IMG/VR virus record: IMGVR_UViG_3300042391_000634
Location: 124,001-188,000 of that record
Length of the DNA stretch: 64,000 nucleotides
Reading direction: 5' to 3' (one strand)
The translations under genes were made by a program, and so were the position numbers. Below the pieces are notes generated by a model that saw only the letters and a program-made list of their open reading frames with translations, had not been told where the DNA came from and did not search any database. Position 1 is the first letter of the stretch, and each line of letters starts with the position of its first letter. Positions 1 through 64,000 of the stretch are shown one piece after another.

Positions 1-948
1 GATTCGGATGTTGATGCTGACGTTGACATGGATACCGATATGGAATCTATGAGTGACGAAGGTTCAATGGATGATGAAGATGTTATGGATATGACTGGCG
101 CTTCAGATGATGAAGTTCTTAAAGTATTCAAGGCTATGAAACCAGAAGATGGTATTGTAGTTAAAAAAGACGGTAACAATGTAGAATTCGGTGACGGAGA
201 AGATGAATACATCATCAAATTAGATGGTGGAGATTCTGGTCTTGATGCTGGTATGGACATGGGAACTGATGTTGATTCTGAAATGGATTCTGAAATGGAT
301 TCTGAAATGGATTCTGACGTTGATACTGATATGGATACAGATATGGACACAGATGTTGATGCTGATACTGATGTTGACGCTGAAACAGATGAGGAAACAA
401 TCTATGAAATAGAATTAGACGAGGAAGACGAAATTGAAGAACCTAAAAAAGTTGAAGCTACTGAAGCTGCTCGCACAAAATCAAACCCTCATGGAAACAA
501 GAATGGTATGAATCGTGCTGGCTTACCAAGTAAAAAAACTTATAAGGCCGGTTCATCAATCAACGAAGAAGTTGAAACATTGAAAAAACAAAATGCTGAA
601 TATAAAAAGGCGTTAGTGTTATTCAAAGATAAATTAAATGAAGTTGCTGTGTTTAACGCAAACTTAGCTTACGCTACACGTTTGTTCACTGAACATTCAA
701 CTACAAAACAGGAGAAATTGAATATATTAAAGAGATTTGATACAGTTTCTACTATGAATGAAGCTAAGTCTTTATTCTCAACAATCAAAACTGAATTAGG
801 TTCAAAAACTACGGTTACCGAATCAGTTGCGAAAAAAATCTCTAACACTCCATCAACATCTTCTTCTACAGAGGTATTATCTGAGTCAAAAGCTTATGAA
901 AATCCTCAATTCAGTAGAATTAAAGAAATGATGAGAAAAATAAAATAA
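1..948 (+). CDS. Prohead core scaffolding protein (gp22-like), 5' truncated by the window edge
   Basis: Frame is open from base 1 (DSDVDADVDM...). Very acidic D/E/M low-complexity N-part, coiled-coil C-part (EVETLKKQNAEYKKALVLFKDKLNEV...NANLAYATRLF), directly upstream of the major capsid gene as in T4-like phages. Confidence 0.8.
   Translation, partial: DSDVDADVDMDTDMESMSDEGSMDDEDVMDMTGASDDEVLKVFKAMKPEDGIVVKKDGNNVEFGDGEDEYIIKLDGGDSGLDAGMDMGTDVDSEMDSEMDSEMDSDVDTDMDTDMDTDVDADTDVDAETDEETIYEIELDEEDEIEEPKKVEATEAARTKSNPHGNKNGMNRAGLPSKKTYKAGSSINEEVETLKKQNAEYKKALVLFKDKLNEVAVFNANLAYATRLFTEHSTTKQEKLNILKRFDTVSTMNEAKSLFSTIKTELGSKTTVTESVAKKISNTPSTSSSTEVLSESKAYENPQFSRIKEMMRKIK
274..317 (+). repeat. 12-bp tandem repeat GATTCTGAAATG, about 3.7 copies (DSEM repeats), inside the scaffold gene
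   Basis: Copies read directly at 274, 286, 298 and a partial copy at 310; degenerate DTDM/DVDA repeats follow. Confidence 0.9.
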
Positions 949-970
949 AAAATTAAAACCAATATTAAAA

Positions 971-2746
971 ATGGGAGCATTATTAGAAAGCGGTATGGTT
1001 GGTAACATAGGTCTTAAGCACCTACGTGTTATCAAAGAAGATACCATCAAAAAATGGGACGAACTAGGATTCTTAGAAGGTCTAGAAGGTCACCAAAAAG
1101 ATAACATCGCGCAATTGTATGAAAACCAAGCGTCTTACTTAATCAACGAAGCGGCAGTAGCTGATGCGTCTGGTTCTTTCGAGACTGTAGTTTTCCCTAT
1201 CATTCGTCGTGTGTTCTCTAAATTATTAGCTAACGACATCGTGTCTGTTCAAGCTATGAACTTACCAATCGGTAAATTATTCTTCTTCATTCCTAAAATT
1301 CAGGAAAGAACTGGAACAGACCATTACTCACCTTATGGTGGAGCAAATAACGATTTAGGTTTACCTACAAATCCAACATCAGGATACCCTACAACTGCGA
1401 AAAGTCTTTACGATCGTTTTTACGAAGGATCTGACGCTAATGACCAAGGTCTTTTTGATTACTCAAAAGGTAAATATGCGGTAACAAGTTTAGTTGTTAA
1501 CGGTTTTACAACTTTTGCAAATGGTGTTGTAACTACAAGTTCATCTGCTTTAACAAGTGCAACTTGTGTAAACAAATCATATGTAATCATCGAGGTTACA
1601 GGATTTACATCGGCAGGTGCTGGTAAATTAAAAGGTGCTAACGGTAATGAAATGGATTCTGAAGAATTCTTAGCTTCATTACAAGTTACTACTACTGACG
1701 CAGGTTTGTTAGCTCACTTAGGTGTTACTGATTCAACTGCATTACCAATCAATATCGTAACTCAGAAATACGGTAAAGGTATTGTTGAATATGGTGCAAA
1801 AGCAGGTTCTGCTCAAGCTCAATATTATGATGTTTGTGATGCTGACGGTAAAATCTATATTCAAGTTGATCTTGAATCATATAGTGCAACTGCAGGTTTC
1901 ACTCCATTCACTTTAACCGGTTCAACTACACTTGCTACCTCTGAATTAGTTTCAACATTCCGTTTGTATGAGTCTTTAGAATTTGAAGAGCAAATTGGTG
2001 AAGTATCTTTCGATTTACAATCAGTAACAGTTTCTGTAACTGAAAGAAAATTAAGAGCTAGCTGGTCTCCAGAATTAGCACAAGATGTTAGTGCATTCCA
2101 CAACATCGACGCTGAAGCTGAATTAACAGCTTTATTATCAGAGCAAATCGCTGCTGAGGTTGACCGTGAAATCTTACGTGACTTACGTAAAGGTGCAGCA
2201 TGGAAAGCTAAATGGGATTACAATGAATGGAAATATGGTGGAAACTCTGGTGCAACCTTACAAGGTTATACTCAGAAAGATTGGAACCAAACTTTGGTTA
2301 CAAAAATCAACCAAATTTCTGCTCAAATCCACAAAACTACGTTAAGAGGTGGTGCTAACTGGATCGTTGTTTCTTCAGAAGTTTCTGCAGTATTTGATGA
2401 TTTAGAGTATTTCCACGTTTCTAACGCAGAACCAGAACAAGATCAGTATAACATGGGTATCGAGAAAATCGGTACAGTAGGTGGACGTTACCAAGTGTAT
2501 CGTGACCCTTACTTCCCAGCTAACAAAATCTTGATTGGTCATAAAGGTAAGTCTTTGTTAGATGCAGGTTATGTATACGCACCATATGTGCCATTACAAT
2601 TAACTCCTACAATGTACAATCCATTTAACATGACTCCGATTAAAGGTATCATGACTCGTTACGCGAAAAAAATGGTAAATAATCGCTACTTTGGCGTTAT
2701 TGACGTACAAGGTATTCAAGTGTTTGGTTTAGATACATTAAGATAA
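971..2746 (+). CDS. gp23: Major capsid protein (T4 gp23 family)
   Basis: Motifs KKWDELGFLEGL, FPIIRRVF, VSVQAMNLP, RKLRASWSPELAQD, IDAEAELTALLSEQIAAEVDREI, GYVYAPYVPL, GIMTRY. Confidence 0.97.
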   Translation: MGALLESGMVGNIGLKHLRVIKEDTIKKWDELGFLEGLEGHQKDNIAQLYENQASYLINEAAVADASGSFETVVFPIIRRVFSKLLANDIVSVQAMNLPIGKLFFFIPKIQERTGTDHYSPYGGANNDLGLPTNPTSGYPTTAKSLYDRFYEGSDANDQGLFDYSKGKYAVTSLVVNGFTTFANGVVTTSSSALTSATCVNKSYVIIEVTGFTSAGAGKLKGANGNEMDSEEFLASLQVTTTDAGLLAHLGVTDSTALPINIVTQKYGKGIVEYGAKAGSAQAQYYDVCDADGKIYIQVDLESYSATAGFTPFTLTGSTTLATSELVSTFRLYESLEFEEQIGEVSFDLQSVTVSVTERKLRASWSPELAQDVSAFHNIDAEAELTALLSEQIAAEVDREILRDLRKGAAWKAKWDYNEWKYGGNSGATLQGYTQKDWNQTLVTKINQISAQIHKTTLRGGANWIVVSSEVSAVFDDLEYFHVSNAEPEQDQYNMGIEKIGTVGGRYQVYRDPYFPANKILIGHKGKSLLDAGYVYAPYVPLQLTPTMYNPFNMTPIKGIMTRYAKKMVNNRYFGVIDVQGIQVFGLDTLR

Positions 2747-2766
2747 TCTTAATAGGTATAAAAAAT

Positions 2767-2798
2767 AACCCTCGAGAAATCGGGGGTTTTTTATTTTT
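2767..2798 (+). terminator. Intrinsic terminator after the capsid gene
   Basis: AACCCTCGA-GAAA-TCGGGGGTT stem (one G-U pair) followed by a T tract. Confidence 0.85.
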
Positions 2799-2829
2799 GG
2801 TATATTCTAAATAAAATTACATATATTTG
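2796..2829 (+). promoter_or_regulatory. Bacteroidota-type housekeeping promoter (TTTG ... TAnnTTTG)
   Basis: TTTG at 2796-2799 and TATATTTG at 2822-2829, 22 nt apart (slightly longer than the usual 19-21), 5 nt before the ATG at 2835. Confidence 0.45.
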
Positions 2830-2834
2830 CTATT

Positions 2835-3140
2835 ATGTCGGAAATTAACTACGAAATATTAAGATTAGATGTTTTATCTAAACTCATCGATGAAAGGAAT
2901 ATTTCTTGTAAAAACAAGAAAGAAGAGATGATTAAGTATCTAAAAATGGATGATGAAGACAAATACATTAGAGAGACAACATACGAAAAGTATGGAGGTC
3001 AATTCTTAGTGGGTATAGACCTTAAAAACAAACCTCATTTATCTCAGATGAATAAGTTAGTGGAAAAGAAACAGGCCTTCTATAAAGGTCTGTATGCGTC
3101 TGATAGGATATATTTCGTATCAAATCAAAAATTAATTTAA
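2835..3140 (+). CDS. Small hypothetical protein with an N-terminal SAP/HeH-like helix-extension-helix
   Basis: YEILRLDVLSKLIDERNISCKNKKEEMIKYL fits the Y-x-x-L-x-x-x-x-L-x-x-L-x-x-x-R-x-I ... K-x-E-x-I-x-x-L pattern of SAP/Rho-N-like motifs. Confidence 0.5.
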   Translation: MSEINYEILRLDVLSKLIDERNISCKNKKEEMIKYLKMDDEDKYIRETTYEKYGGQFLVGIDLKNKPHLSQMNKLVEKKQAFYKGLYASDRIYFVSNQKLI

Positions 3141-3536
3141 CTACCAGCTACGACAAGCCCAATATCTTGGTTTCCAACGAGGACCTGGATTATCACAATT
3201 CATACGTGCTCTAAAGTTCTTTCTTCTTTCAGGGTTATTTTTCTTAATAACCATTCTTTTACCTTTGGCGGATTTACCACCAAAACCGAAATTAACTTTA
3301 ACGACTTTACCTTTATCGTTTTTAACGTATACCTTAAATTTCTTTACGTCCCCTTGCATGATTTTACCCAATTGAACTTTACGTCCTTGATATTCCGCCT
3401 CGTTTAATAAACCACCATTATATTCAAAATTGGTGTTTTCAACAGAACCATCCTCATCTTCGTAAATTAATACGGGAGTTTGTTCGTTATATTCAAAAAG
3501 TCTTTCAAATTGGTCTTCTGTTATTGTTATTATCAT
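3141..3536 (-). CDS. Conserved T4-like phage small basic protein, probable head-associated
   Basis: LNEAEYQGRKV...KKFKVYVKN...KVNFG...PERRKNFRARMNCD...RYWACRSW resembles a conserved hypothetical family of T4-like aquatic phages; LNE-A is a candidate prohead protease site. Confidence 0.6.
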   Translation of the reverse strand: MIITITEDQFERLFEYNEQTPVLIYEDEDGSVENTNFEYNGGLLNEAEYQGRKVQLGKIMQGDVKKFKVYVKNDKGKVVKVNFGFGGKSAKGKRMVIKKNNPERRKNFRARMNCDNPGPRWKPRYWACRSW

Positions 3537-3964
3537 TATTTTTTCTTTTTAGGAACACAATTAGGAACTTCTTTACCGTTCTTCTTTTTCTTACCTACCA
3601 TTTCATATCCTTTCCAACAAGGGTCTTTTTCACCACTTTCCATTTTACCATCTTCATTCATACTAAACTGACCCATATCAGCGGTAACATCTTGTTTATC
3701 TTTACTTTTAGTTTCATTCATAAAGAAATCAAAAACTTGATCCATATTATTCTTAGCCTCAGATACATGATCGTCAGCCCAATCGTGACCATTTTTAATA
3801 ATGTTGTCCAATTCTTGTGGATCCATTTTCATCAACATCTCACATTGTCTATGTATTTGTTGTAAATTACTGAAAAACATGTAGTTTTCAGTTGATTGGT
3901 TTTCCTTTATAATCTTAGCAATATATTTTCTAAGATCGTTTTCTTTTAGTTTAATTACTTTCAT
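3536..3964 (-). CDS. Hypothetical, probable head-associated protein with a C-terminal CWKGY...VPNCVP motif
   Basis: N-terminal IKLKENDLRKYIAKIIKE helix; C-terminal DPCWKGYEMVGKKKKNGKEVPNCVP; TATTTAT box 6 nt upstream. Confidence 0.55.
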   Translation of the reverse strand: MKVIKLKENDLRKYIAKIIKENQSTENYMFFSNLQQIHRQCEMLMKMDPQELDNIIKNGHDWADDHVSEAKNNMDQVFDFFMNETKSKDKQDVTADMGQFSMNEDGKMESGEKDPCWKGYEMVGKKKKNGKEVPNCVPKKKK

Positions 3965-3979
3965 AATATATAAATAGTT

Positions 3980-5368
3980 TTATTTTTCAGATAATATCTC
4001 AAACTTAATTGAGTCATTATAGTAAATTTCTTCGGTATGTGTCTTAGCTTTAATTTCTAAATAATACTCTCTTGGAATGTAATTAGATGTATTAAAATAG
4101 AATGAATTTTCATTTGTTTTATCTAATAAAGTCCAATCATGTACAACCACATCAGTTGTTCCTTCTTTAATATATAATCTATAATAAACCTCATCAAATA
4201 ATACTGATTTAGGAACATCTAAAGATTTAAAGGTAACAATCACCTTTCTAATATCACCACGTTTAATTTTTTCACCTTGTTTAATACCAAAATATTGTAT
4301 TTTATAACGTTGTAATTCTGTTTGGTTTTCACCAATTGTATATTGTGTTGTAAATGGTTTAGGAACAAATTTTTGTCTTATATCTGAAAGTTCAGCACCA
4401 TCAATTGATAGATTGGTCCAATTATCATAAAAGAATTTTTTACCGTCACATAATATTCCATCAATACCAAAAGTCACTTTATATACACCCTTTTTAACTT
4501 GGGATACTAATATAACATCTTCTAATCCAATTATTGGATTACCATTAGAATCTAAAATATCCACTCTCGGCATATTATCTAAATCATAGAAGTTTGTTCC
4601 TTTAGTAACATATAGATATAAGTTATTAAAAACTCCAGCCGCAAAATTTTGACGATTATCATCTATCCTATCATCAATAAAGGTTTCAACATATGGTTCA
4701 AAGAAAGTTTGTGTATATTTTGTAAAAAATGAAACAGATTGTTCGGTCATAGGTGTTAAATCTTGAAATGGAACTGAAAACGCTAAACCAAATCCTTCAC
4801 AATCACCTAATGTATCATTGTATAACATATAATTAATTTCAGTGGTAATATCAACATCTATATGTTCGTTACCATTATCAAAATGAATAGTTTTTAAAAT
4901 TATTGGATTTTCTGCATATACTCCTGAGGTTGCCCAACTATCTAATGTAGTTCTATCATACCATGTCGATGGTCTTTGGTCAAATGTTTTGTTTCCAGTT
5001 AACGTATCTGCATTAGTGTTAACATAGTCAAATCCAACCCCTTCATCCCAATATTCATCCAATCCAAATAAAATTAAATCAAACGAAGTTGCTCTGTCTC
5101 TACCTGTTGATCTTAGTTGACCTTTAAACCCTTCATCACCAAAAATACAATTAGTTAAACGTAGTCTATGTGTAATTTTATTAAGATTTGCAAGTAACAG
5201 TTCGCCAGTATCAAATTTGTTAATTAAATCACTAAAATCTACTTTAAAAATAAATTTAGAAAATCCACCACCATAATATATCTCAGTTGTTGGGTTTTTA
5301 GCCGTATTAACCTGAGAATTCTTTATAATTGTATTATTCTTCTCAAAATAGGAACGTAAATATGACAT
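3980..5368 (-). CDS. Probable virion structural protein (beta-rich, Ig-like C-terminal domains)
   Basis: 462-aa ORF, beta-strand-rich composition, TATTTAT box upstream, structural neighbourhood; no specific family recognised. Confidence 0.5.
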   Translation of the reverse strand: MSYLRSYFEKNNTIIKNSQVNTAKNPTTEIYYGGGFSKFIFKVDFSDLINKFDTGELLLANLNKITHRLRLTNCIFGDEGFKGQLRSTGRDRATSFDLILFGLDEYWDEGVGFDYVNTNADTLTGNKTFDQRPSTWYDRTTLDSWATSGVYAENPIILKTIHFDNGNEHIDVDITTEINYMLYNDTLGDCEGFGLAFSVPFQDLTPMTEQSVSFFTKYTQTFFEPYVETFIDDRIDDNRQNFAAGVFNNLYLYVTKGTNFYDLDNMPRVDILDSNGNPIIGLEDVILVSQVKKGVYKVTFGIDGILCDGKKFFYDNWTNLSIDGAELSDIRQKFVPKPFTTQYTIGENQTELQRYKIQYFGIKQGEKIKRGDIRKVIVTFKSLDVPKSVLFDEVYYRLYIKEGTTDVVVHDWTLLDKTNENSFYFNTSNYIPREYYLEIKAKTHTEEIYYNDSIKFEILSEK

Positions 5369-5391
5369 CTTTTTTATTAATAAATATCAAA

Positions 5392-6915
5392 TTAGTTGAT
5401 TCTAATCGATTTATTTAATATGTCATTTTCAAGGGTCTTAAAAAGTTCTTTTAATTGGTTACCGTCATCGTAATCATACTGACCAACAATCGGCATTAAT
5501 GGGTTATGTCTATGGGTAAAAATAACCTCAATCATCTTGGTAAGTAATTTTAACAAGTTTTCACCTCTAACGGTTGAAAATGTGGCTGTACCTATACGTT
5601 TTATATAATCTTCCTGTGTTAACTCGTAACCGTTTAAATCAAAAAATGGGACAGGATTATTAGATTCATTATTACCCAAATCGGTGGATAATAGATATAT
5701 TTTATCTGCGGTAACTGAACCAAATGTTTGTTCAGGACTATTAGGGTCAATTTTTATTCTCTCTTCTATAGAGTCAACACTTTTAACTTCAGACTTAGCA
5801 TTTTTAGCTGACCATATTAATCCACTTGAAGGTCCTACTCTTAAAACATTAATATTATTTAATATAGTCTGTCTATTAGTATTTTCTTCTGTGGTTGTTA
5901 AAATTCTAGTTTTAAATGTTTTTCTTGGTCTGAAATAAAAAGGATGTGCATCACCACTCTCATATTGTTCATTTAATTCATTAAGACCTTTATCGTGTAT
6001 TAAAAAAATCTTATCTCTAATTTCTTTATAAATGTCATTTATAGAAGATGCTGTTATTGTGTATGTGGTGGTAACACTATCATTTTCAGTATTAACTAAT
6101 TTTACTAAAGAGTCTGTAATTATTGAATGTTCAGTAAAATAGTTTGTTTTAAATTCATCACCAAAAGGTGTAACAACTTTATAAACATATAGATCTATTT
6201 TAGCTGTATTTTCATCAGATAAATCTTTTAATTTATCCACCTCATATTCTATGATGTATTTTAAATCTTTATTTTCTGATACACTATTTTTAACAACAAC
6301 TTCTTCTATCACCATTTTCTTCGGAAACTTTTTTAAATAAATTCTAGCCGATTTTTTGGCCATAATCGGATGGTCAAGTAATATCGTTCTATTTGCAACA
6401 CTTGCCGCTTCTTTTGATAATAATTTACCACCTCTTAATTGTAATCCATTTTCAGTAAAAAGAACGTCGGATCCGTTCTTACCATATATGGCAAAATCTT
6501 TTTCGTTTGCAAACGCATTATTAGATTTTTTATTGATGTATTCACCAGTGGTATTAAGTATATTTGGTTTGTTTTTTACATTAGAACCATACGTTGTATT
6601 GGCAACTTGTTGTGAAAATGTTTGACCATTATAATCATACATTGTTGTAAATGGTCCTGCGATGTATTCAACGTTTACGGTATCTTTGTCGGTGTCATAT
6701 TGAATAATTTTAACAGACTGATTAATTTCTGGTATAAAATTAATATTATTAGGTAAAAATGGTTTAGCTAAAAATAAATCTCTATCTCCCCATGGTTCAT
6801 AGTCAATAGCCTTTTCTTTTTGCCCCGTATATTCGTTATAACGACTAACTCGTATTCTACCAATACCTAATGGGTCAACATTATCAATACATTTACCAAT
6901 ATCTATTATTTTCAT
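5392..6915 (-). CDS. Baseplate central spike (gp5/gpV-like)
   Basis: N-terminal OB-fold signature IGKCIDNVDPLGIGRIRV; C-terminal VRGENLLKLL...FTHRH with the H-x-H apex motif of gpV-type spikes. Confidence 0.7.
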   Translation of the reverse strand: MKIIDIGKCIDNVDPLGIGRIRVSRYNEYTGQKEKAIDYEPWGDRDLFLAKPFLPNNINFIPEINQSVKIIQYDTDKDTVNVEYIAGPFTTMYDYNGQTFSQQVANTTYGSNVKNKPNILNTTGEYINKKSNNAFANEKDFAIYGKNGSDVLFTENGLQLRGGKLLSKEAASVANRTILLDHPIMAKKSARIYLKKFPKKMVIEEVVVKNSVSENKDLKYIIEYEVDKLKDLSDENTAKIDLYVYKVVTPFGDEFKTNYFTEHSIITDSLVKLVNTENDSVTTTYTITASSINDIYKEIRDKIFLIHDKGLNELNEQYESGDAHPFYFRPRKTFKTRILTTTEENTNRQTILNNINVLRVGPSSGLIWSAKNAKSEVKSVDSIEERIKIDPNSPEQTFGSVTADKIYLLSTDLGNNESNNPVPFFDLNGYELTQEDYIKRIGTATFSTVRGENLLKLLTKMIEVIFTHRHNPLMPIVGQYDYDDGNQLKELFKTLENDILNKSIRIN

Positions 6916-7115
6916 TTACCAGTATATCTTTTTTCTAATTCCTTATTAACTTTATTATATAACCCCTCAACCCCATCTAAATGACGTGTTAAATCAATAA
7001 TCAATTCCTTTGTTTTTTCAAATTCTTCTAACAATTCATCTGCAACAATGACTAAATCTTTATTAGATTTATTTCCAACATCGTTTGCTATTTCAATTAA
7101 TTTTTGACTTTCCAT
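6912..7115 (-). CDS. Hypothetical small coiled-coil protein
   Basis: 67-aa ORF overlapping the spike start (ATGA-type coupling); helical heptad pattern. Confidence 0.6.
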   Translation of the reverse strand: MESQKLIEIANDVGNKSNKDLVIVADELLEEFEKTKELIIDLTRHLDGVEGLYNKVNKELEKRYTGK

Positions 7116-7118
7116 ATT

Positions 7119-9077
7119 TTAATTTTTCATTAATGCATATGATGGTGTTCCAACAGGTCCATTAACACTTTTAAATGGTGTAATGGCTAAGTTATCGGCA
7201 AAACCTTGTACTTGTGCTGACGTTGATAAGACATGATAATTAGGTTCCCCATTTATATCTCCAGTTGGTATTCCCATATTTTGCATTTTTTCAGTTATAT
7301 CCATTGTTGTTTTAACCGCACTAAATCCAGGTAATTTACCGGCTAATAATAATAAAGGATTTGGTATATCTAAACCACCTGAAGCACTAAGTGCTCCACT
7401 AATTGCCGCACCAATTGCGGCGATAATCGCTTCACAACTGTCTAATCCTGTTTCAAGTACTTGTTTTAATAGAGCAATTAATGCTGCTATAACTAAATAA
7501 TATCTTTTTAATTTATCTTTTAATATTTTTCTAATTATTTTCATTAAGAAATTCTTAAGGTCGGCTTTAACTCTTTTCCAAAACTCCCTAATAAATTTCC
7601 AAAATAATTCTTTTATTGTACAAGTGAAGATTTTTTTAAGTTTTTTCATTAAATCTTTAGCATCAACAATTGCATTTTTAGCTCCGGCAACAAATTGTTT
7701 ATATATTATTACAAATGGTAAAAACATTTTTGGTGAAAGAATACTCATTATTAATGCTTTAGGAATATTAAAAATAAAAGATAAGTTAATTGAAATTTGA
7801 AAACTAGGTAAGTCAATTGAAAAATCTGACTGTTCATATGCATCCGATGCTGCCTTATTTAATGCACTATCTATTAATTTTCTTCTATCTTGTTTATCTT
7901 CTAAATAAACAAAATCCTCCATGTGAACTGTATTATATGGAACTTCATAGTTATTACAGTCAGCAAATTTTAACACCTTTCTTCGTCTTGCGTCTTCATC
8001 ATCTAAATCAATACCCTCAACATCATCAAAATCAAAATAAAATTCATCATTTTCTTCGTCATCATTAAATAAATTGGTTGGTGTTGAACCGGTTAATCTA
8101 CCACTATTACAGAATGCAAAAATTTTATTTAACATTCTCTCAAGATTTTGAATTGCCTCATCTAAAGACGGAGCAAAATCTAAAGGATTTTCCATACCAC
8201 TAAACGAACCACCAACACTAACACCATTTTTATCAGCAGACGCATTACATGCTTTTAATGTCATTAACATTGCCTTTTTAACAATCTCATTCAAATCTGG
8301 CATTTCTATATTTGAATAATAATCATTAAAAAAATCACCGACATTTACAAAACCATATTGACCCACCCCATTACCTTGAGTTAAACCTGTGATTTTAAAC
8401 CATTGGTGTTCTGATTGCCATGTAGAAGTAAATAAAGTTTTATTACTCGGTGTGTCATATTGATATTGGATTCCGATTGGTGTTGTTGTTCCTGAATTTA
8501 TAAATGTTTGGTATAAACCATAATTTATTTGAGCTTTATTACCATTTCTTTTTTTAGGGTCTTCATACATTATTTTACCATAGTCACTTTCAGGTGGAAC
8601 TTTAAACATACCTAAAAAATCAATTTCTCTTGGGTAAATGTTAACTTCGTCCATTTCTTGTGTTCCACCCATAACTTGATTTGTACCACAAATACCATCA
8701 TTTGCAAAAAATGCGTTTTTAACACAATCCATAAGGATTTGTTTAGCTGAATTTTTTGTAACATCAACTGAATCCAATACGTGTTGTCTAAGTCTTTGAG
8801 TTGATTGAAATCTATCGGGATCGTTAACAGTTCTACCCGCATCTAAAAATTTATTAACAACTGAAACAACTTCTTCAAATATGTTTTTTTTGTTTTTAGT
8901 TTTCGGTTTTTTGTTTCCTAATTTAGATTTAAGTTGTTCTAATTTGGTATTTAAATTTGGAAGGTTTGGTTGAAACTTTTTTAAAGCATCTTCAGGACTT
9001 ATGTTAAGATTAGCATATTTGTCTTGGTCAACACTTTTTTGTATAATATCAATAGTATTTTTTAGTGATTCAAACAT
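7119..9077 (-). CDS. Large hypothetical protein, probably structural
   Basis: 652-aa ORF coupled to the 125-aa gene under a TATTTAT box and upstream of the spike gene; no family recognised. Confidence 0.55.
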   Translation of the reverse strand: MFESLKNTIDIIQKSVDQDKYANLNISPEDALKKFQPNLPNLNTKLEQLKSKLGNKKPKTKNKKNIFEEVVSVVNKFLDAGRTVNDPDRFQSTQRLRQHVLDSVDVTKNSAKQILMDCVKNAFFANDGICGTNQVMGGTQEMDEVNIYPREIDFLGMFKVPPESDYGKIMYEDPKKRNGNKAQINYGLYQTFINSGTTTPIGIQYQYDTPSNKTLFTSTWQSEHQWFKITGLTQGNGVGQYGFVNVGDFFNDYYSNIEMPDLNEIVKKAMLMTLKACNASADKNGVSVGGSFSGMENPLDFAPSLDEAIQNLERMLNKIFAFCNSGRLTGSTPTNLFNDDEENDEFYFDFDDVEGIDLDDEDARRRKVLKFADCNNYEVPYNTVHMEDFVYLEDKQDRRKLIDSALNKAASDAYEQSDFSIDLPSFQISINLSFIFNIPKALIMSILSPKMFLPFVIIYKQFVAGAKNAIVDAKDLMKKLKKIFTCTIKELFWKFIREFWKRVKADLKNFLMKIIRKILKDKLKRYYLVIAALIALLKQVLETGLDSCEAIIAAIGAAISGALSASGGLDIPNPLLLLAGKLPGFSAVKTTMDITEKMQNMGIPTGDINGEPNYHVLSTSAQVQGFADNLAITPFKSVNGPVGTPSYALMKN

Positions 9078-9454
9078 TATAATGAATAGTTACTTGTTTT
9101 ATTATCGTTTCCATCATTAACCAATCTATCTAAAATCTCACGATCTTCATCAGATAAAGTCAATTTACCCATAGAACCTCCACCACCTGAACCACCGGTG
9201 GTTTGTTTAAGTAAAACACTTTGTAATTTAACTAGTGAAATTTTCTTTTCAGTACAATCGTTTAATATCTTCTGTTGTTCTTTAATAACAGGTCCAATTG
9301 TACTCATGTCTTCGGCGTCCTTCATAAAACTCATCATTTTTCTCAAAATGGTGGATGCAGTATTTCTGTTCTCAACAACATCGTTGTAGATTTCCTGCAT
9401 TAAGGCTAACGCTGAATCAACATCTAATGTAATATTGTTTCTTTGTGTTCTCAT
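9077..9454 (-). CDS. Hypothetical helical protein
   Basis: 125-aa ORF, TATTTAT box at 9459-9465 (minus), stop overlaps the next start. Confidence 0.6.
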   Translation of the reverse strand: MRTQRNNITLDVDSALALMQEIYNDVVENRNTASTILRKMMSFMKDAEDMSTIGPVIKEQQKILNDCTEKKISLVKLQSVLLKQTTGGSGGGGSMGKLTLSDEDREILDRLVNDGNDNKTSNYSL

Positions 9455-9468
9455 ATCAATAAATAGAT

Positions 9469-10170
9469 TTATTCTAAAAATCCACCCAAAATACCGTCAT
9501 ATAGTTTCTTATAACGTTTAAGAGAGACTCTAATCTCTTTTGTTGATAAGGAGGTCATTTCTCGTAAAGAGAGTAAGATAAGGTTCTTATTGAATTTGTT
9601 ACCATCACCTACTTGAAATATCTTATCAAAATTACTGAAGATTTCAAGTAATGCGTAACCTAACTTTCTCTCGTTATCAGATAGATTTTTTTCTTTTTCA
9701 ATAAAATTTTCTAAATCAATTGTAAGTTTAGTGATAACAGAACTATAATCAATTACGAATTCATCCGTAACATATGAATGGTCTTTACTATCCTCAAAGT
9801 CGGAAGATATATCATCATAAGAAACCTGTCTATTCTGTTCTTTGGTATCTTTCTGTATTGCTCCCATAAGGTAGTTTTTACAGATGGTTCCAAAATATGA
9901 ATACGCTTTAGTATTCTTTGTGTGGTCAAATTTGTTAATCTTAGTTATAAGAAAAGACATTGTATCGGTATGAATTTCTTCAAATTCCATATCTTTTCTA
10001 TAAAGTTTATAACGTCGAATAATTGATTCAACCATTATAATTAGGGGTTCACGTAAATATTCATTGAATATCTTATTTCTTTCTGTTTCGTCACTACTTT
10101 CTAAGTAATTGACTACCGCCTTCTCTTGATCCTCCCCAAAATATATTTTTTGGGTTCTTGGTCTTGGCAT
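9469..10170 (-). CDS. gp55: Phage sigma factor, gp55-like (late transcription)
   Basis: Sigma region-2 pattern LIIMVESIIRRY...EEIHTDTMSFLITKINKFDHTKNTKAYSYFGTICKNYL, comparable to the gp55 F-D-x-x-K...A-Y-F-T-x-I motif; no clear region-4 HTH. Confidence 0.7.
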   Translation of the reverse strand: MPRPRTQKIYFGEDQEKAVVNYLESSDETERNKIFNEYLREPLIIMVESIIRRYKLYRKDMEFEEIHTDTMSFLITKINKFDHTKNTKAYSYFGTICKNYLMGAIQKDTKEQNRQVSYDDISSDFEDSKDHSYVTDEFVIDYSSVITKLTIDLENFIEKEKNLSDNERKLGYALLEIFSNFDKIFQVGDGNKFNKNLILLSLREMTSLSTKEIRVSLKRYKKLYDGILGGFLE

Positions 10171-10949
10171 TAAGCTATTTCATAATTTATATCTCGTTTA
10201 TTTTTAAAGAAAAATTCTTTCTTTGCACTCTCTAACCAAAATTTAGATTCATCTTCTGTAAGTTTAGAAGAATCATCATTTTTATATAACCAAAATAATG
10301 AGTCCTCTCTAAAATTTAAATGTTGATAACCTATCTTTGGAACAGTCATAATTTTAACACTATTGTGTGTTAATCTTAATAAAAATTCATATCCAAATGT
10401 AAGTTTAATATTATCCTTTAATGAACCGTTATCTTTAATAGTTTTTGTTCTATACAAACCACCTGAAATTTGATAATTTTGAAAGTCTAATAAAACTTCA
10501 TTATCTAACGTTCCTTGTTTTTCTGTAAACCCATAAGCCCAAACTGACTCATTTGTGAAACTAATAAAATTACCTTCACTATTAATGTCCTTAACCACAG
10601 GTAAAAAAACGTCAACATCTGTATATTTTTTTACGTATTCATCGATAGATTTTAACCAAATTGGTTTATACTCATCATCCACTTCTAAAATACTAAACCA
10701 TTCAGTATCACATTTTTCAATACCCAAATTAATTTGAGAACAAAAATCAGTTTTAGAACTATTGGTAACTATGTTAACATCTAATACCTCAGAAATATTT
10801 GTTAATTCAGATTTAACTGAAGGAGGACAAACAATCATTAATTTAACATCTTCGTGAAATTGTTCTACGGATTTAATTGCGTTATCTAACATTACACGGT
10901 AACTATCTTCTATTCTATGTACTGGTAAAATTATTGTTATATTTTTCAT
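10170..10949 (-). CDS. Glycosyltransferase, GT-A fold (GT2-like)
   Basis: N-terminal ITIILPVH strand, SQINLGIEKCDTEWFSILEVDD (DXD-equivalent), GYEFLLRL. Confidence 0.85.
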   Translation of the reverse strand: MKNITIILPVHRIEDSYRVMLDNAIKSVEQFHEDVKLMIVCPPSVKSELTNISEVLDVNIVTNSSKTDFCSQINLGIEKCDTEWFSILEVDDEYKPIWLKSIDEYVKKYTDVDVFLPVVKDINSEGNFISFTNESVWAYGFTEKQGTLDNEVLLDFQNYQISGGLYRTKTIKDNGSLKDNIKLTFGYEFLLRLTHNSVKIMTVPKIGYQHLNFREDSLFWLYKNDDSSKLTEDESKFWLESAKKEFFFKNKRDINYEIA

Positions 10950-10950
10950 A

Positions 10951-12006
10951 TTATTTATCTTCTTGTTTTAAATTTTCTAATGCTTTTGATAATAGTTCAA
11001 TTCTTTTATTTGTAAATGAATTGAAGATAGACAAAATATTATTTTTAGTTATTTCTGTATCATATGGTAATAACGTTTCTTTCATTTTTTCTTTAACTTC
11101 GTTAGTTAATTCAATACCATCTAACCAAGCTAAAACAAATGTACCTAAAATGTCAACTAATTTATTTTCATCATATGTCCACATACCGTTTTCACTTAAC
11201 CAATCAGGTTCTATGTTTGGTATTTTACCGATAATTGGAACACCTGATTTCATTGATTCTAATGGGAATGTTCCAAATGTTGATTCGTCGTCGGCCCATA
11301 ATGAAACCATACAGTCTTTTAATCCTTCAGAGAATTCTTCATAAGTCATTTGTACCATATCTCTAAAAGTAATCCAACGTAAATGTGGATATTTTAAATA
11401 AAACTCAGAAATGAATTTTCTATGTTTAACTCTATCTCTACAACTAATTGCAATATATGGTTTAACAATATCTTCAGTAGGTTTAAAATTATCACCAATA
11501 ATTGGTGGAATAATATGAACTAACATTTCTGGAAAAATTTCATTAATATATTTTTTTGTTGCTTCAGTTGTTACAATTACACGATCAAATCCATAATCAC
11601 TCCAACGACTACCAACAGGTAATGTTTCAAAAATATATTCTTTTTGTTGTACTAACATTATTTTAGTACATCTTACATTTGCCAATTGTTGTAAAACATT
11701 TGAATAATATTCAGGAACAACAATAACGTCATCAATTGAAATATTAATCTTATCTTCTTTAATTGATACGAGTTCTAAAACATCGTATTTTTCACCCAAC
11801 CATTCTGGTTTGATGTATGATTTATCTTCTGTTAAAATTTTTGAATTATATCCATTTTCTTTTAACGTAAGTGCCATATCGTAGATATGTTTAATTGCTG
11901 CTCTCGCATTGTTTTTAGTGTCATATGTTAAAAAATATATGACATTTTCTTTTGTTTCTAACCTTCCTAAGGCTGATTCAAGTTTTTCTATGTTTTCTTT
12001 ACTCAT
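10951..12006 (-). CDS. Glycosyltransferase, GT-B fold (GT4-like)
   Basis: DDVIVVPEY and C-terminal ESTFGTFPLESMKSGVPIIG (E-x-F-G-x-x-x-L-E-A/S-M donor-binding motif). Confidence 0.8.
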   Translation of the reverse strand: MSKENIEKLESALGRLETKENVIYFLTYDTKNNARAAIKHIYDMALTLKENGYNSKILTEDKSYIKPEWLGEKYDVLELVSIKEDKINISIDDVIVVPEYYSNVLQQLANVRCTKIMLVQQKEYIFETLPVGSRWSDYGFDRVIVTTEATKKYINEIFPEMLVHIIPPIIGDNFKPTEDIVKPYIAISCRDRVKHRKFISEFYLKYPHLRWITFRDMVQMTYEEFSEGLKDCMVSLWADDESTFGTFPLESMKSGVPIIGKIPNIEPDWLSENGMWTYDENKLVDILGTFVLAWLDGIELTNEVKEKMKETLLPYDTEITKNNILSIFNSFTNKRIELLSKALENLKQEDK

Positions 12007-12283
12007 CTTCGTCTTCTATTAAAATTTGATTTTTTATTAATGTATTAAATGCAATTCTGAAAGATACCGATGTTCCCTCTTGTGCAAATTTCCCAAGTTC
12101 TTCATCTACGTCATCAATTTCACCTAAAACCCTATCCAAACACATTTTTATAATTTCGTATTTGAATATGTTCACTTCAGTTACTTCTGTTCCGTCTTCG
12201 TCTGGTATTGTTCCACCTGTTCTACATTTTTCTGTGATTCCATCAAGGTCAATGTAGTAGTTTTTTCCAAAGATTTCAACCAT
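11999..12283 (-). CDS. Hypothetical acidic protein
   Basis: 94-aa ORF filling the gap between the HAD-like and GT4 genes; overlaps both. Confidence 0.6.
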   Translation of the reverse strand: MVEIFGKNYYIDLDGITEKCRTGGTIPDEDGTEVTEVNIFKYEIIKMCLDRVLGEIDDVDEELGKFAQEGTSVSFRIAFNTLIKNQILIEDEDE

Positions 12284-12867
12284 GGTTCTTGTATTTCATT
12301 TAATTTAGTTATTTCTTTACCATAAGTAAAGAATTGATTATAAGTGGTATTAAATTTCATTCCTATTTTATTTTCGGGACATAAATCTAAAATACTTTTA
12401 TTGTCGGTAATCCATACATCACATTTACTCCAACAATCTTCAATATCTTTAGTTTTAATAAACTTAATATTATTACCAAGATATCCATTTTTTGATAAAA
12501 AGAATAGTGTTGCGGGTTTTGATTTACCTAACTCGTTTAACCCAACTAATGTAAAGTTGTGTTCAGTATTTTCAAATAAAATTTTGTGTAAATCTGTGAA
12601 AGTGGTGGAATAACTTATTCCGGCATGACCAAAAATCTCAATAGGGTATTCAATGAATAAAAAGTTTTCAAACTCTTCTTGTGATTGAAATTTGTAAGAA
12701 TTTAAAAGATTATCATTTTGAATAGGTTCAGTAACCGCATATTCAAATGTGTTTTCTTCTTCACCTTCAATTATAATATCACTATTAAAATATGATTCAT
12801 TATAATGATAATCAAACTTTTGAATTGTATTTCTTAAAACACCATCAATACTAATATATATTTCCAT
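12181..12867 (-). CDS. HAD-superfamily 5'(3')-deoxyribonucleotidase-like protein with degenerate catalytic motifs
   Basis: N-terminal IYISIDGVLRN (canonical DxDGV) and DVWITDN (canonical D-x-x-I-D-D). Confidence 0.6.
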   Translation of the reverse strand: MEIYISIDGVLRNTIQKFDYHYNESYFNSDIIIEGEEENTFEYAVTEPIQNDNLLNSYKFQSQEEFENFLFIEYPIEIFGHAGISYSTTFTDLHKILFENTEHNFTLVGLNELGKSKPATLFFLSKNGYLGNNIKFIKTKDIEDCWSKCDVWITDNKSILDLCPENKIGMKFNTTYNQFFTYGKEITKLNEIQEPWLKSLEKTTTLTLMESQKNVEQVEQYQTKTEQK

Positions 12868-12904
12868 TATAAAAATATACGATGATTAAAATCATAAGTA
12901 AATA

Positions 12905-13639
12905 CTAATCATATCTTTGTAAAATATCACCAATAATTGGATTACGAACAATGTCTTGCATTCCAAACTCAAAAATTCCAATTCCTTTAACATCTTGTAA
13001 TCTCATTTTAGCATCGAATAAACCAGATTTAGTTTTATCTCTAAATTTATCTGATTGTTCAAGATCTCCTGAAATAAAGAATTTTGAATTAAATCCAATA
13101 CGAGTTAATAATAACTTAATCTGTGATGGGGTGGCATTTTGAGCTTCTTCAAAAACAAGAATAGTATTATCTACGTTCCAACCTCTCATATAAGCAAGAG
13201 CAGCAACTTCAATGTAACCTTGGTCTTTTAATTCTTCGCGAGCCTCTTTACCAATAATTTTATTTAATAGATAATATGATGGATAAATGTATGGGTCTAA
13301 TTTCTCTTCTAAACCCCCTGGAAGTGACCCTAATTTCTCCTCAGCTTCAACTGCGGGTCTTACTATGATAATCTTCTCATACTTGTTAGAATCGTCGTAT
13401 AATAGGTCTACCGCACGTTTCATTGCTATGTAGGACTTACCTACACCTGCTGGACCGAAACATAATGTAATTTGATTTTCTCCAAGAATGTTCCAATATA
13501 TTTCTTGGTTTTTTGTAAGGAACTTTTCTTTAGGACGTTTAATGATTTGTCTAATCCTATCTTTATGTGATATCTTCTTCTCTTCTACTAATACAGGTGG
13601 TGGTTGGTGAGATGTTTTGATTCTTGTTTTATAAGCCAA
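12905..13639 (-). CDS. phoH: PhoH-family ATPase
   Basis: Walker A FGPAGVGKS, IIIVRPAVE, LGSLPG, AYMRGW, EEAQN, GDLEQSD; TTG start. Confidence 0.95.
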   Translation of the reverse strand: MAYKTRIKTSHQPPPVLVEEKKISHKDRIRQIIKRPKEKFLTKNQEIYWNILGENQITLCFGPAGVGKSYIAMKRAVDLLYDDSNKYEKIIIVRPAVEAEEKLGSLPGGLEEKLDPYIYPSYYLLNKIIGKEAREELKDQGYIEVAALAYMRGWNVDNTILVFEEAQNATPSQIKLLLTRIGFNSKFFISGDLEQSDKFRDKTKSGLFDAKMRLQDVKGIGIFEFGMQDIVRNPIIGDILQRYD

Positions 13640-13682
13640 AGTGAATAGTTTTAATTGTTCCGTTTATTGTTTATAAATATCA

Positions 13683-14330
13683 TCAAACACCGGTAGATCC
13701 AAAACCACCTGACCCTCTTTCTGTATTAGATAATTCAGGAACCTCAGTCATATATATGGTAGGATAAGGTAATATGATAATCTGAGCACCTCTTTCACCC
13801 ACTTTATATTTAATTGAGTCTAAACCTTGAGTTTTCTTGAATGTTGCTTGTAATTCTCCTCTATATCCACTATCAATAACACCAACACAATTTGATAATA
13901 TTAAATCTTGATTTCTAACTGATGAACGAGGAAATACTAACCCAACATAACCTTTAGGAATTTCCATCGCAATACCAAAACCATATGAAACACTAAAAGA
14001 TGTATTTTCGATTTCTTTTGTAATGGTTAAATCCATACCAGCATCACCAACTTTTGAGTATGAAGGAATAACCGCATTAGAATCTAATTTTTTTACTTTA
14101 ACTAAAACACCACCACCCGTCATCGTTGATTGAGTGTTAATTATATTTTGTTCAGTAACAGGAGGAGTTCCTAAATCTTCTTGTAATTTATTTAATAAAT
14201 CATTTAATTCAGTAACAAAATTTAAATCAATTTCATCGTCATCCGATCCTATTGTTTTTTCAAAACCTTCTAATTGTTTTAGATAGTTTTCAACATCTTC
14301 TTTTTCCATTCTATTTGTTTTTCTTTTCAT
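13683..14330 (-). CDS. dut: Trimeric dUTPase with an acidic N-terminal extension
   Basis: All five motifs: GDAGMDL, FPRSS, GVIDSGYRGE, GAQII, RGSGGFGSTG. Confidence 0.96.
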   Translation of the reverse strand: MKRKTNRMEKEDVENYLKQLEGFEKTIGSDDDEIDLNFVTELNDLLNKLQEDLGTPPVTEQNIINTQSTMTGGGVLVKVKKLDSNAVIPSYSKVGDAGMDLTITKEIENTSFSVSYGFGIAMEIPKGYVGLVFPRSSVRNQDLILSNCVGVIDSGYRGELQATFKKTQGLDSIKYKVGERGAQIIILPYPTIYMTEVPELSNTERGSGGFGSTGV

Positions 14331-14526
14331 CCAACCATTTATCTAACGCCTTAATTCTTTGTTTAAGGTTATCGTCTTGGGGTCGTAAACATATCTCTAC
14401 AAATAAATCGGTAATCCTTACCAACTCTTCAAGAGTAACAGAAACACCAACTGATGTTACATATTCCAATGCCATTTTACTTTGTGATTGACGCATGATT
14501 TGTATCTCACGACTATAAAATTCCAT
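14311..14526 (-). CDS. Hypothetical protein
   Basis: 71-aa ORF in the leftward operon, overlapping the dut start. Confidence 0.6.
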   Translation of the reverse strand: MEFYSREIQIMRQSQSKMALEYVTSVGVSVTLEELVRITDLFVEICLRPQDDNLKQRIKALDKWLDEKKNK

Positions 14527-14546
14527 ATCAGTTGGTGTTTAAATTG

Positions 14547-14783
14547 TTATTTACTTTTGTAATACTCGGGTGTGTTCTTTTCGTCGATAACACACTCAAT
14601 TGGAAATTTAGCGACACTTAAACTTTCGCTACCTCTAATGTCACCTTCACGATATCTTGCCGCAACAATTGTTGCTTCTTCTACCGATTCGGCTTGAATT
14701 ACGTATTTTACTTTTTTAACACGAGGGTTTCCTTCTCTGTCCATTTGTTCGGTTTCATAACCGATTGTAACTTGATAATACAT
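14547..14783 (-). CDS. DUF4494-like small protein
   Basis: MYYQVTIGYE...KKVKYVIQAESVEEA resembles the Bacteroidota DUF4494 pattern (W/Y-F/Y-x-x-x-V-x-Y-E ... Y-L-V-x-A-x-S-x-x-E-A). Confidence 0.5.
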   Translation of the reverse strand: MYYQVTIGYETEQMDREGNPRVKKVKYVIQAESVEEATIVAARYREGDIRGSESLSVAKFPIECVIDEKNTPEYYKSK

Positions 14784-14790
14784 GTTGTTT

Positions 14791-16014
14791 CTATTTAATT
14801 ATTGATTTAAAAAATTCTACTCTATCTTTACATACTTTCTTTAATGAGTATGTATCTTTAACTGTTTCATATAAACGGTTTCCTAAGTCTTCAATCATAT
14901 TAGGATTTTCCACTAAACGTTTCATATGTTTCGCCCAATCTTTATGATTCTTTTTTGTTCCTACTAATAACGCATTTCCTTTATCGTTAAATTTACCTTC
15001 ATCAACTGCCGAAATTAAATCAATTGTAAAAGGGTCAACATCACTTGCAATAATTGCCTTCTTAAAAAATCCAGCCTCAATTATTTTCAATTGTGATTTA
15101 TTTGCGTTAAACACAGATTCAACTAACGGTGCTAATGAAACATCAAAGGTATTATAATTTGTCGCGTAGGTATTAATATTTTTAGTCCATCTTCTTCTAT
15201 ATGGTTCGTTTTCATCATTATATGGAGTTTCCACAAATGTTTCTAAATAACTTTTATATTCGGGACTTAACACTTTATAATTGTCTGTAAAGAATTTTTC
15301 ATACTTATACCAAACAGTCTCTATAGGTTGGATAGGTCTATTTTTTTGTTCTTTTGTTTCTGGATTAATTTCAGTAACACTTCCTCTTAAATCAAATCCA
15401 CATAAAACAAATTGAACTTTGTCTTTAAAAGAATTGTGTGTGGATGAAATACCATTTTCCATTAATTCTAAATCATAAAGATGTGATGAACCACCTAACC
15501 AACCAAATCTAATTTTGTCTGATTTTACAATTTCATTTTTAAATTGTGGTTCATCTTCATTAACTGCATTTGGGAAAACCTCAACATTCTTTACTTTTAA
15601 TTTATCCTTAATTGTTTTTGCAAAAATAGATGTTGTAGTTGTTACATAATCAACCTCCTTTAACATCTCCATCTTCATCTCACCTATTTTATTATTCTTA
15701 ATTGCATAATACATTGGGTGTCTTTGGTCTACAAACCATAAATCGTCAATATCCATTATGGTAATAATACCTTTAGATTTTAACCATTTAATTCTTTGAA
15801 TATTATTAGCGTGGTTTGTTTGATGAATAAATGTATGAAATACAACAATATTATAGTTTAAAAAAACTTCATCTCTATCCTCAACGTTATATGATATATC
15901 AACATGGACATCATCAGAATGTTTATCACCAATTAAAACATATGGATCTGTTATTCTAAATTTACCCACACCAAATTTATCTGAGGGAATTGCTAAAATT
16001 CTTATTTTCGACAT
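14791..16014 (-). CDS. Glycosyltransferase, GT-B fold (GT4-like)
   Basis: IMDIDDLW, VDYVTTTT, VFPNAV, RFGWLGGSSH, DVSLAPL...NKSQLKIIEAG. Confidence 0.85.
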   Translation of the reverse strand: MSKIRILAIPSDKFGVGKFRITDPYVLIGDKHSDDVHVDISYNVEDRDEVFLNYNIVVFHTFIHQTNHANNIQRIKWLKSKGIITIMDIDDLWFVDQRHPMYYAIKNNKIGEMKMEMLKEVDYVTTTTSIFAKTIKDKLKVKNVEVFPNAVNEDEPQFKNEIVKSDKIRFGWLGGSSHLYDLELMENGISSTHNSFKDKVQFVLCGFDLRGSVTEINPETKEQKNRPIQPIETVWYKYEKFFTDNYKVLSPEYKSYLETFVETPYNDENEPYRRRWTKNINTYATNYNTFDVSLAPLVESVFNANKSQLKIIEAGFFKKAIIASDVDPFTIDLISAVDEGKFNDKGNALLVGTKKNHKDWAKHMKRLVENPNMIEDLGNRLYETVKDTYSLKKVCKDRVEFFKSIIK

Positions 16015-16066
16015 TAATCATTAATTATATTGTTATAATATAACTAAAAAAAATGAAAAAACAAAA

Positions 16067-16636
16067 TTACTTTGCTTTATTTACTCCTGTGATTTTACCT
16101 TTGAATATCGAATCTCCTACCTTTAATACTAAATTTTCATTGATTGAAGATGTTGTGGATGCAGTAAGGATTTGATTTAATTTTTCATCCATTACTTTAC
16201 GAACTGTATTCTCAATAAGAACGGCCATTGCATTCATATCAATATTGTTATTAACAATAGTTTGTTTTGGTTGTGCCGATGGTCTTGTTGCCACACCTTC
16301 TTGTTCCATTAAACGTTTTGCACCTTTAACAAAATCCATATCTAAAGTATCATTTAAAGAAATTTGTTGAATTGGATTTTCCATCATTGCTTTTTTAATT
16401 GCGTCAGGTAACTTTGAATTTTGAATTTTATCAACACTCATATTAGCACCTACAGGTCTTGTATTAGGTTGTTGTGGGGTCTGCATTTCCATTAATTCTG
16501 ATGGGTCGGATCTTAACATTTCACTATTAACATGACCTCTTTCATAATTTCCACCATCCACTTTGTTCATAATTTTTTTAGCTTGAACTAATTTTTTCAT
16601 TAAATCGTTAGACGATATTGTTCCTTGTTGTGCCAT
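16067..16636 (-). CDS. Hypothetical protein (late, possibly virion)
   Basis: 189-aa ORF with a TATTTAT box at 16641-16647 (minus). Confidence 0.55.
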   Translation of the reverse strand: MAQQGTISSNDLMKKLVQAKKIMNKVDGGNYERGHVNSEMLRSDPSELMEMQTPQQPNTRPVGANMSVDKIQNSKLPDAIKKAMMENPIQQISLNDTLDMDFVKGAKRLMEQEGVATRPSAQPKQTIVNNNIDMNAMAVLIENTVRKVMDEKLNQILTASTTSSINENLVLKVGDSIFKGKITGVNKAK

Positions 16637-16669
16637 GTTAATAAATATTTTATATAATAATAAACCTTT

Positions 16670-17404
16670 TTAAGAAAACATTAAACGCTTAATATTTTTA
16701 ATACTTTCTTGTAAATTTTTATTTTCTTCATCTTCCTCAGGATTAACAACCGGTTTTTCTTTCTGTTTTGGTTGTGGTAATTCTTTTACTTTTGGTTCCT
16801 CAGGTGTTGTTGGTTCAGGTTTTGATACAACTTTTTCTGGTTTAGTTTGAGGTTTTGGTTGTGGTAGTTCCGTTGTCTTCGGTTCCGTAGGTGTTACTTC
16901 GGGTTCCGTAGGGGTTACCTCAGGTTCCGTAGGGGTTACCTCAGGTTCCGTTTGAGTTTTAGGTTTAATTATTCTTGGTTTCTTAACCTCAGGTTTTTTA
17001 GTCCAATCTGTTGTTACATATGTTACACTTAGTCCGCTATCATCACCTTCTTTATAACCTGGTCTTTTTTCATCAAAAATTTCATCTGTTATTTCTGTTC
17101 CACTCATTCTACTTAACATAAATGTCCTCCATCCATGTTTGGCAAATCCTTTTTTTGATACGGACGGTGGTTGAACAAACGCTCTCATTACTAAATTACC
17201 CTTTTTACTTAATCCCAAAGCAACCACTTCCGCCTTTACACGATATCCAGCCTTTACACTATTTTTTTTAGGTTTTCTTGGCCCTGAATAATAGAATGTA
17301 ATTTTCTTCCTATTTTTGATGGCATCAACAATAGGTTTTGTTCTTGTCGTTTTAAGTGCAAGTTGTTCTTCTAATATTTCAAATATGGTATTTGTAAAAC
17401 TCAT
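16670..17404 (-). CDS. Stand-alone WYL-domain protein with a Pro/Glu/Thr-rich tail
   Basis: IVDAIKNRKKITFYY...GYRVKAEVVALG...GNLVMRAF...GWRTFMLSRM fits the WYL fold pattern (AI-x-x-R-x-x-I-x-F-x-Y ... R ... R-x-F-x-L-x-R-I); no HTH. Confidence 0.72.
   Translation of the reverse strand: MSFTNTIFEILEEQLALKTTRTKPIVDAIKNRKKITFYYSGPRKPKKNSVKAGYRVKAEVVALGLSKKGNLVMRAFVQPPSVSKKGFAKHGWRTFMLSRMSGTEITDEIFDEKRPGYKEGDDSGLSVTYVTTDWTKKPEVKKPRIIKPKTQTEPEVTPTEPEVTPTEPEVTPTEPKTTELPQPKPQTKPEKVVSKPEPTTPEEPKVKELPQPKQKEKPVVNPEEDEENKNLQESIKNIKRLMFS
16881..16950 (-). repeat. 21-bp tandem repeat, 3 copies (TEPEVTP), in the WYL gene
   Basis: GGTTCCGTAGG(T/G)GTTAC(T/C)TC(G/A) units on the plus strand. Confidence 0.85.
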
Positions 17405-18096
17405 TATGTTGTTGGGTGTCTATTATATTCTTTTTTAGTATTATAACTATTTTTACCTGTATTTTCAGTTCTAGTTAATATATCTGTTTTAGAACCTATG
17501 GTTCCATTTTCATCTTTTTGTCCTTTACCATATTCATCACCGTCGGATAGGGCGTCGGGATTTTTACTATTATAAAGATTTTTTTTAGTAAATTTATTTT
17601 TAACTAAATTTTCTGTTCTTTTTAATATATCAGTTTTAGAACCGACTTCTCCTGTTTCACCTTTTTGCCCTTTACCAAATTCGTCACCATTAGATAATGC
17701 ATTAGGGTTATTAGTATTATATTGATTATTTTTACCGTAATGATTTTTACTCATTAATAAATTTCTGTTTGCAATATCAATAGAGGTTCCTATAGCGACA
17801 TTATCTTCTACTTGACCTCTACCTTTTTCATCTCCATCAGCTAACGCATTTGGATTTGTAATACCATATTGGTTATTTTCATTATATGAATTTCTTCCTA
17901 AACTTGAAATTCTATTTTGAATGTCTGTTGTTGAACCTACAGTGCCGGTGTCTCCCTTTTGTCCCTTACCTTTTTCATCTCCACTAGATAATGAGTTTAC
18001 ATTCTGACTATTGTATAGGTTTTTTTCACCATAAGAATTTCTTGTTACAGATTCTTTTCTAAATTGTTCTGATATTTGGTCTAATTTTGTTGCCAT
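17404..18096 (-). CDS. Protein built of about 4.3 tandem 49-aa repeats
   Basis: Unit R-x5-(R/K)N-x-(Y/F)-x3-N-x-Y-x3-N-(P/V)-(N/D)-(A/S)-L-x-x-GDE-x-G-(K/R)-GQ-x6-G-(S/T)-x-x-DI repeats with an exact 49-aa period. Confidence 0.85.
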   Translation of the reverse strand: MATKLDQISEQFRKESVTRNSYGEKNLYNSQNVNSLSSGDEKGKGQKGDTGTVGSTTDIQNRISSLGRNSYNENNQYGITNPNALADGDEKGRGQVEDNVAIGTSIDIANRNLLMSKNHYGKNNQYNTNNPNALSNGDEFGKGQKGETGEVGSKTDILKRTENLVKNKFTKKNLYNSKNPDALSDGDEYGKGQKDENGTIGSKTDILTRTENTGKNSYNTKKEYNRHPTT

Positions 18097-18097
18097 A

Positions 18098-18589
18098 TTA
18101 TAACATTAATTTTTTTATTCTTTCAAGTTGTTCAAATAACCCCGTTAATTTTATTGATGATATTGAATTTTTTTCTGAATTAGAATTAAATTTAAATGAA
18201 GGTAACCAACTTGATTTTTTTGTATGTTTCTTTAAGAAACTATTTTTTCTTTCTCCTGTGGTGCTTGAAATATCATCAGATTGTTTTCTACCTTCTTTTC
18301 TATTTTGTATTAAATCTCTTTCTCCTTGGAGATGTTGTTTAGACCAATTGTCCATTAAATCACCACCAGCCAAGTCATACCTAATTTTATCAGCAACTTT
18401 ATCCATACTTTGTATGTCATGAATAATACGTTTAAGTTGACCATATGTTACTTTTTTATCGGTTAAGAGTTTTTTAGCTCTCATTACCCCATGCATATTT
18501 TGACCGTTAAGACCTGTAACCGTGTGGTTGATCTTATCTAAAATGTTCTGTGGTAAATCAAAGTCCCTATTTTTTAACTCTTTATTCAT
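18098..18589 (-). CDS. Hypothetical basic protein, probable head-associated
   Basis: 163-aa ORF ending LFEQLERIKKLML, in a late-box operon. Confidence 0.55.
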   Translation of the reverse strand: MNKELKNRDFDLPQNILDKINHTVTGLNGQNMHGVMRAKKLLTDKKVTYGQLKRIIHDIQSMDKVADKIRYDLAGGDLMDNWSKQHLQGERDLIQNRKEGRKQSDDISSTTGERKNSFLKKHTKKSSWLPSFKFNSNSEKNSISSIKLTGLFEQLERIKKLML

Positions 18590-19337
18590 TATCGTCTTTA
18601 AGTCCTTTTAAAATATGGTCGGGTTTAAGACCATAAGTTTTCATACTATTTTTAAGTGATTTTATTTGTTTTGCAACTATTGGATTGATTTCAATTTCTT
18701 CAACCTCTTCTTCTTTAGATAATACATCGTTGTCTTTTCCTTTTTGTTTTAAAAGATTGTCAATGTATTCCTCCATGAATTTTTTAGGATTTTCAACCAA
18801 TCTTACTTTGTCTTCAGGTAAACTTGGGTCAAAACCTAATTGTTTTGCTCTTTCATCTCGTTCAACAGGATCTTCAATACCTAAATTTTCAAATTCACCT
18901 TCAGCATCCTCATAATCAACATTGTCAGAATGTAATAATTTATCAGCACCCAATACTTTACTCATATCAGATTCACCCCAATATCTTCTAAAACCCATAC
19001 CTAATTTTGGTGATATTGATGATTGTCCCGCACCTGTTAATGCCACTTCATCACTTGTTGAATTTGATGATATACCTTTAGTATTAAAATCTCCTGGTTT
19101 TTTACTCTTTGCAAAATTACCGGCAGCATCTACAATTTCATCAACCTCTTCTTCTTTTTCTACTTTATTAGGGATTTTATCATAATCTGTATCATCGGAG
19201 AATTCTTTAGCCCATTTTGACCATTTCTTCTTTTCTTTCTTGGGTTTACCCTTTTCATTCGCCTTAGCGTAGAAAAATCTTTGTTGTGCTTTTGAAGCAA
19301 ATTTCTCTTCAATTACCTGTTTTATAAAATTATTCAT
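18582..19337 (-). CDS. Hypothetical protein, probable head-associated
   Basis: N-terminal VIEE-KFASKAQQRFFYA; SKAQQR-type motifs recur in T4-like phage small proteins; first gene after the TATTTAT box at 19354-19360 (minus). Confidence 0.55.
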   Translation of the reverse strand: MNNFIKQVIEEKFASKAQQRFFYAKANEKGKPKKEKKKWSKWAKEFSDDTDYDKIPNKVEKEEEVDEIVDAAGNFAKSKKPGDFNTKGISSNSTSDEVALTGAGQSSISPKLGMGFRRYWGESDMSKVLGADKLLHSDNVDYEDAEGEFENLGIEDPVERDERAKQLGFDPSLPEDKVRLVENPKKFMEEYIDNLLKQKGKDNDVLSKEEEVEEIEINPIVAKQIKSLKNSMKTYGLKPDHILKGLKDDNE

Positions 19338-19353
19338 CTAAATGGACTTTTAT

Positions 19354-19384
19354 ATAAATATCAAATGTTATGAAAGATATTTAT
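19354..19384. promoter_or_regulatory. Back-to-back TATTTAT late-promoter boxes (representative of 20 such sites)
   Basis: ATAAATA at 19354-19360 drives the leftward operon; TATTTAT at 19378-19384 drives the rightward structural genes. Confidence 0.7.
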
Positions 19385-19390
19385 ATTATA

Positions 19391-20929
19391 ATGAATAGAC
19401 AGAATATTTTAAACTATTACGGATCTAAATTGGATTTAAAGTTAGATTCATCGGAACTTTACGACTATCAGTTAACTACAAATGAGGTTGATTACGATAT
19501 AGATGTGTTAGATTTATCTACCCCAATCGTATATAGTGCACTTACAATTAACGATAGTTTAGAAGATTTGGGTTGCGCCAAAACAAGAATAACTCTTGTT
19601 GAGGATAACATAAATGATTTGTTAACTCCATATTCATATTTAGGATTATCAATGACTTTATCATATAATAATTTTGTTTCTTATTTTGGAACGGGTTATA
19701 CGTATACAATTTTAGATGGTAATAGATTTAAATTTACACTTTTAAACAATGAAAATCACTATTTTAAAATATACGGTTATAATCATACCGGTTTAACTTC
19801 TACAGTTTTATCAGGTTATACGGAATCAGAACTAATTTCAGGATTTACCACAAATGTTTACGTGGACAGAAGAAATATAGTAAATGTTTTTGCCTGTTCA
19901 TCACAAGCACCAAAAACAAACGTAAAACCTTGGGCGTTTAATTTTAATGAGGGTTTGGGAACCGATAAATGCACCCCAATATTAAAAAGAAGAACTGAAA
20001 AGGGATGGTCTTTGGATTTTATATTTAATAGAGAAAACTTATCTTGGTCAAATGGTAGTGTGTTTTATTATGTGGGTGTTAGAGGAGATAATGATATTGC
20101 CGATTATAGTGATAACAATTTATCTTTTGGATTTACATCAGATGGTAGAATTAAATGGACATCAAAACATTACTCAGGAACATGTGTAAATGATACATCA
20201 TATAATGAATCGTATTACACCTCGAGTGGACAAACTCCGACTTTATGTACAACGGGATTAACAAAAGATTTTAATGTTACAATTGTTTTTAATAGGTATA
20301 AACGTTACACCGATTGTGATATTGAAAATATGGGTGGACAAAATGATTTAATTATTGGTCCTCACCCTACGGATTATATTATTAATACTGGAGTCACTGC
20401 GGTTACATCTACTCAAGTAGTAACAGGATATTTGATTACGAACTCTTTAGATGTTTTAACAGGTGCAACACCTGTATATCAATATATTGAAACATTAAAT
20501 AAAAAATGGTCAGACGAAAGAGATAGAAGATTAGGAACCCTAAAAATATATTTAAATGGAAATTTAGTTTATAAATTAGAAGATTGGGAAGAGGTTATTC
20601 CTTCAAAAAGGGGAGAACAACCGTTTATTCAATCTTGGGGAGGGGGAACCGGATTAATGGGTGGAGTTCATGAAGGTGTTTGTTGTTTTAATATTAAATC
20701 AATAAAATATTATGAGGAACCATTAGATTTTATTCACGTTAAACATAACTTTATAACAAGATTAGATAACTTTGATTTTGAAATATGTAATGCACCTTGT
20801 GTGGATGATGTATATCAATATGTCCCACCAACCGCAACACCTACCCCTGTACCAACTAGTACCCCAACTCCAACCCCAACATCAACCCCAACTCCCACTC
20901 CAACGGCAACGCCTACACCGACAATATAA
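19391..20929 (+). CDS. Virion protein with a LamG/concanavalin-like domain and a C-terminal Pro/Thr tail
   Basis: NVTIVFNRY...GTLKIYLNGNLVYK...NIKSIKYYEEPL is LamG-like. The ORF track starts at 19370, but a TATTTAT box at 19378-19384 favours the ATG at 19391. Confidence 0.6.
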   Translation: MNRQNILNYYGSKLDLKLDSSELYDYQLTTNEVDYDIDVLDLSTPIVYSALTINDSLEDLGCAKTRITLVEDNINDLLTPYSYLGLSMTLSYNNFVSYFGTGYTYTILDGNRFKFTLLNNENHYFKIYGYNHTGLTSTVLSGYTESELISGFTTNVYVDRRNIVNVFACSSQAPKTNVKPWAFNFNEGLGTDKCTPILKRRTEKGWSLDFIFNRENLSWSNGSVFYYVGVRGDNDIADYSDNNLSFGFTSDGRIKWTSKHYSGTCVNDTSYNESYYTSSGQTPTLCTTGLTKDFNVTIVFNRYKRYTDCDIENMGGQNDLIIGPHPTDYIINTGVTAVTSTQVVTGYLITNSLDVLTGATPVYQYIETLNKKWSDERDRRLGTLKIYLNGNLVYKLEDWEEVIPSKRGEQPFIQSWGGGTGLMGGVHEGVCCFNIKSIKYYEEPLDFIHVKHNFITRLDNFDFEICNAPCVDDVYQYVPPTATPTPVPTSTPTPTPTSTPTPTPTATPTPTI

Positions 20930-20944
20930 TTTACACCTACATCA
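20827..20944 (+). repeat. Pro/Thr (PT)n low-complexity repeat
   Basis: PPTATPTPVPTSTPTPTPTSTPTPTPTATPTPTI, then after the stop in-frame FTPTS. Confidence 0.85.
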
Positions 20945-21002
20945 AGGAAAATTCATATAAAAAAAATAAAAAAGACAAAAATAAAAGTATTTATATAACA
21001 TA

Positions 21003-21872
21003 ATGGCAACAACAAGACCCTTCGCATACAACACAGGATCCACCATAGATGGAACAACACAAATTGGAAACATCGCAATAGGTGTTTCAGATCAAGATTA
21101 TTCACAAAATCCAGGTGGGGTTAAATGGTGGATGGGACCTGACGAAGATTTGGGTTATGTTATTGCATACGAGGTACCAACAGGAGATCAACCAACACAA
21201 GTTGAGGTGGATGCGTACCTTAATTTTTGGAGATCAACAAGTTTAACGGATCAATCTTTAGTTGATTTATTAAACTCAATACCACCTACAAATGGTTTAC
21301 CATTATTTACAAATAAAACAGACGCATTAGATTGGTTAAATACTAATGGATATTTTACATCATATTCAAGTTTTGGTAGTTCAGGATTTCAATGGATGAC
21401 TATTAACTCAATTACCGATACAACCGCATCAGGTGTAGGTCAAAACGGCATCACAGTTACAATTACACAAGACAATGGAGGTATGGAAACGGAGAATGGT
21501 ATGTACAGCCCAACGACATTTCCAGAACAATACGGGGTTCCACTAAATGGTAATCAAATCCGAAACACTAAAGATGGTGTATTTACGGCAACATTTAGTC
21601 AACCTGTTTTAAATCCACTAATTGCATTTGCTAGTGTAGGTAATCCAAATTTATCAGTTCCAGTTCAATCAACTTTACCGTTTACTCCAATTTGGGAGCA
21701 GTCAACAACTTATCAAAACGCATCAGGTCCAACTCAATACACTCAATTCACAGGACAAGAAGGATTCAATATTATTCGAATAGATGGTACTGTAAGTAGC
21801 GTATCTTTTTTATATACAGTTGAGGAATATTATTGCACAGTTTGTTTTGGATTTGTAGATCAGAACTCGTAA
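21003..21872 (+). CDS. Probable virion surface/fibre protein, two-module
   Basis: N-module RPFAYNTG...KWWMGPDEDLGYVIA; beta-rich C-module (FSQPVLNPLIAFASVG...GQEGFNIIRIDG); TATTTAT box upstream. Confidence 0.55.
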   Translation: MATTRPFAYNTGSTIDGTTQIGNIAIGVSDQDYSQNPGGVKWWMGPDEDLGYVIAYEVPTGDQPTQVEVDAYLNFWRSTSLTDQSLVDLLNSIPPTNGLPLFTNKTDALDWLNTNGYFTSYSSFGSSGFQWMTINSITDTTASGVGQNGITVTITQDNGGMETENGMYSPTTFPEQYGVPLNGNQIRNTKDGVFTATFSQPVLNPLIAFASVGNPNLSVPVQSTLPFTPIWEQSTTYQNASGPTQYTQFTGQEGFNIIRIDGTVSSVSFLYTVEEYYCTVCFGFVDQNS

Positions 21873-21890
21873 TAGTTGTATTTATAACAT

Positions 21891-22262
21891 ATGGAATTTC
21901 ACATAAGACAAGGGGCAACTGACCCAATATTAAAAATGAGAATGATTGACGACGGTAAAAACGATAAGTCATCATTTAATGAAATGTTAGCCACAGGTTC
22001 AACAATTACATTTGAAATGTCCGATGTAACAACTGGGGAGCCTATGGTTGTAGGTGGGGAATGTTTATTAACCAATAGGGTAAAGAAATATGATTATACA
22101 ACAGATGAGAATTATATTACATATAGATTCACAGAAGAACAAACATCACAAGTAGGAAGATTTGAGGGTAAGATTACGGTTCAATTTAAAGACACTAATC
22201 AAAACCCAACAACCAAACTTATTCTACCAATTAAAGAAAAACTTTACATTAATATTTTTTAA
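21891..22262 (+). CDS. BppU-N-like Ig-fold structural protein
   Basis: FHIRQGATDPILKM...YRFTEEQTSQVGRFEGKITV matches the BppU N-terminal pattern (I-K/R-Q-G-D/A-T-x-P ... Y-x-F/W ... T ... G-x-F/Y); TATTTAT box upstream. Confidence 0.55.
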   Translation: MEFHIRQGATDPILKMRMIDDGKNDKSSFNEMLATGSTITFEMSDVTTGEPMVVGGECLLTNRVKKYDYTTDENYITYRFTEEQTSQVGRFEGKITVQFKDTNQNPTTKLILPIKEKLYINIF

Positions 22263-22304
22263 TACCCTATTTTTTAATTATAATTTATTAAAATTAAAAA
22301 ATAA

Positions 22305-22685
22305 ATGTCAAATCCAATTAACGAAAGTGGTTCAAAACTAGAAGATTTAGTGGAGGGATTTTTATTTAAAAATAATTATAAATTTATTGATGGAGGTAGT
22401 ATAGATATAGATTTTATTATTGAAACAAGAAATGAAAGGATATATGTTGATTGCACCAATCAAAACACAGAAGGGAGTGTTATAGATAAATTACCTCACA
22501 AAATTTACAAATATTATAAAAAACATAAAATGAATGATTTTTATATTATTAGAGGATTATATAAAAATTTTCCAAAATCCGTATTTGAACATATTAATTT
22601 TTTAGAGGATTATTTTAATTTTAAAGTAATAATATTAACATATGATGAATTTATTGAGATGTTAATAAATAAAAATATGATATAA
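22305..22685 (+). CDS. PD-(D/E)XK-family nuclease-like protein
   Basis: NESGSKLEDLV...IDFII...IYVDCTNQNTEGSVIDKLP matches restriction-endonuclease-like motifs (E ... D-F ... E/D-C-K-x-Q ... G-S-V-x-x-K); the catalytic Lys position reads Thr; noticeably more AT-rich than its neighbours. Confidence 0.6.
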   Translation: MSNPINESGSKLEDLVEGFLFKNNYKFIDGGSIDIDFIIETRNERIYVDCTNQNTEGSVIDKLPHKIYKYYKKHKMNDFYIIRGLYKNFPKSVFEHINFLEDYFNFKVIILTYDEFIEMLINKNMI

Positions 22686-22784
22686 TTTTTTATTCCTCCT
22701 TTTTTTTCTTATACTTATTAATGTAAACAAGGCAAACTGTGATTTAATCACAAGCTAATACGTCACATTAAAAAAATATAAAAC

Positions 22785-25682
22785 ATGAAAGAGGTTATCT
22801 CTCAGGAGGTTATTGAAGGCTTCCTCAATGGTGGAGACGATGAAATGTATATCGTCGGAGTTGAATACGACTACCCAACCAACACAATTTACAAGATTAT
22901 ACAAGACCCAATTGAGGGTAAAATTATTAAAACTGATACATTTACTCCGTTTTTATGGGTAGGTGATTTAACAGGTTTAAATTTCTATAACAACTCAAAA
23001 GCCATGCAAAAGAAACGTATGGGTGAGTTTGGTATATTAATTGAAAAGTTAGATACACATAATAACGAACGTTTAGAAAATGGTATGACCCATATCGTTA
23101 AGAGTATTAAATCTTATACGGATTTAGTTTCGTTTTTTAGAATGGGTGGATTGAATCCTTGGGACGAAAAAGTTAGACATAATTTTACAATCTTAAACCC
23201 TGTTGAACAATACCTTATACAAAAGAAAAAAAGATTATTTAAAGGTATTGATGAGTATAGTGGTGTGAATAGATTTGTGTTTGATATTGAAACCACAGGT
23301 CTTGACCCTGAAACTTGCGTTATTATATTAATTGGGGTTAAGGATAACCGTGGTATGAATGAAACTATATCAGCGTTCGGTGAAAATGGAGAAAAGAAAT
23401 GTATTGAAAGATTTTTCAAATATATAAAAGATTTAAAACCAACCATTGTTGCAGGATATAACTCTGCCTTCTTTGACTGGCCCTTTATTTTAAAACGTGC
23501 TGAAATACTTGGTGTCGATGTTGATGGTTTAACACAAATCTTTACATCTCAAGGAATGAAAGAGAAAGAAGGTATGTTAAAACTTGCCAATGAGGTTGAA
23601 CCATATAAACAACACGTTATATGGGGATTTAATATTATTGATATTGCACATTCTGTAAGACGCGCTCAAGCGATTAATTCTGAAATTAAATCTTGGGGAT
23701 TAAAATATATTACAACATATTTGGAAAAAGAAAAACCTAATCGGGTTTATGTTGAAGGTTCTAAAATTTCAAAAATATATTTGGATAATGAAAGTTATTA
23801 TGTAAATCCAAAGACAGGTGGATATAAACAAATTGGAGAACCTGGAACAGAAAATTTAACACAAAAATATCCAGGTAAGTATGAGATATGGACAGGTAGA
23901 AAAATTGTAGAACAATATCTAGATGATGACTTGTATGAAACAATGGTTGTAGATGATTCATTCTCTCAATCAACATTTTTACTATCAAAACTCGTTCCTA
24001 CAACGTATGAAAGAATTGCCACAATGGGAACCGCAACACTATGGAAAATAATAATGTTAGCTTGGTCTTATGAAAATAATTTAGCAATACCAGCAAAAGA
24101 TGAGAAACGTGCTTTCACGGGAGGTTTATCTCGTTTATTAAATGTTGGGTTTGCAAAGAACATTGTTAAGTTTGACTATGCGTCACTTTACCCATCTATT
24201 CAATTAGTTTATGATGTGTTTCCCGCTTGTGATGTAATGGGTGTTCAAAAATCAATGTTAAAATATTTCCGTGATATTCGTATTAAATATAAACATCTTG
24301 CGGGTTCGTTAGCAAAAACAAATCCCGTTGAAGCTGAGATGTATGATAGAAAACAATTACCAATTAAGATTTTTATCAACGCATATTTTGGTAGTTTATC
24401 CGCTCCACACGTATTCCCTTGGGGAGAAATGGATTCAGGTGAAACCATTACCTGTATTGGTCGTCAGTGTTTAAGAATGATGATTATGTTCTATATGAAG
24501 AAAGGATATAAACCACTTGTAATGGATACGGATGGTGTGAACTTTGAAACACCTGAAGGAATTGAAAATACAAAGTATATCGGTAAAGGATTAAATGAAT
24601 TGGTTATAGAAGGAAAAGAATATTCAGGTATTGAAGCAGATACCGCAGAGTTTAATGATATATTCATGAGAAATGAAATGGGGTTAGATATTGATTATGT
24701 TGCACCGGCTTGTATTAATGTTTCTCGTAAGAACTATATTATTAAGATGATGAAGAAAGGTAAAGAGAAAATTAAATTAACAGGTAATACAATTAAATCT
24801 AAAAAGTTACAAACATATGTGGTGGAATTTTTAGATGAAGGATTAAAGTATTTGTTAAATGGTGATGGACATTCTTTTGTGGAATTATATTATGATTATG
24901 TAAGTAAAATATTTGAGAAAGAAATACCATTGTCTAAAATGGCAAACAAAGCACGTGTTAAACAAAGTGTTAATGAATACAAAAAGTATGTAACGAAAAC
25001 TACTAAAGCTGGTTCATTAATGTCTCGTCAAGCACATATGGAATTAATTATGAATAATAATTATCCCGCAGGTTTAGGAGATACAATTTATTATATTAAT
25101 AACGGAGTAAAAAAATCATCAGGCGACGTTCAGAAAATAACTAAACCAACAAAGAAACAACAAGAAGAGTTTACGGCGAAGAACGGATATCCAATGCCCG
25201 ATAATTTTATTGAGGTTAATTGTTATATGATTGATGAAAAGGAAATAACAAATAATCCAGATTTAAAAGGTGATTATAATGTTCCTCGTTATTTAAACAT
25301 TTTTAATAAACGTGTAGAACCATTATTAGTTGTTTTCAATCCAGCAATTAGAGAAGATATATTAATTGAAGACCCAAAAGATAGACAATACTTTACAAAG
25401 GCACAATGTGATTTAGTTAATGGTTTTCCATTAAAAGAAGAAGGTCAAGATAAGTTAGATGAGGTTATGACTTTATCTGATAGTGAGGTTATATTTTGGA
25501 ATAAAGTTCAAAGAGACCCTTTCTTTATGTATGTAGAAAATAGTTTAGAACTTGCTGACCAATATTGGGTGGAACATAATAGAAAAGTTGTTACACTACA
25601 AGCTGAAAGTATTAAATCTAATGAAGAAGAAATAATCGAGAATAACAATCACGATTATGCGTTTCACGCAATAGAAATTTAG
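22785..25682 (+). CDS. gp43: Family B DNA polymerase (gp43-like) with a 3'-5' exonuclease domain
   Basis: ExoI FDIETTG, ExoII GYNSAFFDWPFI, ExoIII YLDDD; polymerase motifs FDYASLYPS, KIFINAYFG, MDTDG. Confidence 0.96.
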   Translation: MKEVISQEVIEGFLNGGDDEMYIVGVEYDYPTNTIYKIIQDPIEGKIIKTDTFTPFLWVGDLTGLNFYNNSKAMQKKRMGEFGILIEKLDTHNNERLENGMTHIVKSIKSYTDLVSFFRMGGLNPWDEKVRHNFTILNPVEQYLIQKKKRLFKGIDEYSGVNRFVFDIETTGLDPETCVIILIGVKDNRGMNETISAFGENGEKKCIERFFKYIKDLKPTIVAGYNSAFFDWPFILKRAEILGVDVDGLTQIFTSQGMKEKEGMLKLANEVEPYKQHVIWGFNIIDIAHSVRRAQAINSEIKSWGLKYITTYLEKEKPNRVYVEGSKISKIYLDNESYYVNPKTGGYKQIGEPGTENLTQKYPGKYEIWTGRKIVEQYLDDDLYETMVVDDSFSQSTFLLSKLVPTTYERIATMGTATLWKIIMLAWSYENNLAIPAKDEKRAFTGGLSRLLNVGFAKNIVKFDYASLYPSIQLVYDVFPACDVMGVQKSMLKYFRDIRIKYKHLAGSLAKTNPVEAEMYDRKQLPIKIFINAYFGSLSAPHVFPWGEMDSGETITCIGRQCLRMMIMFYMKKGYKPLVMDTDGVNFETPEGIENTKYIGKGLNELVIEGKEYSGIEADTAEFNDIFMRNEMGLDIDYVAPACINVSRKNYIIKMMKKGKEKIKLTGNTIKSKKLQTYVVEFLDEGLKYLLNGDGHSFVELYYDYVSKIFEKEIPLSKMANKARVKQSVNEYKKYVTKTTKAGSLMSRQAHMELIMNNNYPAGLGDTIYYINNGVKKSSGDVQKITKPTKKQQEEFTAKNGYPMPDNFIEVNCYMIDEKEITNNPDLKGDYNVPRYLNIFNKRVEPLLVVFNPAIREDILIEDPKDRQYFTKAQCDLVNGFPLKEEGQDKLDEVMTLSDSEVIFWNKVQRDPFFMYVENSLELADQYWVEHNRKVVTLQAESIKSNEEEIIENNNHDYAFHAIEI

Positions 25683-26794
25683 ATAACAATAATAGATGAA
25701 GGCATTGCTCTAAATTTAAGTGCCTTATTAAGATTCTCCGCCTCACCCGCTTTTCTTTCAAGAAGTTTGTCGGGGCGGAGTCTTTCTAATCTAGCCATAA
25801 GTTCCTCAACCAATTTAGATTTTTCATCTTTACCTTCCGTAATTAATGATGAGTAATCTAATTTAACTGAACTATCTGGAACTTGTAAGTCCCCACTAAA
25901 TTTACCCCAAATACGACCTAAACCTTCCTTAGCATAAGCAATCAAATACTTTCTAATCCAGTTTTGTGCGGGTTTATTTAATTGGTCCCATGTTAATTCT
26001 TCAGTCATAACATCAGATGGTAATTTAATTACATCTTTGTTATTTTTTAAACAAGTGTCTCTATCCATAGTATCATAATACCAATACCAAACGTTGTAAT
26101 TTTTTTGTTGTATAGAACCAAAATCAAATTTACCACCAGGTACATTGTGTAAGTGAACTAATTTTTTACCTTCAGGACCCGCAGTAATTCTATAAGTTAA
26201 ATCGCCACCAATTAATCTATTTTTCATAGACCTATCTTGCATCCTCAATAATAAGTCAAATGCTGGCATCATAAAGTAAGAACCCGCGTTACCAGCTTGA
26301 GCAAATCCACCCGCACCACCAAATCCCATACCACCAAGACCACCAAATCCAGCCATAAACGGATCAACAAATGAATCATTTAGTTCGGCACGTGTAAACC
26401 ACAAAAGTTCGTTTATTTCACGACCGGCAGGGATTTCATATGTTTGAGTTCCACCTGTAAGTTCAAAAAAATCCTTTTTCAATTCACTTGTTCCTCCAGC
26501 CTGTAAACCTACAATTTTAGAATATGAGTGTGTATATTGAGTTTCGTAATCTAAACTTCTTGTTGTAAATGCTCTTGATAATGATTGTGTATCCACATCT
26601 AAACCAGCTAAGGCCGACCATTGAGATTCGATTAACCAATCACTAACATATTGTTCATATTCAGATAAAGATAACTCCATAAAGGTATCCATTTGTTCTT
26701 CCGTAAGTTCAATACCACGAACTGGCATACCTAAAAGATGAAATACTTGGGTATATAATTTATCTTTCTCCGCTTGTGAAATAATTTGAGACAT
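25679..26794 (-). CDS. gp13: Neck/head-completion protein (gp13-like)
   Basis: N-terminal HLLGMPVRGIELTEEQMD and C-terminal WIRKYLIAYAKEGLGRIWGKF...LITEG match the gp13 pattern; TATTTAT box upstream. Confidence 0.75.
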   Translation of the reverse strand: MSQIISQAEKDKLYTQVFHLLGMPVRGIELTEEQMDTFMELSLSEYEQYVSDWLIESQWSALAGLDVDTQSLSRAFTTRSLDYETQYTHSYSKIVGLQAGGTSELKKDFFELTGGTQTYEIPAGREINELLWFTRAELNDSFVDPFMAGFGGLGGMGFGGAGGFAQAGNAGSYFMMPAFDLLLRMQDRSMKNRLIGGDLTYRITAGPEGKKLVHLHNVPGGKFDFGSIQQKNYNVWYWYYDTMDRDTCLKNNKDVIKLPSDVMTEELTWDQLNKPAQNWIRKYLIAYAKEGLGRIWGKFSGDLQVPDSSVKLDYSSLITEGKDEKSKLVEELMARLERLRPDKLLERKAGEAENLNKALKFRAMPSSIIVI

Positions 26795-26832
26795 AATTTG
26801 ATTTATTATTATAAATATCTTATATTTAGGTT

Positions 26833-27033
26833 ATGAACAAACCATTATTAGACTTATTTGAAACTGCGGGTAAGAACGATTTTGAATTCACTTATAAAAC
26901 AGGTGATGGAGATAATGTTTTAACTTTGGATTTAGAGAATAAAAAATTAACATTAATTATTGGGAACCCTGAAGATGAAAATTTAGAAACAACACTAAGG
27001 GACGCTATTTTAACCATTAAAGGAGACTCTTAA
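26833..27033 (+). CDS. Hypothetical small acidic protein
   Basis: 66-aa ORF with its own TATATTTA box at 26821-26828. Confidence 0.5.
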   Translation: MNKPLLDLFETAGKNDFEFTYKTGDGDNVLTLDLENKKLTLIIGNPEDENLETTLRDAILTIKGDS

Positions 27034-28768
27034 GTAAATCCTTACTAAACGATTCAGAGTATTCCCCGTCCCCCATAACTTGGTCTATAATTCCTTTTTT
27101 CTTTTGTAAAATATTATAAATTATCTTTTCAACTGTATTCTCAAAAACGGGATAATAAACTAATACACTATTCTGTTGTCCATAACGATATGCTCTATCT
27201 TCGGCTTGACTATGATGTGCAGGAACAAATGATAAGTCATTCATAATAACAACCTCACCGGCGGTTAAAGTAATACCAACACCACCAGCAATAATATTAG
27301 AAATGAATATTTTTACTTTATCTTCATTTTGAAATCTATCAACACTTTCTTGTTTCTTTTCTTTAGACATACTACCATTTAATATTACAGAGTTCTTTTT
27401 GTATTTCTCATGTAACATATCTAATGACATTGTAAAGTTGGTGAATACAATTACTTTCTTTCCTTGGTCTAAACATTTATCTATAATCTCACAAGTATAT
27501 GGAATTTTTTCGTAAGCAATAAGTTGTCTAATTTTCATTAAACGATTTAAAGTCACACTTAATGTTTCTTTATCTTTATTGTCATTACTAATTCTTGTAA
27601 ACTCTTCTAACTCCTCATCATACATTTTACTACTTAATTCCACAAACACAGGAGTAACAATCTTTTCAGGTAAATCTAAAATATCGGTTTTCATTCTACG
27701 AAGAACATATGATTTTGTTCTTTCACGTAATTCGTCTAAATTACTTGCCCCACTTGTGTTCCACACTTTTCTATTTCCAACTGTGAATTGATATCCTTTA
27801 CAATAACGACGAACGTATGATTGCCAATTTAATGTTAAAGGTGAATCAACAATCTTCAATAAGTTGAAGTAATTTATTGGTCTTGATGTCATCGGTGTTC
27901 CCGTCAATAACCAAACTCTTGGTATGGTTTCCAATACGTCATTTAATAAACGAGTTCTATTTGCCGTGGAGTTTGAAACATAATGAGCCTCATCCACAAT
28001 TGCCAAATCAAACTTTTCATTTACCAATAACTTATAGTCGTCACTATCTTCACTTTTTTCTGTGGTATGATAATTCTTTAATATATCGTAATTAATAATA
28101 TAGTAATCAAAAGTAGACCCCCACTTACGACCTTCAACTATTAAAACTTTTCTATCTGTGTAATTTTTAATCTCCCTGTCCCAATTTATTTTAAGAGATG
28201 CTGGACATACAATTAAAACTTTCTTAGCTCCACTTTCCATTGACGCAATAACCGCTGCCGTCGTTTTTCCAAGACCCATATCGTCAGCTAATATAAACTT
28301 ATTGTTCGCTAATAACTTCTCAATGGCAACCTTCTGGTGTTCCATAGGGGGACGATTATCATATGGACTATAATCAATAACACGATTTAACTTTTTCTCA
28401 TCTTGAACAATGGCGGACTTAGGTAACCACATTGCGTAGTTTTGTTCTTTTTCAATTACTTTACCCCAAATATGATAAGCTTTATCTGACTCACATAATA
28501 ATTTTTCACACCATATTTTTTCAGGAACTAACGGAAGTAATCTCTCCTCCATTATTTTCTCACCAAATGTAGAAACGATATTAATATACTTACGAGCTAC
28601 CTTTGGGTCGGTATCTTTATATTTTAGGACATATTCAGACTGAGGACGAGTTAGTTTAAAATTTTTAACTTCCACAAATTTGCGTTTGTATTCCAACAAA
28701 ACATTATTGGAACCGATATAATCGTTTAACATTTCCCTTGCTTCAACCTCAGGTATTTTCTTTTCCAT
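27017..28768 (-). CDS. SNF2-family (SF2) helicase/annealing ATPase
   Basis: ILADDMGLGKT, IVCPASLKINW, IVDEAHY, LLTGTPMTSRP, GVGITLT, QAEDRAYRYGQ. Confidence 0.93.
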   Translation of the reverse strand: MEKKIPEVEAREMLNDYIGSNNVLLEYKRKFVEVKNFKLTRPQSEYVLKYKDTDPKVARKYINIVSTFGEKIMEERLLPLVPEKIWCEKLLCESDKAYHIWGKVIEKEQNYAMWLPKSAIVQDEKKLNRVIDYSPYDNRPPMEHQKVAIEKLLANNKFILADDMGLGKTTAAVIASMESGAKKVLIVCPASLKINWDREIKNYTDRKVLIVEGRKWGSTFDYYIINYDILKNYHTTEKSEDSDDYKLLVNEKFDLAIVDEAHYVSNSTANRTRLLNDVLETIPRVWLLTGTPMTSRPINYFNLLKIVDSPLTLNWQSYVRRYCKGYQFTVGNRKVWNTSGASNLDELRERTKSYVLRRMKTDILDLPEKIVTPVFVELSSKMYDEELEEFTRISNDNKDKETLSVTLNRLMKIRQLIAYEKIPYTCEIIDKCLDQGKKVIVFTNFTMSLDMLHEKYKKNSVILNGSMSKEKKQESVDRFQNEDKVKIFISNIIAGGVGITLTAGEVVIMNDLSFVPAHHSQAEDRAYRYGQQNSVLVYYPVFENTVEKIIYNILQKKKGIIDQVMGDGEYSESFSKDLLKSLL

Positions 28769-28822
28769 CTATTATATATAATATAACTAAATAGAACGGA
28801 ACATTAAACTATTTATTAAGAT

Positions 28823-29335
28823 ATGAACAATAAGTTACCAATTACCCGTTTAGGTAAATTCTTCTCACAAGACGATTTTGATGTTAATATTCAAATGGGT
28901 CAGGAGTATCTACATGGAGATTTGAATATGAAATTGGTCTTATATCGTGTAGATAGACAAAAGACCGATAATGACGATGTTTATGCTGAAGCAGGTATGG
29001 ATGAAATTAAGTTTTTTCCTCCTGTTGAGTTTAATGCATTAGTTAAAATAGATGAACCTAAAAACGCATCATATACAAAAGGTCTCATGAGGTATAACGA
29101 ACCAGGTAATATGACATTATCTATTTATATCACACATCTTAAAGAATTGGGGATAGACATAAGATACGGTGATTATATAGGTTATGCAGATTCTGAAGAA
29201 AGATTAAGATATTATACCGTTACAAACGACGGTAGAGTAACGTCGGATAATAAACATAAAATGTTTGGATACAAACCACATTATAGAACGGTAGTTTGTG
29301 CACCAACACAAGAAGGTGAATTTAGAGGAGTTTAA
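28823..29335 (+). CDS. Neck/head-closure protein (gp14-like)
   Basis: DDVYAEA...FFPPVEFNALV...LKELGIDIRYGDYI; TATTTAT box upstream; lies before the gp15-like gene. Confidence 0.55.
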   Translation: MNNKLPITRLGKFFSQDDFDVNIQMGQEYLHGDLNMKLVLYRVDRQKTDNDDVYAEAGMDEIKFFPPVEFNALVKIDEPKNASYTKGLMRYNEPGNMTLSIYITHLKELGIDIRYGDYIGYADSEERLRYYTVTNDGRVTSDNKHKMFGYKPHYRTVVCAPTQEGEFRGV

Positions 29336-29338
29336 TAT

Positions 29339-30598
29339 ATGGGAATACCTAAAAGAAAAAACATGATTAATGTTTACGGAAATAAGGACACTTATGAAGG
29401 TGAACATATTGGAAAAAGAAGACAAGAGTTATTGGATAAAATAACAAAGTCAGATTCTTTTTTACCTGATTCTATTTTACATGATGATTTAGATAAGGGG
29501 ATGTTGGATTATGTAAAAGATAATTTAAAAGTGGTTTCTGATGCAGTTCAAATTCCAATTATAGAAAAAATTCTTACAATACAAAGATGGGGTGAATTTA
29601 CCTCAAATTGGTCTTTTTCTGATGATGACGGTAATGTTAAATTACCTTTTATTGCAATTATTAGAAAACCAGATGTACAATTTGGAACAAACCCATCAAT
29701 ACAAAGAACCATTCCTGATAGACATCAGTTTCATTATGCAACCGTTCCTACTTGGGATGGAACATCTGTGGGTGCTGATATATACAAAATACCACAACCA
29801 ATACCGTGTGATATTAGTTATGATATTACAATCGTTTGTAATAAGTTTAGAGATTTAAATAAGTTTAATAAAATTATTCTACAACATTTCTCATCTAGAC
29901 AAGCCTATACACAAGTTAAAGGACATTACATTCCTATTATATTAGAAACAATTGAAGATAACACACCAATGGATACAATAGATGGACGTAGATTTTATAT
30001 GCAAAACTATAAATGCACAATGTTAGGGTTTCTGATTGATAGTGATGAGTTTGAGGTAAAGCCAGCAATAAGTCGAGCATTTATTGTTAATGAATCTTTA
30101 GGTGGGGCAACTTTTAAGAAAAAATATGTAAATAAATCGGTAGACATAGTTATCTCAACAATCATAGCGGGAGAAAACCAAACAATATTTACGGTTGGAG
30201 AAAGTATTACAGTTTTATTTAATGTTGCAATAAATGGAATCGTTCAAGAAAAAGATATACATTATAGACATATTGGAGGAACATCTAATATTATATTTGA
30301 TTTAGTTGGAACTCCATCATTAGGTGATGTTATTACGATTAGTTATTATAAAGGAAAAAATAATAAGATGTATGATCAATTTGGTTATGAACTTACGGTT
30401 GGACGTGAAAGTTATACTTTTAATGGAACCAATTTATCTTTTACGTTATTACATAAAATTAGTTCTGTTATCAGTATTACCACAAATGGTTTGGTTGAAT
30501 ACAACGATGAGGGATATCAATTAACCGATACAAATGAGGTTACTTTAACAAGTGCACCAGTCAACGGGTCAAAAATGGATTTTGTTTATCTTTATTAA
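29339..30598 (+). CDS. Tail terminator/completion protein (gp15-like) with a C-terminal beta-repeat extension
   Basis: LPFIAIIR, PIPCDISYDITI, LGFLID core; position directly before the sheath gene. Confidence 0.6.
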   Translation: MGIPKRKNMINVYGNKDTYEGEHIGKRRQELLDKITKSDSFLPDSILHDDLDKGMLDYVKDNLKVVSDAVQIPIIEKILTIQRWGEFTSNWSFSDDDGNVKLPFIAIIRKPDVQFGTNPSIQRTIPDRHQFHYATVPTWDGTSVGADIYKIPQPIPCDISYDITIVCNKFRDLNKFNKIILQHFSSRQAYTQVKGHYIPIILETIEDNTPMDTIDGRRFYMQNYKCTMLGFLIDSDEFEVKPAISRAFIVNESLGGATFKKKYVNKSVDIVISTIIAGENQTIFTVGESITVLFNVAINGIVQEKDIHYRHIGGTSNIIFDLVGTPSLGDVITISYYKGKNNKMYDQFGYELTVGRESYTFNGTNLSFTLLHKISSVISITTNGLVEYNDEGYQLTDTNEVTLTSAPVNGSKMDFVYLY

Positions 30599-30753
30599 TC
30601 ATCTCCATAAATGTCCTTTTTCTTAGGTTTTACCAAATCCTCAATGTGTTTTTCTAAGACTTTATAAATTTTAAGTCCATTATTATCACAATAATTTTTT
30701 AGTATTTCATGGTGTTTTACACTTATTTTAACGTTTTTTTGATTCTTTTCCAT
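30595..30753 (-). CDS. 52-aa ribbon-helix-helix-like DNA-binding protein (below the ORF-track length cutoff)
   Basis: Translated by hand: MEKNQKNVKISVKHHEILKNYCDNNGLKIYKVLEKHIEDLVKPKKKDIYGDD; beta strand KNVKIS, helix A, G-L turn, helix B; TATTTAT box at 30771-30777 (minus). Confidence 0.7.
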   Translation of the reverse strand: MEKNQKNVKISVKHHEILKNYCDNNGLKIYKVLEKHIEDLVKPKKKDIYGDD

Positions 30754-30756
30754 AAT

Positions 30757-30830
30757 AAAGATATTAAAAGATAAATAACTATCTTTTTTAAAAAAGTTGG
30801 GAAATCTTTGATAAAAACAAAGATATTTAT
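30757..30830. promoter_or_regulatory. Divergent late promoters (RHH gene and sheath) with four AAAGATA boxes
   Basis: AAAGATA at 30757, 30767 and 30819, inverted TATCTTT at 30780; TATTTAT boxes at 30771-30777 (minus) and 30824-30830 (plus). Confidence 0.55.
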
Positions 30831-30869
30831 TAGATAAGTAATAAAATTAATTTAACCAAACAAAAATCA

Positions 30870-33767
30870 ATGGCAAGTAATAACAGAGTTTTCGTGTCTC
30901 CAGGTGTCTATACATCCGAGCTCGATTTAACATTTGTAGCACAGAGTGTAGGTGTTACCACATTAGGTTTATCAGGTGAGACTTTAAAAGGTCCAGCTTT
31001 TGAACCAATTTTAATTTCTAGTTTTGACGATTTTAAATTGTATTTTGGTAGTACATCACCAGAAAAAGATGGTAACGGTAATCCTAAATATGAATTAGGA
31101 TATGTTGCAAAATCATATTTACAAGAATCAAATCAATTATTCGTAACAAGAGTATTAGGTCTTACAGGATATAAACCATATAAAACATTCGGTATTAAAA
31201 CTATCGGAGGTGTTATATTACAAGAATATCAAACTATAACAGAATGGACAGGTACATCTGGATTAACACCGACAACAGTTGGTATTGATGATATATCTTT
31301 AATTTATAATCATTTGTCGAATAAACCGGCACATGATGGTACTATGATTACTGATTATATTGTTAAAAATTACAGTGGATTAACAAATGCAGATAATGGT
31401 AAGTGGTTTGTAATGGGAGCAATTCCATCTGAAGAAATATCATTACTACCAAGTTCAACTTTAGAACTTGAGTCTCCATTAACAGGAAAAGTTAATAGTG
31501 ATAATAATAATACTAAAGAATGGACTAATGTATTATTCAATTTAGCAACACCGAGTGATCACACAACTGTAGATGGTGTTTATTCATATTTATTTGAATG
31601 GAAAAGTGGTACAACTAAATTTGATGTAACAAGATTTAATTGGGATGCTGAATTGGCTGTAGATTATGATAACATAATTGTTGCCGCTTTTAGACCTAGA
31701 GGTCGTTACAGTGGACAAACATTAATTCATGAGGTTACAACAAATACGGGTTTCACTTTAACTGAGATTGATGATATGGAACATAATCCATTAGGAGAAT
31801 TTACAATAAATGTTGTAGGTCATACAGAAGGTGCAAAAGAATTTACATGTACATTTGACACCACTTCATCAAAATATATTACTAAAGTTTTAGGAGTTGA
31901 TGTTTTCGATAAAGATTATCGTGATTACCCCATTTATATTCATGAATCATATCCAAATTTTTTAAAGTCAGGATTTGAAAGAGGTTTAATTAGAGGTATT
32001 TCTATGGATGTTTCTTACGAGACAGAGGGAAATAATTTCTTACAACAATGGGACACAACAATTTCTCCAATGGTAGTTTCTGAAGTTCGTGGTGGTAGTG
32101 TTGCTGATTTATTCCAAGTTATTACAATTTCAGATGGTGAGGCCGCTAACTTTGAAGTAAAAATTAATATTCAAAACATTAATTTAGATACTATGGAGTT
32201 TGATTTAGTAGTTCGTGATTTTAATGATACTGATGACAATCAAGTTGCTTTAGAGAAATATACAAGATGTTCAATGAATCCAGATGTTCCAGGTTATATA
32301 GCTAAGAAAATAGGTACATCTGATGGTGAATATGCATTGGTTTCAAAAAGAATCATGTTAATGATGGCAGACGGAGCACCTGTGGATGCAATTCCAGCTG
32401 GATTTAAAGGTTTTGCTAACAATGAACAATTTGGGGCAGATAACGATACATTTGGTAGTATTATATATAAAACAAAATATAATGACGCTGGCGATGTTGT
32501 AACATATGATACAACAGGAGCACCTAATATTGAGGGTGGAGATAAAGTGAGAAAGGTTATTTTAGGATTATCAAGTACAGTTGGTTTTGACCGAGATTTG
32601 TTAAAATATAAAGGTGTAAATGCGTCAACTGAAACATTCGGTTTCCATTTATCCGTAAATGCGGCAACAATTACAGGTACAACTTTTCATACTACCGAAT
32701 ATGATTTAGAAGGACAAACTAATGAAGAAACAAATAAATTAACAAATATCAACTATCGTAAATTTGCTTTTGCAGTATATGGTGGTAGAGATGGTTGGGA
32801 CATTTATAGAAATGTTAGGACTAACGACGATCGTTATATTTTTGGTAAAACAACTTATAAGTCAGAAGTTTTACTTACAGGTGTGTTTAATCCAACTATC
32901 GGTAATTCTGACTATTATGCTTATTTACAAGGTATTGAAACATATTCAAACCCTGAAGCTGTTGATATTAACGTATTTGCAACCCCTGGTATTAACTTTT
33001 ACGACCATAGTTCTTTAGTTAATCAAGCAATTGACATGATTGAAACAGATAGAGCGGATTCTTTATATGTTATGAATTCACCAAATATCACAGGTCCTTC
33101 TGCAACGGAAGATATTGTAAATGCTTTAGACAGTGCTTCAATTGACTCTAACTACTCAGCAACATATTGGCCTTGGATTCAAGTAAGAGATGTAGATAAT
33201 GCAACTCAATTATATATCCCACCAACAGGTGAGGTATTGAAAAATATCGCCTTAACTGATAATGTATCATATCCTTGGTTCGCAGTTGCGGGTTACAGTA
33301 GAGGTTTGGTTAACGCAGTCAAAGCAACCAAAAAATTAACTTTAGACGATAGAGACGTATTATATAAGAATAGAATTAACCCAATTGCAACATTCTCTGA
33401 TACAGGAACCATTATTTGGGGTAACAAAACGTTACAAGTTAGAGAATCTGCACTTGATAGAATCAACGTAAGAAGATTGTTATTAAGAGCAAGAAAGTTA
33501 ATTTCAGCTGTTTCTGTAAGATTATTGTTTGAACAAAACGATGACCAGGTAAGAAACGAATTCTTAAGATTGGTAAATCCTATCTTGGATGCAATTAAGA
33601 AAGAAAGAGGTTTGTATGACTTCCGTGTAACAGTATCTAACGATCCTGAGGATATCGACGCAAACACAATGAGAGGTAAGATTTACATCAAACCAACTCG
33701 TTCTCTTGAATACATCGATGTAGAATTCATTATTACTCCAACAGGAGCTTCATTTGAAAATATCTAA
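30870..33767 (+). CDS. gp18: Tail sheath protein (gp18 family)
   Basis: N-terminal FVSPGVYTSELDLT; C-terminal YWPWIQ...PPTG...WFAVAGYSRG...LYKNRINPI...WGNKTLQ...DRINVRRLL...IKPTRSLEYI. Confidence 0.97.
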   Translation: MASNNRVFVSPGVYTSELDLTFVAQSVGVTTLGLSGETLKGPAFEPILISSFDDFKLYFGSTSPEKDGNGNPKYELGYVAKSYLQESNQLFVTRVLGLTGYKPYKTFGIKTIGGVILQEYQTITEWTGTSGLTPTTVGIDDISLIYNHLSNKPAHDGTMITDYIVKNYSGLTNADNGKWFVMGAIPSEEISLLPSSTLELESPLTGKVNSDNNNTKEWTNVLFNLATPSDHTTVDGVYSYLFEWKSGTTKFDVTRFNWDAELAVDYDNIIVAAFRPRGRYSGQTLIHEVTTNTGFTLTEIDDMEHNPLGEFTINVVGHTEGAKEFTCTFDTTSSKYITKVLGVDVFDKDYRDYPIYIHESYPNFLKSGFERGLIRGISMDVSYETEGNNFLQQWDTTISPMVVSEVRGGSVADLFQVITISDGEAANFEVKINIQNINLDTMEFDLVVRDFNDTDDNQVALEKYTRCSMNPDVPGYIAKKIGTSDGEYALVSKRIMLMMADGAPVDAIPAGFKGFANNEQFGADNDTFGSIIYKTKYNDAGDVVTYDTTGAPNIEGGDKVRKVILGLSSTVGFDRDLLKYKGVNASTETFGFHLSVNAATITGTTFHTTEYDLEGQTNEETNKLTNINYRKFAFAVYGGRDGWDIYRNVRTNDDRYIFGKTTYKSEVLLTGVFNPTIGNSDYYAYLQGIETYSNPEAVDINVFATPGINFYDHSSLVNQAIDMIETDRADSLYVMNSPNITGPSATEDIVNALDSASIDSNYSATYWPWIQVRDVDNATQLYIPPTGEVLKNIALTDNVSYPWFAVAGYSRGLVNAVKATKKLTLDDRDVLYKNRINPIATFSDTGTIIWGNKTLQVRESALDRINVRRLLLRARKLISAVSVRLLFEQNDDQVRNEFLRLVNPILDAIKKERGLYDFRVTVSNDPEDIDANTMRGKIYIKPTRSLEYIDVEFIITPTGASFENI

Positions 33768-33791
33768 TATAAAAGGAGATATAAAAAGAAG

Positions 33792-33820
33792 AAGGATATC
33801 AGAAATGGTATCCTTTTTTT
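33792..33820 (+). terminator. Intrinsic terminator after the sheath gene
   Basis: AAGGATATCA-GAAA-TGGTATCCTT followed by a T run. Confidence 0.85.
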
Positions 33821-33821
33821 G

Positions 33822-33837
33822 TGCTCCACGTGGAACC
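33822..33837. promoter_or_regulatory. parS-like palindrome TGCTCCACGTGGAACC
   Basis: 14/16 identity to the parS sequence TGTTCCACGTGGAACA with a perfect TCCACGTGGA core; intergenic. Confidence 0.6.
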
Positions 33838-33877
33838 ATATTATATAATAATTATATCTTTATAAGATACCCAGAAT

Positions 33878-33951
33878 ACTGGAACTAGATATACTAGTAT
33901 TTATTATTAATATTAATTTATTTAAGTAGAATGTTAAACTGGAACTAGATA
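33878..33951 (+). repeat. 14-bp direct repeat ACTGGAACTAGATA, 2 copies 60 bp apart, flanking an almost pure A/T tract
   Basis: Copies at 33878-33891 and 33938-33951. Confidence 0.85.
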
Positions 33952-34088
33952 CTGGGGCCTGTAAAAAACTACGAAAAATAATTGACATAAACAACCTTTT
34001 TCATATAATTAATCTAAAATAAAATTATTTTCCTTTTGGATATATTTATAAGAAAGTAAATAACTAAAAAAATTTAACAACACACAAT

Positions 34089-34577
34089 ATGGCCGATTTA
34101 TTAATGAAAATGCCGACACCTTACGAACCAAAAAGGACAAACCGATTTATTGTAAGATTTAACTCATCTTTGGGTATAAACGAATGGTATGTATCCTCAG
34201 CCGCAAGACCAAGTGCAAAAATAAAATCTGTAGAGATTCCTTTTTTAAACACTAAAACATATGTTGCTGGTCAATTTGAATGGAACGAAATTAAAGTAAA
34301 GTTCAGAGATCCAATCGGACCTTCAGCAGCTCAAGCTTTAATGGAATGGTTCCGTTTACATGCTGAATCTGTAACAGGTCGTATGGGATATGCTGCTGGT
34401 TATAAAAAAGATGTAGAATTGGAGATGTTAGACCCAACAGGAGTTGTGGTTGAGAAATGGTTATTAGAAGGTTGTTTCTTAACTGATTTAAACTTTGGTG
34501 AATTGGACTACTCAAGAGATGATTTAGCCATGATTGATTGTTCATTAAGAATGGACAGATGTATATTAATCTATTAA
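34089..34577 (+). CDS. gp19: Tail tube protein (gp19 family)
   Basis: EPKRTNRFIV, ARPSAKIKSVEIPFLN, YVAGQFEWNEI, LDPTGVVVEKWLLEG, ELDYS, LRMDRC; follows the sheath gene. Confidence 0.92.
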   Translation: MADLLMKMPTPYEPKRTNRFIVRFNSSLGINEWYVSSAARPSAKIKSVEIPFLNTKTYVAGQFEWNEIKVKFRDPIGPSAAQALMEWFRLHAESVTGRMGYAAGYKKDVELEMLDPTGVVVEKWLLEGCFLTDLNFGELDYSRDDLAMIDCSLRMDRCILIY

Positions 34578-34601
34578 TATTATAATTTTTCATATATTAA
34601 G

Positions 34602-34638
34602 ACCGATAATTCAAAAGATTATCGGTTTTTCTTTTTTA
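34602..34638 (+). terminator. Intrinsic terminator after the tube gene
   Basis: ACCGATAAT-TCAAAAG-ATTATCGGT 9-bp stem plus a T run. Confidence 0.85.
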
Positions 34639-34680
34639 AAAACTTTACTTTGAACTAGTTATTATTTAAATTAAGATATT

Positions 34681-35430
34681 ATGGAAGAATCAAAAATTGA
34701 CCCAACAATAGGTTACGATGTAATTGAATTACCAAGTAGAGGAATACATTATTCAAGTAAAAGAAAAACATTAAGAGTTGCTTATTTAACGGCTTCAGAT
34801 GAGAACATTCTTTCATCCCCAAGTTTTTTAAGTACAAATACTGTTATTAGTGAACTTTTAAGAAGAAAAATTTTAGATAAAGATTTTCCAATTGATGAGG
34901 TTGTTGAGGAGGATAGACAAGCAATTTTAATATTTTTAAGAAATACTGCTTTTGGAACAGAATATAATATCACCACTACCGACCCAAAAACAAATTTAGA
35001 TTTTACAACAACTGTAGATTTAGAATCTTTAAAATTAAAAGATTTTAATTTAACTGAAAATTCTGAAGGTGAATATGGTTATTATTTAGAAAAAAGTAAA
35101 ACTGATATAACTTTTAAATTTTTAACACAAAAACAAGAAGACGAAATTAATAAAATTAAAGAAAGTTGGAACGGAAACGGAGTAGCTCCTATCATAACAA
35201 AACAACTTGAAATGATGATTAAATCTATTAATGGAGTAAAAGATGCTTTAAAAATTAGGAGTTTTGTGGAGTTGATGCCAATAAGAGATTCACAAAATTT
35301 TAGAAAATACGTTCAAGATAATAAACCAGGGTTAGATTTAACCCAAACAGTAACAACCCCGTCAGGAGACACAATCCAAGTTAATATTGGGTTCGGGGTT
35401 GAGTTCTTTCGCCCTTTCTACTCAATATAA
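34681..35430 (+). CDS. Tail/baseplate assembly chaperone (gp26-like, gpG analogue)
   Basis: YDVIELPSRGIHY, VAYLTASDENIL, DRQAILIFLRNTAFG, PGLDL...GVEFFRP; lies between the tube and tape measure genes. Confidence 0.75.
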   Translation: MEESKIDPTIGYDVIELPSRGIHYSSKRKTLRVAYLTASDENILSSPSFLSTNTVISELLRRKILDKDFPIDEVVEEDRQAILIFLRNTAFGTEYNITTTDPKTNLDFTTTVDLESLKLKDFNLTENSEGEYGYYLEKSKTDITFKFLTQKQEDEINKIKESWNGNGVAPIITKQLEMMIKSINGVKDALKIRSFVELMPIRDSQNFRKYVQDNKPGLDLTQTVTTPSGDTIQVNIGFGVEFFRPFYSI

Positions 35431-35563
35431 AAAAGGACAATTAGACGAAATTTTATTTTTAGTTAAAAAAGGATTCACATATGGTGATGTTTTAACTATG
35501 CCCGTCCATTTAAGAAGATATTATGTTAATTATATAATTGAATTAGAAAATAATACTCAATAG
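35408..35563 (+). CDS. +1-frame extension of the chaperone (gpGT/gp51-like segment), not in the ORF track
   Basis: +1 frame reads FALSTQYKKGQLDEILFLVKKGFTYGDVLTMPVHLRRYYVNYIIELENNTQ*; the only ATG is late; candidate shift site TTC TTT CGC at 35404-35412. Confidence 0.65.
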   Translation, partial: FALSTQYKKGQLDEILFLVKKGFTYGDVLTMPVHLRRYYVNYIIELENNTQ

Positions 35564-35574
35564 TATTTATAGGT

Positions 35575-37446
35575 ATGCCCAATTATTCAAAAATATTAAG
35601 TGAGTCAAGAAACGCAAGTGAAGCAATTAGTAAATGGAAAAGTGAAAATAATAACGTAATTGACGGAGCAACTGAATCATCTTTTAGGGGAGAACCATCT
35701 TCATCATTTAAAGGTGGTAATAATCCACAAACATCCGCAAACAGAGGTAGTATTACAGATCCTAGATCTGTGTTAAATGCGTCGGCGAACGTAAAATCAG
35801 GACTTTCTGAAAAGACAGACACATATGTTACTCCTGAAAAATTAGGAAAAAATTTGGGGGACGAAATTCTAAAACAAATAGAAAGAGAATCTCAATTACA
35901 TACTGACATCAATGAAAAAATGGGTATTACTGGAGAATTATCCAGAGCTTATAGAGATTCAATTATAGAAACAGTTCCAAGTGCAATTAGATTAGGTTTT
36001 GATATTAAAAATTTAACTGAATTAACAACAAAATTAGCTGAGACTTCTGGTAGATTTAATTTAATATCTCAAGATACAATGGAAAAGACCATTGTAACAA
36101 CAAGAGCGTTTGGAACAACAATGTTGGAAATGGGTAATACAATGTCTGAATTTGAAAAAATTGGTCTTGGTCAGTCAGATACATTAGCTAAAATTAATAA
36201 AGCTGGTAGAGATTCATTATCTGTAGGTTTAAATTCTAAAACTGTATTAAAAGATATACAAACTAATTTAGGAAAATTAAATGAATATGGGTTTAAAAAT
36301 GGAGTTGAAGGTTTAACTAGAATGTCTCAAAAGGCGACGGAATTTAGAATGAAAATGGATGAAGCATTTAAATTAGCGGACAAAGTAATGGACCCAAGTG
36401 ATGCAATATCATTAACTGCAAATATGCAAATGTTAGGTGGTGCCATAGGAGACCTTAACGATCCACTTAAGTTAATGTATATGGCAACAAATGATGTTGA
36501 GGGATTACAAGACGCATTACATGGTGCCGCTTCTGGTTTAGCCACATATAATCAAGAACAAGGTAGATTTGAAATTACAGGTGCCAATTTAAGGAGAGCA
36601 AAAGAAATGGCAAAAACTTTAGGTGTTGATTATAAAGAATTTGCTCAAGGTGCTATTGCCGCAAATGAAAGAATTTCAGCTGGTCAGGCGTTAGCGTCTA
36701 GAGGTCTTAATATAGACCCTAAGGATCAAGAATTTTTAACCAATATGTCCCAAATGAAGGGTGGTGAGATGCAAATCACAATACCACAAAGTTTAATGGA
36801 AAAATTTGGTAAAGATTTTAATAATAAAAGTGAGGTAAAATTATCTGAATTAACGGATAAACAAGTAGAAATATTAAAAGAAAATAGAAAGAAACTTGAA
36901 GAAATGAATCCTGAGGATATTGCAAAGGGACAATTTACCGCAATGAAAAACTCAGAAAACTATTTACAATCCATATCTGCTGAGATAGTACAAGGAGGTA
37001 AAAATAAATTAGTAGGTAGAAATGAATATACGGGTACTGTTGATAAAGAAAGAGGTGCTGTAAATTTAGAAGGTGTGGCTCAAACATGGGCTAAAGCTAC
37101 CGATCAACAATCTAAACAAATATTATTAGGTTTTGAAAATCAAATTACAACAACACTTAATAAAACCATTGAAACATTAAGTGTGGCGGTTAAAGGTGCT
37201 TTTGGAGAGACGTTTAAACCTGAAAATATAGATAAAAAACTTAAATCAATCTATGGTATGGGTGGAGGAGATATTAAAAATTTAGAAGCGGAAAATAGAA
37301 GATTAAAAGAATTTTACGATAAAGGTAATGGTAAAGACCAACCAATACCACATTTAGTTAATTTTAAATTTACCACAGTCGGAATGCCAGACGGTTCAAC
37401 ATTAGAGAATACTTCAGGTCGATCTTTTTTATTACCAACCAAGTAG
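35575..37446 (+). CDS. Tape-measure-like protein
   Basis: Long helical Ala/Gly/Leu/Met-rich protein directly after tube and chaperone genes; TATTTAT box at 35564-35570. Confidence 0.65.
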   Translation: MPNYSKILSESRNASEAISKWKSENNNVIDGATESSFRGEPSSSFKGGNNPQTSANRGSITDPRSVLNASANVKSGLSEKTDTYVTPEKLGKNLGDEILKQIERESQLHTDINEKMGITGELSRAYRDSIIETVPSAIRLGFDIKNLTELTTKLAETSGRFNLISQDTMEKTIVTTRAFGTTMLEMGNTMSEFEKIGLGQSDTLAKINKAGRDSLSVGLNSKTVLKDIQTNLGKLNEYGFKNGVEGLTRMSQKATEFRMKMDEAFKLADKVMDPSDAISLTANMQMLGGAIGDLNDPLKLMYMATNDVEGLQDALHGAASGLATYNQEQGRFEITGANLRRAKEMAKTLGVDYKEFAQGAIAANERISAGQALASRGLNIDPKDQEFLTNMSQMKGGEMQITIPQSLMEKFGKDFNNKSEVKLSELTDKQVEILKENRKKLEEMNPEDIAKGQFTAMKNSENYLQSISAEIVQGGKNKLVGRNEYTGTVDKERGAVNLEGVAQTWAKATDQQSKQILLGFENQITTTLNKTIETLSVAVKGAFGETFKPENIDKKLKSIYGMGGGDIKNLEAENRRLKEFYDKGNGKDQPIPHLVNFKFTTVGMPDGSTLENTSGRSFLLPTK

Positions 37447-37508
37447 ATAAAGATTATTAATACAATTAAAAAAACTATATATTATCTATTTATAGATAAA
37501 AGAATAAG

Positions 37509-40500
37509 ATGCCGAAATACCTAGATTTTGACGCTACTAAAGATTTTAGGGACGCAATGTTAAAAAGGACATTAAATCCTGTTTACGGAAAAAGTCCATC
37601 CCCTAAAACATTTACAAGTTCAAATTATACAGTTCAAAGTTTAGGAGATAGTGAAAATTTATTACTACCTCAAGTAGATGGTAATAGAAAAAATGACTTA
37701 TCATTACCACAAAAATTTAATATTTTTAAACCAACTGAATTTTTGGTTAAAGATACAATCAAAGATATACCAAGAAGGGCTAATTTAAATTTATATCCCT
37801 ATTTTACACAGACTAATAATACATTAATCGGTATCATGTTAACAAAAAACTACGATACTGAATCTGAATTATTTAAATTTGCTGCGAATAATATTAGAAC
37901 AAATCCACAAGGACCTGTCTTAGCTAGAATAAGTCAAAATCTTAATACCGCAATTAATGCAAAAAATAAGATAGGTGAGGCTTTAGGTGGTAATACGAAC
38001 ACGTTAATTAATATTATTAGAGGTAAACAACCTTTAATTGAGGGAAATGAAAGTATTACGGTATCAAGTAGTTTATTAGGTAAGGGAATTGATTTTTTAC
38101 AGACTGTTGCGGGAACTCAATTACCGTTTAGCACAATACCAGGAGATTACTTAACAAATCCTCGTAATCCGATTAATGTTAGACCAACGGATGTTTCCAC
38201 AGGAACTAAGGTTTGGCAGGATTTAACGGGTGTTTTAGGGTCAATAGTGGGTATTCAGAGAAGACCTTTACCATCAAGAAAACCATCGGATATATTGATT
38301 GAACATATGGGTAGTTCATCAAAAAATAGATTATTTGATTTATTATCATATTCAAAGTATGCTCCAGATTATACCACAACGGCAAGATCACAAATGTCAA
38401 CTCAATTAGGTAAAATACCTAGTCAAATTGCTCAAGGTGTAAAAAGTTTATTAGGTATGGAAGCACCAAATAGTGGTGCTTATATCGGTGATGATAGGGA
38501 AAATAATGTAAAAAACGCAACAACTGATTTATTTAGTGGAAGACCAACAAGAAGTAGTTATTATTTAACCCTTATGTATGATAAGGTATCCGCCGAATTA
38601 TTCCATAATACAAAAAGTATAATTGAGAACGGACCAATAGGTGGTAATTTAACTTGGATTAGTAAAAATAGAACCGATAAGTCCGATATTACAGGTTTAG
38701 GTAAAACAAAATCAACTGATTTTAAATTTAGAACAGATTCAATACTTGAAACTACACAACAAATATTAGACTCAAAACCACAAAATGGTGGTGATGCGTT
38801 ATCTCATATAGGTCGTGTTTTAGATCAGACAAGTAAATATTTTAAAGACGGAGATACATTAATTTCAAGAGGTTCTGGTGTTCGTTATATGGATAATTCA
38901 GGAAGAGATATTGGAGTTGAATATGCGAGAGTTTGGACTAAGGATAGACCATATCTTACATATGGTAATACAATGCCACTTTATAAAGAAACAACAAAAA
39001 AACCATATTATAAAGGTGGTGAGACCCCTTTTAGAAGAACAGGTATAAGAAGATTTGATAGTAGTGTAATGACAAATACTTGGAACCTTAATATGGCTCC
39101 AATGTCAGATGGAACATCAAGTAAAGATTTTCCAGGTTCATCTAATATAGTTAGAAATCCAAATGGAAAAGGTTTTTATGCTAAAAAATATATGTTATCT
39201 ATTGAGAATTTAGCGTGGGCGGCATCAACATTACCAGGATATACAGTTAATGATTTACCATATTCAGAAAGAGGACCTAATGGAGGTCGTGTTATGTGGT
39301 TTCCACCATATGATTTAAAAGTATCGGAACAAAATAGTGCAAAATGGGAACCTAATTTATTTTTAGGTCGTCCAGAACCAATTTACACATATCAAAATAG
39401 TGAAAGAAATGGAACAATTTCTTTTAAAGTAGTTGTCGATCACCCAAGTATATTAAATTTATTAATAAGAGAACATTTTAAATCTGTTAATGAAACAGAT
39501 ACGGATGCTTATATAAACGCATTTTTTGCTGGTGCGAAAGATATCGATTTTTATAGTTTAATTAGACAATATTCTAATTTAGATAGTGATGACATTACGA
39601 TGATACAAAATTACTTAGGTAATAATGGTAACCCTAATGATATTCAAAGATATAAAAATGCCGTTTCTTCACAAGTTGTAAATAATCCAGGTGGAACATC
39701 GACAGCTGATGCTAATAAAGAAAATGTAACAGAAAAATATATACTTCATTTTCCAAATAATTTACCAGGAGTTAAAAATAGCAGTATTTCAAATAAATCA
39801 TATGACGCTATAACAATTGATAAAACAAATAGTATAACTACTTTAACCACCACATTACAATCATTAGTTACAGGAACTGACCCAATAGATGATTCAGATA
39901 GAATTTCTGTTTTTGGTAAAAAAACATTAGAAAGTTTTGAATCAGGAACAACAATAAATAATATTGTAACAGATTTAACTACGTTATTAACAAATAATGA
40001 AACCTCCTTTACAAGTTTTAATACAACATTAGAAACATTAAAAACTAATTTAGAAAATAAAAATATACAAGGTGATGTTGTTATATTAGTTAGTTCCACA
40101 GCTTCTGGTGCCGGAGATGGTAGTGATGAAAATTATAAATTATCAGTAAGAAGATCACATTCAATTTTTCAAACTGTAATCAATAAAATAAAAAAGACAG
40201 ATCCACCTGCAGAAAATAAATGGGATTTTAAAGAATTAGAAGGTATAAAGTTTGCCGCTGGACTTGAAGTGTATCCATATGAGAAATCATATAGTTTTAC
40301 AAATCTAGGTTATGAAGGAGATAAAAGTATAATAATCAGAACAACAAATTACGGATCAAATGCAAATATTGACAAAATTGAATGTGGTAAAATAAAATAT
40401 ACAGGTAAAACAGGTAATGATTTATCAAAATATACACCACTATCTTATGGTTGTAGATCATCCGTAGTTTCAGTTGAATATGATAAAATAAAAAAGACAG

Positions 40501-42245
40501 AACCATCATCAAATGCTTCGGTAAAAAACACACTTACACCAACAGGGGTAATACCAACAAATAAAACTAAACCACCGATAGATTTAATGAAAAGAATTAT
40601 AATGAAAACATTGTCGGAAGAATATTACTTTAAGAAATTAGAGGAAACTTCACCAATGATTTATAGTTCTTTGAAAGAAAAATTAAGATACTTTCATCCG
40701 GGTTTTCACTCAATGACACCAGAGGGGTTAAACTCACGTTTAACATTTTTACAACAATGTTTAAGACCTGGAAATACAATACCTGTTAAAGGTATATCTG
40801 ACAATTCAGATATTAATGCAAGAAATACAACATTCGGACCACCACCAATCTGTGTGTTAAGAGTTGGAGATTTTTATAATTCAAAAGTTATTATAAAAGA
40901 CCTCAATATACAATTTGAGGAAAATACATGGGATTTAAATCCTGAAGGTATTGGCATCCAACCAATGATAGCCAGTGTTACAATGCAAATAAGTTTCTTG
41001 GGAGGACATGGTTTAGAAAAACCGATTGAGAGATTACAAAACGCATTATCATCTAATTTCTTTGCAAATACGGAAATGTATGATGAAAGAGCGGAATCAA
41101 CCAATACAAAAATAGGTGGTAAAGATGCTAACGAATTTACAAAAGAGTTTATACAAAGTTTAAATGACACACTTATACCACCAACAGGTTTAAAAGATAG
41201 TAACGGTAAAGGTTCGGTTGAAGGTCAATATATTGGAACTTTAGAACCTATGCAACCATCAATTAATTATACAACTGTAGTTGATGAACTTTTTAAAAGG
41301 ACAAATACATATTTTACATCATACGAGAGTTTCTATAATAATGTATTAACATCCAATGGTTCAATACTAACAAATTTAATTATTAATAAAGACTATAGAA
41401 AAATTAATACTTACGACGTATTCACTATAACAAGTACCCCAATTAGTTTATTTGGATTATATAAAGATAAAACATTACCAACCTATATTAATGACCTATC
41501 TACAAAATTAAATACATATTTAAAAGATTCAAATCCTTTATATTTGATTGATACGTTTGACTTAAATAATATTATACCACAAAAATACCAAACAGACATT
41601 AATCAAATATTAAGTAATAATATAATTAATATAACATCAACAAAATTAAATGAAATTAATGAGTTAAAAAGTATTAAAGAGTTTGAAACAAAAAGAAATG
41701 AATTAATTGAATCGTTAGACAAATTAAACTATATAACTCAAAATAGTTATGATGTTAAAACTGAAAAAAATAAATCTACCAAATTAACATTAGGAACTGG
41801 AGATTTTAATCCAATTGAATTTTATTCAAATTATAGTACGAATATTGATTATATTAATAGTAACACAACAAAAATGTATGAAAAGTTAGACACAAGTTTA
41901 AATTTTGAAAATATAGTAATAACACATGACGTTGTAAAAAATATATTAAATGCAATATTAAAGAATAGTGTCGATGATATTATTGTAGGAGTTGAAATTC
42001 CATTACCACAAGAAGACTATTCACTTTCACCTAAAATTAAAGACGGTATTACTAAATGGTTTACTAAAATAAAAGAGGAAAAATTAAAGTTTGGAAAACC
42101 ACCAATTCGTAAAAATAGTAAACCAGTTGTTTATACGATGCCACCATTAGACGTTAGTGAATCTGAAATTCCAACAACCGATGAAATAAAATGGTTATTT
42201 GGTCAAAAACATAATGTTACAGATAAATTAAATTATTATAGATAA
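37509..42245 (+). CDS. Large baseplate/tail-tube-initiator protein (gp48/gp54-like domains) with an internal OmpA-like domain
   Basis: Tube-like segments WFPPYDLKVSE...GRPEPIYTYQNSERNGTISF and PPICVLRVGDFY...IQPMIASVTMQISF; between them HFPNN...SSTAS...NYKLSVRRSHSI...CRSSVV. Confidence 0.6.
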   Translation: MPKYLDFDATKDFRDAMLKRTLNPVYGKSPSPKTFTSSNYTVQSLGDSENLLLPQVDGNRKNDLSLPQKFNIFKPTEFLVKDTIKDIPRRANLNLYPYFTQTNNTLIGIMLTKNYDTESELFKFAANNIRTNPQGPVLARISQNLNTAINAKNKIGEALGGNTNTLINIIRGKQPLIEGNESITVSSSLLGKGIDFLQTVAGTQLPFSTIPGDYLTNPRNPINVRPTDVSTGTKVWQDLTGVLGSIVGIQRRPLPSRKPSDILIEHMGSSSKNRLFDLLSYSKYAPDYTTTARSQMSTQLGKIPSQIAQGVKSLLGMEAPNSGAYIGDDRENNVKNATTDLFSGRPTRSSYYLTLMYDKVSAELFHNTKSIIENGPIGGNLTWISKNRTDKSDITGLGKTKSTDFKFRTDSILETTQQILDSKPQNGGDALSHIGRVLDQTSKYFKDGDTLISRGSGVRYMDNSGRDIGVEYARVWTKDRPYLTYGNTMPLYKETTKKPYYKGGETPFRRTGIRRFDSSVMTNTWNLNMAPMSDGTSSKDFPGSSNIVRNPNGKGFYAKKYMLSIENLAWAASTLPGYTVNDLPYSERGPNGGRVMWFPPYDLKVSEQNSAKWEPNLFLGRPEPIYTYQNSERNGTISFKVVVDHPSILNLLIREHFKSVNETDTDAYINAFFAGAKDIDFYSLIRQYSNLDSDDITMIQNYLGNNGNPNDIQRYKNAVSSQVVNNPGGTSTADANKENVTEKYILHFPNNLPGVKNSSISNKSYDAITIDKTNSITTLTTTLQSLVTGTDPIDDSDRISVFGKKTLESFESGTTINNIVTDLTTLLTNNETSFTSFNTTLETLKTNLENKNIQGDVVILVSSTASGAGDGSDENYKLSVRRSHSIFQTVINKIKKTDPPAENKWDFKELEGIKFAAGLEVYPYEKSYSFTNLGYEGDKSIIIRTTNYGSNANIDKIECGKIKYTGKTGNDLSKYTPLSYGCRSSVVSVEYDKIKKTEPSSNASVKNTLTPTGVIPTNKTKPPIDLMKRIIMKTLSEEYYFKKLEETSPMIYSSLKEKLRYFHPGFHSMTPEGLNSRLTFLQQCLRPGNTIPVKGISDNSDINARNTTFGPPPICVLRVGDFYNSKVIIKDLNIQFEENTWDLNPEGIGIQPMIASVTMQISFLGGHGLEKPIERLQNALSSNFFANTEMYDERAESTNTKIGGKDANEFTKEFIQSLNDTLIPPTGLKDSNGKGSVEGQYIGTLEPMQPSINYTTVVDELFKRTNTYFTSYESFYNNVLTSNGSILTNLIINKDYRKINTYDVFTITSTPISLFGLYKDKTLPTYINDLSTKLNTYLKDSNPLYLIDTFDLNNIIPQKYQTDINQILSNNIINITSTKLNEINELKSIKEFETKRNELIESLDKLNYITQNSYDVKTEKNKSTKLTLGTGDFNPIEFYSNYSTNIDYINSNTTKMYEKLDTSLNFENIVITHDVVKNILNAILKNSVDDIIVGVEIPLPQEDYSLSPKIKDGITKWFTKIKEEKLKFGKPPIRKNSKPVVYTMPPLDVSESEIPTTDEIKWLFGQKHNVTDKLNYYR

Positions 42246-42571
42246 TGAGTAGAGATTATTTTGACAGATATCAATTTTTTATAGATGACGGTAAATTTAG
42301 AATTGTACCGGGTATAGAAATTGCGATTAAAGGAACAGACAAATACATACAATATAAAAAAGGTAAAGATAGATTGGATAAAATGTCACAAGAGTATTAT
42401 GGTAGTCCTACTTTCGGTTGGTTGATATTACAATCAAACCCAACGGCTGGAGGGATAGAATTTGAGATACCCGATAATTTCTTTTTAAGAATACCATATC
42501 CATTAATTAGCTCTTTACAAGATTACAAAAGAGGTGTAGAATTGTATAATCTATATTATGGTGAAAAATAA
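42245..42571 (+). CDS. Baseplate wedge protein, gp53/LysM-like
   Basis: KGKDRLDKMSQEYYGSPTFGWLILQSNP...LRIP matches the gp53/gpX LysM-like pattern. Confidence 0.75.
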   Translation: MSRDYFDRYQFFIDDGKFRIVPGIEIAIKGTDKYIQYKKGKDRLDKMSQEYYGSPTFGWLILQSNPTAGGIEFEIPDNFFLRIPYPLISSLQDYKRGVELYNLYYGEK

Positions 42572-45500
42572 CGTATCAAATAGTGAGGATATACATGTTA
42601 AGGTAGATCAAAATAATTTAATTTATATTGACCCAAACTCTACTATCGACAATCAGGGTAACATTTCCCCAAGAAATATTAAGGCGGAAAAATTAGTTAT
42701 GTATGTTAATCTTGAGGCGGATATAATATCTAGATCAACATTAACATCAAATACGGATTCTAATACATTAACAAGTATTGCAAGTGGAACTTTAAATTTT
42801 CTTAAAAACGGAGACGGACAAGATTATGATACTTCATGGACTAACGCATTTTTAAATACACAAGAAAAAAAAGACGGTAAAGGAAATCCAACAGGTGAAT
42901 TTTACCAATCTGACAAATCGGGACAAACATTTGGTATTAATGATATTAAAATAGATATTAAAGGTTTTAATGCAATACCAACAATAACTATTAATTTTTT
43001 AGATGTAAGAGGTAAGACGTTATTTGAATCACCTGAAAATTCACCATATCAAGCGTTTTTTCATATCCCATGGCCAATATTTTATTTAACAGTAAAAGGG
43101 TTTTATGGTAAAGCTATAAAGTATAGATTACACTTAGTAAAGTTCAGTAGTAAATTCAATGAATCAAACGGTAATTTTGAGGTTAATACATCATTCGTTG
43201 GGTCAACATATGCGTGGTTATCCGATATACCATTACAAGGTATTTTAAATGCGCCATATCTTTTTCCAAGTGAGTCTGTTAAATCAGATAAAACAAATAC
43301 AATAACACTTAAAGAACTTGAAACAATCAAAAAATCTTCAAGAGGTTATGAAATATTAAAAACGGTTTATAATGAATATAAATTAAAAGGACTTATACCA
43401 AACGATTTTCCCATTAAAACATTACGAGAAGTTTTAACAATTGGTGAATCATTAGATTCATTATTAGAAAAACAAATATTTGACCAAGTTGTAGATATGA
43501 GATTATTTGCGGCAATGAAAGAATTCGGTCAAAATATTGATGACTTTGAAAAATCAATTAGAGGTTGGGCTAAAGAACGTTTAGAAACCAACCCCGTTCC
43601 ATCTATGATGGAACCTAATCCTACTGACCCATTAAACCCAATCCAATGGTATTATGTAAATGAAAAAGATAAAATTAAAGATGGTAGATTATATATTTCA
43701 GGATTGGAGGAAGGAAGGTTAGAACGTTTATTTAATTTATATATTGGAAAAGAAGGTAAGATTACAAAAAGTCAATTATTTGCTGAAAATTTAATAAAAG
43801 AAGGACAACCAACAATGATTAATAATACGGGTTCTTCTTTTACAAAAGGAGGATTAAAGGTTAGCACTATCGGAGATGTTAATCTTTATGTTAAAGAAGA
43901 TGATGATAAAAAAGTAGTTGTTAAAATTGATGAATTAATAAACGGCATAAGAGAAATTAGAAAAAACTTTCAACAACAAAGAGATAAATTGGAGAAAGAT
44001 GTTGAGAAAAAAATGAACGAAATTGTTCGTAATAAAAAGAACGGTTTTGGATTTGAACCAACAATTAGAAATTTATTTGCGGTTATTTTATCAAACGCAG
44101 AAGTTTTAATACGTATTATGAAAGATGTCCATAATAAGGCATTTGACCAAGCAGACACAAGAAAAAAAATAGTAGGTAATTTTTCTAAAGAAAGTAAAGG
44201 AGAATCAATATATCCATGGCCAGAATTAAAGGCCACAGTTCTTAATAAAGAAAATATAATTATATATCCAGGTGACCCTGATTTTCAAACCTTATTAGGT
44301 TCAGATAATTCAGTTAGATGGCCTGAGGTTGCATTTTTAGAAAGCTATATTGGTATTGCAACCAACAAAGTTGACCCGTTAGCGGAAAAAGAAAGTGGTA
44401 ATAGTAAAATTACCAATCAACCAGAAAATGATGTTGATATTAAAAAAATAAAAAAAATCAGCACATCAAATGCTATTTCTAGTATCATACCATATGTTAA
44501 TAAAGAACCCGATTCTTTTTTATATGAAATATATGAAAGGGCTTTCAATTCTACTTTAATAGATTCATTCAATGCATATAGTATTAAACAATTAGTAGAT
44601 GTAGAGTTTAATAATATATCAGAATCGGTTAAAAACGAAGGAAGTCTTAGAAAAATATTAAAAGAAAATGTTACCAGTAAAACAACATTAATTAATCAAT
44701 TAAATAAGTTATCTCCATTTGAAAAATATGCGTATTATAAAGATAACTTACCAACAACGAATTATTTAAAGGCTTTTTATGAGGTTCAATCATTTAATAT
44801 TGAACAATATCAAATATCAAATGATTATAATGATAAAAAATCATTTGAACTTTTAGATACAGAATTACAAAATTATATTCCCGAAACATATAGAAAAAAT
44901 ATATATCCGTTTTCTTCAAATACATATTTAAATTATATTGAAACAGGTAGAACATCAATAGACGACAATTTATTAGATTGTAAAAATTTTTTAAATATAG
45001 ACACAACACAAGGATTTATATCAGGTAAAATAGATCCTAAATTTTGGGTTAAAAATAGTGGTGCAACGGTAAATTTATTTTCACAAAAGTTTAATGTAGT
45101 TGATACATCCACAAATATTTTAAACACACCTTATTTTCACAAACAATTATTTTCAGATTTTAATGATATTACAATTAATAGTTCATATGGAAAATATGCC
45201 GGTTCGGCTTATCTTCTATTAAATTCATTACCATTTGTTGGTTTAGATGAAATAAAAACTGAAAATGTTAATAAAGTTTTAGTTTCTTCTTTATTTAGGG
45301 AAATTGGTTCTTCACAATATGTTCCATATCATTTAATGTTAAAATGGGGTTCCATTTATCATAGATATAAAAAATACTTAACCGAAGGAAAAGATATTTT
45401 AGGTGACCATTATGATGGTCTTGGTAATTTAACAAAAGAGGGTTGTATCACAACTGGATTTACAACGAATACAATTGACGGATCGACATTTTTTGATAAT

Positions 45501-48401
45501 GGGAATGGTTTATTATATCAAATTGATACAAATTTAATTTCATATAACGATACAACTATCGGTATTTTTCCACTTATAATTCCTATTACAGGACATAAAA
45601 ATGTTGGTATTCATCCCTATTATGACGATGTATTTCATAGTATAGTAAATGGTTATAGTTATTATGATTTTGTAACCAGCGGCACAACTGGTTATACCGA
45701 ATCAATATCAAGAGGAGTGTTAAACGTAAAAAATGATGTAAAAACAAGTACTGGAGGAACATTGAATTATTGGACACAATATGTCGATAATTCAAAATTA
45801 GATTCAAAGGATACAAAATTTACATTATTACCATCCGTGGGTGGAAATACTCGTATAGGTGAAAAAAAATCAAAAATAAGTGAATCTACAAGTTCAAATA
45901 ATACTTTTTCAATTGAAGAACAAAATTACTTTAGAATTATATGGGACGATGAATTATTAAATGATAATTTCAGTGGAAAAACATTTAATTCACCTATTGA
46001 ATGTGAAACAACAATATCAGGGAGTTATGGCATAGGTTCAAATTATAAAAAGGTAATGGATTTAATTGCCACATTCAGTCCTCCAATATTAGATGAATTT
46101 GAAAAATATTTTCTAAACTTTGCTTCTGAAAGGTTTAATTTAAACGTATCTGATAAACCGTTTCAAAATGTTGTTTATAGTAATTTTCAAGATTTATTAA
46201 AAGAAATTGTTACGGTAACAAAAAAGACAGACGACACTTCTATACAAGTTCAAGATTTAAAAAATAAACAAAAAACTAATTTAGAGAGTATCACAAATTT
46301 TATTTTATCAAATAATAATTTAATTAAAATTACAATTGGTAATCCTAAGGAAATAGACCCACACGTTTTAGTCGGTTTTATTGGTAAAAATAAAGATAAT
46401 AGTTTTACATATAAACCATACGAAGACCCAACCTCACCACAAAATGAATTGGAAAGAAGAAATTTAATAAAATTATATTTAGGTGTAGAACCTGAAAATT
46501 TTTCAGGATCAACAAATGGTTGTTATGAAGATTTTTTTATTGATAACGATGTTGAATTTAGTGAAGAAAATTTATTAATTTTTAGACCCATTATTTATAT
46601 TTATGCTGGATTTAAAAAACTTAATTTAACAAATAAATTATTTAAAGACTATCTTAATGAAAAAATTTTTACAGAACCAGGAAGGGCAGATGAAAGATTG
46701 GATAGATTTTTACAAGAATTGACATTAAGATTTAAAGAGTTTAATTTTGAACAAGACCAAACAAAAATTGATTTTTTTGATGGTTATAATAACAAACCAT
46801 TAAAGGTTGAATTATATAATTTCTTTAAGTCCATGAATGATAAATGGATAGCGGGAAACTCAATTGGACAGAAATCGTTATTAGAGGAATTCTTATTCTT
46901 AGATAAAGCAAATAAGGATATTGGTAATGATTATTATTTTGATATTACAAGGTTAAAAAGTTTGGGTGACCCCAAAAACGTAAAACAAAGTTTATATGGT
47001 TCCATATCTGTTTTATTACAAGGAACTGGATTTGATATAAGAGCACTCCCATCCTATATAAATTTCTACGGAACCAACTTTTCAAACACACCAAAGTTAA
47101 CTCCGTCTAAAAAAATTGCTCAGAATTTATTCGGAACATTTTTAGAGGTCGATTATCAAGAGTCATCACCTAAAATTATTATACAGTATGTTGGTAAAAA
47201 TTCAACACGTCCAGATATGCAAGACAACAGTAAGTATAAATTTACTGATGATAGTTTTAATATTGGAAATGTTAATAATAACCCAATTATGATAACATTA
47301 CCTAAAGTTTTTAAAACGGGTGATTTAGCTAAAACAAATAAAGTTGTTGCATTTGAGGTTAGTTTTGGTGACCAAAATCAAAGTATATTTAAAGGTGTTA
47401 CATTAGACCAAGCAACAATAAAAAATACAAGTGAATCTTTTTACGTATTAGAAAATTTGGCAAGGTCTGAATCAGGTTCAGCATCACATAATGTGGATAT
47501 TGGTTTATATGATTATTATAGACAAGCGGCATATTCATGTGATGTAACATGTATGGGTAATTCAATGATTCAACCAACAATGTATTTTTATCTTAAGAAT
47601 ATTCCAATGTTTAAAGGAACATATTGGATTACTGAAGTTTCACATTCAATTAGAAATGGTTCTATGACAACAACATTTAAAGGGTCAAGAATGCCATACA
47701 CGGCGTTACCTGACTTGAAAGATTCATTTATGTCAAGTTATAGAACGTTATTTGACAAAATACAACAAAAGGCGGTTAATAGAATTAATGGTTCGGATAA
47801 GGTAACAACAACAAGTCAACAACTTACAACATCCAATGGAACATTCACATATGATCTTGGTGACCCTAAATATCATGTTAATGGTGAGGTAACCACAACG
47901 GAGGCCGATATTACAAAGTCAGGTATTCCATATAATGGTTTTAATAATTCTAGATATATTACACAAGTAACACATCCATCGGGTACGTGGTTAAGAGCAC
48001 AAGCGGTTACTATGGGTGAAAAAAACTATATGTTAAATAACGATTCAGTTATGTCAATTATATCAAAATCAACCTCTCAAGCAAAACCAACTGTAACATG
48101 GGAGACCGCTTTTAAATATACTAACGAATATCAATTCTATACAACTAAATTCGTAATGGATAAGATTAGTGTCTCTGGAACTACAACAACATTTTTTAAC
48201 CCAAAAACAAATGGTAAAACAGTAAAAGTGGAGACTGTATTTGATGTCGATAGAAGTAATAACCCAACAATTCCTCAAAAATTCTCAGGACCTATTGATG
48301 TAATGAAAGAAACGGAACCATATGGAATTGCGTTATCAAGTAAATTAATGAGAGATTTAAAATTGGAAGAGGGTCATATAGTATACTTTAAAATTGAATA
48401 A
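42558..48401 (+). CDS. Very large baseplate hub protein (gp27/gpD-like)
   Basis: 1947 aa; hub-type C-terminal segment CDVTCMGNSMIQPTMYFYLKNIPMFKGTYWITEVSHSI...TTFKGSR; follows the gp53-like gene. Confidence 0.6.
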   Translation: MVKNNVSNSEDIHVKVDQNNLIYIDPNSTIDNQGNISPRNIKAEKLVMYVNLEADIISRSTLTSNTDSNTLTSIASGTLNFLKNGDGQDYDTSWTNAFLNTQEKKDGKGNPTGEFYQSDKSGQTFGINDIKIDIKGFNAIPTITINFLDVRGKTLFESPENSPYQAFFHIPWPIFYLTVKGFYGKAIKYRLHLVKFSSKFNESNGNFEVNTSFVGSTYAWLSDIPLQGILNAPYLFPSESVKSDKTNTITLKELETIKKSSRGYEILKTVYNEYKLKGLIPNDFPIKTLREVLTIGESLDSLLEKQIFDQVVDMRLFAAMKEFGQNIDDFEKSIRGWAKERLETNPVPSMMEPNPTDPLNPIQWYYVNEKDKIKDGRLYISGLEEGRLERLFNLYIGKEGKITKSQLFAENLIKEGQPTMINNTGSSFTKGGLKVSTIGDVNLYVKEDDDKKVVVKIDELINGIREIRKNFQQQRDKLEKDVEKKMNEIVRNKKNGFGFEPTIRNLFAVILSNAEVLIRIMKDVHNKAFDQADTRKKIVGNFSKESKGESIYPWPELKATVLNKENIIIYPGDPDFQTLLGSDNSVRWPEVAFLESYIGIATNKVDPLAEKESGNSKITNQPENDVDIKKIKKISTSNAISSIIPYVNKEPDSFLYEIYERAFNSTLIDSFNAYSIKQLVDVEFNNISESVKNEGSLRKILKENVTSKTTLINQLNKLSPFEKYAYYKDNLPTTNYLKAFYEVQSFNIEQYQISNDYNDKKSFELLDTELQNYIPETYRKNIYPFSSNTYLNYIETGRTSIDDNLLDCKNFLNIDTTQGFISGKIDPKFWVKNSGATVNLFSQKFNVVDTSTNILNTPYFHKQLFSDFNDITINSSYGKYAGSAYLLLNSLPFVGLDEIKTENVNKVLVSSLFREIGSSQYVPYHLMLKWGSIYHRYKKYLTEGKDILGDHYDGLGNLTKEGCITTGFTTNTIDGSTFFDNGNGLLYQIDTNLISYNDTTIGIFPLIIPITGHKNVGIHPYYDDVFHSIVNGYSYYDFVTSGTTGYTESISRGVLNVKNDVKTSTGGTLNYWTQYVDNSKLDSKDTKFTLLPSVGGNTRIGEKKSKISESTSSNNTFSIEEQNYFRIIWDDELLNDNFSGKTFNSPIECETTISGSYGIGSNYKKVMDLIATFSPPILDEFEKYFLNFASERFNLNVSDKPFQNVVYSNFQDLLKEIVTVTKKTDDTSIQVQDLKNKQKTNLESITNFILSNNNLIKITIGNPKEIDPHVLVGFIGKNKDNSFTYKPYEDPTSPQNELERRNLIKLYLGVEPENFSGSTNGCYEDFFIDNDVEFSEENLLIFRPIIYIYAGFKKLNLTNKLFKDYLNEKIFTEPGRADERLDRFLQELTLRFKEFNFEQDQTKIDFFDGYNNKPLKVELYNFFKSMNDKWIAGNSIGQKSLLEEFLFLDKANKDIGNDYYFDITRLKSLGDPKNVKQSLYGSISVLLQGTGFDIRALPSYINFYGTNFSNTPKLTPSKKIAQNLFGTFLEVDYQESSPKIIIQYVGKNSTRPDMQDNSKYKFTDDSFNIGNVNNNPIMITLPKVFKTGDLAKTNKVVAFEVSFGDQNQSIFKGVTLDQATIKNTSESFYVLENLARSESGSASHNVDIGLYDYYRQAAYSCDVTCMGNSMIQPTMYFYLKNIPMFKGTYWITEVSHSIRNGSMTTTFKGSRMPYTALPDLKDSFMSSYRTLFDKIQQKAVNRINGSDKVTTTSQQLTTSNGTFTYDLGDPKYHVNGEVTTTEADITKSGIPYNGFNNSRYITQVTHPSGTWLRAQAVTMGEKNYMLNNDSVMSIISKSTSQAKPTVTWETAFKYTNEYQFYTTKFVMDKISVSGTTTTFFNPKTNGKTVKVETVFDVDRSNNPTIPQKFSGPIDVMKETEPYGIALSSKLMRDLKLEEGHIVYFKIE

Positions 48402-48450
48402 TAAGAATATTAATAAAAGTTGGGATATTTATACATATAAAACAAATATT

Positions 48451-48654
48451 ATGGAAAATAATAGATTAAATGATACCATGGATCAGTTTTTAAACCCTAA
48501 AAAAGTTAAAAACGTATCTAATGACGGTATGGAAAGAGAAGAATGTGATATAGTAACAGGAGAATGTTACACAATCAGAGAAAAAGACGGAATCGTTGAA
48601 AGAATAAATAAAAAATACGTTACAAACGACGGTAGACAATTATTACAAGATTAA
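48451..48654 (+). CDS. Hypothetical small protein
   Basis: The ORF track starts at 48394, but a TATTTAT box at 48426-48432 favours the ATG at 48451; EECDIVTGEC motif. Confidence 0.55.
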   Translation: MENNRLNDTMDQFLNPKKVKNVSNDGMEREECDIVTGECYTIREKDGIVERINKKYVTNDGRQLLQD

Positions 48655-48658
48655 TACT

Positions 48659-49336
48659 ATGTTAGAGAAAAAATTATTAGAAGAAGTTAAACGTTTTAAT
48701 GCTATCAACAAGTATAGTAAGAAAATGATTACAGAGCAAGATGCTCCACCACCTGCACCAATAGATGCACCAATAGACGCACCGACAGATGTACCAACGG
48801 ATGTTCCACCACCGCCACCAGCGGGAGATATGGGAGCACCAATGGACACCCCACCACCGGCAGGTGATATGGGAACTCCTCCAATGGATGAAGCAGGTAT
48901 GGGAGGAGATACAGAAGAAATTGATATTACAGATTTAGTTAACATGACTAAGAATATCAAAAACGATCTTGAAAATAATAAACAAGACAATTCTGCGGTT
49001 ATTAATAAAATGGATGACGTATTCACTAAATTAAATGACTTAGAAGGTAAGTTGGCTCAAATGGACCAAGTAATGGCTAAGATAGACCAATTGGGAGCGT
49101 CGGTTGAAGCTAACAAACCTAAAAGTGAAGTTGAAAAACTTGAAATGAGATCTTTAGATTCCTATCCGTTTAATGAAAAACCACAAGAATTCTTTGCACA
49201 CAAACAAGGTGAAATGAGAGCTAGTGGTAAGAACGAATATGTATTAACTAAGGATGATGTTGAGAACTATGCACCTGATGCGTTAAGAAGTTCATTTAAC
49301 CCAAACGAAGACCAAAAAGATGAATATAGCTTCTAA
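48659..49336 (+). CDS. Probable head-associated protein with Pro/Asp-rich repeats and a coiled coil
   Basis: N-terminal LLEEVKRFNAINKY...MITE-QD; DAP/DVP and PPPAGDMG repeats; heptad C-half. Confidence 0.6.
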   Translation: MLEKKLLEEVKRFNAINKYSKKMITEQDAPPPAPIDAPIDAPTDVPTDVPPPPPAGDMGAPMDTPPPAGDMGTPPMDEAGMGGDTEEIDITDLVNMTKNIKNDLENNKQDNSAVINKMDDVFTKLNDLEGKLAQMDQVMAKIDQLGASVEANKPKSEVEKLEMRSLDSYPFNEKPQEFFAHKQGEMRASGKNEYVLTKDDVENYAPDALRSSFNPNEDQKDEYSF

Positions 49337-49691
49337 AATAAAGTTCCTTATGGAACTTCAGGCTCAAGTTAAGATTAACCATTGGCAAACCAAAGGTTAC
49401 GCAAGACATAAAGCCTTTGACAAGTTATATGAAGGATTAGTTGATTTGACAGACACGTTCGCTGAGGCCGCGATGGGTAAGTATGGTAGATTCACATTGG
49501 AGAATGATGATAAGGCACTAAACATTGTGAATTTAACTGAATTGGATTTAAAAGAGATGTTACAAACATCTAAAGAGGCGTTAATCCAATGGAATGATGA
49601 GTTCGATTCAACAGATACGGATATAATGAATATACGTGATGAAATTTTAGGATTATTAAATAAAATAACATATCTATTAACATTAGAATAA
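49320..49691 (+). CDS. Ferritin/Dps-like four-helix protein (DUF5856-like)
   Basis: HWQTKGYARHKAFDKLY...DTFAEAAMG and IRDEILGLLNKITYLLTL. Confidence 0.7.
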   Translation: MNIASKIKFLMELQAQVKINHWQTKGYARHKAFDKLYEGLVDLTDTFAEAAMGKYGRFTLENDDKALNIVNLTELDLKEMLQTSKEALIQWNDEFDSTDTDIMNIRDEILGLLNKITYLLTLE

Positions 49692-49712
49692 AAACAAAAA
49701 AAAATATTTAAG

Positions 49713-49940
49713 ATGCAATCAGGATCAGCAGCAAGAACGGCTTCAAATACGGCAACAGGTTCATTAACATATATTGATGGTTTAATATCGGGAGCAACAG
49801 CTCAAGGACTATATCAAATTAAGTTAGACCCAAGATATGTGAATAGTGCAATAGTAACCACATTAACAAATTATGGTTATAAGGTTCATACTAAGAACGA
49901 TTTTATGGGAACCAATAATGATTATGTTATTAGTTGGTAA
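49713..49940 (+). CDS. Hypothetical small protein
   Basis: 75-aa ORF with an A-rich leader, ending before a terminator. Confidence 0.55.
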   Translation: MQSGSAARTASNTATGSLTYIDGLISGATAQGLYQIKLDPRYVNSAIVTTLTNYGYKVHTKNDFMGTNNDYVISW

Positions 49941-49964
49941 GAAAAAATACTTTTAAAATAAATT

Positions 49965-49993
49965 AACCCAGATTTTACAGTCTGGGTTTTTTT
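49965..49993 (+). terminator. Intrinsic terminator
   Basis: AACCCAGA-TTTTACAG-TCTGGGTT plus a T run. Confidence 0.8.
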
Positions 49994-50040
49994 ATGTATA
50001 TTATAACATAAATGATTATTAAAATTTAAATCAAAATCAC

Positions 50041-50880
50041 ATGTCTACATTTGACGCAGTACTAGCACAGTACGAAAAAAACAAAAACGCCACAAGTGGC
50101 AACAACAAGATATCCTCCGAGGATAGATTAAAACGTTATTTCACAACCGTATTACCTAAGGGTTCTAAGGGTGAAGAAAGACGTATCCGTATATTACCCA
50201 CAAAAGACGGTTCATCTCCATTTGTTGAGGTGAAATTCCACGAAGTTCAAGTGGACGGAAAATGGGTAAAATTATACGACCCAGCACAGGAAGGAAAACG
50301 TTCCCCATTAAATGAAGTTTATGAAGGTTTAATGATGAGTGGTGTGGATTCTGACAAAGAATTAGCACGTAACTATCGTTCTCGTAAATTTTATATCGTA
50401 AAAGTTATCGATCGTGACCACGAAGCGGATGGAGTTAAATTTTGGAGATTTAAACATAATCACAAAGGTGATGGTGTTATTGATAAAATCTTCCCAATCT
50501 TCCGTAACAAAGGTGATGTTACCAATCCTGAAAATGGACGTGACTTAATCTTATCTTTAACCTTAACAAAGGCGGGAACAGGTAAAGAATACACAGTTAT
50601 TAATTCGGTATTAAACGACGACCCAAGTGCATTACATTCTGACGCTAATGTTGCAAAAACATGGTTAGATGATGAATTAACTTGGTCTGATGTTTATTCT
50701 AAAAAGGGCGATGATTATTTGGAAATGGTTGCAAGAGGTGAGGTTCCACGTTGGGACACTGCAAGTAGTAAATGGGTTTCTAATTTAACAACAGAAGAAA
50801 CTATCGGATCACCGAAGTCTTCAACTCCTGTTGTTGACCCACAAGATGACGCAGAAGTGGATGGTGATTTACCATTCTAA
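50041..50880 (+). CDS. gp32: Single-stranded DNA-binding protein (gp32-like)
   Basis: RRIRILP, FHEV, RKFYIVKVIDRD, VKFWRF, GRDLIL; acidic C-tail DDAEVDGDLPF; directly before the recombinase gene. Confidence 0.8.
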   Translation: MSTFDAVLAQYEKNKNATSGNNKISSEDRLKRYFTTVLPKGSKGEERRIRILPTKDGSSPFVEVKFHEVQVDGKWVKLYDPAQEGKRSPLNEVYEGLMMSGVDSDKELARNYRSRKFYIVKVIDRDHEADGVKFWRFKHNHKGDGVIDKIFPIFRNKGDVTNPENGRDLILSLTLTKAGTGKEYTVINSVLNDDPSALHSDANVAKTWLDDELTWSDVYSKKGDDYLEMVARGEVPRWDTASSKWVSNLTTEETIGSPKSSTPVVDPQDDAEVDGDLPF

Positions 50881-50889
50881 TTATTTAAC

Positions 50890-50917
50890 GGGGTGGTGAA
50901 ATATCCACCCCATTTTT
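50890..50917 (+). terminator. Hairpin/intrinsic terminator after the SSB gene
   Basis: GGGGTGG-TGAAATAT-CCACCCC followed by ATTTTT. Confidence 0.7.
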
Positions 50918-50929
50918 AAAAACAAAAAC

Positions 50930-51910
50930 ATGGCAGGTATTAAAAAAACAGATTTCTCGGCTATTAAGAAAAAATACTCGAAAGAGGCAGAATATAAACC
51001 AGATCGTTTCTTTGATTTAGGAGATGCTTTCTTAGACGCTTGTGGTATTCCAGGTCCAGCAATGGGTCATATCAATATGTTGTTAGGACATAGTGATACG
51101 GGTAAAACTACAGCATTAGTTAAAGCGGCAGTAGATGCTCAAAAGAAAGGGGTTGTTCCTGTATTTGTTATTACAGAACAAAAATGGAGTTGGGACCATG
51201 CTGAATTAATGGGTTTTGATAAATCTCAAGATTACCTTTTTAATAGTGATTTTGAGTATATTGAACAAATTACAGAATATATTAATGAGTTATTAGACGC
51301 TCAAGAAAAAGGAGAATTACCTCACGATTTATTAATTCTTTGGGATTCGGTAGGTTCAGTTCCTTGTAAAATGACTTACGATGGTAAAGGTGGTAAACAA
51401 CACAACGCGTCGGTTTTGGCTGACAAAATTGGAATGGGTATCAACCAACGTATATCAGGTTCAAGAAGGACAGATAAACCTTATACGAACACATTAATCA
51501 TTGTTAACCAACCTTGGGTAGAATTACCTGACAATCCTTTTGGACAACCAAAGATTAAAGCAAAAGGTGGAGAAGCAATTTGGTTAAACTCAAGTATAGT
51601 ATTCTTATTTGGTAATCAAAAAGGTGCGGGAACAACAAAAATCTCAATCACTAAAGATAAAAGAAAAGTAAAAATTGCAACAAGAACTAAAATCTCAATT
51701 ATGAAAAACCACATCAATGGTTTAGGATATGAGGATGGACGTATCTTGGTTACATCACACGGATTTATGCCAGGTAGAGAAGACGCTGAAGAGAAGAAAT
51801 CTATCGAAGAGTATAAAAAAGAAAGTGGTGATTACATCAGTAAGATGTTAGGTGTTAATGTTACAGACATTACGGACGTAGAAGTTGTAACAGAAGAAAG
51901 TGATCTTTAA
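50930..51910 (+). CDS. uvsX: RecA/UvsX recombinase
   Basis: Walker A GHSDTGKTT, Walker B ILWDSVGS, IIVNQ, KGGEAI. Confidence 0.9.
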   Translation: MAGIKKTDFSAIKKKYSKEAEYKPDRFFDLGDAFLDACGIPGPAMGHINMLLGHSDTGKTTALVKAAVDAQKKGVVPVFVITEQKWSWDHAELMGFDKSQDYLFNSDFEYIEQITEYINELLDAQEKGELPHDLLILWDSVGSVPCKMTYDGKGGKQHNASVLADKIGMGINQRISGSRRTDKPYTNTLIIVNQPWVELPDNPFGQPKIKAKGGEAIWLNSSIVFLFGNQKGAGTTKISITKDKRKVKIATRTKISIMKNHINGLGYEDGRILVTSHGFMPGREDAEEKKSIEEYKKESGDYISKMLGVNVTDITDVEVVTEESDL

Positions 51911-51919
51911 ATTAAATGA

Positions 51920-52954
51920 ATGTCGGTTTTACTTGTTGATGGTGATAATCTTTTAACAATTGGTTATTACGGAGCGAAGAATGTGTTTTATAGAGGAACA
52001 CATATAGGTGGTATCTACCACTTTCTAAACACCTTAAGAAGGTCTTTCGAGGAATACCAATTAGACAAGATTGTTGTTTTTTGGGATGGTCGAGAAGGGT
52101 CGCAAAATAGAAGAAAGATTTATGCTCATTATAAGGAAAACAGAAGAGAAAGGGTTAGAACAGAAGAGGATTTACAATCTTATTTATATCAGAGAGATAG
52201 GATTAAACAATATCTTGAAGAACTATATGTAAGACAAGGGGAATTTGAGTATTGTGAGACTGATGACAACATCGCTTACTATACTCAAAATTCACCCAAC
52301 GAAAGGAAAATTATTTATTCATCAGACGGGGATTTAATACAACTCGTTTCAGAAAACACACAAGTTTACAATCCTTCACACAGGAAATTATATTCACAAA
52401 ATGATATAATCGTTTACGAACACGAAGAAATTCTCATTGAGAACGTTCGGTTAGTTAAAATGATATGTGGAGATCCATCAGATAACATTGCAGGAATAAG
52501 AGGAATGGGACTTAAAAGATTATTGTCTTTGGTTCCTGAACTAAAAAATCAACCAATTACGGTTGAACAGGTTAAAGATAGATGTAACCTATTATTTGAA
52601 CAAGATAAACACAATAAGTTAATTGCAAATTTTTTAACTGGTGTAACAAAACACGGAGTTCTTGGTGAGGAATTCTTCGACGTAAACAATCGAATTGTAA
52701 GTTTGGATGAACCGTTTTTAACGGATGATGCAAAAGAGGTTATTAACCTATTGATAAGTGAATCGTTGGACCAAGAAGGTAGGTCATATAAAAACGCAAT
52801 GAAAATGATGCAAGAAGATGGACTTTTCACCGTTCTACCAAAATCAGAAGATGCGTGGATTAATTTTTTAAACCCTTTTCTTAGATTAACAAGAAAAGAA
52901 AAAAACATAAACAATAACAAAATAAAAACAATTAAAGTAAGACCCTATGAGTAG
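51920..52954 (+). CDS. rnh: 5'-3' exonuclease/flap endonuclease (T4 RNase H-like)
   Basis: LLVDGDNLL, VFWDG, ETDDNIA, SSDGDLIQL, H3TH motif GDPSDNIAGIRGMG. Confidence 0.9.
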   Translation: MSVLLVDGDNLLTIGYYGAKNVFYRGTHIGGIYHFLNTLRRSFEEYQLDKIVVFWDGREGSQNRRKIYAHYKENRRERVRTEEDLQSYLYQRDRIKQYLEELYVRQGEFEYCETDDNIAYYTQNSPNERKIIYSSDGDLIQLVSENTQVYNPSHRKLYSQNDIIVYEHEEILIENVRLVKMICGDPSDNIAGIRGMGLKRLLSLVPELKNQPITVEQVKDRCNLLFEQDKHNKLIANFLTGVTKHGVLGEEFFDVNNRIVSLDEPFLTDDAKEVINLLISESLDQEGRSYKNAMKMMQEDGLFTVLPKSEDAWINFLNPFLRLTRKEKNINNNKIKTIKVRPYE

Positions 52955-53405
52955 AGATTACCAAAACCAAGATAACATAACTAAATTTGAGTTCTTGTTA
53001 TCATTAGAAGGACACATTGTCTGTCAAAGATTTTTTAACGTTAGAGACCATGTTGAACAAGCTAGACGTTCAATGGATCTTCATTACTACATAAAAAATA
53101 TTTCTGAAGATTTTATGGAAGATTTGAAAATAAAAAGTTCCAACTACCTATGTGAGAATCAAAACTATATCCTCAATTTAGAGGCTGTGGATGATACGGC
53201 AACTTTAGAAAAAGAACATTTTTTATTAGAAATAAAGCTAGGCGAAGATGTATTTATTCAAAGACAGTTTCCCGCATACCTTTACCACCCAAAGGCGAGA
53301 TACACGGTAGATATTCGCCCAAGATTAAAGAGAATTTTGTCAGATTTGACAGACATTTTGTCTTCGGAAGAATTGGAAACAAGTTATTTAGGACACGAAT
53401 TATAA
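52947..53405 (+). CDS. Hypothetical protein in the replication operon
   Basis: 152-aa ORF coupled between the exonuclease and helicase genes. Confidence 0.65.
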   Translation: MSRDYQNQDNITKFEFLLSLEGHIVCQRFFNVRDHVEQARRSMDLHYYIKNISEDFMEDLKIKSSNYLCENQNYILNLEAVDDTATLEKEHFLLEIKLGEDVFIQRQFPAYLYHPKARYTVDIRPRLKRILSDLTDILSSEELETSYLGHEL

Positions 53406-53430
53406 GAAAAACAATATATATAAGAACATT

Positions 53431-54807
53431 ATGGAAGAAAGGAATTTTGGGTATTTGGGGTTTTCGTTTCAACAATCCCTTATCAAAGCAATCATTGAAG
53501 ATAAGAAATACGGAGAAACAATTATTGATGTATTAGAAAGTAAATTTTTTGATAATAACTCATTCAGATTTATTATGGAAAACACGAAGGAGTTGTATCG
53601 TAATTACAACAAAATCCCTGATTACAATACATTGGCTCAGAAAATTATGGCCGAAGGTGGTAATAAAGATTCCTCTAAAATTCACGTCGATACATTAGAA
53701 GCGATTAAAAATAACGAGTCTCAAATTGAATATGTAAAAGACACGGCACTTAATTTCTGTAAACAACAAAACTTAAAAAGAGAGTTAAAAAGTGTGCAGA
53801 GTATTATTGAAAGTGGTGAGTTTGAGGCTTATAATAAAATTGAGGAAATTATACAAAAGGCATTACAAGTTGGTATTTCCAACGATGAGGCAACAGATGT
53901 ATTTCATGATATCGATGGAGCGTTAGAGAAGGATTTTAGACACCCATTACCGACAGGTATTGTGGGAATCGACAACTTACTTAAGGGTGGGTTGGGAATC
54001 GGAGAATTAGGGGTTGTATTAGCACCTACTGGTACTGGTAAAACTACCTTACTTACTAAGTTCGCTAATACCGCATATAACTTAGGTTATAATGTTGTTC
54101 AGATTTTCTTTGAGGACAATCCGGGTAATATTAAAAGAAAACACTATACGATTTGGACTGAAATTGCACCCGACAGCCAACCTGAATTTAAAGAAGAAGT
54201 TAAGGCTAAAGTAGAAGAGGCTCAAGCTAAATCTAAAGGTAGTTTAAAGTTATTAAAATTGGCAAGTGATAATGTTACCGTTTCTGAAATTAAAAATAAA
54301 ATCAGAAAGATGAATTCTGATGGTAATAAAAAAGTTGATTTATTGGTAATAGATTATGTGGATTGTATTTCAACTGATAAATCTTCTAATGGTGAAGAAT
54401 GGAAAGGTGAGGGTTCTATTATGAGAAGTTTAGAATCAATGACCGGTGAATTTGAAATGGCAATATGGACAGCAACACAAGGTAATCGTGAATCAATTTC
54501 AAGTGAAGTTGTTACAGGAGACCAAATGGGTGGTTCAATTAAGAAAGCACAAATTGCTCACGTTATAATATCTATTGGTAAAACATTAGAACAAAAAGAT
54601 CATAATTTGGCAACACTTACATTATTAAAATCACGTATTGGTAGAGATGGTGTTGTATTCCAAAACTGTAAATTTAATAATGAGTTTCTTATTATTGATA
54701 CGGAGTCTCAAAATACATTATTAGGACATGAAGAACAAAAGGTTCAGATAAACGCCAACAGAGCCGCTGAAGCATTTAAGAGAAGACAACAAGTTGCAGG
54801 AAAATAA
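53431..54807 (+). CDS. gp41: Replicative DnaB-like helicase (gp41)
   Basis: LAPTGTGKT, VIDYVD, WTATQGNR, LLKSRIG. Confidence 0.93.
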   Translation: MEERNFGYLGFSFQQSLIKAIIEDKKYGETIIDVLESKFFDNNSFRFIMENTKELYRNYNKIPDYNTLAQKIMAEGGNKDSSKIHVDTLEAIKNNESQIEYVKDTALNFCKQQNLKRELKSVQSIIESGEFEAYNKIEEIIQKALQVGISNDEATDVFHDIDGALEKDFRHPLPTGIVGIDNLLKGGLGIGELGVVLAPTGTGKTTLLTKFANTAYNLGYNVVQIFFEDNPGNIKRKHYTIWTEIAPDSQPEFKEEVKAKVEEAQAKSKGSLKLLKLASDNVTVSEIKNKIRKMNSDGNKKVDLLVIDYVDCISTDKSSNGEEWKGEGSIMRSLESMTGEFEMAIWTATQGNRESISSEVVTGDQMGGSIKKAQIAHVIISIGKTLEQKDHNLATLTLLKSRIGRDGVVFQNCKFNNEFLIIDTESQNTLLGHEEQKVQINANRAAEAFKRRQQVAGK

Positions 54808-54827
54808 AATAAACAAGATATTAAAAA

Positions 54828-55841
54828 ATGAGTAAATTATTTACAGATAGAATTGCATATAAACCATTTGAATTTCCTGATTATTATAATGAAGGTTGGT
54901 TAAAACAAATGCAGGCATTTTGGTTACACACTGAAATACCAATGCAAGGAGATATAAAAGATTGGAATGAAAATTTAACAAAAGAAGAAAAACATTTAGT
55001 TGGTAATATTCTTTTAGGTTTTGCACAAACCGAATGTGCGGTATCAGACTATTGGACGGGTATGGTTACCAAATGGTTTCCAAAGCATGAGATTAGACAA
55101 ATGGCAATGGCATTTGGTTCTCAAGAAACAATTCATTCAGTAGCATATTCATATCTTAATGAAACATTAGGATTAGATGACTTCGCAGGTTTTATGCATG
55201 ATGAAGTTATGAAAGAAAGATTTGAGTTGTTAACAAATACAACCGCAGATTGGACTCCAAAAGATTTAGAAAAGAATCATACTGCTAGAGTTGAGGTTGC
55301 TCGTTCACTTGCAATATTTTCGGCATTTGCAGAAGGTGTGGCATTATACTCATCATTTGCTGTGTTATATTCTTTCCAAATGAGAAATCTATTGAAAGGA
55401 ATTGGACAACAAATGAAGTGGAGTGTTAGAGATGAATCCCTACATTCAAAGATGGGTTGTCAATTATTTAGACATATGTGTCAAGAGTTTCCTGAATTAT
55501 TAGAGGAAGCTAAAAAAGATATCTACGAAGCTGCACTAATCATTAGAGATTTAGAACATAAATTTATTGATAAGATTTTTGAACAAGGAGATTTAGAAAA
55601 TCTTAAAAAGAATGACTTAAAAGAATTTATTACAAAAAGAATTAATGAGAAATTAGCGGAGTTAGGATACAGCCCAATTAAAGGTACTGAAGATTATTTT
55701 GAATTTAACGAAAAGAAAGCATCTGAATTAGATTGGTTTTATCATTTGACTGGCGGCGTTACACATACGGATTTCTTCGCAATGAGACCTACTGATTATA
55801 GTAAGGCCGGTGAAGGAGAAAATTGGGACGATATATTTTAA
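54828..55841 (+). CDS. nrdB: Class I ribonucleotide reductase, beta subunit
   Basis: Diiron ligands in QTECAV, QETIHSVAY, FAEGVALYSSF, RDESLH. Confidence 0.96.
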   Translation: MSKLFTDRIAYKPFEFPDYYNEGWLKQMQAFWLHTEIPMQGDIKDWNENLTKEEKHLVGNILLGFAQTECAVSDYWTGMVTKWFPKHEIRQMAMAFGSQETIHSVAYSYLNETLGLDDFAGFMHDEVMKERFELLTNTTADWTPKDLEKNHTARVEVARSLAIFSAFAEGVALYSSFAVLYSFQMRNLLKGIGQQMKWSVRDESLHSKMGCQLFRHMCQEFPELLEEAKKDIYEAALIIRDLEHKFIDKIFEQGDLENLKKNDLKEFITKRINEKLAELGYSPIKGTEDYFEFNEKKASELDWFYHLTGGVTHTDFFAMRPTDYSKAGEGENWDDIF

Positions 55842-55859
55842 AAAAAAAATTAATAGATT

Positions 55860-57638
55860 ATGAAATACTACGGAGAAGAACTCGGGTGGGAAATTGGTGT
55901 CGACTACCCTGAATGGGCAAACACAGAAATATATGTTAAAACTATTTCAAAAGGTTATTTACAAGAAGGTGAAAAACCAAAAGATGCATATTGGAGAGTT
56001 GCAACAACGGTTGCCAAAAGATTAGGTAAACCAGCGTTAGCAACAAAATTTTTTGATTACATTTGGAAAGGTTGGTTATGTTTGGCAACACCTGTATTAT
56101 CAAATACAGGAACAGATAGAGGATTACCAATCTCTTGTTTTGGTATTGATGTAGGTGATAGTATTTATGAAATTGGTAACAAGAATTTAGAATTAATGTT
56201 ACTTGCAAAACATGGAGGTGGTGTTGGAGTTGGTATTAATATGATTAGACCCGCAGGCACAAAAATAACAGGTAACGGAACTTCAGATGGTGTAATTCCA
56301 TTTATTAAAATTTACGATTCAACAATCCTTGCAACAAATCAAGGCTCAGTTCGTAGAGGTGCGGCATCAGTTAATATTAAAATTGAACATAAAGACTTTG
56401 AAGATTTTTTAGAAGTTAGAGAACCAAAAGGTGATGTGAATCGTCAATCACTTAACTTACATCAATGTGTTGTGGTTAGTGATAAGTTTATGAAGAAGTT
56501 AGAGGAAGGTGATAGTGAAGCTCGTAGAAAATGGGGAAAGTTATTACAAAAAAGAAAGGCAACAGGAGAACCTTATATTATGTTCAAGGGTAATGTAAAC
56601 AAAGCAAATCCTGAAATGTATAAGAAGAATGGATTGAAAGTTCACATGACTAACATCTGTTCTGAAATTGTTTTACACACAGACGAACAACATTCATTCG
56701 TTTGTTGTTTAAGTTCTTTGAACTTAGCAAAATATGACGAATGGAAAGATACAGATTTAGTTTATACATCTACTATTTTCTTAGATGGCGTATTAGAAGA
56801 GTTCATTCAGAGAGCAAAAAATATGAGAGGATTTGAAAACGCGGTTCGTTCAGCTGAAAGAGGAAGAGCACTTGGTTTAGGTGTATTAGGATGGCACACA
56901 TACCTACAACAAAAAGGTATTCCATTTGAAGGGTTACCAGCACAATTTGAAACTCGTAAAATATTTTCTCAAATCAAGATTGAATCTGAAAGGGCAAGTA
57001 GAGATATGGCAAAAGAATTAGGAGAACCATTATGGTGTAAAGATTTTGGTATGAGGAATACACACTTAAGAGCGGTGGCACCTACAGTATCAAACTCTAA
57101 ATTGAGTGGTAATGTAAGTAGTGGTATTGAACCATGGGCGGCAAATGTATTCACCGAACAAACATCAAAAGGAACTTTTATTCGTAAAAATCCTGAATTA
57201 GAAAGAGTGTTACGTAAAATGGGTAAAAATACAAAAGAGGTATGGGACCAAATTTTATCTGACGGTGGTTCGGTATTGGGTTTGGATTTCTTGGATGATT
57301 ATTGTTTTATTGATTCAAAAGTGGTTGAAGTTAAAGATGTTGAGGAAGTGAATAAATATAAAATGATTCCAATTAGAGATGTGTTCAAAACATTTAAAGA
57401 AATTAACCAATTAGATTTAATCAGACAAGCTGGCATTAGACAACAATATATTGACCAAGCGGTTTCGTTAAACTTAGCTTTTCCCGCAGTTGCTGAACCA
57501 AAATGGGTAAATCAAGTTCATTTAGAGGCGTGGAAACAAGGTGTTAAGACACTATATTATATGAGAACTGAATCGGTATTGAGAGGTGACATTGCACAAC
57601 AAGCAATGAATCCAGATTGTGTAAGCTGTGAAGCATAA
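55860..57638 (+). CDS. nrdA: Class I ribonucleotide reductase, alpha subunit (no ATP-cone)
   Basis: ATPVLSN, PISCF, TNICSEI, CCLSSLN, GLGVLG, APTVSNS, TLYY, C-terminal CVSCEA. Confidence 0.97.
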   Translation: MKYYGEELGWEIGVDYPEWANTEIYVKTISKGYLQEGEKPKDAYWRVATTVAKRLGKPALATKFFDYIWKGWLCLATPVLSNTGTDRGLPISCFGIDVGDSIYEIGNKNLELMLLAKHGGGVGVGINMIRPAGTKITGNGTSDGVIPFIKIYDSTILATNQGSVRRGAASVNIKIEHKDFEDFLEVREPKGDVNRQSLNLHQCVVVSDKFMKKLEEGDSEARRKWGKLLQKRKATGEPYIMFKGNVNKANPEMYKKNGLKVHMTNICSEIVLHTDEQHSFVCCLSSLNLAKYDEWKDTDLVYTSTIFLDGVLEEFIQRAKNMRGFENAVRSAERGRALGLGVLGWHTYLQQKGIPFEGLPAQFETRKIFSQIKIESERASRDMAKELGEPLWCKDFGMRNTHLRAVAPTVSNSKLSGNVSSGIEPWAANVFTEQTSKGTFIRKNPELERVLRKMGKNTKEVWDQILSDGGSVLGLDFLDDYCFIDSKVVEVKDVEEVNKYKMIPIRDVFKTFKEINQLDLIRQAGIRQQYIDQAVSLNLAFPAVAEPKWVNQVHLEAWKQGVKTLYYMRTESVLRGDIAQQAMNPDCVSCEA

Positions 57639-57663
57639 GTTGGATATTTATAAAAAAAAGAAA

Positions 57664-57927
57664 ATGGTAGAGGTAAAAAAATTTGGGGCTTCTTGGTGTG
57701 GCCCGTGTAGAGCATTAGCACCTATATTAACTGAAATAAAGTCACAATTTAATAATGTTTTATTTACAGAACATGATGTTGATGATGATTATGAAGAGGC
57801 AACAAAATACGAAATAAGGTCCGTCCCAACAGTCATCTTAATAAAAGATGGTGTGGAGGTCGATAGAATAATTGGTTTAGCCGCAAAATCCAAATATGTT
57901 GGATTGATAAACGAACAGACAAATTAG
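57664..57927 (+). CDS. trxA: Thioredoxin
   Basis: WCGPC active site and cis-Pro segment SVPT. The ORF track starts at 57628; the ATG at 57664 follows a TATTTAT box and an A-rich leader. Confidence 0.93.
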   Translation: MVEVKKFGASWCGPCRALAPILTEIKSQFNNVLFTEHDVDDDYEEATKYEIRSVPTVILIKDGVEVDRIIGLAAKSKYVGLINEQTN

Positions 57928-57937
57928 TAAAATTTAG

Positions 57938-57965
57938 AAACCAAGACTCAAATCTTGGTTTTTTT
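57938..57965 (+). terminator. Intrinsic terminator after the RNR-thioredoxin operon
   Basis: AAACCAAGA-CTCAAA-TCTTGGTTT plus a T run. Confidence 0.85.
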
Positions 57966-58014
57966 ATTAAAACTATATACATAACCATTTTGTGTTTGTT
58001 TATATTTATTGAAT

Positions 58015-58467
58015 ATGGCAGTAACATACGGTATTGATTATCCATTTAGAGACAGTTCCAAGGGAGATTATCTGAACATGACAGAAATCCCTGAGAAAGA
58101 GATTAGGGCCAACCTAATACACCTTATTTTAACAAGAAAAGGTAGTAGGTATTATTTACCTGATTTTGGAACTAGAATGTATGAATTTATTTTTGAACAG
58201 AATGATTTTGTTACACATAATTTAATTGAAGAAGAAGTAAGGGAGGGTGTAAAAAAATACATACCAAATTTAGAGATTAATTCAATATCAATAATGTCAG
58301 CTGAAGATGACCCTGATGAACGTAGAAGTTCCAATCAAGAAGAAGATGAAAGACTATATAGAGTTTCTGAGGAATCAACAAAACCATATACTGCGGTGGT
58401 TAAAATAGATTATACCGTAAATAATGGATCATTTTCCACATCTGACTTTATAATTTTAAACATATAA
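58015..58467 (+). CDS. gp25: Baseplate wedge subunit (gp25 family)
   Basis: IRANLIHLILTRKGSRYYLPDFGTR...IKKYIP-like segment; TATTTAT box at 58003-58009. Confidence 0.9.
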   Translation: MAVTYGIDYPFRDSSKGDYLNMTEIPEKEIRANLIHLILTRKGSRYYLPDFGTRMYEFIFEQNDFVTHNLIEEEVREGVKKYIPNLEINSISIMSAEDDPDERRSSNQEEDERLYRVSEESTKPYTAVVKIDYTVNNGSFSTSDFIILNI

Positions 58468-58468
58468 A

Positions 58469-60301
58469 ATGAGCAAACAAATATCATACGCAACAAGAGA
58501 TTTCCAAGGATTAAGAAATGAATTGGTAACACTAACTAAAGATTATTATCCTGACTTAGTTAAGAATTTTAACGATGCATCGGTCTATTCGGTGTTATTG
58601 GATATCAATGCTGCGGTTGCGGATAATCTACATTTTCATATAGATAGAGTTTGGCAGGAAACTATGTTGGATTTTGCTCAACAAAGACAATCATTATATC
58701 ATATTGCTAAAACATATGGATTAAAAATACCTGGAGTTAGACCTTCCGTTGCGTTATGTGATTTTTCAATAACAGTACCGGTGAGAGGTGATAAAGAAGA
58801 TACGAGATATTTGGGTATATTAAAAGGTGGGGCTCAGGTTTCTGGCGGAGGTCAAATATTTGAAACAATAGAGGATATAGATTTCTCAATTCCATTTAAT
58901 AAGAAGGGAGAACCCAATAGATTAAAAATACCGAATTTTGATGCAAATAACAGATTAATATCATACACAATCACAAAGAGAGAAGCGGTTGTAAATGGTG
59001 TTACTAAAATATACAGAAGGGTTATAAATCAAATTGACCAAAAACCATTTTTAAAATTATACTTACCCGAACAAAACGTTTTAGGTGTTACATCGGTTAT
59101 ACATAAAGACGGAACCAATTTTGCTAGTAATCCAACATCAAATGAATTTAATAGTGCAACAAATAAGTGGTATGAGGTAAAATCGTTGATGCAAGATAAA
59201 GTTTTTATTCCTGACCCAAGTGCAGTATCTGATACTAATAACTTTACGGCGGGAACTTTCTTAGGTGTTAATAATAAATTTGTAACAGAATATACACCTG
59301 AAAATTATTTTTCATTAACTTTTGGTTCTGGAACGGTTAATCCACTTGATAATTTGGATGATTACATGACAGGAAAATTAAAAGTTAATTTGGCTAGTTA
59401 CCTTAATAACCTATCGTTAGGTTCTACACCAAAACTTAATACCACCATATTCGTGAAATATCGTGTTGGTGGGGGTAAAGACAGTAATTTAGGGGTTAAT
59501 GTTATCACAAGTGTAGATGATGTTGAATTTACAGTTTCAGGTCCCGTATCGACAATAAATTCACAAGTTGTTCAATCTTTAAGAGTTCTTAATATAACAC
59601 CTGCTGTAGGTGGTGCAGACCAACCAACAACTGAAGAGGTTCGTAATATGGTTTCGTATAATTTTGCAGCACAAAACAGAGCCGTTACATTAAATGACTA
59701 TAAATCATTAATTGAAACTATGCCATCCACATATGGTGCTCCGGCTAAAGTTAACGTTATGGAGGAAGACAATAAGGTTAGAATTAAATTATTATCATAT
59801 GATGATAAGGGTAATTTAACGGATACCGTTTCTAACACATTAAAATCCAATATATTATCATATCTTTCTGAATATAAAATGATTAATGACTACATTGACA
59901 TTGTAAGTGGTGAGGTTATTGATTTAGGTTTAGAGATTGATTTAAACATTGATAAAAACGCTAATCAAACCGATATAACCCAAACTGTTATTGATGATGT
60001 AATAAGTTATTTTGACTATTCTAAACGTAAAATGGGAGATCCATTATTCATTGGAGCGTTAAACAAAATAATCGGTAGTGTAACTGGAGTTATTAATGTA
60101 ATTGAAATTAGAGCTTACAATAAAATAGGTGGAGAATATTCATCCGCTCAGGTTTCTCAAACATACAAGGATAACACAACTAAAGAAATTGCACAATCAG
60201 ATAGTATTATATTCATGAAATCAAATCAAATATTTCAAATCAGGTTCCCAAATAAAGACATCAAGGTTAGAGTTAAAACTTTAGGGACGACTACCTTTTA
60301 A
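58469..60301 (+). CDS. gp6: Baseplate wedge subunit (gp6/baseplate J-like)
   Basis: YATRDFQGLRNEL, FHIDRVWQE, YRVGGG, GGADQ, AQNRAVTLNDY. Confidence 0.85.
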   Translation: MSKQISYATRDFQGLRNELVTLTKDYYPDLVKNFNDASVYSVLLDINAAVADNLHFHIDRVWQETMLDFAQQRQSLYHIAKTYGLKIPGVRPSVALCDFSITVPVRGDKEDTRYLGILKGGAQVSGGGQIFETIEDIDFSIPFNKKGEPNRLKIPNFDANNRLISYTITKREAVVNGVTKIYRRVINQIDQKPFLKLYLPEQNVLGVTSVIHKDGTNFASNPTSNEFNSATNKWYEVKSLMQDKVFIPDPSAVSDTNNFTAGTFLGVNNKFVTEYTPENYFSLTFGSGTVNPLDNLDDYMTGKLKVNLASYLNNLSLGSTPKLNTTIFVKYRVGGGKDSNLGVNVITSVDDVEFTVSGPVSTINSQVVQSLRVLNITPAVGGADQPTTEEVRNMVSYNFAAQNRAVTLNDYKSLIETMPSTYGAPAKVNVMEEDNKVRIKLLSYDDKGNLTDTVSNTLKSNILSYLSEYKMINDYIDIVSGEVIDLGLEIDLNIDKNANQTDITQTVIDDVISYFDYSKRKMGDPLFIGALNKIIGSVTGVINVIEIRAYNKIGGEYSSAQVSQTYKDNTTKEIAQSDSIIFMKSNQIFQIRFPNKDIKVRVKTLGTTTF

Positions 60302-60355
60302 AATGTTTTTTCGTTATAATAATAGAAAATCACATAGTTTCTATTTATTATAAGA

Positions 60356-63300
60356 ATGATACAAAAGCATAGAATTTCGACTGACATTGGTAAAGACCAA
60401 AAGATTACGGTAGAATTGAAACAAGATTTTGATGTGCTTGAAATTTTATCATTAAAATTCAGTCAACAAGATATCTACACTTCAATTTGTTCGGACTATG
60501 GTGTTGTTTGTGGTAGAATTACCGCTAACAATGGTTTTGGAGTTGGTAACGCTCGTGTTTCTATTTTTATCCCTTTAGATACGGAAGATGAGGATGATCC
60601 GGTGATATCTAAATTATACCCATACAAAGAGGTTACCGATAAAGACGATTCTAATTATAGATATAATTTATTACCATCAAGACAACAACACGGAGGACAT
60701 GCGGCAACAGGTACATTTCCTGACCAATCTGATATTTTAACAAGAGAAGAGGTTTTAGAGGTATATGAAAAGTATTACAAATACACAGTAAAAACAAATA
60801 GTGCTGGTGATTTTATGATTTGGGGTGTGCCGACAGGTAATCAAACAATTCATGTAGATGTTGACTTATCTGATATTGGTTGTTTTTCATTAAGACCTAA
60901 TGATTTTATTAGACAAGGGGTTGGACTTGATGCGTTTAAAAACAAATACTCTTTTAAAGCTTCTGAAGATATAAATTCGTTACCTCAAATTATTACGTTT
61001 GATAAAATAATTGAAGTATACCCATTTTGGGGAAATGAGGATATATGTGAAATTGGTATTACAAGAAGTGATTTTGATTTAACAGAAAAAGGAGTTAAGA
61101 TACAACCTAAGGCACATCTTATTGGTGGAATTTATACAGATAGTGGTAAAAATGCAATTAACAAAAGCTGCACTCCAAGAAGAAAGATGGGTAGAAAATG
61201 TGATATGGTTGCTAAATCTGGAAAAATAGAGGCTATTCGGTTTCTACCAATTAAAGATGAACTTAATAGACCATATTTAGAATATGTTGAATTAAATGAA
61301 GATATACCAGATGATGGTGGATTTGTATTACCATTAGAAATGAATATGGACTATGTTTATACAAATGAATTTGGTGAAAATGAAATTACAAATGACCCAA
61401 ATAAAGGTATCCCAACGTCCGCTTGTTATAGATTAAGAATTAATTTAAACGATAATGGTTTATCAAGAGTTAGAGCTAATGCCGATTATTTAATTCCAAA
61501 CATTAGAGAATATAGTAACGATATTGATAGTTCATATTATTTTGGCACGGAATATAGTGGTTATCCGTCAGGTGCACAAAGTTTAATTTTAAATAATGAA
61601 GGTGGAGAATTTTATCCACAAGATTATTTTTATCGTTTTAATTATAATAAAGTTTATACATTATCAGAATTTCATAGTCATTATATTGGAAATGATATTT
61701 TAGGAAGACCAGGATTTGCTAACATAACTGATTTACATCCAAGTGAAGAGGAAGACTGTGGAGATAAATTAACACCACCATCTAATTTTGGTTATAAAAA
61801 TTATTCATTCACATTATTAATTGCCGATTTTTTATTGTTATTAGATTACGCTGTTAAATTTGTAACATTACAAGCGTTAAATTTTTTGGTTAAAGATGTA
61901 TTAGGACCTTTTGCTGAATTATTAATTGATATTGGGCTTACTAAAGGTGCAGGTAGAAGATTAAGAAGAACAGTTAGTTTATTACAGATTAATAATACAA
62001 CAAATTTACAATTAATAAATTTTCCAGAGTGTGAAGAATGTGATGGAAGTAACACTGGTAATTGTACTATGTATGATAATGTTTATGATGATAATTTAGC
62101 CACCGGATATTTTATTGATAATGGTTTAGGTGGAAGAACATACGTTGCAAATATAACAGTTGGTCAAACAATTGTAGGTGTTTTATTAGCGGGAGACAGC
62201 ACCTATGTTCGTAGATCACAACCAACTTATGCGGGTGACCCAAATATTAGAGATATGGAAGGTGAAGTTTGGTATTTACAAGCTTTACCATTAAGTCATA
62301 GAAGTGAATTTAGTAATGGTGTTTTTACTGTTGTTCCAGGAACACAAACAACATCTAGATTAACACAAATTTTAAAAGAATATTATAAAAGAAAAAGAGT
62401 AGGTAAAATGTTTTGTGGAGGAATAGTCAATTATGGTTTTATTGATAATTGGTTATCTGGATCTTTATATTTTTTACAATTTAAAGTTAAAGGATTATCA
62501 TCTGGAGTTGAAACATCCATAAGATATTGTAGAGATTTAGTTAGATTTGTGGGTAATGGTGTAAATAGATTTTATTACAGATCAGCACCATTTAATGGAA
62601 GCAACTTTACATCTGTAAAACATCCTACAACATTTGTTGATTTAGGACCTAGAGATGAATTTATTAAAGAAATATGTGTTGATTCAACATTAGATCCAAA
62701 CTGTTCAGTATCACGTTCAATTGGTGCAACATCTTATCAAGATATGGGTGAATTAATAGGGTTAGCAATTAATTATAGAATGGACGTTGCTGGTGTAAAC
62801 GGAAATTTGGATATATTTTTTGATAATAAAGGTTTCTCAAGTAAAGTGTCGTTACCAAAAGTTTTAGATGGTGATATATTACAATTATTATCAATAAATA
62901 ACGAAGTCGGAATAAAACAATTTGATTTACAAAGTTCAAGATATGTTGGGTATCAATTTAACTATTTAGATCCAGAAGAATATCCTGAATTTTTCAAAGT
63001 TAATGGTGATTGGGGTCCCCTACCTGTAACATTTGAATTAGATGAAGATGACGGTGAAAGAGTTAGATTATGTTTAAATGAACCAACACATTTAGGATAT
63101 ACGGGAAATGTAGTGCAAGGTAGATTAACAGAATCATCACAAAGAATACCATTTTATTTATGGGATAAAGGAGGACCTGGATTTGGCCCAAGTGGAATTA
63201 ATCAAAACAACCAATCTTGGGATTATGGAACATTACAGGTGCAACCATTACAAGGTATGACATATGGTTACAATATACCACATACATCACCAAATGATGA

Positions 63301-63748
63301 TAGTGACCCATATATGTTATTACCAATGACAAATAATTTTTCAGGTAAAACGGTAACAGGATTAGACCTTGTTAGTTCTATTGAATTTAATGTCATTTCC
63401 GCAAACGATAAAAACCCATCATACGATGGTGAATACCCTGGTTTTAGTTATTTATATGTTCCAGGTTGGAACGAGATTGATGAACCAACATCAGGGACGT
63501 TATATATAAGAGTTGGACCTGCTGAATATAACTCACCCGATAGTTTAGTAGTTAATGGTTGGCAAACAATATCATGGAACACAAGTGTGGATATAATTTT
63601 ACCATATAGAAAAGATTATTACGATGGAAATAAACAAATACTTTCAACCCCATTCCAATTTTATTTTGGATTAAATGCGGGTAAAACGGGTATGGATAAA
63701 TTTATTGACCTATTCGGTCCTAATGGGGCATTCCCAACTGCAGAATAA
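60356..63748 (+). CDS. Large virion structural protein (baseplate/tail-associated)
   Basis: N-terminal beta-sandwich (VVCGRITANNGFGVGNARVSIF...TNSAGDFMIWGVPTG); TATTTAT box upstream; follows gp6. Confidence 0.6.
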   Translation: MIQKHRISTDIGKDQKITVELKQDFDVLEILSLKFSQQDIYTSICSDYGVVCGRITANNGFGVGNARVSIFIPLDTEDEDDPVISKLYPYKEVTDKDDSNYRYNLLPSRQQHGGHAATGTFPDQSDILTREEVLEVYEKYYKYTVKTNSAGDFMIWGVPTGNQTIHVDVDLSDIGCFSLRPNDFIRQGVGLDAFKNKYSFKASEDINSLPQIITFDKIIEVYPFWGNEDICEIGITRSDFDLTEKGVKIQPKAHLIGGIYTDSGKNAINKSCTPRRKMGRKCDMVAKSGKIEAIRFLPIKDELNRPYLEYVELNEDIPDDGGFVLPLEMNMDYVYTNEFGENEITNDPNKGIPTSACYRLRINLNDNGLSRVRANADYLIPNIREYSNDIDSSYYFGTEYSGYPSGAQSLILNNEGGEFYPQDYFYRFNYNKVYTLSEFHSHYIGNDILGRPGFANITDLHPSEEEDCGDKLTPPSNFGYKNYSFTLLIADFLLLLDYAVKFVTLQALNFLVKDVLGPFAELLIDIGLTKGAGRRLRRTVSLLQINNTTNLQLINFPECEECDGSNTGNCTMYDNVYDDNLATGYFIDNGLGGRTYVANITVGQTIVGVLLAGDSTYVRRSQPTYAGDPNIRDMEGEVWYLQALPLSHRSEFSNGVFTVVPGTQTTSRLTQILKEYYKRKRVGKMFCGGIVNYGFIDNWLSGSLYFLQFKVKGLSSGVETSIRYCRDLVRFVGNGVNRFYYRSAPFNGSNFTSVKHPTTFVDLGPRDEFIKEICVDSTLDPNCSVSRSIGATSYQDMGELIGLAINYRMDVAGVNGNLDIFFDNKGFSSKVSLPKVLDGDILQLLSINNEVGIKQFDLQSSRYVGYQFNYLDPEEYPEFFKVNGDWGPLPVTFELDEDDGERVRLCLNEPTHLGYTGNVVQGRLTESSQRIPFYLWDKGGPGFGPSGINQNNQSWDYGTLQVQPLQGMTYGYNIPHTSPNDDSDPYMLLPMTNNFSGKTVTGLDLVSSIEFNVISANDKNPSYDGEYPGFSYLYVPGWNEIDEPTSGTLYIRVGPAEYNSPDSLVVNGWQTISWNTSVDIILPYRKDYYDGNKQILSTPFQFYFGLNAGKTGMDKFIDLFGPNGAFPTAE

Positions 63749-64000
63749 TGGAAAAGAAAGAAATATTATTACCGAGTAAAAGATACTTTAAGGCAGAAGA
63801 ACAAGATTTAAATCTTAGTGTTAAGTTAGATAATGATGAAACATTATTAAGAGAGGGAGATAAAGACATAGTATTAAATTTATCTGAATTATTTGATGAT
63901 GAAAGAAATGAATCAATTAATTATAAAATTTACGGTAAAATAAAAATGGTATTTAGAAACATGTATTCTGGATATACAGATTATACCCCTCTATTAAAAA
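63748..64000 (+). CDS. Hypothetical structural protein, 3' truncated by the window edge
   Basis: ATG overlaps the previous TAA (TAATG); reads MEKKEILLPSKRYFKAEEQDLNLSVKL... open to the end of the window. Confidence 0.7.
   Translation, partial: MEKKEILLPSKRYFKAEEQDLNLSVKLDNDETLLREGDKDIVLNLSELFDDERNESINYKIYGKIKMVFRNMYSGYTDYTPLLK

What the first reader, a model, noticed from the sequence alone, without database searches (positions are those of the whole stretch)
895..948. Scaffold C-terminal motif is shared with several small late proteins: a candidate capsid-targeting signal
Seen: the scaffold ends ENPQFSRIKEMMRKIK. Similar amphipathic helices end the WYL protein (LQESIKNIKRLMFS, 16670-17404) and the 163-aa protein (LFEQLERIKKLML, 18098-18589), and begin the 225-aa protein (LLEEVKRFNAINKY, 48659). 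The same proteins, plus 3141, 3536 and 18582, carry (L/I/V)-x-E sites near their termini (LNE-A, IKE-N, IEE-K, LEE-Q, ITE-Q), as does gp23 (LINE-A). Known: T4 gp21 cleaves after (I/L)-x-E, and T4 internal proteins use a short capsid-targeting sequence. Inference: this phage uses an E-x-x-x-(R/N)-I-K-x-(L/M)-M helix to load cargo into the prohead, and the protease then trims it off.
Basis: partly seen in the sequence, partly recalled or inferred. Interest (0 to 1): 0.7.

Follow-up and report, generated by a model that had tools for sequence, protein, structure and literature searches.

The report
Portable terminal tag shared with scaffold
The last dozen residues of this jumbo phage's scaffold protein belong to a conserved helical tag that also ends the head protease and sits at the very start or end of many unrelated proteins, most likely a signal that loads them into the assembling head, although packaging itself has not been shown.

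Summary
The window lies in a 335-kb T4-like jumbo phage of the freshwater, bS21-encoding, Bacteroidetes-infecting group.

Within this genome alone the scaffold's hexamer is not significantly like other C-termini (P 0.13-0.31). (L/I/V)-x-E near a terminus occurs in 63% of all genes, so that list carries no information on its own.

Relatives change the picture:
- In about 75 relatives the scaffold ends ..R-M-K-D-L-M-x-K-I-K and the S77 prohead protease ends ..R-M-K-K-L-M.., sharing a core.
- A longer form, hydrophobic-x-E-x-hydrophobic-x-[RK]-hydrophobic-K-x-hydrophobic-hydrophobic, ends the 163-aa, 244-aa (WYL-fold) and a 414-aa protein. It begins the 225-aa, 181-aa, 469-aa and 569-aa proteins.
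- Across three complete genomes, 20 of 21 regex matches lie within 14 residues of a terminus.
- The tag follows disordered linkers, is kept by synonymous-only change, and sits on non-homologous bodies, including PPK2, a CCA-type nucleotidyltransferase, HD, GNAT and cell-wall hydrolases.
- N-terminal copies are followed by hydrophobic-x-Glu about 5 residues later.

Best reading: a capsid-targeting, cargo-loading peptide that a gp21-like protease removes. This is a new variant of the T4 CTS and herpesvirus scaffold-tail principle. Packaging and cleavage remain unproven.

The parts
1..948 (+). Scaffold (gp22-position) gene, 3' part. The full 420-aa acidic protein starts 314 nt upstream of the window. 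It lies directly between the S77 protease and the MCP.
   Evidence: Gene order TerL-portal-245aa-141aa-protease-scaffold-MCP. pI 4.1.
898..945 (+). Scaffold C-terminal tail ENPQFSRIKEMMRKIK. The core RIKEMM is at 916-933 and follows a Ser/Thr-rich linker.
   Evidence: Conserved as ..AYENPQF[KRS]R[MIV]K[DE][LM]M.K[IL]K in 46 distinct relatives.
971..2746 (+). Major capsid protein, gp23-like (591 aa). Residues 1-60 (971-1150) are a probable propeptide ending L-I-N-E|A.
   Evidence: PF07068 in homologues. 30% identity to T4 gp23. E60 is at least 90% conserved in 124 diverse MCPs.
18098..18589 (-). 163-aa basic protein (pI 9.9): a folded domain at 1-110, a disordered linker, and a C-terminal tag LFEQLERIKKLML at 18101-18139.
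   Evidence: F, E, K and L of the tag are invariant in 142 family members.
16670..17404 (-). 244-aa protein: an N-terminal WYL-fold domain, a hypervariable Pro/Glu/Lys/Thr linker, and a C-terminal tag LQESIKNIKRLMFS at 16673-16714.
   Evidence: Alignment A5. AF2 model. Foldseek top hits are DriD, BrxR and CapW WYL domains. The Pfam WYL hit is below threshold.
48659..48736 (+). N-terminal 26 residues of the 225-aa protein: a tag copy (L-L-E-E-V-K-R-F-N-A-I-N-K-Y) followed by M-I-T-E|Q, then a Pro-rich linker.
   Evidence: The pattern L.EE[VL].R[FY]..INKY..KMI[MT]EQ is kept in 80 relatives and in G005.
3902..3964 (-). N-terminal 21 residues of the 142-aa protein (gene 3536-3964). This is a second tag type (I-K-L-K-E-N-D-L..I-I-K-E|N), not the scaffold motif.
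   Evidence: 7 of 9 matches in the genome lie at residues 5-8 of an N-terminus.
3483..3536 (-). N-terminal 18 residues of the 131-aa protein (gene 3141-3536): second tag type (I-T-I-T-E-D-Q-F-E-R-L-F-E). It is absent from the fused 231-aa orthologue in G005.
19354..19360 (-). TATTTAT box 16 nt upstream of the 251-aa gene. That gene heads the 251-163-230-244 gene run. The same box precedes TerL, portal, protease, scaffold, sheath and tube.
48426..48432 (+). TATTTAT box upstream of the 67-aa/225-aa gene pair.

Best explanation
The scaffold's C-terminal tail is one copy of a short amphipathic-helix tag. Its core is [RK]-hydrophobic-K-x-[LM]-[ML]. The prohead protease carries the same core in its C-terminal tail. 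A longer form (hydrophobic-x-E-x-hydrophobic-x-[RK]-hydrophobic-K-x-hydrophobic-hydrophobic) is attached through disordered linkers to the extreme N- or C-terminus of at least six other unrelated proteins per genome.

The most likely mechanism is that all carriers dock by this helix onto one receptor inside the assembling prohead. That receptor would be the inner face or N-terminal propeptide of the gp23-like capsid protein, or the scaffold core itself. Carriers would thus be co-assembled as core or cargo. The gp21-type protease would then cut after nearby hydrophobic-x-Glu sites, freeing the cargo from the tag and degrading the scaffold.

Shown: the motif, its conservation, its restriction to termini, its modularity and its linker architecture; protein-level selection; the shared promoter box; and the presence of an S77 protease and of a conserved L-x-E|A site in the MCP.

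Inferred: binding to a prohead receptor, packaging, cleavage, and ejection into the host.
For: 1. The two bona fide prohead-core proteins carry the core. The scaffold ends ..R[MIV]K[DE][LM]M.K[IL]K and the S77 protease (PF03420) ends ..[RK]MK[KN]LM..LD.FLSK in about 75 relatives.
2. A profile trained only on other carriers ranks these two tails in the top 2e-5 to 4e-4 of proteome windows.
3. The tag is conserved in the 163-aa and 244-aa families down to 44% identity, the 414-aa family down to 40%, the 225-aa family in 80 loci, and the 181-aa family.
4. Terminal restriction: 20 of 21 regex hits in three complete genomes are terminal. In G006, the complete genome least used to define the pattern (one locus of its record had supplied instances), 9 of 10 are terminal. 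PSSM top hits are terminal more often than with column-permuted controls.
5. Modularity: a near-identical 14-residue tag sits on non-homologous bodies. In orthologues it can be replaced by the second tag type. A gene that is split in this genome gained its own tag on the downstream half.
6. Architecture: folded domain, then disordered linker, then terminal helix.
7. Synonymous-only differences among identical tags, and different codons in different families, point to protein-level selection.
8. Nine of 12 N-terminal tags are followed by [LIVM]-x-E ending 4-10 residues later, against a null of 22% (P 1.4e-4). All 12 have a Glu within 5 residues. MCP E60 (L-x-E|A) is nearly invariant.
9. All 8 carrier transcription units have the TATTTAT box that precedes the head and tail genes, against 20% of all genes.
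10. The carriers are plausible ejected effectors: PPK2, glucosaminidase, M23 peptidase, CCA-type nucleotidyltransferase, HD, GNAT, PG-binding and WYL-fold proteins. The 163-aa domain resembles a domain found in large phage proteins annotated as XkdF or prohead protease (a lead only).
11. Precedent: T4 uses CTS propeptides, and gp21 and Alt have C-terminal propeptides (PMC9026906). The C-terminal propeptide of the SPN3US protease has been proposed to target it to the prohead (PMC7411985).
Against: - There is no direct evidence that any carrier is in a virion, that the tag binds capsid or scaffold, or that it is cleaved.
- These phages are uncultured, and the carriers have no homologues in GenBank phage isolates.
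- The link between the scaffold/protease core and the longer cargo tag rests on six residues. Within this genome alone it is not significant.
- The scaffold lacks the upstream L-x-E-x-hydrophobic part of the tag.
- There is no covariation: in clades where the 163-aa protein ends ..L-L, the scaffold still ends ..L-M.
- In Microcystis phage Mel-JY01 the homologous scaffold tail (..RMKKLAGIVK) has no other terminal copies.
- The TATTTAT box also precedes non-structural genes such as a thioredoxin-like gene, so it does not prove late expression.
- The L-x-E inside the tag would cut N-terminal copies in the middle if it were used.
Confidence: 0.55

Rival explanations
1. Two unrelated things look alike. 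The scaffold and protease tails form a capsid-binding helix of the classical kind. The longer terminal tag on the other proteins serves a different common purpose, such as localisation to the membrane or cell wall, to another phage-made structure, or to a chaperone.
For: - Only the 6-residue core is shared, and the scaffold lacks the L-x-E-x-hydrophobic part.
- The within-genome similarity is not significant.
- Several carriers are cell-wall enzymes (glucosaminidase, M23, PG-binding). Amphipathic terminal helices could aid their envelope access.
- Mel-JY01 has the scaffold tail without other copies.
Against: - The cargo-only profile picks out both the scaffold and protease tails at about the 1e-4 level in two genomes.
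- Carriers also include cytoplasmic-type enzymes (PPK2, CCA-type nucleotidyltransferase, HD, GNAT) and a WYL-fold protein.
- The tag has an invariant Glu and near-neutral charge, unlike typical membrane-targeting helices. This last point is my own knowledge and was not tested.
- A Glu at fixed spacing follows the N-terminal tags.
Confidence: 0.22
2. The tag is a terminal degron or adaptor-recognition signal, for example for a Clp- or Lon-type unfoldase. It would time the destruction or handling of these proteins and would not serve packaging.
For: - Known unfoldase signals sit at either terminus and combine basic and hydrophobic residues (own knowledge).
- The tag occurs at either terminus after flexible linkers.
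Against: - The prohead protease already degrades the scaffold in T4-like systems (PMC9958956).
- There is no reason for both scaffold and head protease to share a cytoplasmic degron with PPK2 or cell-wall hydrolases.
- The conserved Glu after N-terminal tags fits a gp21-type P1 residue.
Confidence: 0.12
3. The resemblance is a by-product of composition (a Lys/Ile/Glu-rich, AT-rich genome) or of a shared DNA signal or gene cassette overlapping gene ends.
For: - Column-permuted profiles also give somewhat more terminal hits than positional expectation, 3.7-5.3 of 20-24.
- A conserved TATTTAT box lies just upstream of many tagged genes.
Against: - The real profile gives 7, 13 and 13 terminal hits, against 3.7, 4.5 and 5.3 for permuted ones.
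- The regex has 1 internal hit in about 297,000 residues.
- Three identical tags differ only at synonymous sites.
- The 163-aa and 244-aa families use different codons for the same residues.
- C-terminal copies cannot be explained by a 5' cassette.
Confidence: 0.04

Closest known systems
T4 capsid targeting sequence (CTS) of internal proteins IPII/IPIII and Alt, and the C-terminal propeptides of gp21 and Alt (PMC9026906, PMC9958956)
   Same: - Both are T4-type head modules with an S77 protease.
- Both use short terminal propeptides on unrelated, non-essential proteins.
- Both have Glu-terminated cleavage-type sites next to the tag, and the MCP is cut at L-x-E|A.
- The T4 protease also has a processed C-terminal tail..AEAMKKAL in T4.
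   Different: - There is no sequence similarity to the T4 CTS (MKTYQEFIAE).
- Here one motif is used at either terminus, and its core is shared with the scaffold and the protease.
- The T4 review states that its CTS is not found in other core proteins and that core localisation 'remains mysterious' (PMC9958956).
- Function is unproven here.
Shared C-terminal capsid-binding tail of scaffold and maturation protease. Examples: herpesvirus assembly protein and protease, HK97 protease, and the 80alpha scaffold with SaPI1 CpmB (own knowledge); the C-terminal propeptide of the SPN3US protease (PMC7411985).
   Same: The scaffold and the protease end in the same short helix at the extreme C-terminus, after a flexible segment and next to protease-type sites.
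   Different: - In those systems the tail is shared through nested or related genes, or by one competing scaffold.
- Here the motif is also spread over many unrelated enzymes and occurs at N-termini.
- Binding to the MCP was not established.
Encapsulin cargo-loading peptides (own knowledge)
   Same: Both involve an HK97-fold shell. Both use a short terminal peptide on a flexible linker that is sufficient to define a changeable set of enzyme cargos.
   Different: - The consensus is different, and encapsulins have no maturation protease.
- Encapsulin peptides are mostly C-terminal.
- This is a virus whose cargo would be ejected.
Injected polyvalent proteins and P1 Dar proteins (PMC5512222, PMC7824862, PMC9024508)
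   Same: The effector types are similar (GNAT, nucleotide-handling and cell-wall enzymes), and they are presumed to travel with the DNA. The 163-aa domain resembles a domain in large phage proteins labelled XkdF or prohead protease.
   Different: Here the effectors are separate small genes, each with its own tag, rather than one multidomain polypeptide.

Membership tests
T4-type capsid targeting sequence (CTS) propeptide | Phage has a gp21-family (S77) prohead protease and a gp23-type capsid protein cut at (L/I)-x-E | tested here: met
   PF03420 at 3e-20 and 29% identity to T4 gp21. MCP L-I-N-E|A, with E60 at least 90% conserved. Cleavage itself was not observed.
T4-type capsid targeting sequence (CTS) propeptide | Short N-terminal propeptide ending at a protease site | tested here: inconclusive
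   Met in form by the N-terminal copies: 9 of 12 are followed by [LIVM]-x-E and all 12 by Glu within 5 residues. The copies named in the finding (scaffold, 163 aa, 244 aa) are C-terminal.
T4-type capsid targeting sequence (CTS) propeptide | Sequence related to the T4 IPII/IPIII CTS | tested here: not met
   Comparison with MKTYQEFIAE (CTS string from own knowledge; not fetched or aligned here) shows no similarity to the consensus derived.
T4-type capsid targeting sequence (CTS) propeptide | Tag is sufficient to package a foreign protein and is removed in the head | not testable with these tools
   Needs fusion and packaging experiments.
Scaffold/protease shared C-terminal capsid-binding tail | Same short motif at the extreme C-terminus of both scaffold and maturation protease | tested here: met
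   R-[MI]-K-x-[LM]-M occurs in both across about 75 relatives. In this genome the scaffold has RIKEMM and the protease has RMSKLM.
Scaffold/protease shared C-terminal capsid-binding tail | Tail binds the major capsid protein | not testable with these tools
   Needs a binding assay or a procapsid structure.
Encapsulin-type cargo-loading peptide | Terminal peptide on a flexible linker, attached to diverse enzymes, with an HK97-fold shell | tested here: met
   Disordered linkers. Diverse enzyme bodies. gp23-type MCP.
Encapsulin-type cargo-loading peptide | Encapsulin consensus peptide and an encapsulin shell gene | tested here: not met
   The consensus is different, and the shell is a phage capsid protein within a full T4-like head module.
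WYL domain (label given to the 244-aa protein) | Match to the WYL family by sequence or fold | tested here: inconclusive
   Pfam gives 17.1 bits, below the 21.8 cut-off. The Foldseek PDB top 20 are nearly all WYL proteins (DriD, BrxR, CapW, PafBC), with probability 1.0, E 4e-3 to 3e-2 and rmsd 2.5-3.8 A over about 95 residues. The fold is supported; ligand binding is unknown.

The most novel reading that the evidence does not exclude
These uncultured T4-like jumbo phages run a general cargo-loading system that works from either protein end. One roughly 12-residue helix is the same handle used by the scaffold and the head protease. It would suffice to put any protein into the prohead, and a Glu-specific cut would release it. 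The phage would then carry a quickly exchangeable, injectable kit that can be read directly from sequence in metagenomes. The kit would include cell-wall hydrolases, PPK2, tRNA-end repair enzymes (CCA-type nucleotidyltransferase plus HD), GNAT, and a WYL-fold nucleic-acid binder.
Probability: 0.4. Interest if true: 0.8.

Novelty: new variant of a known kind. Interest (0 to 1): 0.68.

Why it matters
How proteins other than IPII/IPIII reach the T4-type prohead core is still called mysterious in the current review (PMC9958956). This lineage offers one recognisable peptide on the scaffold, the protease and a changing set of enzymes, at either terminus.

If it is the loading signal, three things follow:
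- It identifies the common docking principle of the core.
- It lets the packaged and ejected proteome of uncultured jumbo phages be predicted from sequence alone.
- It provides a compact tag for loading foreign proteins into large capsids.

Even if the function differs, a terminal tag this specific (1 internal match in about 297,000 residues) marks a shared pathway that is worth identifying.

Tried and rejected
- Complex prediction of the MCP (alignment A3) with the last 60 scaffold residues (A4) gave 'no answer'. It is not evidence either way.
- Covariation between the scaffold tail and cargo tags across clades was not seen.
- A whole-genome scan of Microcystis phage Mel-JY01 for copies of its scaffold tail (..RMKKLAGIVK) found only the scaffold.
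- tblastn of the 163-aa protein, the 244-aa protein and the scaffold C-terminal part against GenBank phages gave no match, so no isolate proteomics can be borrowed.
- PDB fold search of the 163-aa model found nothing significant.
- Pfam and PHROGs gave nothing for the scaffold, 163-aa, 414-aa, 181-aa and 569-aa proteins.
- The word-indexed homologue search for the MCP returned only close relatives. The exhaustive search was used for the alignment instead.
- Pairwise comparison of all C-terminal 14-mers is dominated by paralogue families, and the trio does not stand out.
- The leave-one-out scan with 11-residue windows did not recover the scaffold from the 163-aa and 244-aa proteins.
- The late-sigma-like 233-aa protein (9469-10170) scores with the profile but is judged a chance hit.
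- The idea that the tag reflects a DNA-level signal was rejected on synonymous variation.

Full report
**What is there.** The window is bases 124001-188000 of a single 335,630-bp, 31% GC virus record. Around the finding lies a T4-type head module. Its order is large terminase, gp20-type portal (PF07230), a 245-aa gene, a 141-aa gene, an S77 prohead protease (PF03420; 227 aa; 404-1087 nt upstream of the window), and a 420-aa very acidic protein in the gp22 position. That last protein's final 315 codons open the window. A 591-aa gp23-like capsid protein follows. A small bS21-like gene on the opposite strand, together with hundreds of freshwater IMG/VR relatives, places the genome among the uncultured bS21-encoding jumbo phages of Bacteroidetes (PMC9723584).

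**The observation.** All quoted strings are present at the stated coordinates. The strict pattern [RN]IK.[LM]M occurs three times in every ATG-ORF of the genome, and each lies within 4 residues of a stop. That pattern was chosen after looking. When only the scaffold hexamer is scored against all C-terminal windows of this genome, the result is not significant (P 0.13-0.31). (L/I/V)-x-E within 30 residues of a terminus is found in 63% of all genes. From this genome alone the finding is therefore suggestive at best.

**Relatives.** More distant T4-like phages keep a related scaffold end..ERMKKLAGIVK in Microcystis phage Mel-JY01 and ..SRWQKLAGIIK in Flavobacterium phage immuto. T4 gp21 ends ..AEAMKKAL in the equivalent position.

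In 34 loci and 686 database relatives the 163-aa protein keeps L-F-E-x-hydrophobic-x-[RK]-[IF]-K-x-L-x. The neighbouring 244-aa protein keeps L-x-E-x-[IL]-x-[RKN]-I-K-x-L-[ML], down to 44% overall identity. Glu, Lys and Leu of the tag are invariant.

**More carriers.** A profile of these tails found further copies, all at termini and all conserved in their own families:
- A 414-aa protein ends ..I-N-E-E-V-E-K-M-K-K-M-F-K-Y-N.. (kept at 34-40% identity).
- The 225-aa protein of the window carries an N-terminal copy in 80 relatives.
- N-terminal copies also occur on a 181-aa, a 569-aa and a 469-aa protein.

A 12-position regex gave the following in three complete genomes:

| Genome | N-terminal | C-terminal | Internal |
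|---|---|---|---|
| G000 (this genome) | 2 | 2 | 0 |
| G005 (310 kb) | 4 | 3 | 0 |
| G006 (317 kb, capsid 67% identical) | 6 | 3 | 1 |

G006 contributed least to defining the pattern; one locus of its record (L243) had supplied tag instances. Column-permuted profiles give far fewer terminal hits.

A profile trained only on these other carriers places the scaffold tail in the top 2e-5 to 8e-5 of all proteome windows. It places the protease tail in the top 5e-5 to 4e-4, in both G000 and G005. This is the statistical link between the cargo-type tag and the two known core proteins. It is real but rests on six residues.

**Nature of the tag.**
- It is a predicted helix with a high hydrophobic moment.
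- It sits at the end of a disordered, hypervariable linker. The 244-aa family shows a conserved domain, a Pro/Glu/Lys/Thr linker varying by about 90 residues, and then the conserved 14-mer. The 163-aa model is folded to residue 110, disordered to 148, and helical at 149-162.
- It is modular. G000's 181-aa protein and G005's HD-domain protein share 14 of 14 similar residues at the N-terminus and nothing else.
- In 52%-identical orthologues of the 181-aa protein the tag is replaced by a different N-terminal peptide, I-L-I-T-E-S-Q-Y-K-L-I-T-E.
- Selection acts on the protein. Three identical tags in G006 differ only at synonymous sites, and the 163-aa and 244-aa families use different codons.

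**Protease sites.** MCP residue E60 (L-I-N-E|A) is at least 90% conserved in 124 diverse gp23-like proteins, with consensus L-L-x-E-A. This fits a T4-like specificity. Nine of 12 N-terminal tags are followed by [LIVM]-x-E ending 4-10 residues later, usually exactly 5, against a 22% background (P 1.4e-4). The other three have M-M-E, D-S-E or A-V-E at the same place. C-terminal tags begin with the conserved L-x-E. No cleavage has been observed.

**Who carries it.** In this genome most bodies are unannotated. The 244-aa N-domain has a WYL fold. The 163-aa protein is basic, and its domain resembles one embedded in large phage proteins labelled XkdF or prohead protease (a lead only). In relatives the tag sits on PPK2, a glucosaminidase, an M23 peptidase, a PG-binding protein, a PolyA_pol/CCA-type nucleotidyltransferase, an HD protein and a GNAT. 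These are the kinds of enzymes known or proposed to travel with phage DNA (PMC5512222, PMC7824862). All eight carrier transcription units have the TATTTAT box that also precedes terminase, portal, protease, scaffold, sheath and tube genes (20% of genes overall). The box is not exclusive to structural genes.

**Interpretation.** The best reading (0.55) is a capsid-targeting, cargo-loading peptide that uses the same docking principle as the scaffold and protease tails, removed by the gp21-type protease. It combines two known ideas. One is the T4 CTS and the C-terminal propeptides of gp21 and Alt (PMC9026906). The other is the shared scaffold/protease tail of herpesviruses, HK97 and 80alpha/SaPI1 (own knowledge), together with the SPN3US protease propeptide (PMC7411985). 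The form, however, has not been described: one motif, either terminus, on many enzymes.

The rivals are:
- A separate function for the cargo-type tag, with only a coincidental core match to the scaffold (0.22).
- A terminal degron or adaptor signal (0.12).
- Composition or DNA artefact (0.04, largely refuted).

Weak points: no proteomics, binding or cleavage data; no covariation between scaffold and cargo tags; and no extra copies in Mel-JY01.

**Verdict.** The feature is a new variant of a known kind. It is of good interest because it makes the composition of the prohead core of uncultured jumbo phages directly testable.

Noticed in passing
window 3141-3964 (both genes), and genome-wide: A second terminal tag, [ILV]-[TK]-E-[SDNE]-[QD]-[LFY]-x-x-[LIY]-[ILFV] ending in hydrophobic-x-E. 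It has 9 matches in the genome, 7 of them at residues 5-8 of an N-terminus, including the 131-aa and 142-aa proteins. It can replace the scaffold-type tag in orthologues (L246-L248).
   Followed up: partly
window 3141-3964 versus G005 25087-25782: The 142-aa and 131-aa genes are one fused 231-aa gene in the relative G005. In this genome the split is exactly after ..CVPKKKK. The downstream half has gained a 23-residue N-terminal extension carrying the second tag. L-N-E|A is conserved in both forms.
   Followed up: yes
genome-wide; in the window at 3970-3976, 16641-16647, 19354-19360 and 48426-48432: (G)ATATTTATA is the most enriched 8-mer upstream of genes, usually 5-20 nt before the ATG. It precedes terminase, portal, protease, scaffold, sheath and tube genes and many small genes. 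It is probably a phage promoter with very short leaders. TATTTATA is the reverse complement of the T4 late promoter TATAAATA. A gp55-like late sigma candidate lies at 9469-10170.
   Followed up: partly
G000 about 15-47 kb (outside the window): A third recurring N-terminal peptide, M-K-L-[LIM]-D-I-[ILV]-x-E, occurs on at least five proteins behind the same promoter box. In length and in its I-x-E ending it resembles the 10-residue T4 CTS.
   Followed up: no
window 17404-18096 (minus strand): The 230-aa protein between the 163-aa and 244-aa genes is built of four repeats of about 45 residues (..N-x-Y-N-x-x-N-P-x-A-L-S-D-G-D-E-x-G-K-G-Q..). Copy number differs among relatives (125-314 aa).
   Followed up: no
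window 16067-16636 (minus strand): The 189-aa protein has a conserved N-terminal helix ..D-L-M-K-K-L-V-Q-A-K-K-I-M-N-K-V. This resembles the protease tail (D-R-M-K-K-L-M; in G006, D-L-M-K-K-L-T). It also has an almost invariant C-terminus, K-V-G-D-S-I-F-K-G-K-I-T-G-V-N-K-A-K. It may be a further carrier.
   Followed up: no
window 1-420: The N-terminal half of the scaffold is an extreme Asp/Glu/Met/Thr low-complexity tract, with D-S-E-M and D-T-D-M repeats. Its length varies from 387 to 502 aa among relatives.
   Followed up: no
1654-1845 nt upstream of the window (L001), minus strand: A 63-aa bS21-like ribosomal protein gene lies on the opposite strand between the portal and protease genes. 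This is the marker of the phage group described in PMC9723584.
   Followed up: partly
G000 about 245-249 kb and 274-333 kb (outside the window): Two paralogue families have strongly conserved C-termini, ..N-[YF]-N-x-Q-K-[SQ]-R-[FY]-G-L and ..F-Y-N-[YH]-I-I-K-N-I. They dominate the all-against-all comparison of C-terminal 14-mers.
   Followed up: no
G005 263609-267578: Three adjacent genes each carry the N-terminal tag: a 235-aa unknown, a 392-aa CCA-type nucleotidyltransferase and a 188-aa HD-domain protein. A split, tagged CCA-adding/HD pair suggests tRNA-end repair enzymes as cargo. These genes are absent from this window's genome.
   Followed up: partly
window 19370-20929: The 519-aa protein ends in a Thr-Pro repeat tract (..T-P-T-P-T-P-T-S-T-P..).
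   Followed up: no

What the first reader, a model, noticed from the sequence alone, without database searches (positions are those of the whole stretch)
10170..16014. Three-glycosyltransferase cluster next to the late sigma factor and nucleotide-pool genes
Seen: one GT-A (10170-10949) and two GT-B enzymes (10951-12006, 14791-16014) in one leftward block with a HAD-like gene, dut, phoH and the sigma gene; the GT genes lack the late box. Known: in T4, alpha-glucosyltransferase lies beside gene 55 and modifies hmC-DNA; other phages glycosylate virions or host surfaces. No hydroxymethylase or other base-modifying gene is visible in this window. Inference: a multi-step glycosylation pathway acting either on phage DNA (anti-restriction/anti-CRISPR) or on virion Pro/Thr/Ser-rich tails.
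Basis: partly seen in the sequence, partly recalled or inferred. Interest (0 to 1): 0.6.

Follow-up and report, generated by a model that had tools for sequence, protein, structure and literature searches.

The report
Core glycosyltransferase trio of a jumbo phage
Three real sugar-transferring enzymes sit beside the late sigma factor of a 336-kb aquatic T4-like phage and are conserved across its whole clade, but the genome cannot make the hydroxylated bases that DNA glycosylation needs, so they most likely decorate proteins or glycans, not DNA.

Summary
The window has one GT-A gene (10170-10949) and two GT-B genes (10951-12006, 14791-16014) on the minus strand, alongside a gp55-like sigma factor, phoH and dut. 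The "HAD-like" gene is only weakly supported.

The window comes from a complete 335,630-bp IMG/VR phage. It is T4-like, about 30% GC, and probably infects Bacteroidota.

- **Conservation:** the gene order is identical in all 80 related viral contigs. It persists in relatives where GT-B1 is only 24-37% identical. The three GTs are among the 127 of 405 G000 genes also found in two near-complete relatives.
- **GT-B1:** it has no Pfam match. It folds confidently (pLDDT 96) and is specifically related to the Actinobacillus Agt/AmGGT alpha-1,6-glucosyltransferases, which add glucose to an existing sugar on glycopeptides or oligosaccharides.
- **GT-B2:** it has a generic GT4-type fold with no special link to T4 alpha-GT.
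- **DNA target:** the genome has no ThyA-family, ThyX, TET/JBP or TGT gene, and a complete relative also lacks ThyA. DNA glycosylation is therefore unlikely.
- **Other glycan genes:** at least ten further GT matches lie elsewhere in the genome, with sugar-nucleotide enzymes and PT-repeat and collagen-like proteins.

My best reading is a cytoplasmic glycosylation pathway acting on phage proteins. This is inferred, not shown. It is a new member of a known kind, of moderate interest.

The parts
9469..10170 (-). gp55-like late sigma factor, last gene of the non-late unit
   Evidence: phrog_234 at 9.4e-5; Sigma70_r2 and SigK-type NCBIfam hits; phmmer against T4 gp55 at 3e-6. 73-80% identical in two whole relatives.
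10170..10949 (-). GT-A fold glycosyltransferase (GT2-like), 259 aa (P0001)
   Evidence: PF00535 at 1.5e-7 and PF10111 at 7e-7, both above cut-off. Invariant E89-x-D91-D92 and a conserved aromatic/basic C-terminal helix in 35 orthologues. Atlas look-alike clusters are all viral GT2-like. No match in the cultured-phage collection.
10951..12006 (-). GT-B1: Agt/AmGGT-related GT-B glycosyltransferase, 351 aa (P0002)
   Evidence: AF2 pLDDT 96, pTM 0.93. Foldseek best hit 8xsg, E 9e-14, TM 0.71. Family profile against 8xsg 5.7e-28, next GT4 hits about 1e-5. 515 50%-cluster representatives. D93, P98-E99, D239 and E250 conserved family-wide.
11999..12283 (-). 94-aa acidic ORF of unknown function, conserved in all relatives, overlapping the 3' end of the NT5C-like gene
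   Evidence: Present in every related locus at 39-100% identity. No family hit.
12181..12867 (-). NT5C/HAD-like ORF (P0004); assignment weak
   Evidence: No Pfam hit. NT5C at E 0.046 in 3 of 31 orthologues; no PDB match. N-terminal S-I-D-G-V-L instead of D-x-D in the orthologues displayed.
12905..13639 (-). PhoH-like ATPase
   Evidence: PF02562 at 3.1e-62. Second most conserved core gene.
13672..13679 (-). Late-box motif (TATTTATA on the minus strand) upstream of phoH; the nearest promoter-like element upstream of GT-B1 and GT-A
   Evidence: Present in 24 of 51 distinct orthologous upstream regions.
13683..14330 (-). dUTPase with an N-terminal extension of about 80 aa
   Evidence: PF00692 at 3.6e-21; phrog_135 at 4e-47.
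14311..14783 (-). Two small conserved ORFs (71 aa and 78 aa) between GT-B2 and dut
   Evidence: The 78-aa ORF is in every locus that reaches it; the 71-aa ORF is in about half.
14791..16014 (-). GT-B2: GT4-type GT-B glycosyltransferase, 407 aa (P0003), with a conserved insertion of about 70 residues in the C-terminal domain
   Evidence: phrog_7162 at 4e-38. AF2 pLDDT 91. VIA Z 28.8 to sucrose-phosphate synthase and 27.9 to BshA; T4 alpha-GT 1y6f Z 20.9, rank 21. 118 invariant positions of 407 in 33 orthologues, including G174-G175-S176, K306, K310 and E313. Atlas fold clusters all viral.
16033..16069 (-). Conserved upstream region of GT-B2: a TAnnTTTG-like element, a T-run and a TTATATTATAA motif; no late box
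   Evidence: No late box in 45 distinct orthologous upstream regions, and the T-run/TTATAT architecture is conserved. TATATTAT also precedes the SNF2-type helicase gene.
9458..9465 (-). Late box that starts the downstream late (baseplate-hub) genes and marks the end of the GT/sigma unit
   Evidence: Conserved in 45 of 48 distinct orthologous upstream regions.
5392..9454 (-). Downstream late genes: 125-aa ORF, 652-aa ORF with a hydrophobic C-terminal part (tape-measure-like by inspection only), 67-aa ORF, 507-aa gp5/gpV-like hub protein
   Evidence: Translations. Atlas look-alikes of the 507-aa protein are Phage_base_V / Gp5_OB clusters at 0.90-0.91, a lead only. No Pfam or PHROG hits.
19370..20929 (+). 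Candidate acceptor: divergently transcribed late ORF of 519 aa ending in a TPTPTP-type tail
   Evidence: PT fraction 0.83 over 30 residues. Late box at 19378-19385. Orthologues in both whole relatives.

Best explanation
The three genes encode soluble, apparently active glycosyltransferases. They are core genes of a widespread aquatic T4-like jumbo-phage clade that probably infects Bacteroidota. They are transcribed with the late sigma factor, phoH and dut, not from late promoters of their own. I propose that they act in the infected cell's cytoplasm to build a short glycan on an acceptor that is not DNA. The most likely acceptors are phage-encoded proteins, such as the PT-repeat-bearing proteins found throughout the clade. 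In this scheme GT-A or GT-B2 attaches the first sugar. GT-B1, the Agt/AmGGT relative, extends it sugar-on-sugar using a UDP-hexose from the host pool.

Shown here: the folds, the family relationships, the conservation, and the absence of base-hydroxylating enzymes. Inferred: the acceptor, the order of steps and the donor.
For: - **Enzymes look intact.** GT-A has a GT2 domain and an invariant ExDD motif. Both GT-B models are high-confidence. GT-B1 keeps E250, which aligns with AmGGT Glu231 (whose E231A mutant had strongly reduced activity, PMC12159676), in 91% of 89 family members, and D93 in 100%.
- **GT-B1's nearest characterised family.** AmGGT/ApAgt stands out at profile E 5.7e-28 against about 1e-5 for other GT4 enzymes. 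These enzymes extend glucose on Glc-peptides or oligosaccharides in the cytoplasm (PMC12159676).
- **Core status.** Gene order is identical in 80 viral contigs. It is retained in contigs whose GT-B1 is only 37% and 24% identical. The genes are present in both whole relatives and rank 25, 43 and 51 of 112 core genes by identity, comparable to the tail sheath and DnaB. Some GT-B2 fold relatives carry a LAGLIDADG insertion.
- **DNA route lacks its prerequisite**.
- **Candidate acceptors exist.** PT-repeat proteins occur in all three whole genomes examined: 7, 1 and 6. One lies immediately beside the block (19370-20929).
- **The phage invests in glycans elsewhere.** This includes a TibC-like GT9 and sugar O-methyltransferases flanking a collagen-repeat fibre gene, and an RmlC/SDR/TPP sugar-nucleotide cluster.
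Against: - No direct evidence links any of the three GTs to a protein acceptor.
- PT linkers are common in phage fibres and need not be glycosylated.
- The positions that set acceptor choice in AmGGT/ApAgt differ in GT-B1 (Y100-Y101), so the acceptor cannot be read from homology.
- GT-B2 lies 2.8 kb from GT-B1, separated by dut, phoH and others. In a strongly syntenic T4-like core, conserved order does not prove a shared pathway.
- GT-A's conserved amphipathic aromatic/basic C-terminus could be a membrane anchor, which would point to a lipid-linked acceptor.
- The GT genes lack late boxes of their own, whereas virion proteins are late products.
- An HMW1C-type initiating N-glycosyltransferase was not searched for.
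Confidence: 0.4

Rival explanations
1. DNA hypermodification. The GTs glycosylate phage DNA as in T4 (alpha/beta-GT on 5hmC), RB69/DLP3 (arabinosyl-5hoC) or the TET-GT phages, giving anti-restriction or anti-CRISPR protection.
For: The genes sit next to the gp55-like sigma factor, as T4 alpha-gt roughly does. They are co-located with dut and lack late boxes of their own, which fits enzymes needed during replication. T4 alpha-GT is among the structural neighbours of GT-B2 at Z 20.9.
Against: The CheckV-complete genome has no ThyA-family gene, no ThyX, no TET/JBP and no TGT/DpdA. The only weak gp42 hit is an SGNH hydrolase carrying the GDS motif. A DTR-complete relative with the trio also lacks ThyA, and the one relative that has it carries a canonical-scoring copy at 3.8e-86, so ThyA presence does not track the trio. 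T4 alpha-GT ranks 21st, about 8 Z units below generic GT4 enzymes. T4 alpha- and beta-GT give no sequence hit. In the known phage DNA glycosylation routes described in the sources I consulted, sugar is added to a hydroxyl made by a ThyA homologue or a 5mC dioxygenase (PMC13326640; bioRxiv 10.1101/2023.12.21.572611).
Confidence: 0.06
2. Host-envelope or lipid-linked glycan remodelling. The GTs act on undecaprenyl-linked intermediates, LPS, capsule or peptidoglycan precursors. The effect would be to mask receptors, exclude superinfecting phages or redirect host sugar flux.
For: Both GT-B enzymes resemble GT4 enzymes that work on lipid-linked or membrane substrates, such as PimA, PglA, WaaG and WaaB. 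Source databases label homologues 'involved in cell wall biosynthesis'. GT-A has a conserved amphipathic C-terminal helix. Expression without a late box of its own fits an early host-directed function.
Against: The trio is strongly conserved across a clade diverged to about 40% identity in its structural genes. Host surface glycans are highly variable, so host-directed GTs would be expected in the accessory genome, which is where the other GTs of this phage lie. No flippase, polymerase or ligase genes are in the block. No transmembrane segments are evident by inspection.
Confidence: 0.22
3. No common pathway. The three GTs have unrelated acceptors, such as a small molecule, an RNA, a host protein or a phage protein. 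They are neighbours only because the T4-like core gene order is frozen.
For: GT-B2 is separated from GT-B1 and GT-A by six genes, including dut and phoH, and has its own conserved upstream region. All 19 genes from the 507-aa to the 519-aa ORF keep their order in the relatives, whatever their function. The top structural neighbours of GT-B2 are small-molecule GTs such as sucrose-phosphate synthase, BshA, TreT and GlgM. A fourth, unlinked GT2 gene (genome 86997-87707) is also core.
Against: GT-A and GT-B1 are separated by one base, and the GT-A stop overlaps the sigma start, so those two at least are co-expressed. GT-B1's family acts on a pre-existing sugar, which requires another GT upstream (PMC12159676). 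The supposed phosphatase partner for a sugar-phosphate route lacks the HAD nucleophile.
Confidence: 0.25

Closest known systems
Actinobacillus Agt / AmGGT alpha-1,6-glucosyltransferases (PDB 8XSG/8XSH; PMC12159676)
   Same: GT-B1 shares the GT-B fold (TM 0.71). The family-profile match is 5.7e-28, well above all other solved GTs. It keeps the uridine-binding Glu (E250 aligning with Glu231), the Arg/Lys before it, and the D...(P/S)E segment of the N-domain. Size is similar (351 vs 342 aa), and both are soluble cytoplasmic enzymes.
   Different: Only 17% identity. The first Glu of the E-x7-E pair (Glu223) aligns with Ser or Ala. The residues that decide between glycopeptide and oligosaccharide acceptors (AmGGT 78-79) are Tyr-Tyr here. 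No HMW1C-type NGT partner was looked for. The setting is viral, not an adhesin operon.
T4 alpha- and beta-glucosyltransferases with dCMP hydroxymethylase gp42
   Same: A GT gene lies near the gp55-type sigma gene. The overall fold class is GT-B. A dUTPase gene lies nearby.
   Different: No sequence similarity. T4 alpha-GT is only the 21st structural neighbour of GT-B2. The genome has no gp42/ThyA homologue or any other known base-hydroxylating enzyme.
Core glycosyltransferase orthogroups of 'moraphages', aquatic jumbo phages of Bacteroidota (PMC12619734)
   Same: Both are aquatic T4-like jumbo phages around 300 kb with predicted Bacteroidota hosts. Their shared genes include a sigma factor, PhoH, dUTPase and four putative GT orthogroups. 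Here three GTs in the block plus one at genome position 87 kb are core.
   Different: Membership of this genome in that lineage was not tested, because no moraphage sequences were at hand. That paper assigns no target or mechanism and does not report the Agt/AmGGT relationship.
Mycobacteriophage virion glycosylation (Freeman et al. 2023, as cited in PMC12619734)
   Same: Phage-encoded GTs are proposed or shown to glycosylate the phage's own structural proteins in the cytoplasm.
   Different: In mycobacteriophages the glycans are at the C-termini of the capsid and tail tube subunits. Here the GT genes belong to a non-late unit beside the sigma gene, and no acceptor is identified.
Giant-virus (Mimivirus, chlorovirus) autonomous glycosylation machinery
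   Same: This genome combines many GTs with its own sugar-nucleotide enzymes, sugar methyltransferases and collagen-like or repeat-rich fibre genes. BFVD neighbours of GT-B1 include many giant-virus GTs.
   Different: That resemblance concerns mainly the accessory islands outside the window. The BFVD matches are generic (TM 0.5-0.6).

Membership tests
GT-A fold, GT2-like glycosyltransferase (10170-10949) | Match to the GT2 domain model above its curated threshold | tested here: met
   PF00535 31.9 bits (cut-off 23.3); PF10111 29.4 bits (cut-off 27.3).
GT-A fold, GT2-like glycosyltransferase (10170-10949) | Acidic DXD-type metal/nucleotide-sugar binding motif | tested here: met
   E89, D91 and D92 are invariant in 35 orthologues at 62-88% identity.
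GT-A fold, GT2-like glycosyltransferase (10170-10949) | GT-A three-dimensional fold | not tested
The profile search against PDB gave only sub-threshold GT2 hits at E about 0.1.
Agt/AmGGT-type glucosyltransferase (10951-12006) | GT-B fold with specific sequence homology to the family | tested here: met
   pLDDT 96 model; Foldseek 8xsg E 9e-14, TM 0.71. Profile 5.7e-28. The single sequence alone gives 5.6e-6.
Agt/AmGGT-type glucosyltransferase (10951-12006) | Donor-binding residues (AmGGT Arg170, Lys171, Arg203, Glu223, Glu231) | tested here: inconclusive
   Glu231 aligns with E250 (91% conserved) and Arg170 with R190 (R/K in 85%). Glu223 aligns with Ser242 (Ser/Ala/Thr in the family). The other positions cannot be placed reliably at 17% identity.
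Agt/AmGGT-type glucosyltransferase (10951-12006) | Acceptor-determining residue pairs (AmGGT 15-16 and 78-79) | tested here: not met
   Positions aligned to 78-79 are Tyr100-Tyr101, hydrophobic or aromatic across the family. They match neither Gly-Val (oligosaccharide) nor Val-Met (glycopeptide).
Agt/AmGGT-type glucosyltransferase (10951-12006) | Partner initiating N-glycosyltransferase (HMW1C/NGT type) in the genome | not tested
   The cap on own-genome family searches was reached before this could be run.
GT4-type retaining GT-B glycosyltransferase (14791-16014) | GT-B fold closest to GT4 enzymes | tested here: met
   VIA Z 28.8 (sucrose-phosphate synthase 6kih), 27.9 (BshA), 26.9 (HepE). 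Foldseek E down to 7e-14.
GT4-type retaining GT-B glycosyltransferase (14791-16014) | Match to Glycos_transf_1-type Pfam models above threshold | tested here: not met
   PF13692 19.3 bits against a cut-off of 27. Only phrog_7162 matches strongly, at 4e-38.
GT4-type retaining GT-B glycosyltransferase (14791-16014) | E-x7-E motif of the C-terminal domain | tested here: inconclusive
   E313 is invariant, with K306 and K310. The position expected for the first Glu is not conserved.
T4-type DNA glucosylation system | Enzyme that makes a hydroxylated base (ThyA-family hydroxymethylase/hydroxylase, or TET/JBP dioxygenase) | tested here: not met
   PF00303, PF02511 and PF12851 give no match in the complete genome, while the controls ring. 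The weak gp42 hit is an SGNH hydrolase. A relative, G001, also lacks ThyA.
T4-type DNA glucosylation system | Homology of the GT to T4 alpha-GT (GT72) or beta-GT (GT63) | tested here: not met
   phmmer and tblastn give nothing better than E 0.08. 1y6f has Z 20.9 at rank 21, within the generic GT-B background.
T4-type DNA glucosylation system | Glycosylated bases in virion DNA | not testable with these tools
   Needs LC-MS of nucleosides or modification-aware sequencing of this uncultured phage.
Phage virion-protein glycosylation (mycobacteriophage type) | Glycan on structural proteins, dependent on the phage GTs | not testable with these tools
   Only candidate acceptors were found: PT-repeat proteins in all three genomes.
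HAD-superfamily phosphatase (12181-12867) | Motif I D-x-D with nucleophilic Asp, and a match to a HAD/NT5C model | tested here: not met
   The motif reads S-I-D (N-I-D in one) in the orthologues displayed from a 46-sequence alignment. No Pfam hit for the window protein. NT5C at E 0.046 in 3 of 31 members. No PDB match.

The most novel reading that the evidence does not exclude
The trio glycosylates nucleic acid (phage DNA, or an RNA) by a route that needs no ThyA-type or TET-type hydroxylated base. For example, the sugar could go directly onto a canonical base, or onto a base modified by an enzyme class not yet linked to hypermodification. This would fit the early/middle-type expression beside dut and the sigma factor, and the very high conservation.
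Probability: 0.04. Interest if true: 0.9.

Novelty: new member of a known kind. Interest (0 to 1): 0.4.

Why it matters
This phage clade is very abundant in public metagenomes. GT-B1 alone has about 1,600 clusters at 90% identity, and GT-B2 has more than 7,900 scored relatives.

The three GTs are as conserved as the tail sheath or the replicative helicase, so they do something the phage cannot do without. If they glycosylate virion proteins, this would be a clade-wide, core-encoded virion glycosylation system in T4-like phages of Gram-negative hosts. That would bear on receptor recognition, particle stability and how such phages are seen by grazers or immune systems.

The negative result is also useful. 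It shows that a GT beside gene 55 does not by itself indicate T4-style DNA glucosylation.

GT-B1 also gives the small, recently solved Agt/AmGGT family a large set of viral relatives.

Tried and rejected
- **T4 late box:** TATAAATA is not enriched (16 found, 18.6 expected). The real box is TATTTAT[AT].
- **Cultured-phage collection:** megablast of the region found nothing, and tblastn of GT-A and GT-B1 found nothing. GT-B2 hits only a 735-kb uncultured phage (33%) and phi92/rV5-like phages (about 28%), annotated 'glycosyltransferase' or 'putative disaccharide synthase' without experimental basis.
- **Possible cryptic hydroxymethylase:** a weak phmmer hit of T4 gp42 to a 246-aa ORF (genome 332500-333240, E 4e-4) turned out to be an SGNH/GDSL hydrolase with a paralogue two genes away. 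It was rejected.
- **Glycosylated queuosine or deazaguanine:** no TGT/DpdA gene, and only 4 tRNAs plus a tmRNA-like gene.
- **GT plus HAD sugar-phosphate (compatible-solute) pathway:** suggested by the sucrose-phosphate-synthase-like fold of GT-B2, but the HAD-like protein lacks the nucleophile and any family match.
- **Uninformative searches:** the BFVD search for GT-B1 and profile searches of GT-A and GT-B2 against PDB sequences gave only generic or sub-threshold hits. PHROG and Pfam scans of the flanking ORFs gave nothing significant.
- **Transcription boundaries:** the terminator scan found nothing beyond chance (7 found, 4.8 expected), so transcription units could not be delimited.
- **Not run:** Complex prediction, because I make no binding claim; the look-up of sequencing runs and read laying, because an uncultured phage gives no infection time course.

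Full report
**What the window is.** The window is bases 124,001-188,000 of a single 335,630-bp IMG/VR virus record that CheckV rates 100% complete. GC content is about 30%. The record encodes a T4-type major capsid protein, tail sheath, baseplate wedge, family-B DNA polymerase, DnaB-like helicase and ribonucleotide reductase. The nearest capsid relatives are an uncultured 484-kb phage, Microcystis phage Mel-JY01, the Flavobacterium 'immuto' phages and Rhodothermus phage RM378, at 35-44% identity over about half the protein. It is therefore a distant T4-like jumbo myovirus. The sigma factor's weak NCBIfam hits include a Bacteroidota-named sigma-70 subfamily. A TAnnTTTG-like element lies upstream of one GT gene. 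Both fit a Bacteroidota host but do not prove it.

**The observation.**
- *GT-A (10170-10949, 259 aa).* It passes Pfam's thresholds for Glycos_transf_2 and Glyco_tranf_2_2. It keeps an invariant E89-x-D91-D92 motif in 35 orthologues.
- *GT-B1 (10951-12006, 351 aa).* It has no Pfam, PHROG or NCBIfam hit. An exhaustive profile-free search found 515 cluster representatives. With 89 of them as an alignment, AlphaFold2 gave a model with pLDDT 96 and pTM 0.93. 35 of the 89 members touch Glycos_transf_1.
- *GT-B2 (14791-16014, 407 aa).* It matches phrog_7162 'glycosyltransferase' at 4e-38 and models at pLDDT 91.
- *Neighbours.* phoH, dut and the gp55-like sigma gene are confirmed. The 'HAD-like' gene is not. 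It has no family hit. Only 3 of 31 orthologues graze NT5C, at E 0.046. The position of the catalytic Asp is Ser, or Asn in one, in the orthologues displayed from a 46-sequence alignment.

**What the enzymes resemble.** GT-B1's best structural match is the Actinobacillus minor glucosyltransferase AmGGT (8xsg; Foldseek E 9e-14, TM 0.71). Generic GT4 enzymes follow. At the sequence level the family profile hits AmGGT at 5.7e-28, while the next solved GTs score about 1e-5, so the relationship is specific.

AmGGT and its relative ApAgt are cytoplasmic alpha-1,6-glucosyltransferases that add glucose to an existing glucose. ApAgt acts on N-glucosylated adhesin peptides. AmGGT acts on oligosaccharides. 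Two residue pairs decide which (PMC12159676).

In GT-B1 the uridine-binding Glu (E250, aligning with Glu231) and the D93/P98-E99 segment are conserved family-wide. The residues aligned to the acceptor-determining pair are Tyr-Tyr, unlike either characterised enzyme. GT-B1 is therefore probably an elongating, sugar-on-sugar enzyme whose acceptor cannot be read from homology.

GT-B2 has a standard GT4-type GT-B fold: Z 28.8 to sucrose-phosphate synthase and 27.9 to BshA. T4 alpha-GT (1y6f) appears only at rank 21 with Z 20.9. T4 alpha-GT and beta-GT give no sequence hit anywhere in the genome. Its ESM-Atlas fold clusters are all viral, and one of them carries a LAGLIDADG insertion.

**Conservation.** A scan of IMG/VR with GT-B1 returned 80 loci. 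In every one that reaches far enough, the order is the same: 507-aa ORF, 67-aa ORF, 652-aa ORF, 125-aa ORF, sigma, GT-A, GT-B1, 94-aa ORF, NT5C-like, phoH, dut, small ORFs, GT-B2, 189-aa ORF. The GTs are 60-92% identical across these loci. The neighbouring 652-aa and 507-aa proteins fall to 33-45% in the more distant relatives.

The arrangement survives in metagenomic contigs whose GT-B1 is only 37% identical. There the order is GT-B, PhoH, three small ORFs, GT-B1, a 148-aa ORF and a GT2, with dut absent. By gene sizes it also appears to survive in a contig at 24% identity.

I took down two near-complete relatives: G001 (310,542 bp, with terminal repeats) and G002 (288,260 bp, 92% complete). 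Only 127 of the 405 G000 ORFs have a match in both. The whole block is among them. Of the 112 that match over at least 70% of their length, GT-B1, GT-A and GT-B2 rank 25th, 43rd and 51st by identity, alongside the tail sheath (34th) and DnaB (29th). These are core genes under strong constraint.

**Why DNA is an unlikely target.** Searches of the whole genome with the Pfam models for thymidylate synthase (which covers dCMP/dUMP hydroxymethylases and the new 5-hydroxy-dCMP synthases), ThyX, TET/JBP and TGT/DpdA found nothing, while the control genomes rang. A weak phmmer hit of T4 gp42 proved to be an SGNH hydrolase. G001 carries the trio and also lacks ThyA. G002 carries the trio and has a high-scoring, canonical-looking ThyA (3.8e-86). 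ThyA presence therefore varies independently of the GTs.

In the known phage DNA glycosylation routes described in the sources I consulted, the sugar is transferred to a hydroxyl created by a ThyA homologue or a 5-methylpyrimidine dioxygenase (PMC13326640; abstract of bioRxiv 10.1101/2023.12.21.572611). In T4, a-gt and gene 55 lie 1.8 kb apart with five genes between them.

**Transcription signals.** T4's TATAAATA is at chance level. The motif TATTTAT[AT] precedes 70 ORFs against about 6 expected. These include the sheath, tail and fibre genes. On the minus strand of the block, boxes lie before:
- the 251-aa ORF (19353-19360);
- the 189-aa ORF (16640-16647);
- phoH (13672-13679);
- the 125-aa ORF (9458-9465);
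- the 462-aa ORF (5379-5386).

None lies directly before GT-B2, GT-B1, GT-A or sigma, and none does in 45-50 distinct orthologous upstream regions. The box before the 125-aa ORF is kept in 45 of 48 regions.

GT-B2 has its own conserved upstream region: a TAnnTTTG-like element, a T-run and TTATATTATAA. The last motif also precedes the SNF2-type helicase gene. GT-B1 and GT-A have no intergenic space at all. However, the phoH and 189-aa boxes upstream, and the lack of convincing terminators, mean late read-through cannot be excluded.

The genes downstream of sigma look like baseplate-hub genes. The 507-aa protein has Gp5_OB/Phage_base_V look-alikes at 0.90-0.91, which is a lead only. The 652-aa protein has a long hydrophobic C-terminal part.

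**The wider glycan context (outside the window).** Genome searches found at least ten further GT matches:
- Glycos_transf_1 matches at 72.5, 289, 304 and 305 kb;
- Glycos_transf_2 matches at 18, 87, 297, 298 and 302.5 kb;
- two GT9 genes at 286-294 kb, found by the later Pfam scan.

The stretch 285-306 kb is a dense island. It holds:
- a radical-SAM enzyme;
- a TibC-like GT9;
- a GT4-FkbM methyltransferase fusion;
- a second GT9;
- a collagen-repeat fibre with an S74 chaperone domain;
- further GT2, GT4 and GT92-like genes;
- sugar O-methyltransferases.

The stretch 261-271 kb encodes RmlC, several SDR epimerase/dehydratases (one fused to a 2OG oxygenase) and split TPP enzymes. No nucleotidyltransferase was found. 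Both islands are absent from G001 and G002, so they are accessory.

Five collagen-like proteins occur only in G000. PT-repeat proteins occur in all three genomes: 7, 1 and 6. One of them is the 519-aa late ORF immediately beside the block. A fourth GT (GT2, genome 86997-87707) is also core. This matches the report that aquatic 'moraphages' of Bacteroidota share four GT orthogroups, a sigma factor, PhoH and dUTPase (PMC12619734). I could not test whether this genome belongs to that lineage.

**Interpretation.** The facts favour a conserved acceptor that is not DNA. The extreme conservation argues against variable host surface glycans. GT-B1's family and the clade-wide PT-repeat proteins point towards glycosylation of phage proteins. 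I put that at 0.4. The other readings are:
- host-envelope or lipid-linked glycan remodelling: 0.22;
- no common pathway, which overlaps the other readings: 0.25;
- DNA modification: 0.06.

The acceptor, the donor and the order of steps are all inferred.

**Novelty.** The enzymes are new members of known GT classes. The presence of core GTs in such phages has been noted before, without a mechanism. New here are the specific Agt/AmGGT relationship of GT-B1, the genome-wide exclusion of the DNA route, the definition of the late box, and the split between a core GT set and accessory glycan islands.

Noticed in passing
G000:C1:285267-306040 (L013:5267 to L014:6040), outside the window: Large accessory glycosylation island: radical SAM, TibC-like GT9, GT4-FkbM methyltransferase fusion (911 aa), a second GT9 (707 aa), GT2/GT4/GT92-like genes and sugar O-methyltransferases. 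It flanks a collagen-repeat fibre gene with a Peptidase_S74 chaperone domain (294170-296197) that has a late box. The island is absent from relatives G001 and G002.
   Followed up: partly
G000:C1:261443-270819 (L012:1443-10819): Sugar-nucleotide cluster: RmlC, two SDR epimerase/dehydratase genes (one an 870-aa fusion with a 2OG-Fe(II) oxygenase domain) and split TPP-dependent enzymes. This suggests synthesis of unusual deoxy or branched sugars. No sugar nucleotidyltransferase was found in the genome. The cluster is accessory, absent from G001 and G002.
   Followed up: partly
G000:C1:226505-245424 and 189631-201934: Runs of very large proteins with collagen-like GSS/GTS repeats (up to 79 triplets; 893-1631 aa) and with long TPTPTP repeats (up to 1895 aa). 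They are presumably fibres. The collagen-like ones occur only in this genome, not in G001 or G002.
   Followed up: partly
whole genome; window examples 9458-9465, 13672-13679, 16640-16647, 20988-20995, 21879-21886: The phage's late-promoter box appears to be TATTTAT[AT], found 5-40 nt upstream of start codons. 70 ORFs have it against about 6 expected. T4's TATAAATA is at chance level.
   Followed up: yes
window 16670-17404 (-) and 17404-18096 (-): The 244-aa ORF has a faint WYL-like N-terminal part and a TEPEVTP/PQPK-rich repeat tail. The 230-aa ORF consists of four tandem units of about 45 aa, each carrying a GDE-x-GKGQ motif. Both are core genes of unknown function.
   Followed up: no
window 12181-12283: The NT5C-like ORF and the 94-aa ORF overlap by 103 nt in different frames. 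The overlapped C-terminal tail of the NT5C-like protein is poorly conserved, so one of the two annotated ends may be wrong.
   Followed up: no
G000:C1:332500-334676: Two paralogous SGNH/GDSL-type hydrolases (246 and 267 aa) lie near the contig end, and another GDSL-like ORF at 284598-285266. They may be glycan esterases or acyltransferases. One of them caused a spurious weak hit to T4 gp42.
   Followed up: partly
G000:C1:86275-91590: ARAGORN calls a tmRNA-like gene (tag ATSTVAVA) and four tRNAs (Glu, Ser, Met, Thr). They lie next to the fourth core GT2 gene (86997-87707).
   Followed up: no
relatives G001 (310,542 bp) and G002 (288,260 bp): Thymidylate synthase is variably present in the clade. 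G000 and G001 have none, neither ThyA nor (in G000) ThyX. G002 has a high-scoring ThyA in a 442-aa frame.
   Followed up: partly
ESM Atlas cluster, row 4: A viral cluster of 787-aa proteins with the GT-B2 fold carries a LAGLIDADG_3 domain, as an intein or homing-endonuclease insertion would.
   Followed up: no
G000:C1:307247-308588: Two adjacent N6/N4 DNA methyltransferase genes lie at the edge of the GT island. Only simple DNA methylation genes were seen among the regions I annotated.
   Followed up: no

What the first reader, a model, noticed from the sequence alone, without database searches (positions are those of the whole stretch)
9469..10170. TATTTAT box before 20 genes defines a probable late regulon for the gp55-like sigma factor
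Seen: TATTTAT lies about 4-40 nt before starts on the plus strand at 19378, 20988, 21879, 28810, 30824, 34043, 35564, 37487, 48426, 57645, 58003 and 60342, and on the minus strand at 3970, 5380, 9459, 13673, 16641, 19354, 26811 and 30771. Almost all are virion genes; it is absent before pol, SSB, uvsX, SNF2 and the glycosyltransferases. Known: T4 gp55 reads the -10-only promoter TATAAATA. Inference: TATTTAT(A/T) is this clade's late promoter, oddly the reverse complement of the T4 box. It also corrects several ORF-track starts (19391, 48451, 57664, 58015).
Basis: partly seen in the sequence, partly recalled or inferred. Interest (0 to 1): 0.6.

Follow-up and report, generated by a model that had tools for sequence, protein, structure and literature searches.

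The report
Late-gene promoter box of jumbo phage
A short DNA word, TATTTATA, sits just upstream of the virus-particle, packaging and lysis genes of this 336-kb freshwater phage and its many relatives; it is most likely their late-gene promoter, a two-base variant of the phage T4 one, and often lies so close to the start codon that the messages would have no leader.

Summary
All 20 TATTTAT sites exist at the stated coordinates. The window as a whole holds fewer copies than shuffles give (37 against 61). The signal is in position and strand. Genome-wide (335,630 bp), 82 copies lie sense-oriented within 60 nt upstream of ORF starts, against 18 antisense and 22.7±4.6 in dinucleotide shuffles of those same regions. 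In 342 distinct orthologous upstream regions from IMG/VR relatives, 332 keep the exact 7-mer, and neighbouring box-less genes almost never have it. Two cultured phages carrying a homologue of the window's sigma show the same box before terminase, portal and tail tube. They are Flavobacterium phage immuto and Microcystis phage Mel-JY01. No -35 element accompanies the box. Genes with their own box include terminase, portal, protease, sheath, tube, baseplate, fibres and endolysin. Polymerase, SSB, UvsX, helicase, NrdAB, SNF2 and both sigmas lack one (13/16 against 1/15).

The extended box TATTTATA differs from T4's TATAAATA only at positions 4 and 5. ORF 9469-10170 has an N-terminal domain whose best structural match is T4 gp55 (Z 10.7), plus a possibly sigma-4-like C-terminal domain. 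No gp45 or gp44 was detected.

About 40% of boxes lie 4-8 nt from an ATG, which predicts leaderless late mRNAs. No start-site data exist.

The parts
9469..10170 (-). Gene for a 233-aa sigma-like protein: gp55-like N-terminal domain (about residues 9-132) plus a helical C-terminal domain (about 137-233). It has no box of its own.
   Evidence: PHROG 234 'late sigma transcription factor' E 9e-5. Pfam Sigma70_r2 E 1.4e-3, below the curated cut-off. Best PDB sequence hit is T4 gp55, 7d7c_F, E 1.1e-3. hhalign of the family profile against T4 gp55 gives E 6e-5, probability 65%, 116 columns. AF2 model pLDDT 90. Best of 48,161 chains is 7d7d_F gp55, Z 10.7; the C-terminal domain matches sigma region 4 chains at Z 4.9-5.8. 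No TATTTAT in 0/48 orthologous upstream regions.
3970..3976 (-). Box, 5 nt before the ATG of ORF 3536-3964 (leaderless-type spacing)
   Evidence: kept in 15/19 distinct orthologous upstream regions, gap 4-5
5380..5386 (-). Box, 11 nt before the ATG of ORF 3980-5368
   Evidence: kept in 49/49 orthologous regions
9459..9465 (-). Box, 4 nt before the ATG of ORF 9077-9454, immediately downstream of the sigma gene
   Evidence: 49/49 orthologous regions, gap 4 in 41
13673..13679 (-). Box, 33 nt before the TTG start of PhoH (12905-13639). It heads a same-strand array that runs through GT2 and the sigma gene.
   Evidence: 32/33 orthologous regions; PhoH of phage immuto also has the box
16641..16647 (-). 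Box, 4 nt before the ATG of ORF 16067-16636
   Evidence: 6/12 orthologous regions, so the least conserved site
19354..19360 (-). Box, 16 nt before the ATG of ORF 18582-19337; back-to-back with the box at 19378
   Evidence: 28/28 orthologous regions
19378..19384 (+). Box, 6 nt before the ATG at 19391. This supports 19391 rather than 19370 as the start.
   Evidence: 21/21 orthologous regions, gap 5-6, all ATG
20988..20994 (+). Box, 8 nt before the ATG of ORF 21003-21872
21879..21885 (+). Box, 5 nt before the ATG of ORF 21891-22262
26811..26817 (-). Box, 16 nt before the ATG of the head-tail adaptor-like ORF 25679-26794
   Evidence: 18/18 orthologous regions
28810..28816 (+). Box, 6 nt before the ATG of ORF 28823-29335
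   Evidence: 26/26 orthologous regions
30771..30777 (-). Box, 17 nt before the ATG of a 52-aa ORF (30595-30753); divergent partner of the box at 30824
30824..30830 (+). Box, 39 nt before the ATG of the tail sheath gene (30870-33767)
   Evidence: 31/31 orthologous regions; the immuto sheath gene also has the box
34043..34049 (+). Box, 39 nt before the ATG of the tail tube gene (34089-34577)
   Evidence: ATATTTAT invariant in all 47 distinct upstream sequences while the flanks diverge; 42/42; the immuto and Mel-JY01 tube genes also have it
35564..35570 (+). Box, 4 nt before the ATG of ORF 35575-37446
37487..37493 (+). Box, 15 nt before the ATG of the 1578-aa ORF 37509-42245
   Evidence: 28/29 orthologous regions
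48426..48432 (+). Box, 18 nt before the ATG at 48451. It favours 48451 over the TTG at 48394. The unit includes a DksA/TraR-like gene at 49320-49691.
57645..57651 (+). Box, 12 nt before the ATG at 57664, the first box after the box-less replication and Nrd block. It favours 57664 over the GTG at 57628.
58003..58009 (+). Box, 5 nt before the ATG at 58015 of the gp25-like baseplate wedge gene. The ORF-track TTG at 58009 overlaps the box.
60342..60348 (+). Box, 7 nt before the ATG of the 1130-aa ORF 60356-63748

Best explanation
TATTTAT, with extended consensus (A/G)(A/G)TATTTATA, is the single, -10-type element of the late promoters of this 336-kb T4-superfamily jumbo phage and of a wide clade of relatives. 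The host is probably a Bacteroidota, Flavobacterium-like bacterium.

Inferred mechanism: host core RNA polymerase carrying the phage sigma encoded at 9469-10170 melts the box and starts a few bases downstream. The sigma's N-terminal domain is gp55-like. The box keeps the A at position 2 and the A at position 6, the bases T4 gp55 inserts into its two deep pockets. It differs from TATAAATA only at positions 4 and 5. No upstream (-35) element is used.

The promoters head the units for packaging, head, tail, baseplate, fibre and lysis genes. They are missing before replication and nucleotide-metabolism genes.

In about 40% of cases the box ends 4-8 nt (mode 5) before an ATG. If the 8-mer sits at -12..-5, as the Flavobacterium sigma-A box does, the A of the ATG is +1. 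A large share of late mRNAs would then be leaderless, in a genome that in any case avoids Shine-Dalgarno sequences.

Shown here: the enrichment, strand bias, conservation, functional split, absence of a -35 element, recurrence in immuto and Mel-JY01, and the gp55-like fold. Inferred: that the box is a promoter, that this sigma reads it, the late timing, and the leaderless starts.
For: Enrichment against AT-matched controls: 82 against 22.7±4.6, and 82 sense against 18 antisense.

Purifying selection: 332 of 342 distinct orthologous upstream regions of 12 genes keep all seven bases while the flanks vary. Per-gene presence or absence, and the spacing class, are conserved.

Avoidance inside genes on both strands, 0.48x expectation, which fits a DNA-level signal.

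No information above 0.27 bit at any position from -60 to -1 relative to the box.

Function: 13/16 recognisable late-function genes have their own box, against 1/15 others (Fisher p 3.9e-5).

Recurrence in distant relatives. The same box stands before terminase, portal, sheath, tube and baseplate genes in Flavobacterium phage immuto (sigma homologue 28% identical). It stands before terminase and tube in Microcystis phage Mel-JY01, where a GGAG ribosome site lies between the box and the ATG. Both lack the SigA-like sigma.

Intrinsic terminators abut the box, which is then followed by 4-6 nt and the ATG, for example at the terminase gene.

Sigma.

Published points of reference. T4 places TATAAATA at -13..-6 (PMC1524935). 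gp55 has pockets for A-12, A-9 and A-8 (PMC7892883). The Flavobacterium sigma-A box lies at -12..-5, and only 5.5% of host mRNAs are leaderless (PMC9723704).

Short-gap class: 35/36 use ATG.
Against: No transcription start site, timing or binding data exist. The one metatranscriptome found is held only as contigs of relatives and gives no 5' ends.

The sequence evidence for gp55 homology is weak: E 1e-3 to 6e-5, hhalign probability 65%. The family profile hits SigA region 2 in the PDB slightly better than gp55.

No gp45 clamp or gp44 loader was detected and gp33 was not searched for, so the T4 activation mechanism is not reproduced.

With strict T4 geometry (-13..-6), the modal spacing would put +1 on the T of the ATG.

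PhoH, and by position dUTPase, the glycosyltransferases and the sigma gene itself, lie in box-headed arrays.

Most box-driven genes in the left 120 kb have no recognisable function, so 'late' is extrapolated for them.
Confidence: 0.68

Rival explanations
1. The box is a promoter element, but it is read by another factor. Candidates are the phage's second, SigA/RpoS-like sigma (G000 214427-215236, regions 2 and 4), or host sigma-A assisted by a phage activator.
For: A complete sigma with regions 2 and 4 is encoded in the genome. The gp55-like assignment of ORF 9469-10170 is weak at the sequence level. The box shares TA at positions 1-2 and T at positions 5 and 7 with the host-type TAnnTTTG box.
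Against: Immuto and Mel-JY01 carry the box but no Sigma70_r2-detectable or SigA-like sigma. Both do carry the gp55-like homologue. No -35 element accompanies the box, which a region-4-bearing primary-like sigma would normally use. In TATTTAT no A and T are spaced like the A-11 and T-7 of canonical -10 recognition, whereas the A2/A6 spacing matches the gp55 pockets (PMC7892883). The box lacks the terminal TTTG of the Bacteroidota box, and separate TTTG-N-TAnnTTTG promoters exist in the genome.
Confidence: 0.12
2. The box acts at the RNA level. It would be an AU-rich translation enhancer, such as an S1-binding site, or a processing or stability site in the 5' region of mRNAs in a host without Shine-Dalgarno pairing.
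For: The box lies close to start codons: 36/83 within 8 nt. The genome avoids SD motifs, 20/435 genes. AU-rich leaders are known translation enhancers (general knowledge).
Against: Spacing ranges from 4 to 44 nt but is fixed per gene. In Mel-JY01 a GGAG site sits between the box and the ATG. The word is depleted equally on the antisense strand of genes. It directly follows intrinsic terminators, where a new promoter is needed. All seven bases are kept in 97% of orthologous regions, far beyond what mere AU-richness would need. It matches the T4 late promoter at 6 of 8 positions.
Confidence: 0.07
3. The box is the operator of a phage DNA-binding regulator (a late activator or an early repressor) rather than a sigma-recognised element.
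For: A strictly conserved 7-8 bp word in front of a co-regulated gene set fits this reading equally well. A DksA/TraR-like regulator and many proteins of unknown function are encoded.
Against: No second promoter-like element accompanies the box, and in terminator-abutting cases there is no room for one. The word is asymmetric and strictly oriented (82 against 18). It resembles a known sigma-read -10-only promoter.
Confidence: 0.08
4. Chance consequence of AT-rich intergenic DNA.
For: The genome is 31% GC, and the total count in the window is below the shuffle expectation.
Against: z is about 13 against dinucleotide shuffles of the upstream regions themselves; there is strand bias; conservation is 97% across relatives.
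Confidence: 0.01

Closest known systems
Phage T4 late promoters (TATAAATA at -13..-6) read by gp55 with gp33 and the gp45 sliding clamp
   Same: A single 8-bp A/T box with no -35 element. It lies upstream of head, tail, packaging and lysis genes and is absent before replication genes. Six of eight positions are identical in the same orientation, including both adenines that gp55 places in its deep pockets (-12 and -8). The phage encodes a small sigma whose N-terminal domain is structurally closest to gp55 (Z 10.7).
   Different: Positions 4 and 5 are TT, not AA. The residues aligned with gp55 N13 and H95, the shallow pocket for A-9, are Glu and Tyr here (alignment confidence is modest). The sigma carries an extra C-terminal domain of about 90 aa. 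No gp45 or gp44 was detectable. The box is often only 4-8 nt from the ATG, whereas T4 late mRNAs have leaders with SD sites.
Variant late boxes of other T4-like phages (Aeh1 CTAAATA; cyanophage and KVP40 NATAAATA)
   Same: They show that the late box drifts within the T4 superfamily while keeping the -10-only architecture (PMC1524935).
   Different: Those variants change the first positions and keep the AAATA core. Here the central AA is replaced by TT.
Bacteroidota sigma-A promoters (-33 TTTG, -7 box TAnnTTTG at -12..-5)
   Same: An 8-nt box beginning with TA. If placed at -12..-5, the modal spacing puts +1 on the A of the ATG. The genome also contains about 13 genuine promoters of this host type.
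   Different: No TTTG at the 3' end and no -33 element. The gene set served is different.
Leaderless genes of Actinobacteria, Deinococcus and archaea (-10 element a fixed few nt upstream of the ATG)
   Same: A -10-like box at a sharply peaked distance from an ATG start codon (35/36 ATG), and no SD.
   Different: Here the arrangement is confined to one phage promoter class. Flavobacteria, the likely kind of host, have only about 5.5% leaderless mRNAs (PMC9723704). None of this has been verified experimentally.

Membership tests
T4-type late promoter / gp55 system | A single A/T-rich 8-bp box with no conserved -35 element | tested here: met
   Information content is at most 0.27 bit at every position from -60 to -1 relative to the box in 83 sites.
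T4-type late promoter / gp55 system | Consensus TATAAATA | tested here: not met
   The consensus is TATTTATA, 6/8 identical. In immuto, TATAAATA is not enriched upstream: 3 of 30 copies, against 14 of 30 for TATTTATA.
T4-type late promoter / gp55 system | Box centred about 10 bp upstream of the mapped transcription start | not testable with these tools
   No 5'-end data. The only RNA run is held as contigs of relatives.
T4-type late promoter / gp55 system | Precedes late (virion, packaging, lysis) genes and not replication genes | tested here: met
   13/16 late-function genes against 1/15 others have their own box, p 3.9e-5. PhoH is the exception.
T4-type late promoter / gp55 system | Phage encodes a gp55 homologue | tested here: met
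   PHROG 234 E 9e-5. PDB 7d7c_F gp55 E 1.1e-3. hhalign E 6e-5, probability 65%. Fold match Z 10.7, top of 48,161 chains. The sequence-level support is weak; the structural support is better.
T4-type late promoter / gp55 system | gp45 sliding clamp and gp44/62 loader that activate late transcription | tested here: inconclusive
   No match to Pfam PF09116 or PF02916, to the T4 gp45 or gp44 proteins, or to PF00712. There is only a 15.6-bit AAA+ hit for PF13177. Divergent clamps could escape these searches.
T4-type late promoter / gp55 system | gp33 co-activator that binds the beta-flap | not tested
   I made no search with a gp33 sequence or model. The sigma's extra C-terminal domain could take over that role (inference).
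Sigma-70 family | Region 2 (-10 recognition and core binding) | tested here: met
   Pfam Sigma70_r2 in 18/47 family members, best E 3e-5. Profile against SigA region 2, E 2.4e-3. Sigma-2 domains match at Z 8-10.
Sigma-70 family | Region 4 helix-turn-helix | tested here: inconclusive
   The C-terminal domain (137-233) matches sigma-H, sigma-E and SigA region 4 chains at Z 4.9-5.8, among unrelated helical hits. No Pfam r4 hit. No hhalign match to region 4 of the phage's own SigA-like sigma.
Bacteroidota sigma-A promoter | TAnnTTTG -7 box with a TTTG -33 element | tested here: not met
   The box ends in TATA, not TTTG, and has no upstream TTTG. True examples of that type occur elsewhere in the genome.
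Leaderless mRNA genes | Transcript starts at the A of the AUG | not testable with these tools
   Geometry only: 36/83 boxes end 2-8 nt (34 of them 4-7 nt, mode 5) before the start, and 35/36 of those starts are ATG. Spacing is conserved in orthologues. A terminator abuts the box at four such genes.

The most novel reading that the evidence does not exclude
In a very abundant clade of freshwater jumbo phages, and in smaller relatives on Flavobacterium and Microcystis, late transcription would use a gp55-derived sigma that has kept or gained a sigma-4-like domain. It would work without the gp33/gp45 sliding-clamp coupling of T4 and would read TATTTATA. In the jumbo phages a large fraction of late proteins, including terminase and portal, would be made from leaderless mRNAs, in a host phylum where leaderless messages are rare.
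Probability: 0.3. Interest if true: 0.7.

Novelty: new variant of a known kind. Interest (0 to 1): 0.55.

Why it matters
The box gives a simple, testable rule for the late regulon and the transcription units of a hugely abundant but almost unannotated phage clade. More than 7,900 variants of the sigma exist at 90% clustering, and 1,308 representatives at 50%. The box also fixes gene starts.

It shows how the T4 late system can shift its specificity by two central bases. It also points to a form of the system that may be uncoupled from the replication clamp.

The predicted leaderless late mRNAs bear on how translation starts in Bacteroidota, which do not use Shine-Dalgarno pairing. [quoted passage not shown]

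Tried and rejected
1. Nucleotide search of the sigma region against 50,697 phage records: no match.
2. Full-text search for TATTTATA with 'promoter' and 'phage': three unrelated papers. 'Mel-JY01': none. The 2026 paper on Flavobacterium jumbophages does not mention promoters.
3. RNA evidence. One lake metatranscriptome (X1) holds 7% of the sampled words. Laid on 30600-36500 it gives only short contigs of relatives, mostly under 95% alike. They cover the sheath and tube genes, with no depth at 30600-30796, and give no usable 5' ends. I treat this as no evidence on starts.
4. Searches for gp45, gp44, a beta clamp and a clamp loader: negative or sub-threshold. These are not proof of absence.
5. 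Terminator association across all boxes is modest: 11/83 against 17/355. Only the clear individual cases carry weight.
6. hhalign of the sigma family against the phage's SigA-like sigma aligns only 43 columns of region 2, probability 9%. The C-terminal domain's sigma-4 likeness therefore rests on the fold alone.
7. The idea that the box is the T4 box read on the other strand is rejected. Most boxes lie in long one-directional gene arrays, and strand bias is 82 against 18.
8. No structure-based complex prediction was run. No claim here rests on protein-protein binding.
Full report
**Setting**

The window is bases 124,001-188,000 of a single 335,630-bp contig with 31% GC. It encodes T4-superfamily proteins:
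- a Gp23-type capsid protein, family-B DNA polymerase, gp32-like SSB, a RecA/UvsX-like protein and SNF2;
- tail sheath and tail tube;
- a baseplate wedge protein;
- a DnaB-like helicase and NrdA/NrdB.

So it is a jumbo myovirus. Shine-Dalgarno cores are under-represented upstream of starts: 20 of 435 genes, fewer than in a control window. Positions -11 to -14 are A-rich. About 13 promoters of the Bacteroidota type, TTTG-N17-23-TAnnTTTG, occur near gene starts. The nearest cultured relative of the sigma gene is a Flavobacterium phage. A Bacteroidota, Flavobacterium-like host is therefore likely. This is an inference.

**The observation**

All 20 listed TATTTAT sites are present, in the sense orientation, 4-39 nt upstream of a start codon. 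The total count in the window (37) is lower than shuffles give (61.3±7.0), so the signal lies in placement and not in number.

Genome-wide:
- The word occurs 234 times on both strands. Density is 5.3 per kb in the 4.7% of the genome that is intergenic and 0.47 per kb in coding DNA.
- It is the commonest 7-mer in the 60 nt upstream of ORF starts (80 genes).
- 82 sense copies stand against 18 antisense, and against 22.7±4.6 (maximum 36 in 500) in dinucleotide-preserving shuffles of those same upstream regions.
- Inside genes the word is depleted to 0.48x a codon-shuffle expectation on both the sense and antisense strands (z -6.4 and -5.5). Most composition-matched words sit at 0.75-1.1.
- It is present in 54/143 tandem and 13/33 divergent intergenic regions, but in only 1/18 convergent ones.

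**Anatomy of the box**

The aligned sites give (A/G)(A/G)TATTTATA. T is avoided at -1 (8%) and A stands at position 8 in 70%. No position from -60 to -1 carries more than 0.27 bit, so there is no -35-like partner.

The distance from the end of the 7-mer to the start codon has three classes:
- a sharp class at 4-8 nt: gap 4 seven times, 5 seventeen times, 6 five times, 7 four times, 8 twice;
- a broad class at 11-23 nt;
- a few sites at 25-48 nt, with sheath and tube both at 39.

In the short class 35 of 36 starts are ATG.

**Conservation**

IMG/VR holds hundreds of relatives; loci L001-L160 were fetched.

- Upstream of the tail tube gene, ATATTTAT is invariant in all 47 distinct sequences while the flanks diverge.
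- For 12 box-bearing genes, 332 of 342 distinct orthologous upstream regions keep the exact 7-mer, and the flanking positions vary freely.
- Presence is gene-specific. It is 49/49, 49/49, 32/33, 28/28, 21/21, 26/26, 31/31, 42/42 and 28/29 for box-bearing genes. It is 0/46, 0/48, 0/35 and 0/29 for the box-less neighbours g6915, the sigma gene, GT2 and g29339.
- Each gene keeps its spacing class.
- tblastn alignments begin at residue 1-3 of the short-gap proteins. The ATG next to the box is therefore the real start. This supports the proposed start at 19391, where 21/21 orthologues have an ATG 5-6 nt after the box.
- The starts at 48451, 57664 and 58015 are favoured by position only. The alternative TTG at 58009 overlaps the box itself.

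**Recurrence in distant relatives**

In Flavobacterium phage vB_FspM_immuto the homologue of the window's sigma is 28% identical. In 100 kb of this phage, the box precedes 20 ORFs. They include terminase large subunit, portal (gp20), sheath, tube, PhoH, and proteins annotated as tail spike and virion structural protein. TATTTATA is sense-upstream in 14 of its 30 copies; TATAAATA in only 3 of 30.

In Microcystis phage Mel-JY01 the sigma match is partial (31% identity over 45% of the query). There, TATTTAT is again the top upstream 7-mer in the 42-kb structural region. It stands before terminase, the next (portal-sized) gene and tail tube, and a GGAG ribosome site lies between the box and the ATG. 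The box therefore does not depend on the mode of translation initiation. This argues for a DNA-level promoter rather than a ribosome signal.

**Which genes carry the box**

Genes with a recognisable function that have their own box:
- terminase large subunit (gap 6), portal (gap 5) and head maturation protease;
- the ORF upstream of the capsid gene;
- a head-tail adaptor-like protein, sheath, tube and a gp25-like wedge protein;
- four tail-fibre-like proteins;
- an endolysin and a second protein with an endolysin-type domain.

The capsid gene, a gp6-like wedge gene and a hub-like gene lie just downstream of box-headed genes.

Genes without a box: DNA polymerase, SNF2, gp32, UvsX, an exonuclease, DnaB-like helicase, NrdA, NrdB, dUTPase, both glycosyltransferases, a DksA-like protein and both sigma genes.

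PhoH is the one clear non-structural gene with a box, here and in immuto. The split is 13/16 against 1/15 (Fisher p 3.9e-5).

One caveat. On the minus strand of the window, dUTPase, GT1, GT2 and the sigma gene lie downstream of boxes in the same orientation. Read-through could add them to the late programme. Most box-driven genes in the left 120 kb are of unknown function.

**Relation to the T4 late promoter**

T4 late promoters are TATAAATA at -13 to -6 with no -35 element (PMC1524935, PMC2988020). That is true, but it follows from near-palindromy. Read in the same direction, the two 8-mers differ only at positions 4 and 5 (AA against TT).

In the cryo-EM structure of the T4 late complex, gp55 flips out A-12, A-9 and A-8. 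A-12 and A-8 go into deep pockets; A-9 goes into a shallow one formed by N13 and H95 (PMC7892883). The box here keeps the two deep-pocket adenines, at box positions 2 and 6, and changes the base at the shallow-pocket position.

In the alignments, gp55 residues map as follows:
- R57, F86 and Y97 are conserved.
- L54 becomes Ile.
- H95 aligns with Tyr-90 here (Phe in immuto) and N13 aligns with Glu-13.
- T99 aligns with Gly-94.

This correlation is suggestive only, because the alignments are of modest confidence.

**The sigma**

For ORF 9469-10170 (233 aa) the evidence is:
- PHROG 234 'late sigma transcription factor', E 9e-5;
- Pfam Sigma70_r2 below threshold, E 1.4e-3, found in 18 of 47 family members;
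- T4 gp55 as best PDB sequence hit, E 1.1e-3;
- hhalign of the family profile against T4 gp55: E 6e-5, probability 65%, over residues 5-120;
- against this, a family-profile hmmsearch of the PDB that ranks SigA region 2 (E 2.4e-3) slightly above gp55 (E 0.064).

An AlphaFold2 model built from 47 diverse homologues has pLDDT 90 and two helical domains. Against 48,161 chains, the best match is gp55 in the gp45-dependent activation complex: 7d7d_F, Z 10.7, 116 residues, rmsd 5.3. It is followed by sigma-2 domains at Z 8-10. The C-terminal domain (137-233), which T4 gp55 lacks, matches region-4 chains of sigma-H, sigma-E and SigA at Z 4.9-5.8, among unrelated helical proteins. It gives no sequence signal for region 4. 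I therefore call the C-terminal domain possibly sigma-4-like and unresolved.

I found no gp45, gp44, beta clamp or convincing clamp loader. I did not search for gp33. If the C-terminal domain binds the beta-flap, the system could do without gp33 and the clamp. This is an inference.

**The second sigma**

The genome also encodes a 269-aa SigA/RpoS-like sigma with regions 2 and 4, at G000 214427-215236. It is an obvious rival reader of the box. However, immuto and Mel-JY01 have the box and the gp55-like homologue but no such sigma. In addition, the box has no -35 partner and no A/T pair spaced like A-11 and T-7. A recent paper reports that the two largest cultured Flavobacterium jumbophages carry two sigma variants each. 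It does not discuss promoters (PMC13573597).

**The leaderless prediction**

The Flavobacterium sigma-A box TAnnTTTG occupies -12 to -5, and only 5.5% of host mRNAs are leaderless (PMC9723704). If TATTTATA sits at -12..-5, four further bases precede +1. That is exactly the modal arrangement: 7-mer, 5 nt, ATG. With the T4 register (-13..-6), +1 would fall one base later. The observed range of 4-8 nt is within the usual flexibility of start-site choice.

Four short-gap genes, including the terminase gene, have a canonical GC hairpin plus T-run ending 1-16 nt before the box. That leaves no room for any other promoter or for a leader. Three of the host-type promoters likewise end 4-5 nt before an ATG. 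I consider leaderless late mRNAs likely for this class (about 0.5), but there is no start-site evidence.

**RNA data**

One lake-water metatranscriptome holds contigs of relatives over the sheath and tube genes. It is kept as contigs only and says nothing about 5' ends.

**Verdict**

The finding is real. Its interpretation as the late promoter of this clade is the best-supported reading. It is a new variant of the T4 late system rather than a new kind of system. The parts that would be most interesting if confirmed are the altered box and its match to the sigma's pockets, the extra domain of the sigma with no detectable clamp coupling, and the leaderless geometry.

Noticed in passing
G000:C1:214427-215236 (+), outside the window (locus L162:1339-2148): A second phage sigma factor: 269 aa, Pfam Sigma70_r2 and r4, similar to SigA/RpoS (PDB hits down to E 2e-40). 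It has no TATTTAT box upstream, and it is absent from phages immuto and Mel-JY01.
   Followed up: partly
window 2796-2829 (+), before ORF 2835-3140; about 12 further sites in the genome (e.g. G000 7548-, 7587+, 50962+, 325154+, 328403+): Promoters of the Bacteroidota host type (TTTG-N17-23-TAnnTTTG), often beginning TTTGGAATAT. They are probably early promoters read by host sigma-A. Three of them end only 4-5 nt before an ATG.
   Followed up: partly
window 16015-16066 (-, before GT1), 28769-28822 (-, before SNF2), 49941-50040 (+, before gp32); also G000 70455-70560, 296498-296534, and upstream of 288588: A possible third promoter class before replication-type genes: a T-rich stretch with TTTTCA, followed by TTATATTAT(A). 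It has not been tested statistically.
   Followed up: no
G000:C1:86275-86679 (-) and 90452-91590 (-), outside the window: ARAGORN finds a phage-encoded tmRNA (tag ATSTVAVA*) and four tRNAs (Glu, Ser, Met, Thr). A TATTTAT box directly follows the tmRNA gene, 4 nt before the next ORF's ATG.
   Followed up: partly
G000:C1 about 22-40 kb, outside the window: Dense short repeats are confined to this region: CGTATTACA (15 copies, one strand) and TTGTTTGGCA (more than 25 copies). DnaA-box-like GTGGATAACTTTAT occurs at 16689, 23014 and 40262. Their meaning is unknown.
   Followed up: no
window 49320-49691 (+): A DksA/TraR-like 'starvation-inducible transcriptional regulator' (PHROG 858, E 8e-21) lies in the unit headed by the box at 48426. 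Phage immuto also encodes a DksA-like protein.
   Followed up: no
window 12905-13639 (-) and immuto NC_055915 130599-131285: PhoH is driven by the box in both phages (gaps 33 and 24). It is the only clearly non-structural gene with its own box.
   Followed up: partly
G000:C1 15.5-50 kb (e.g. 18951, 21498, 45693, 46929), outside the window: A set of ORFs beginning MKLLDI..., two of which match PHROG 20046. Each is preceded by a box at leaderless-type spacing. They look like a paralogous family of unknown function under the same control.
   Followed up: no
window 33898-33904 (+): An extra intergenic TATTTAT lies between the sheath stop and the tube box, 184 nt before the tube ATG and not next to any ORF of 60 aa or more. 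It could be a second promoter or a chance copy.
   Followed up: no
window 34578-34680 (+): The hub-like gene 34681-35430 is preceded by a hairpin plus T-run and has no box, unlike its neighbours. How it is transcribed is unclear.
   Followed up: no
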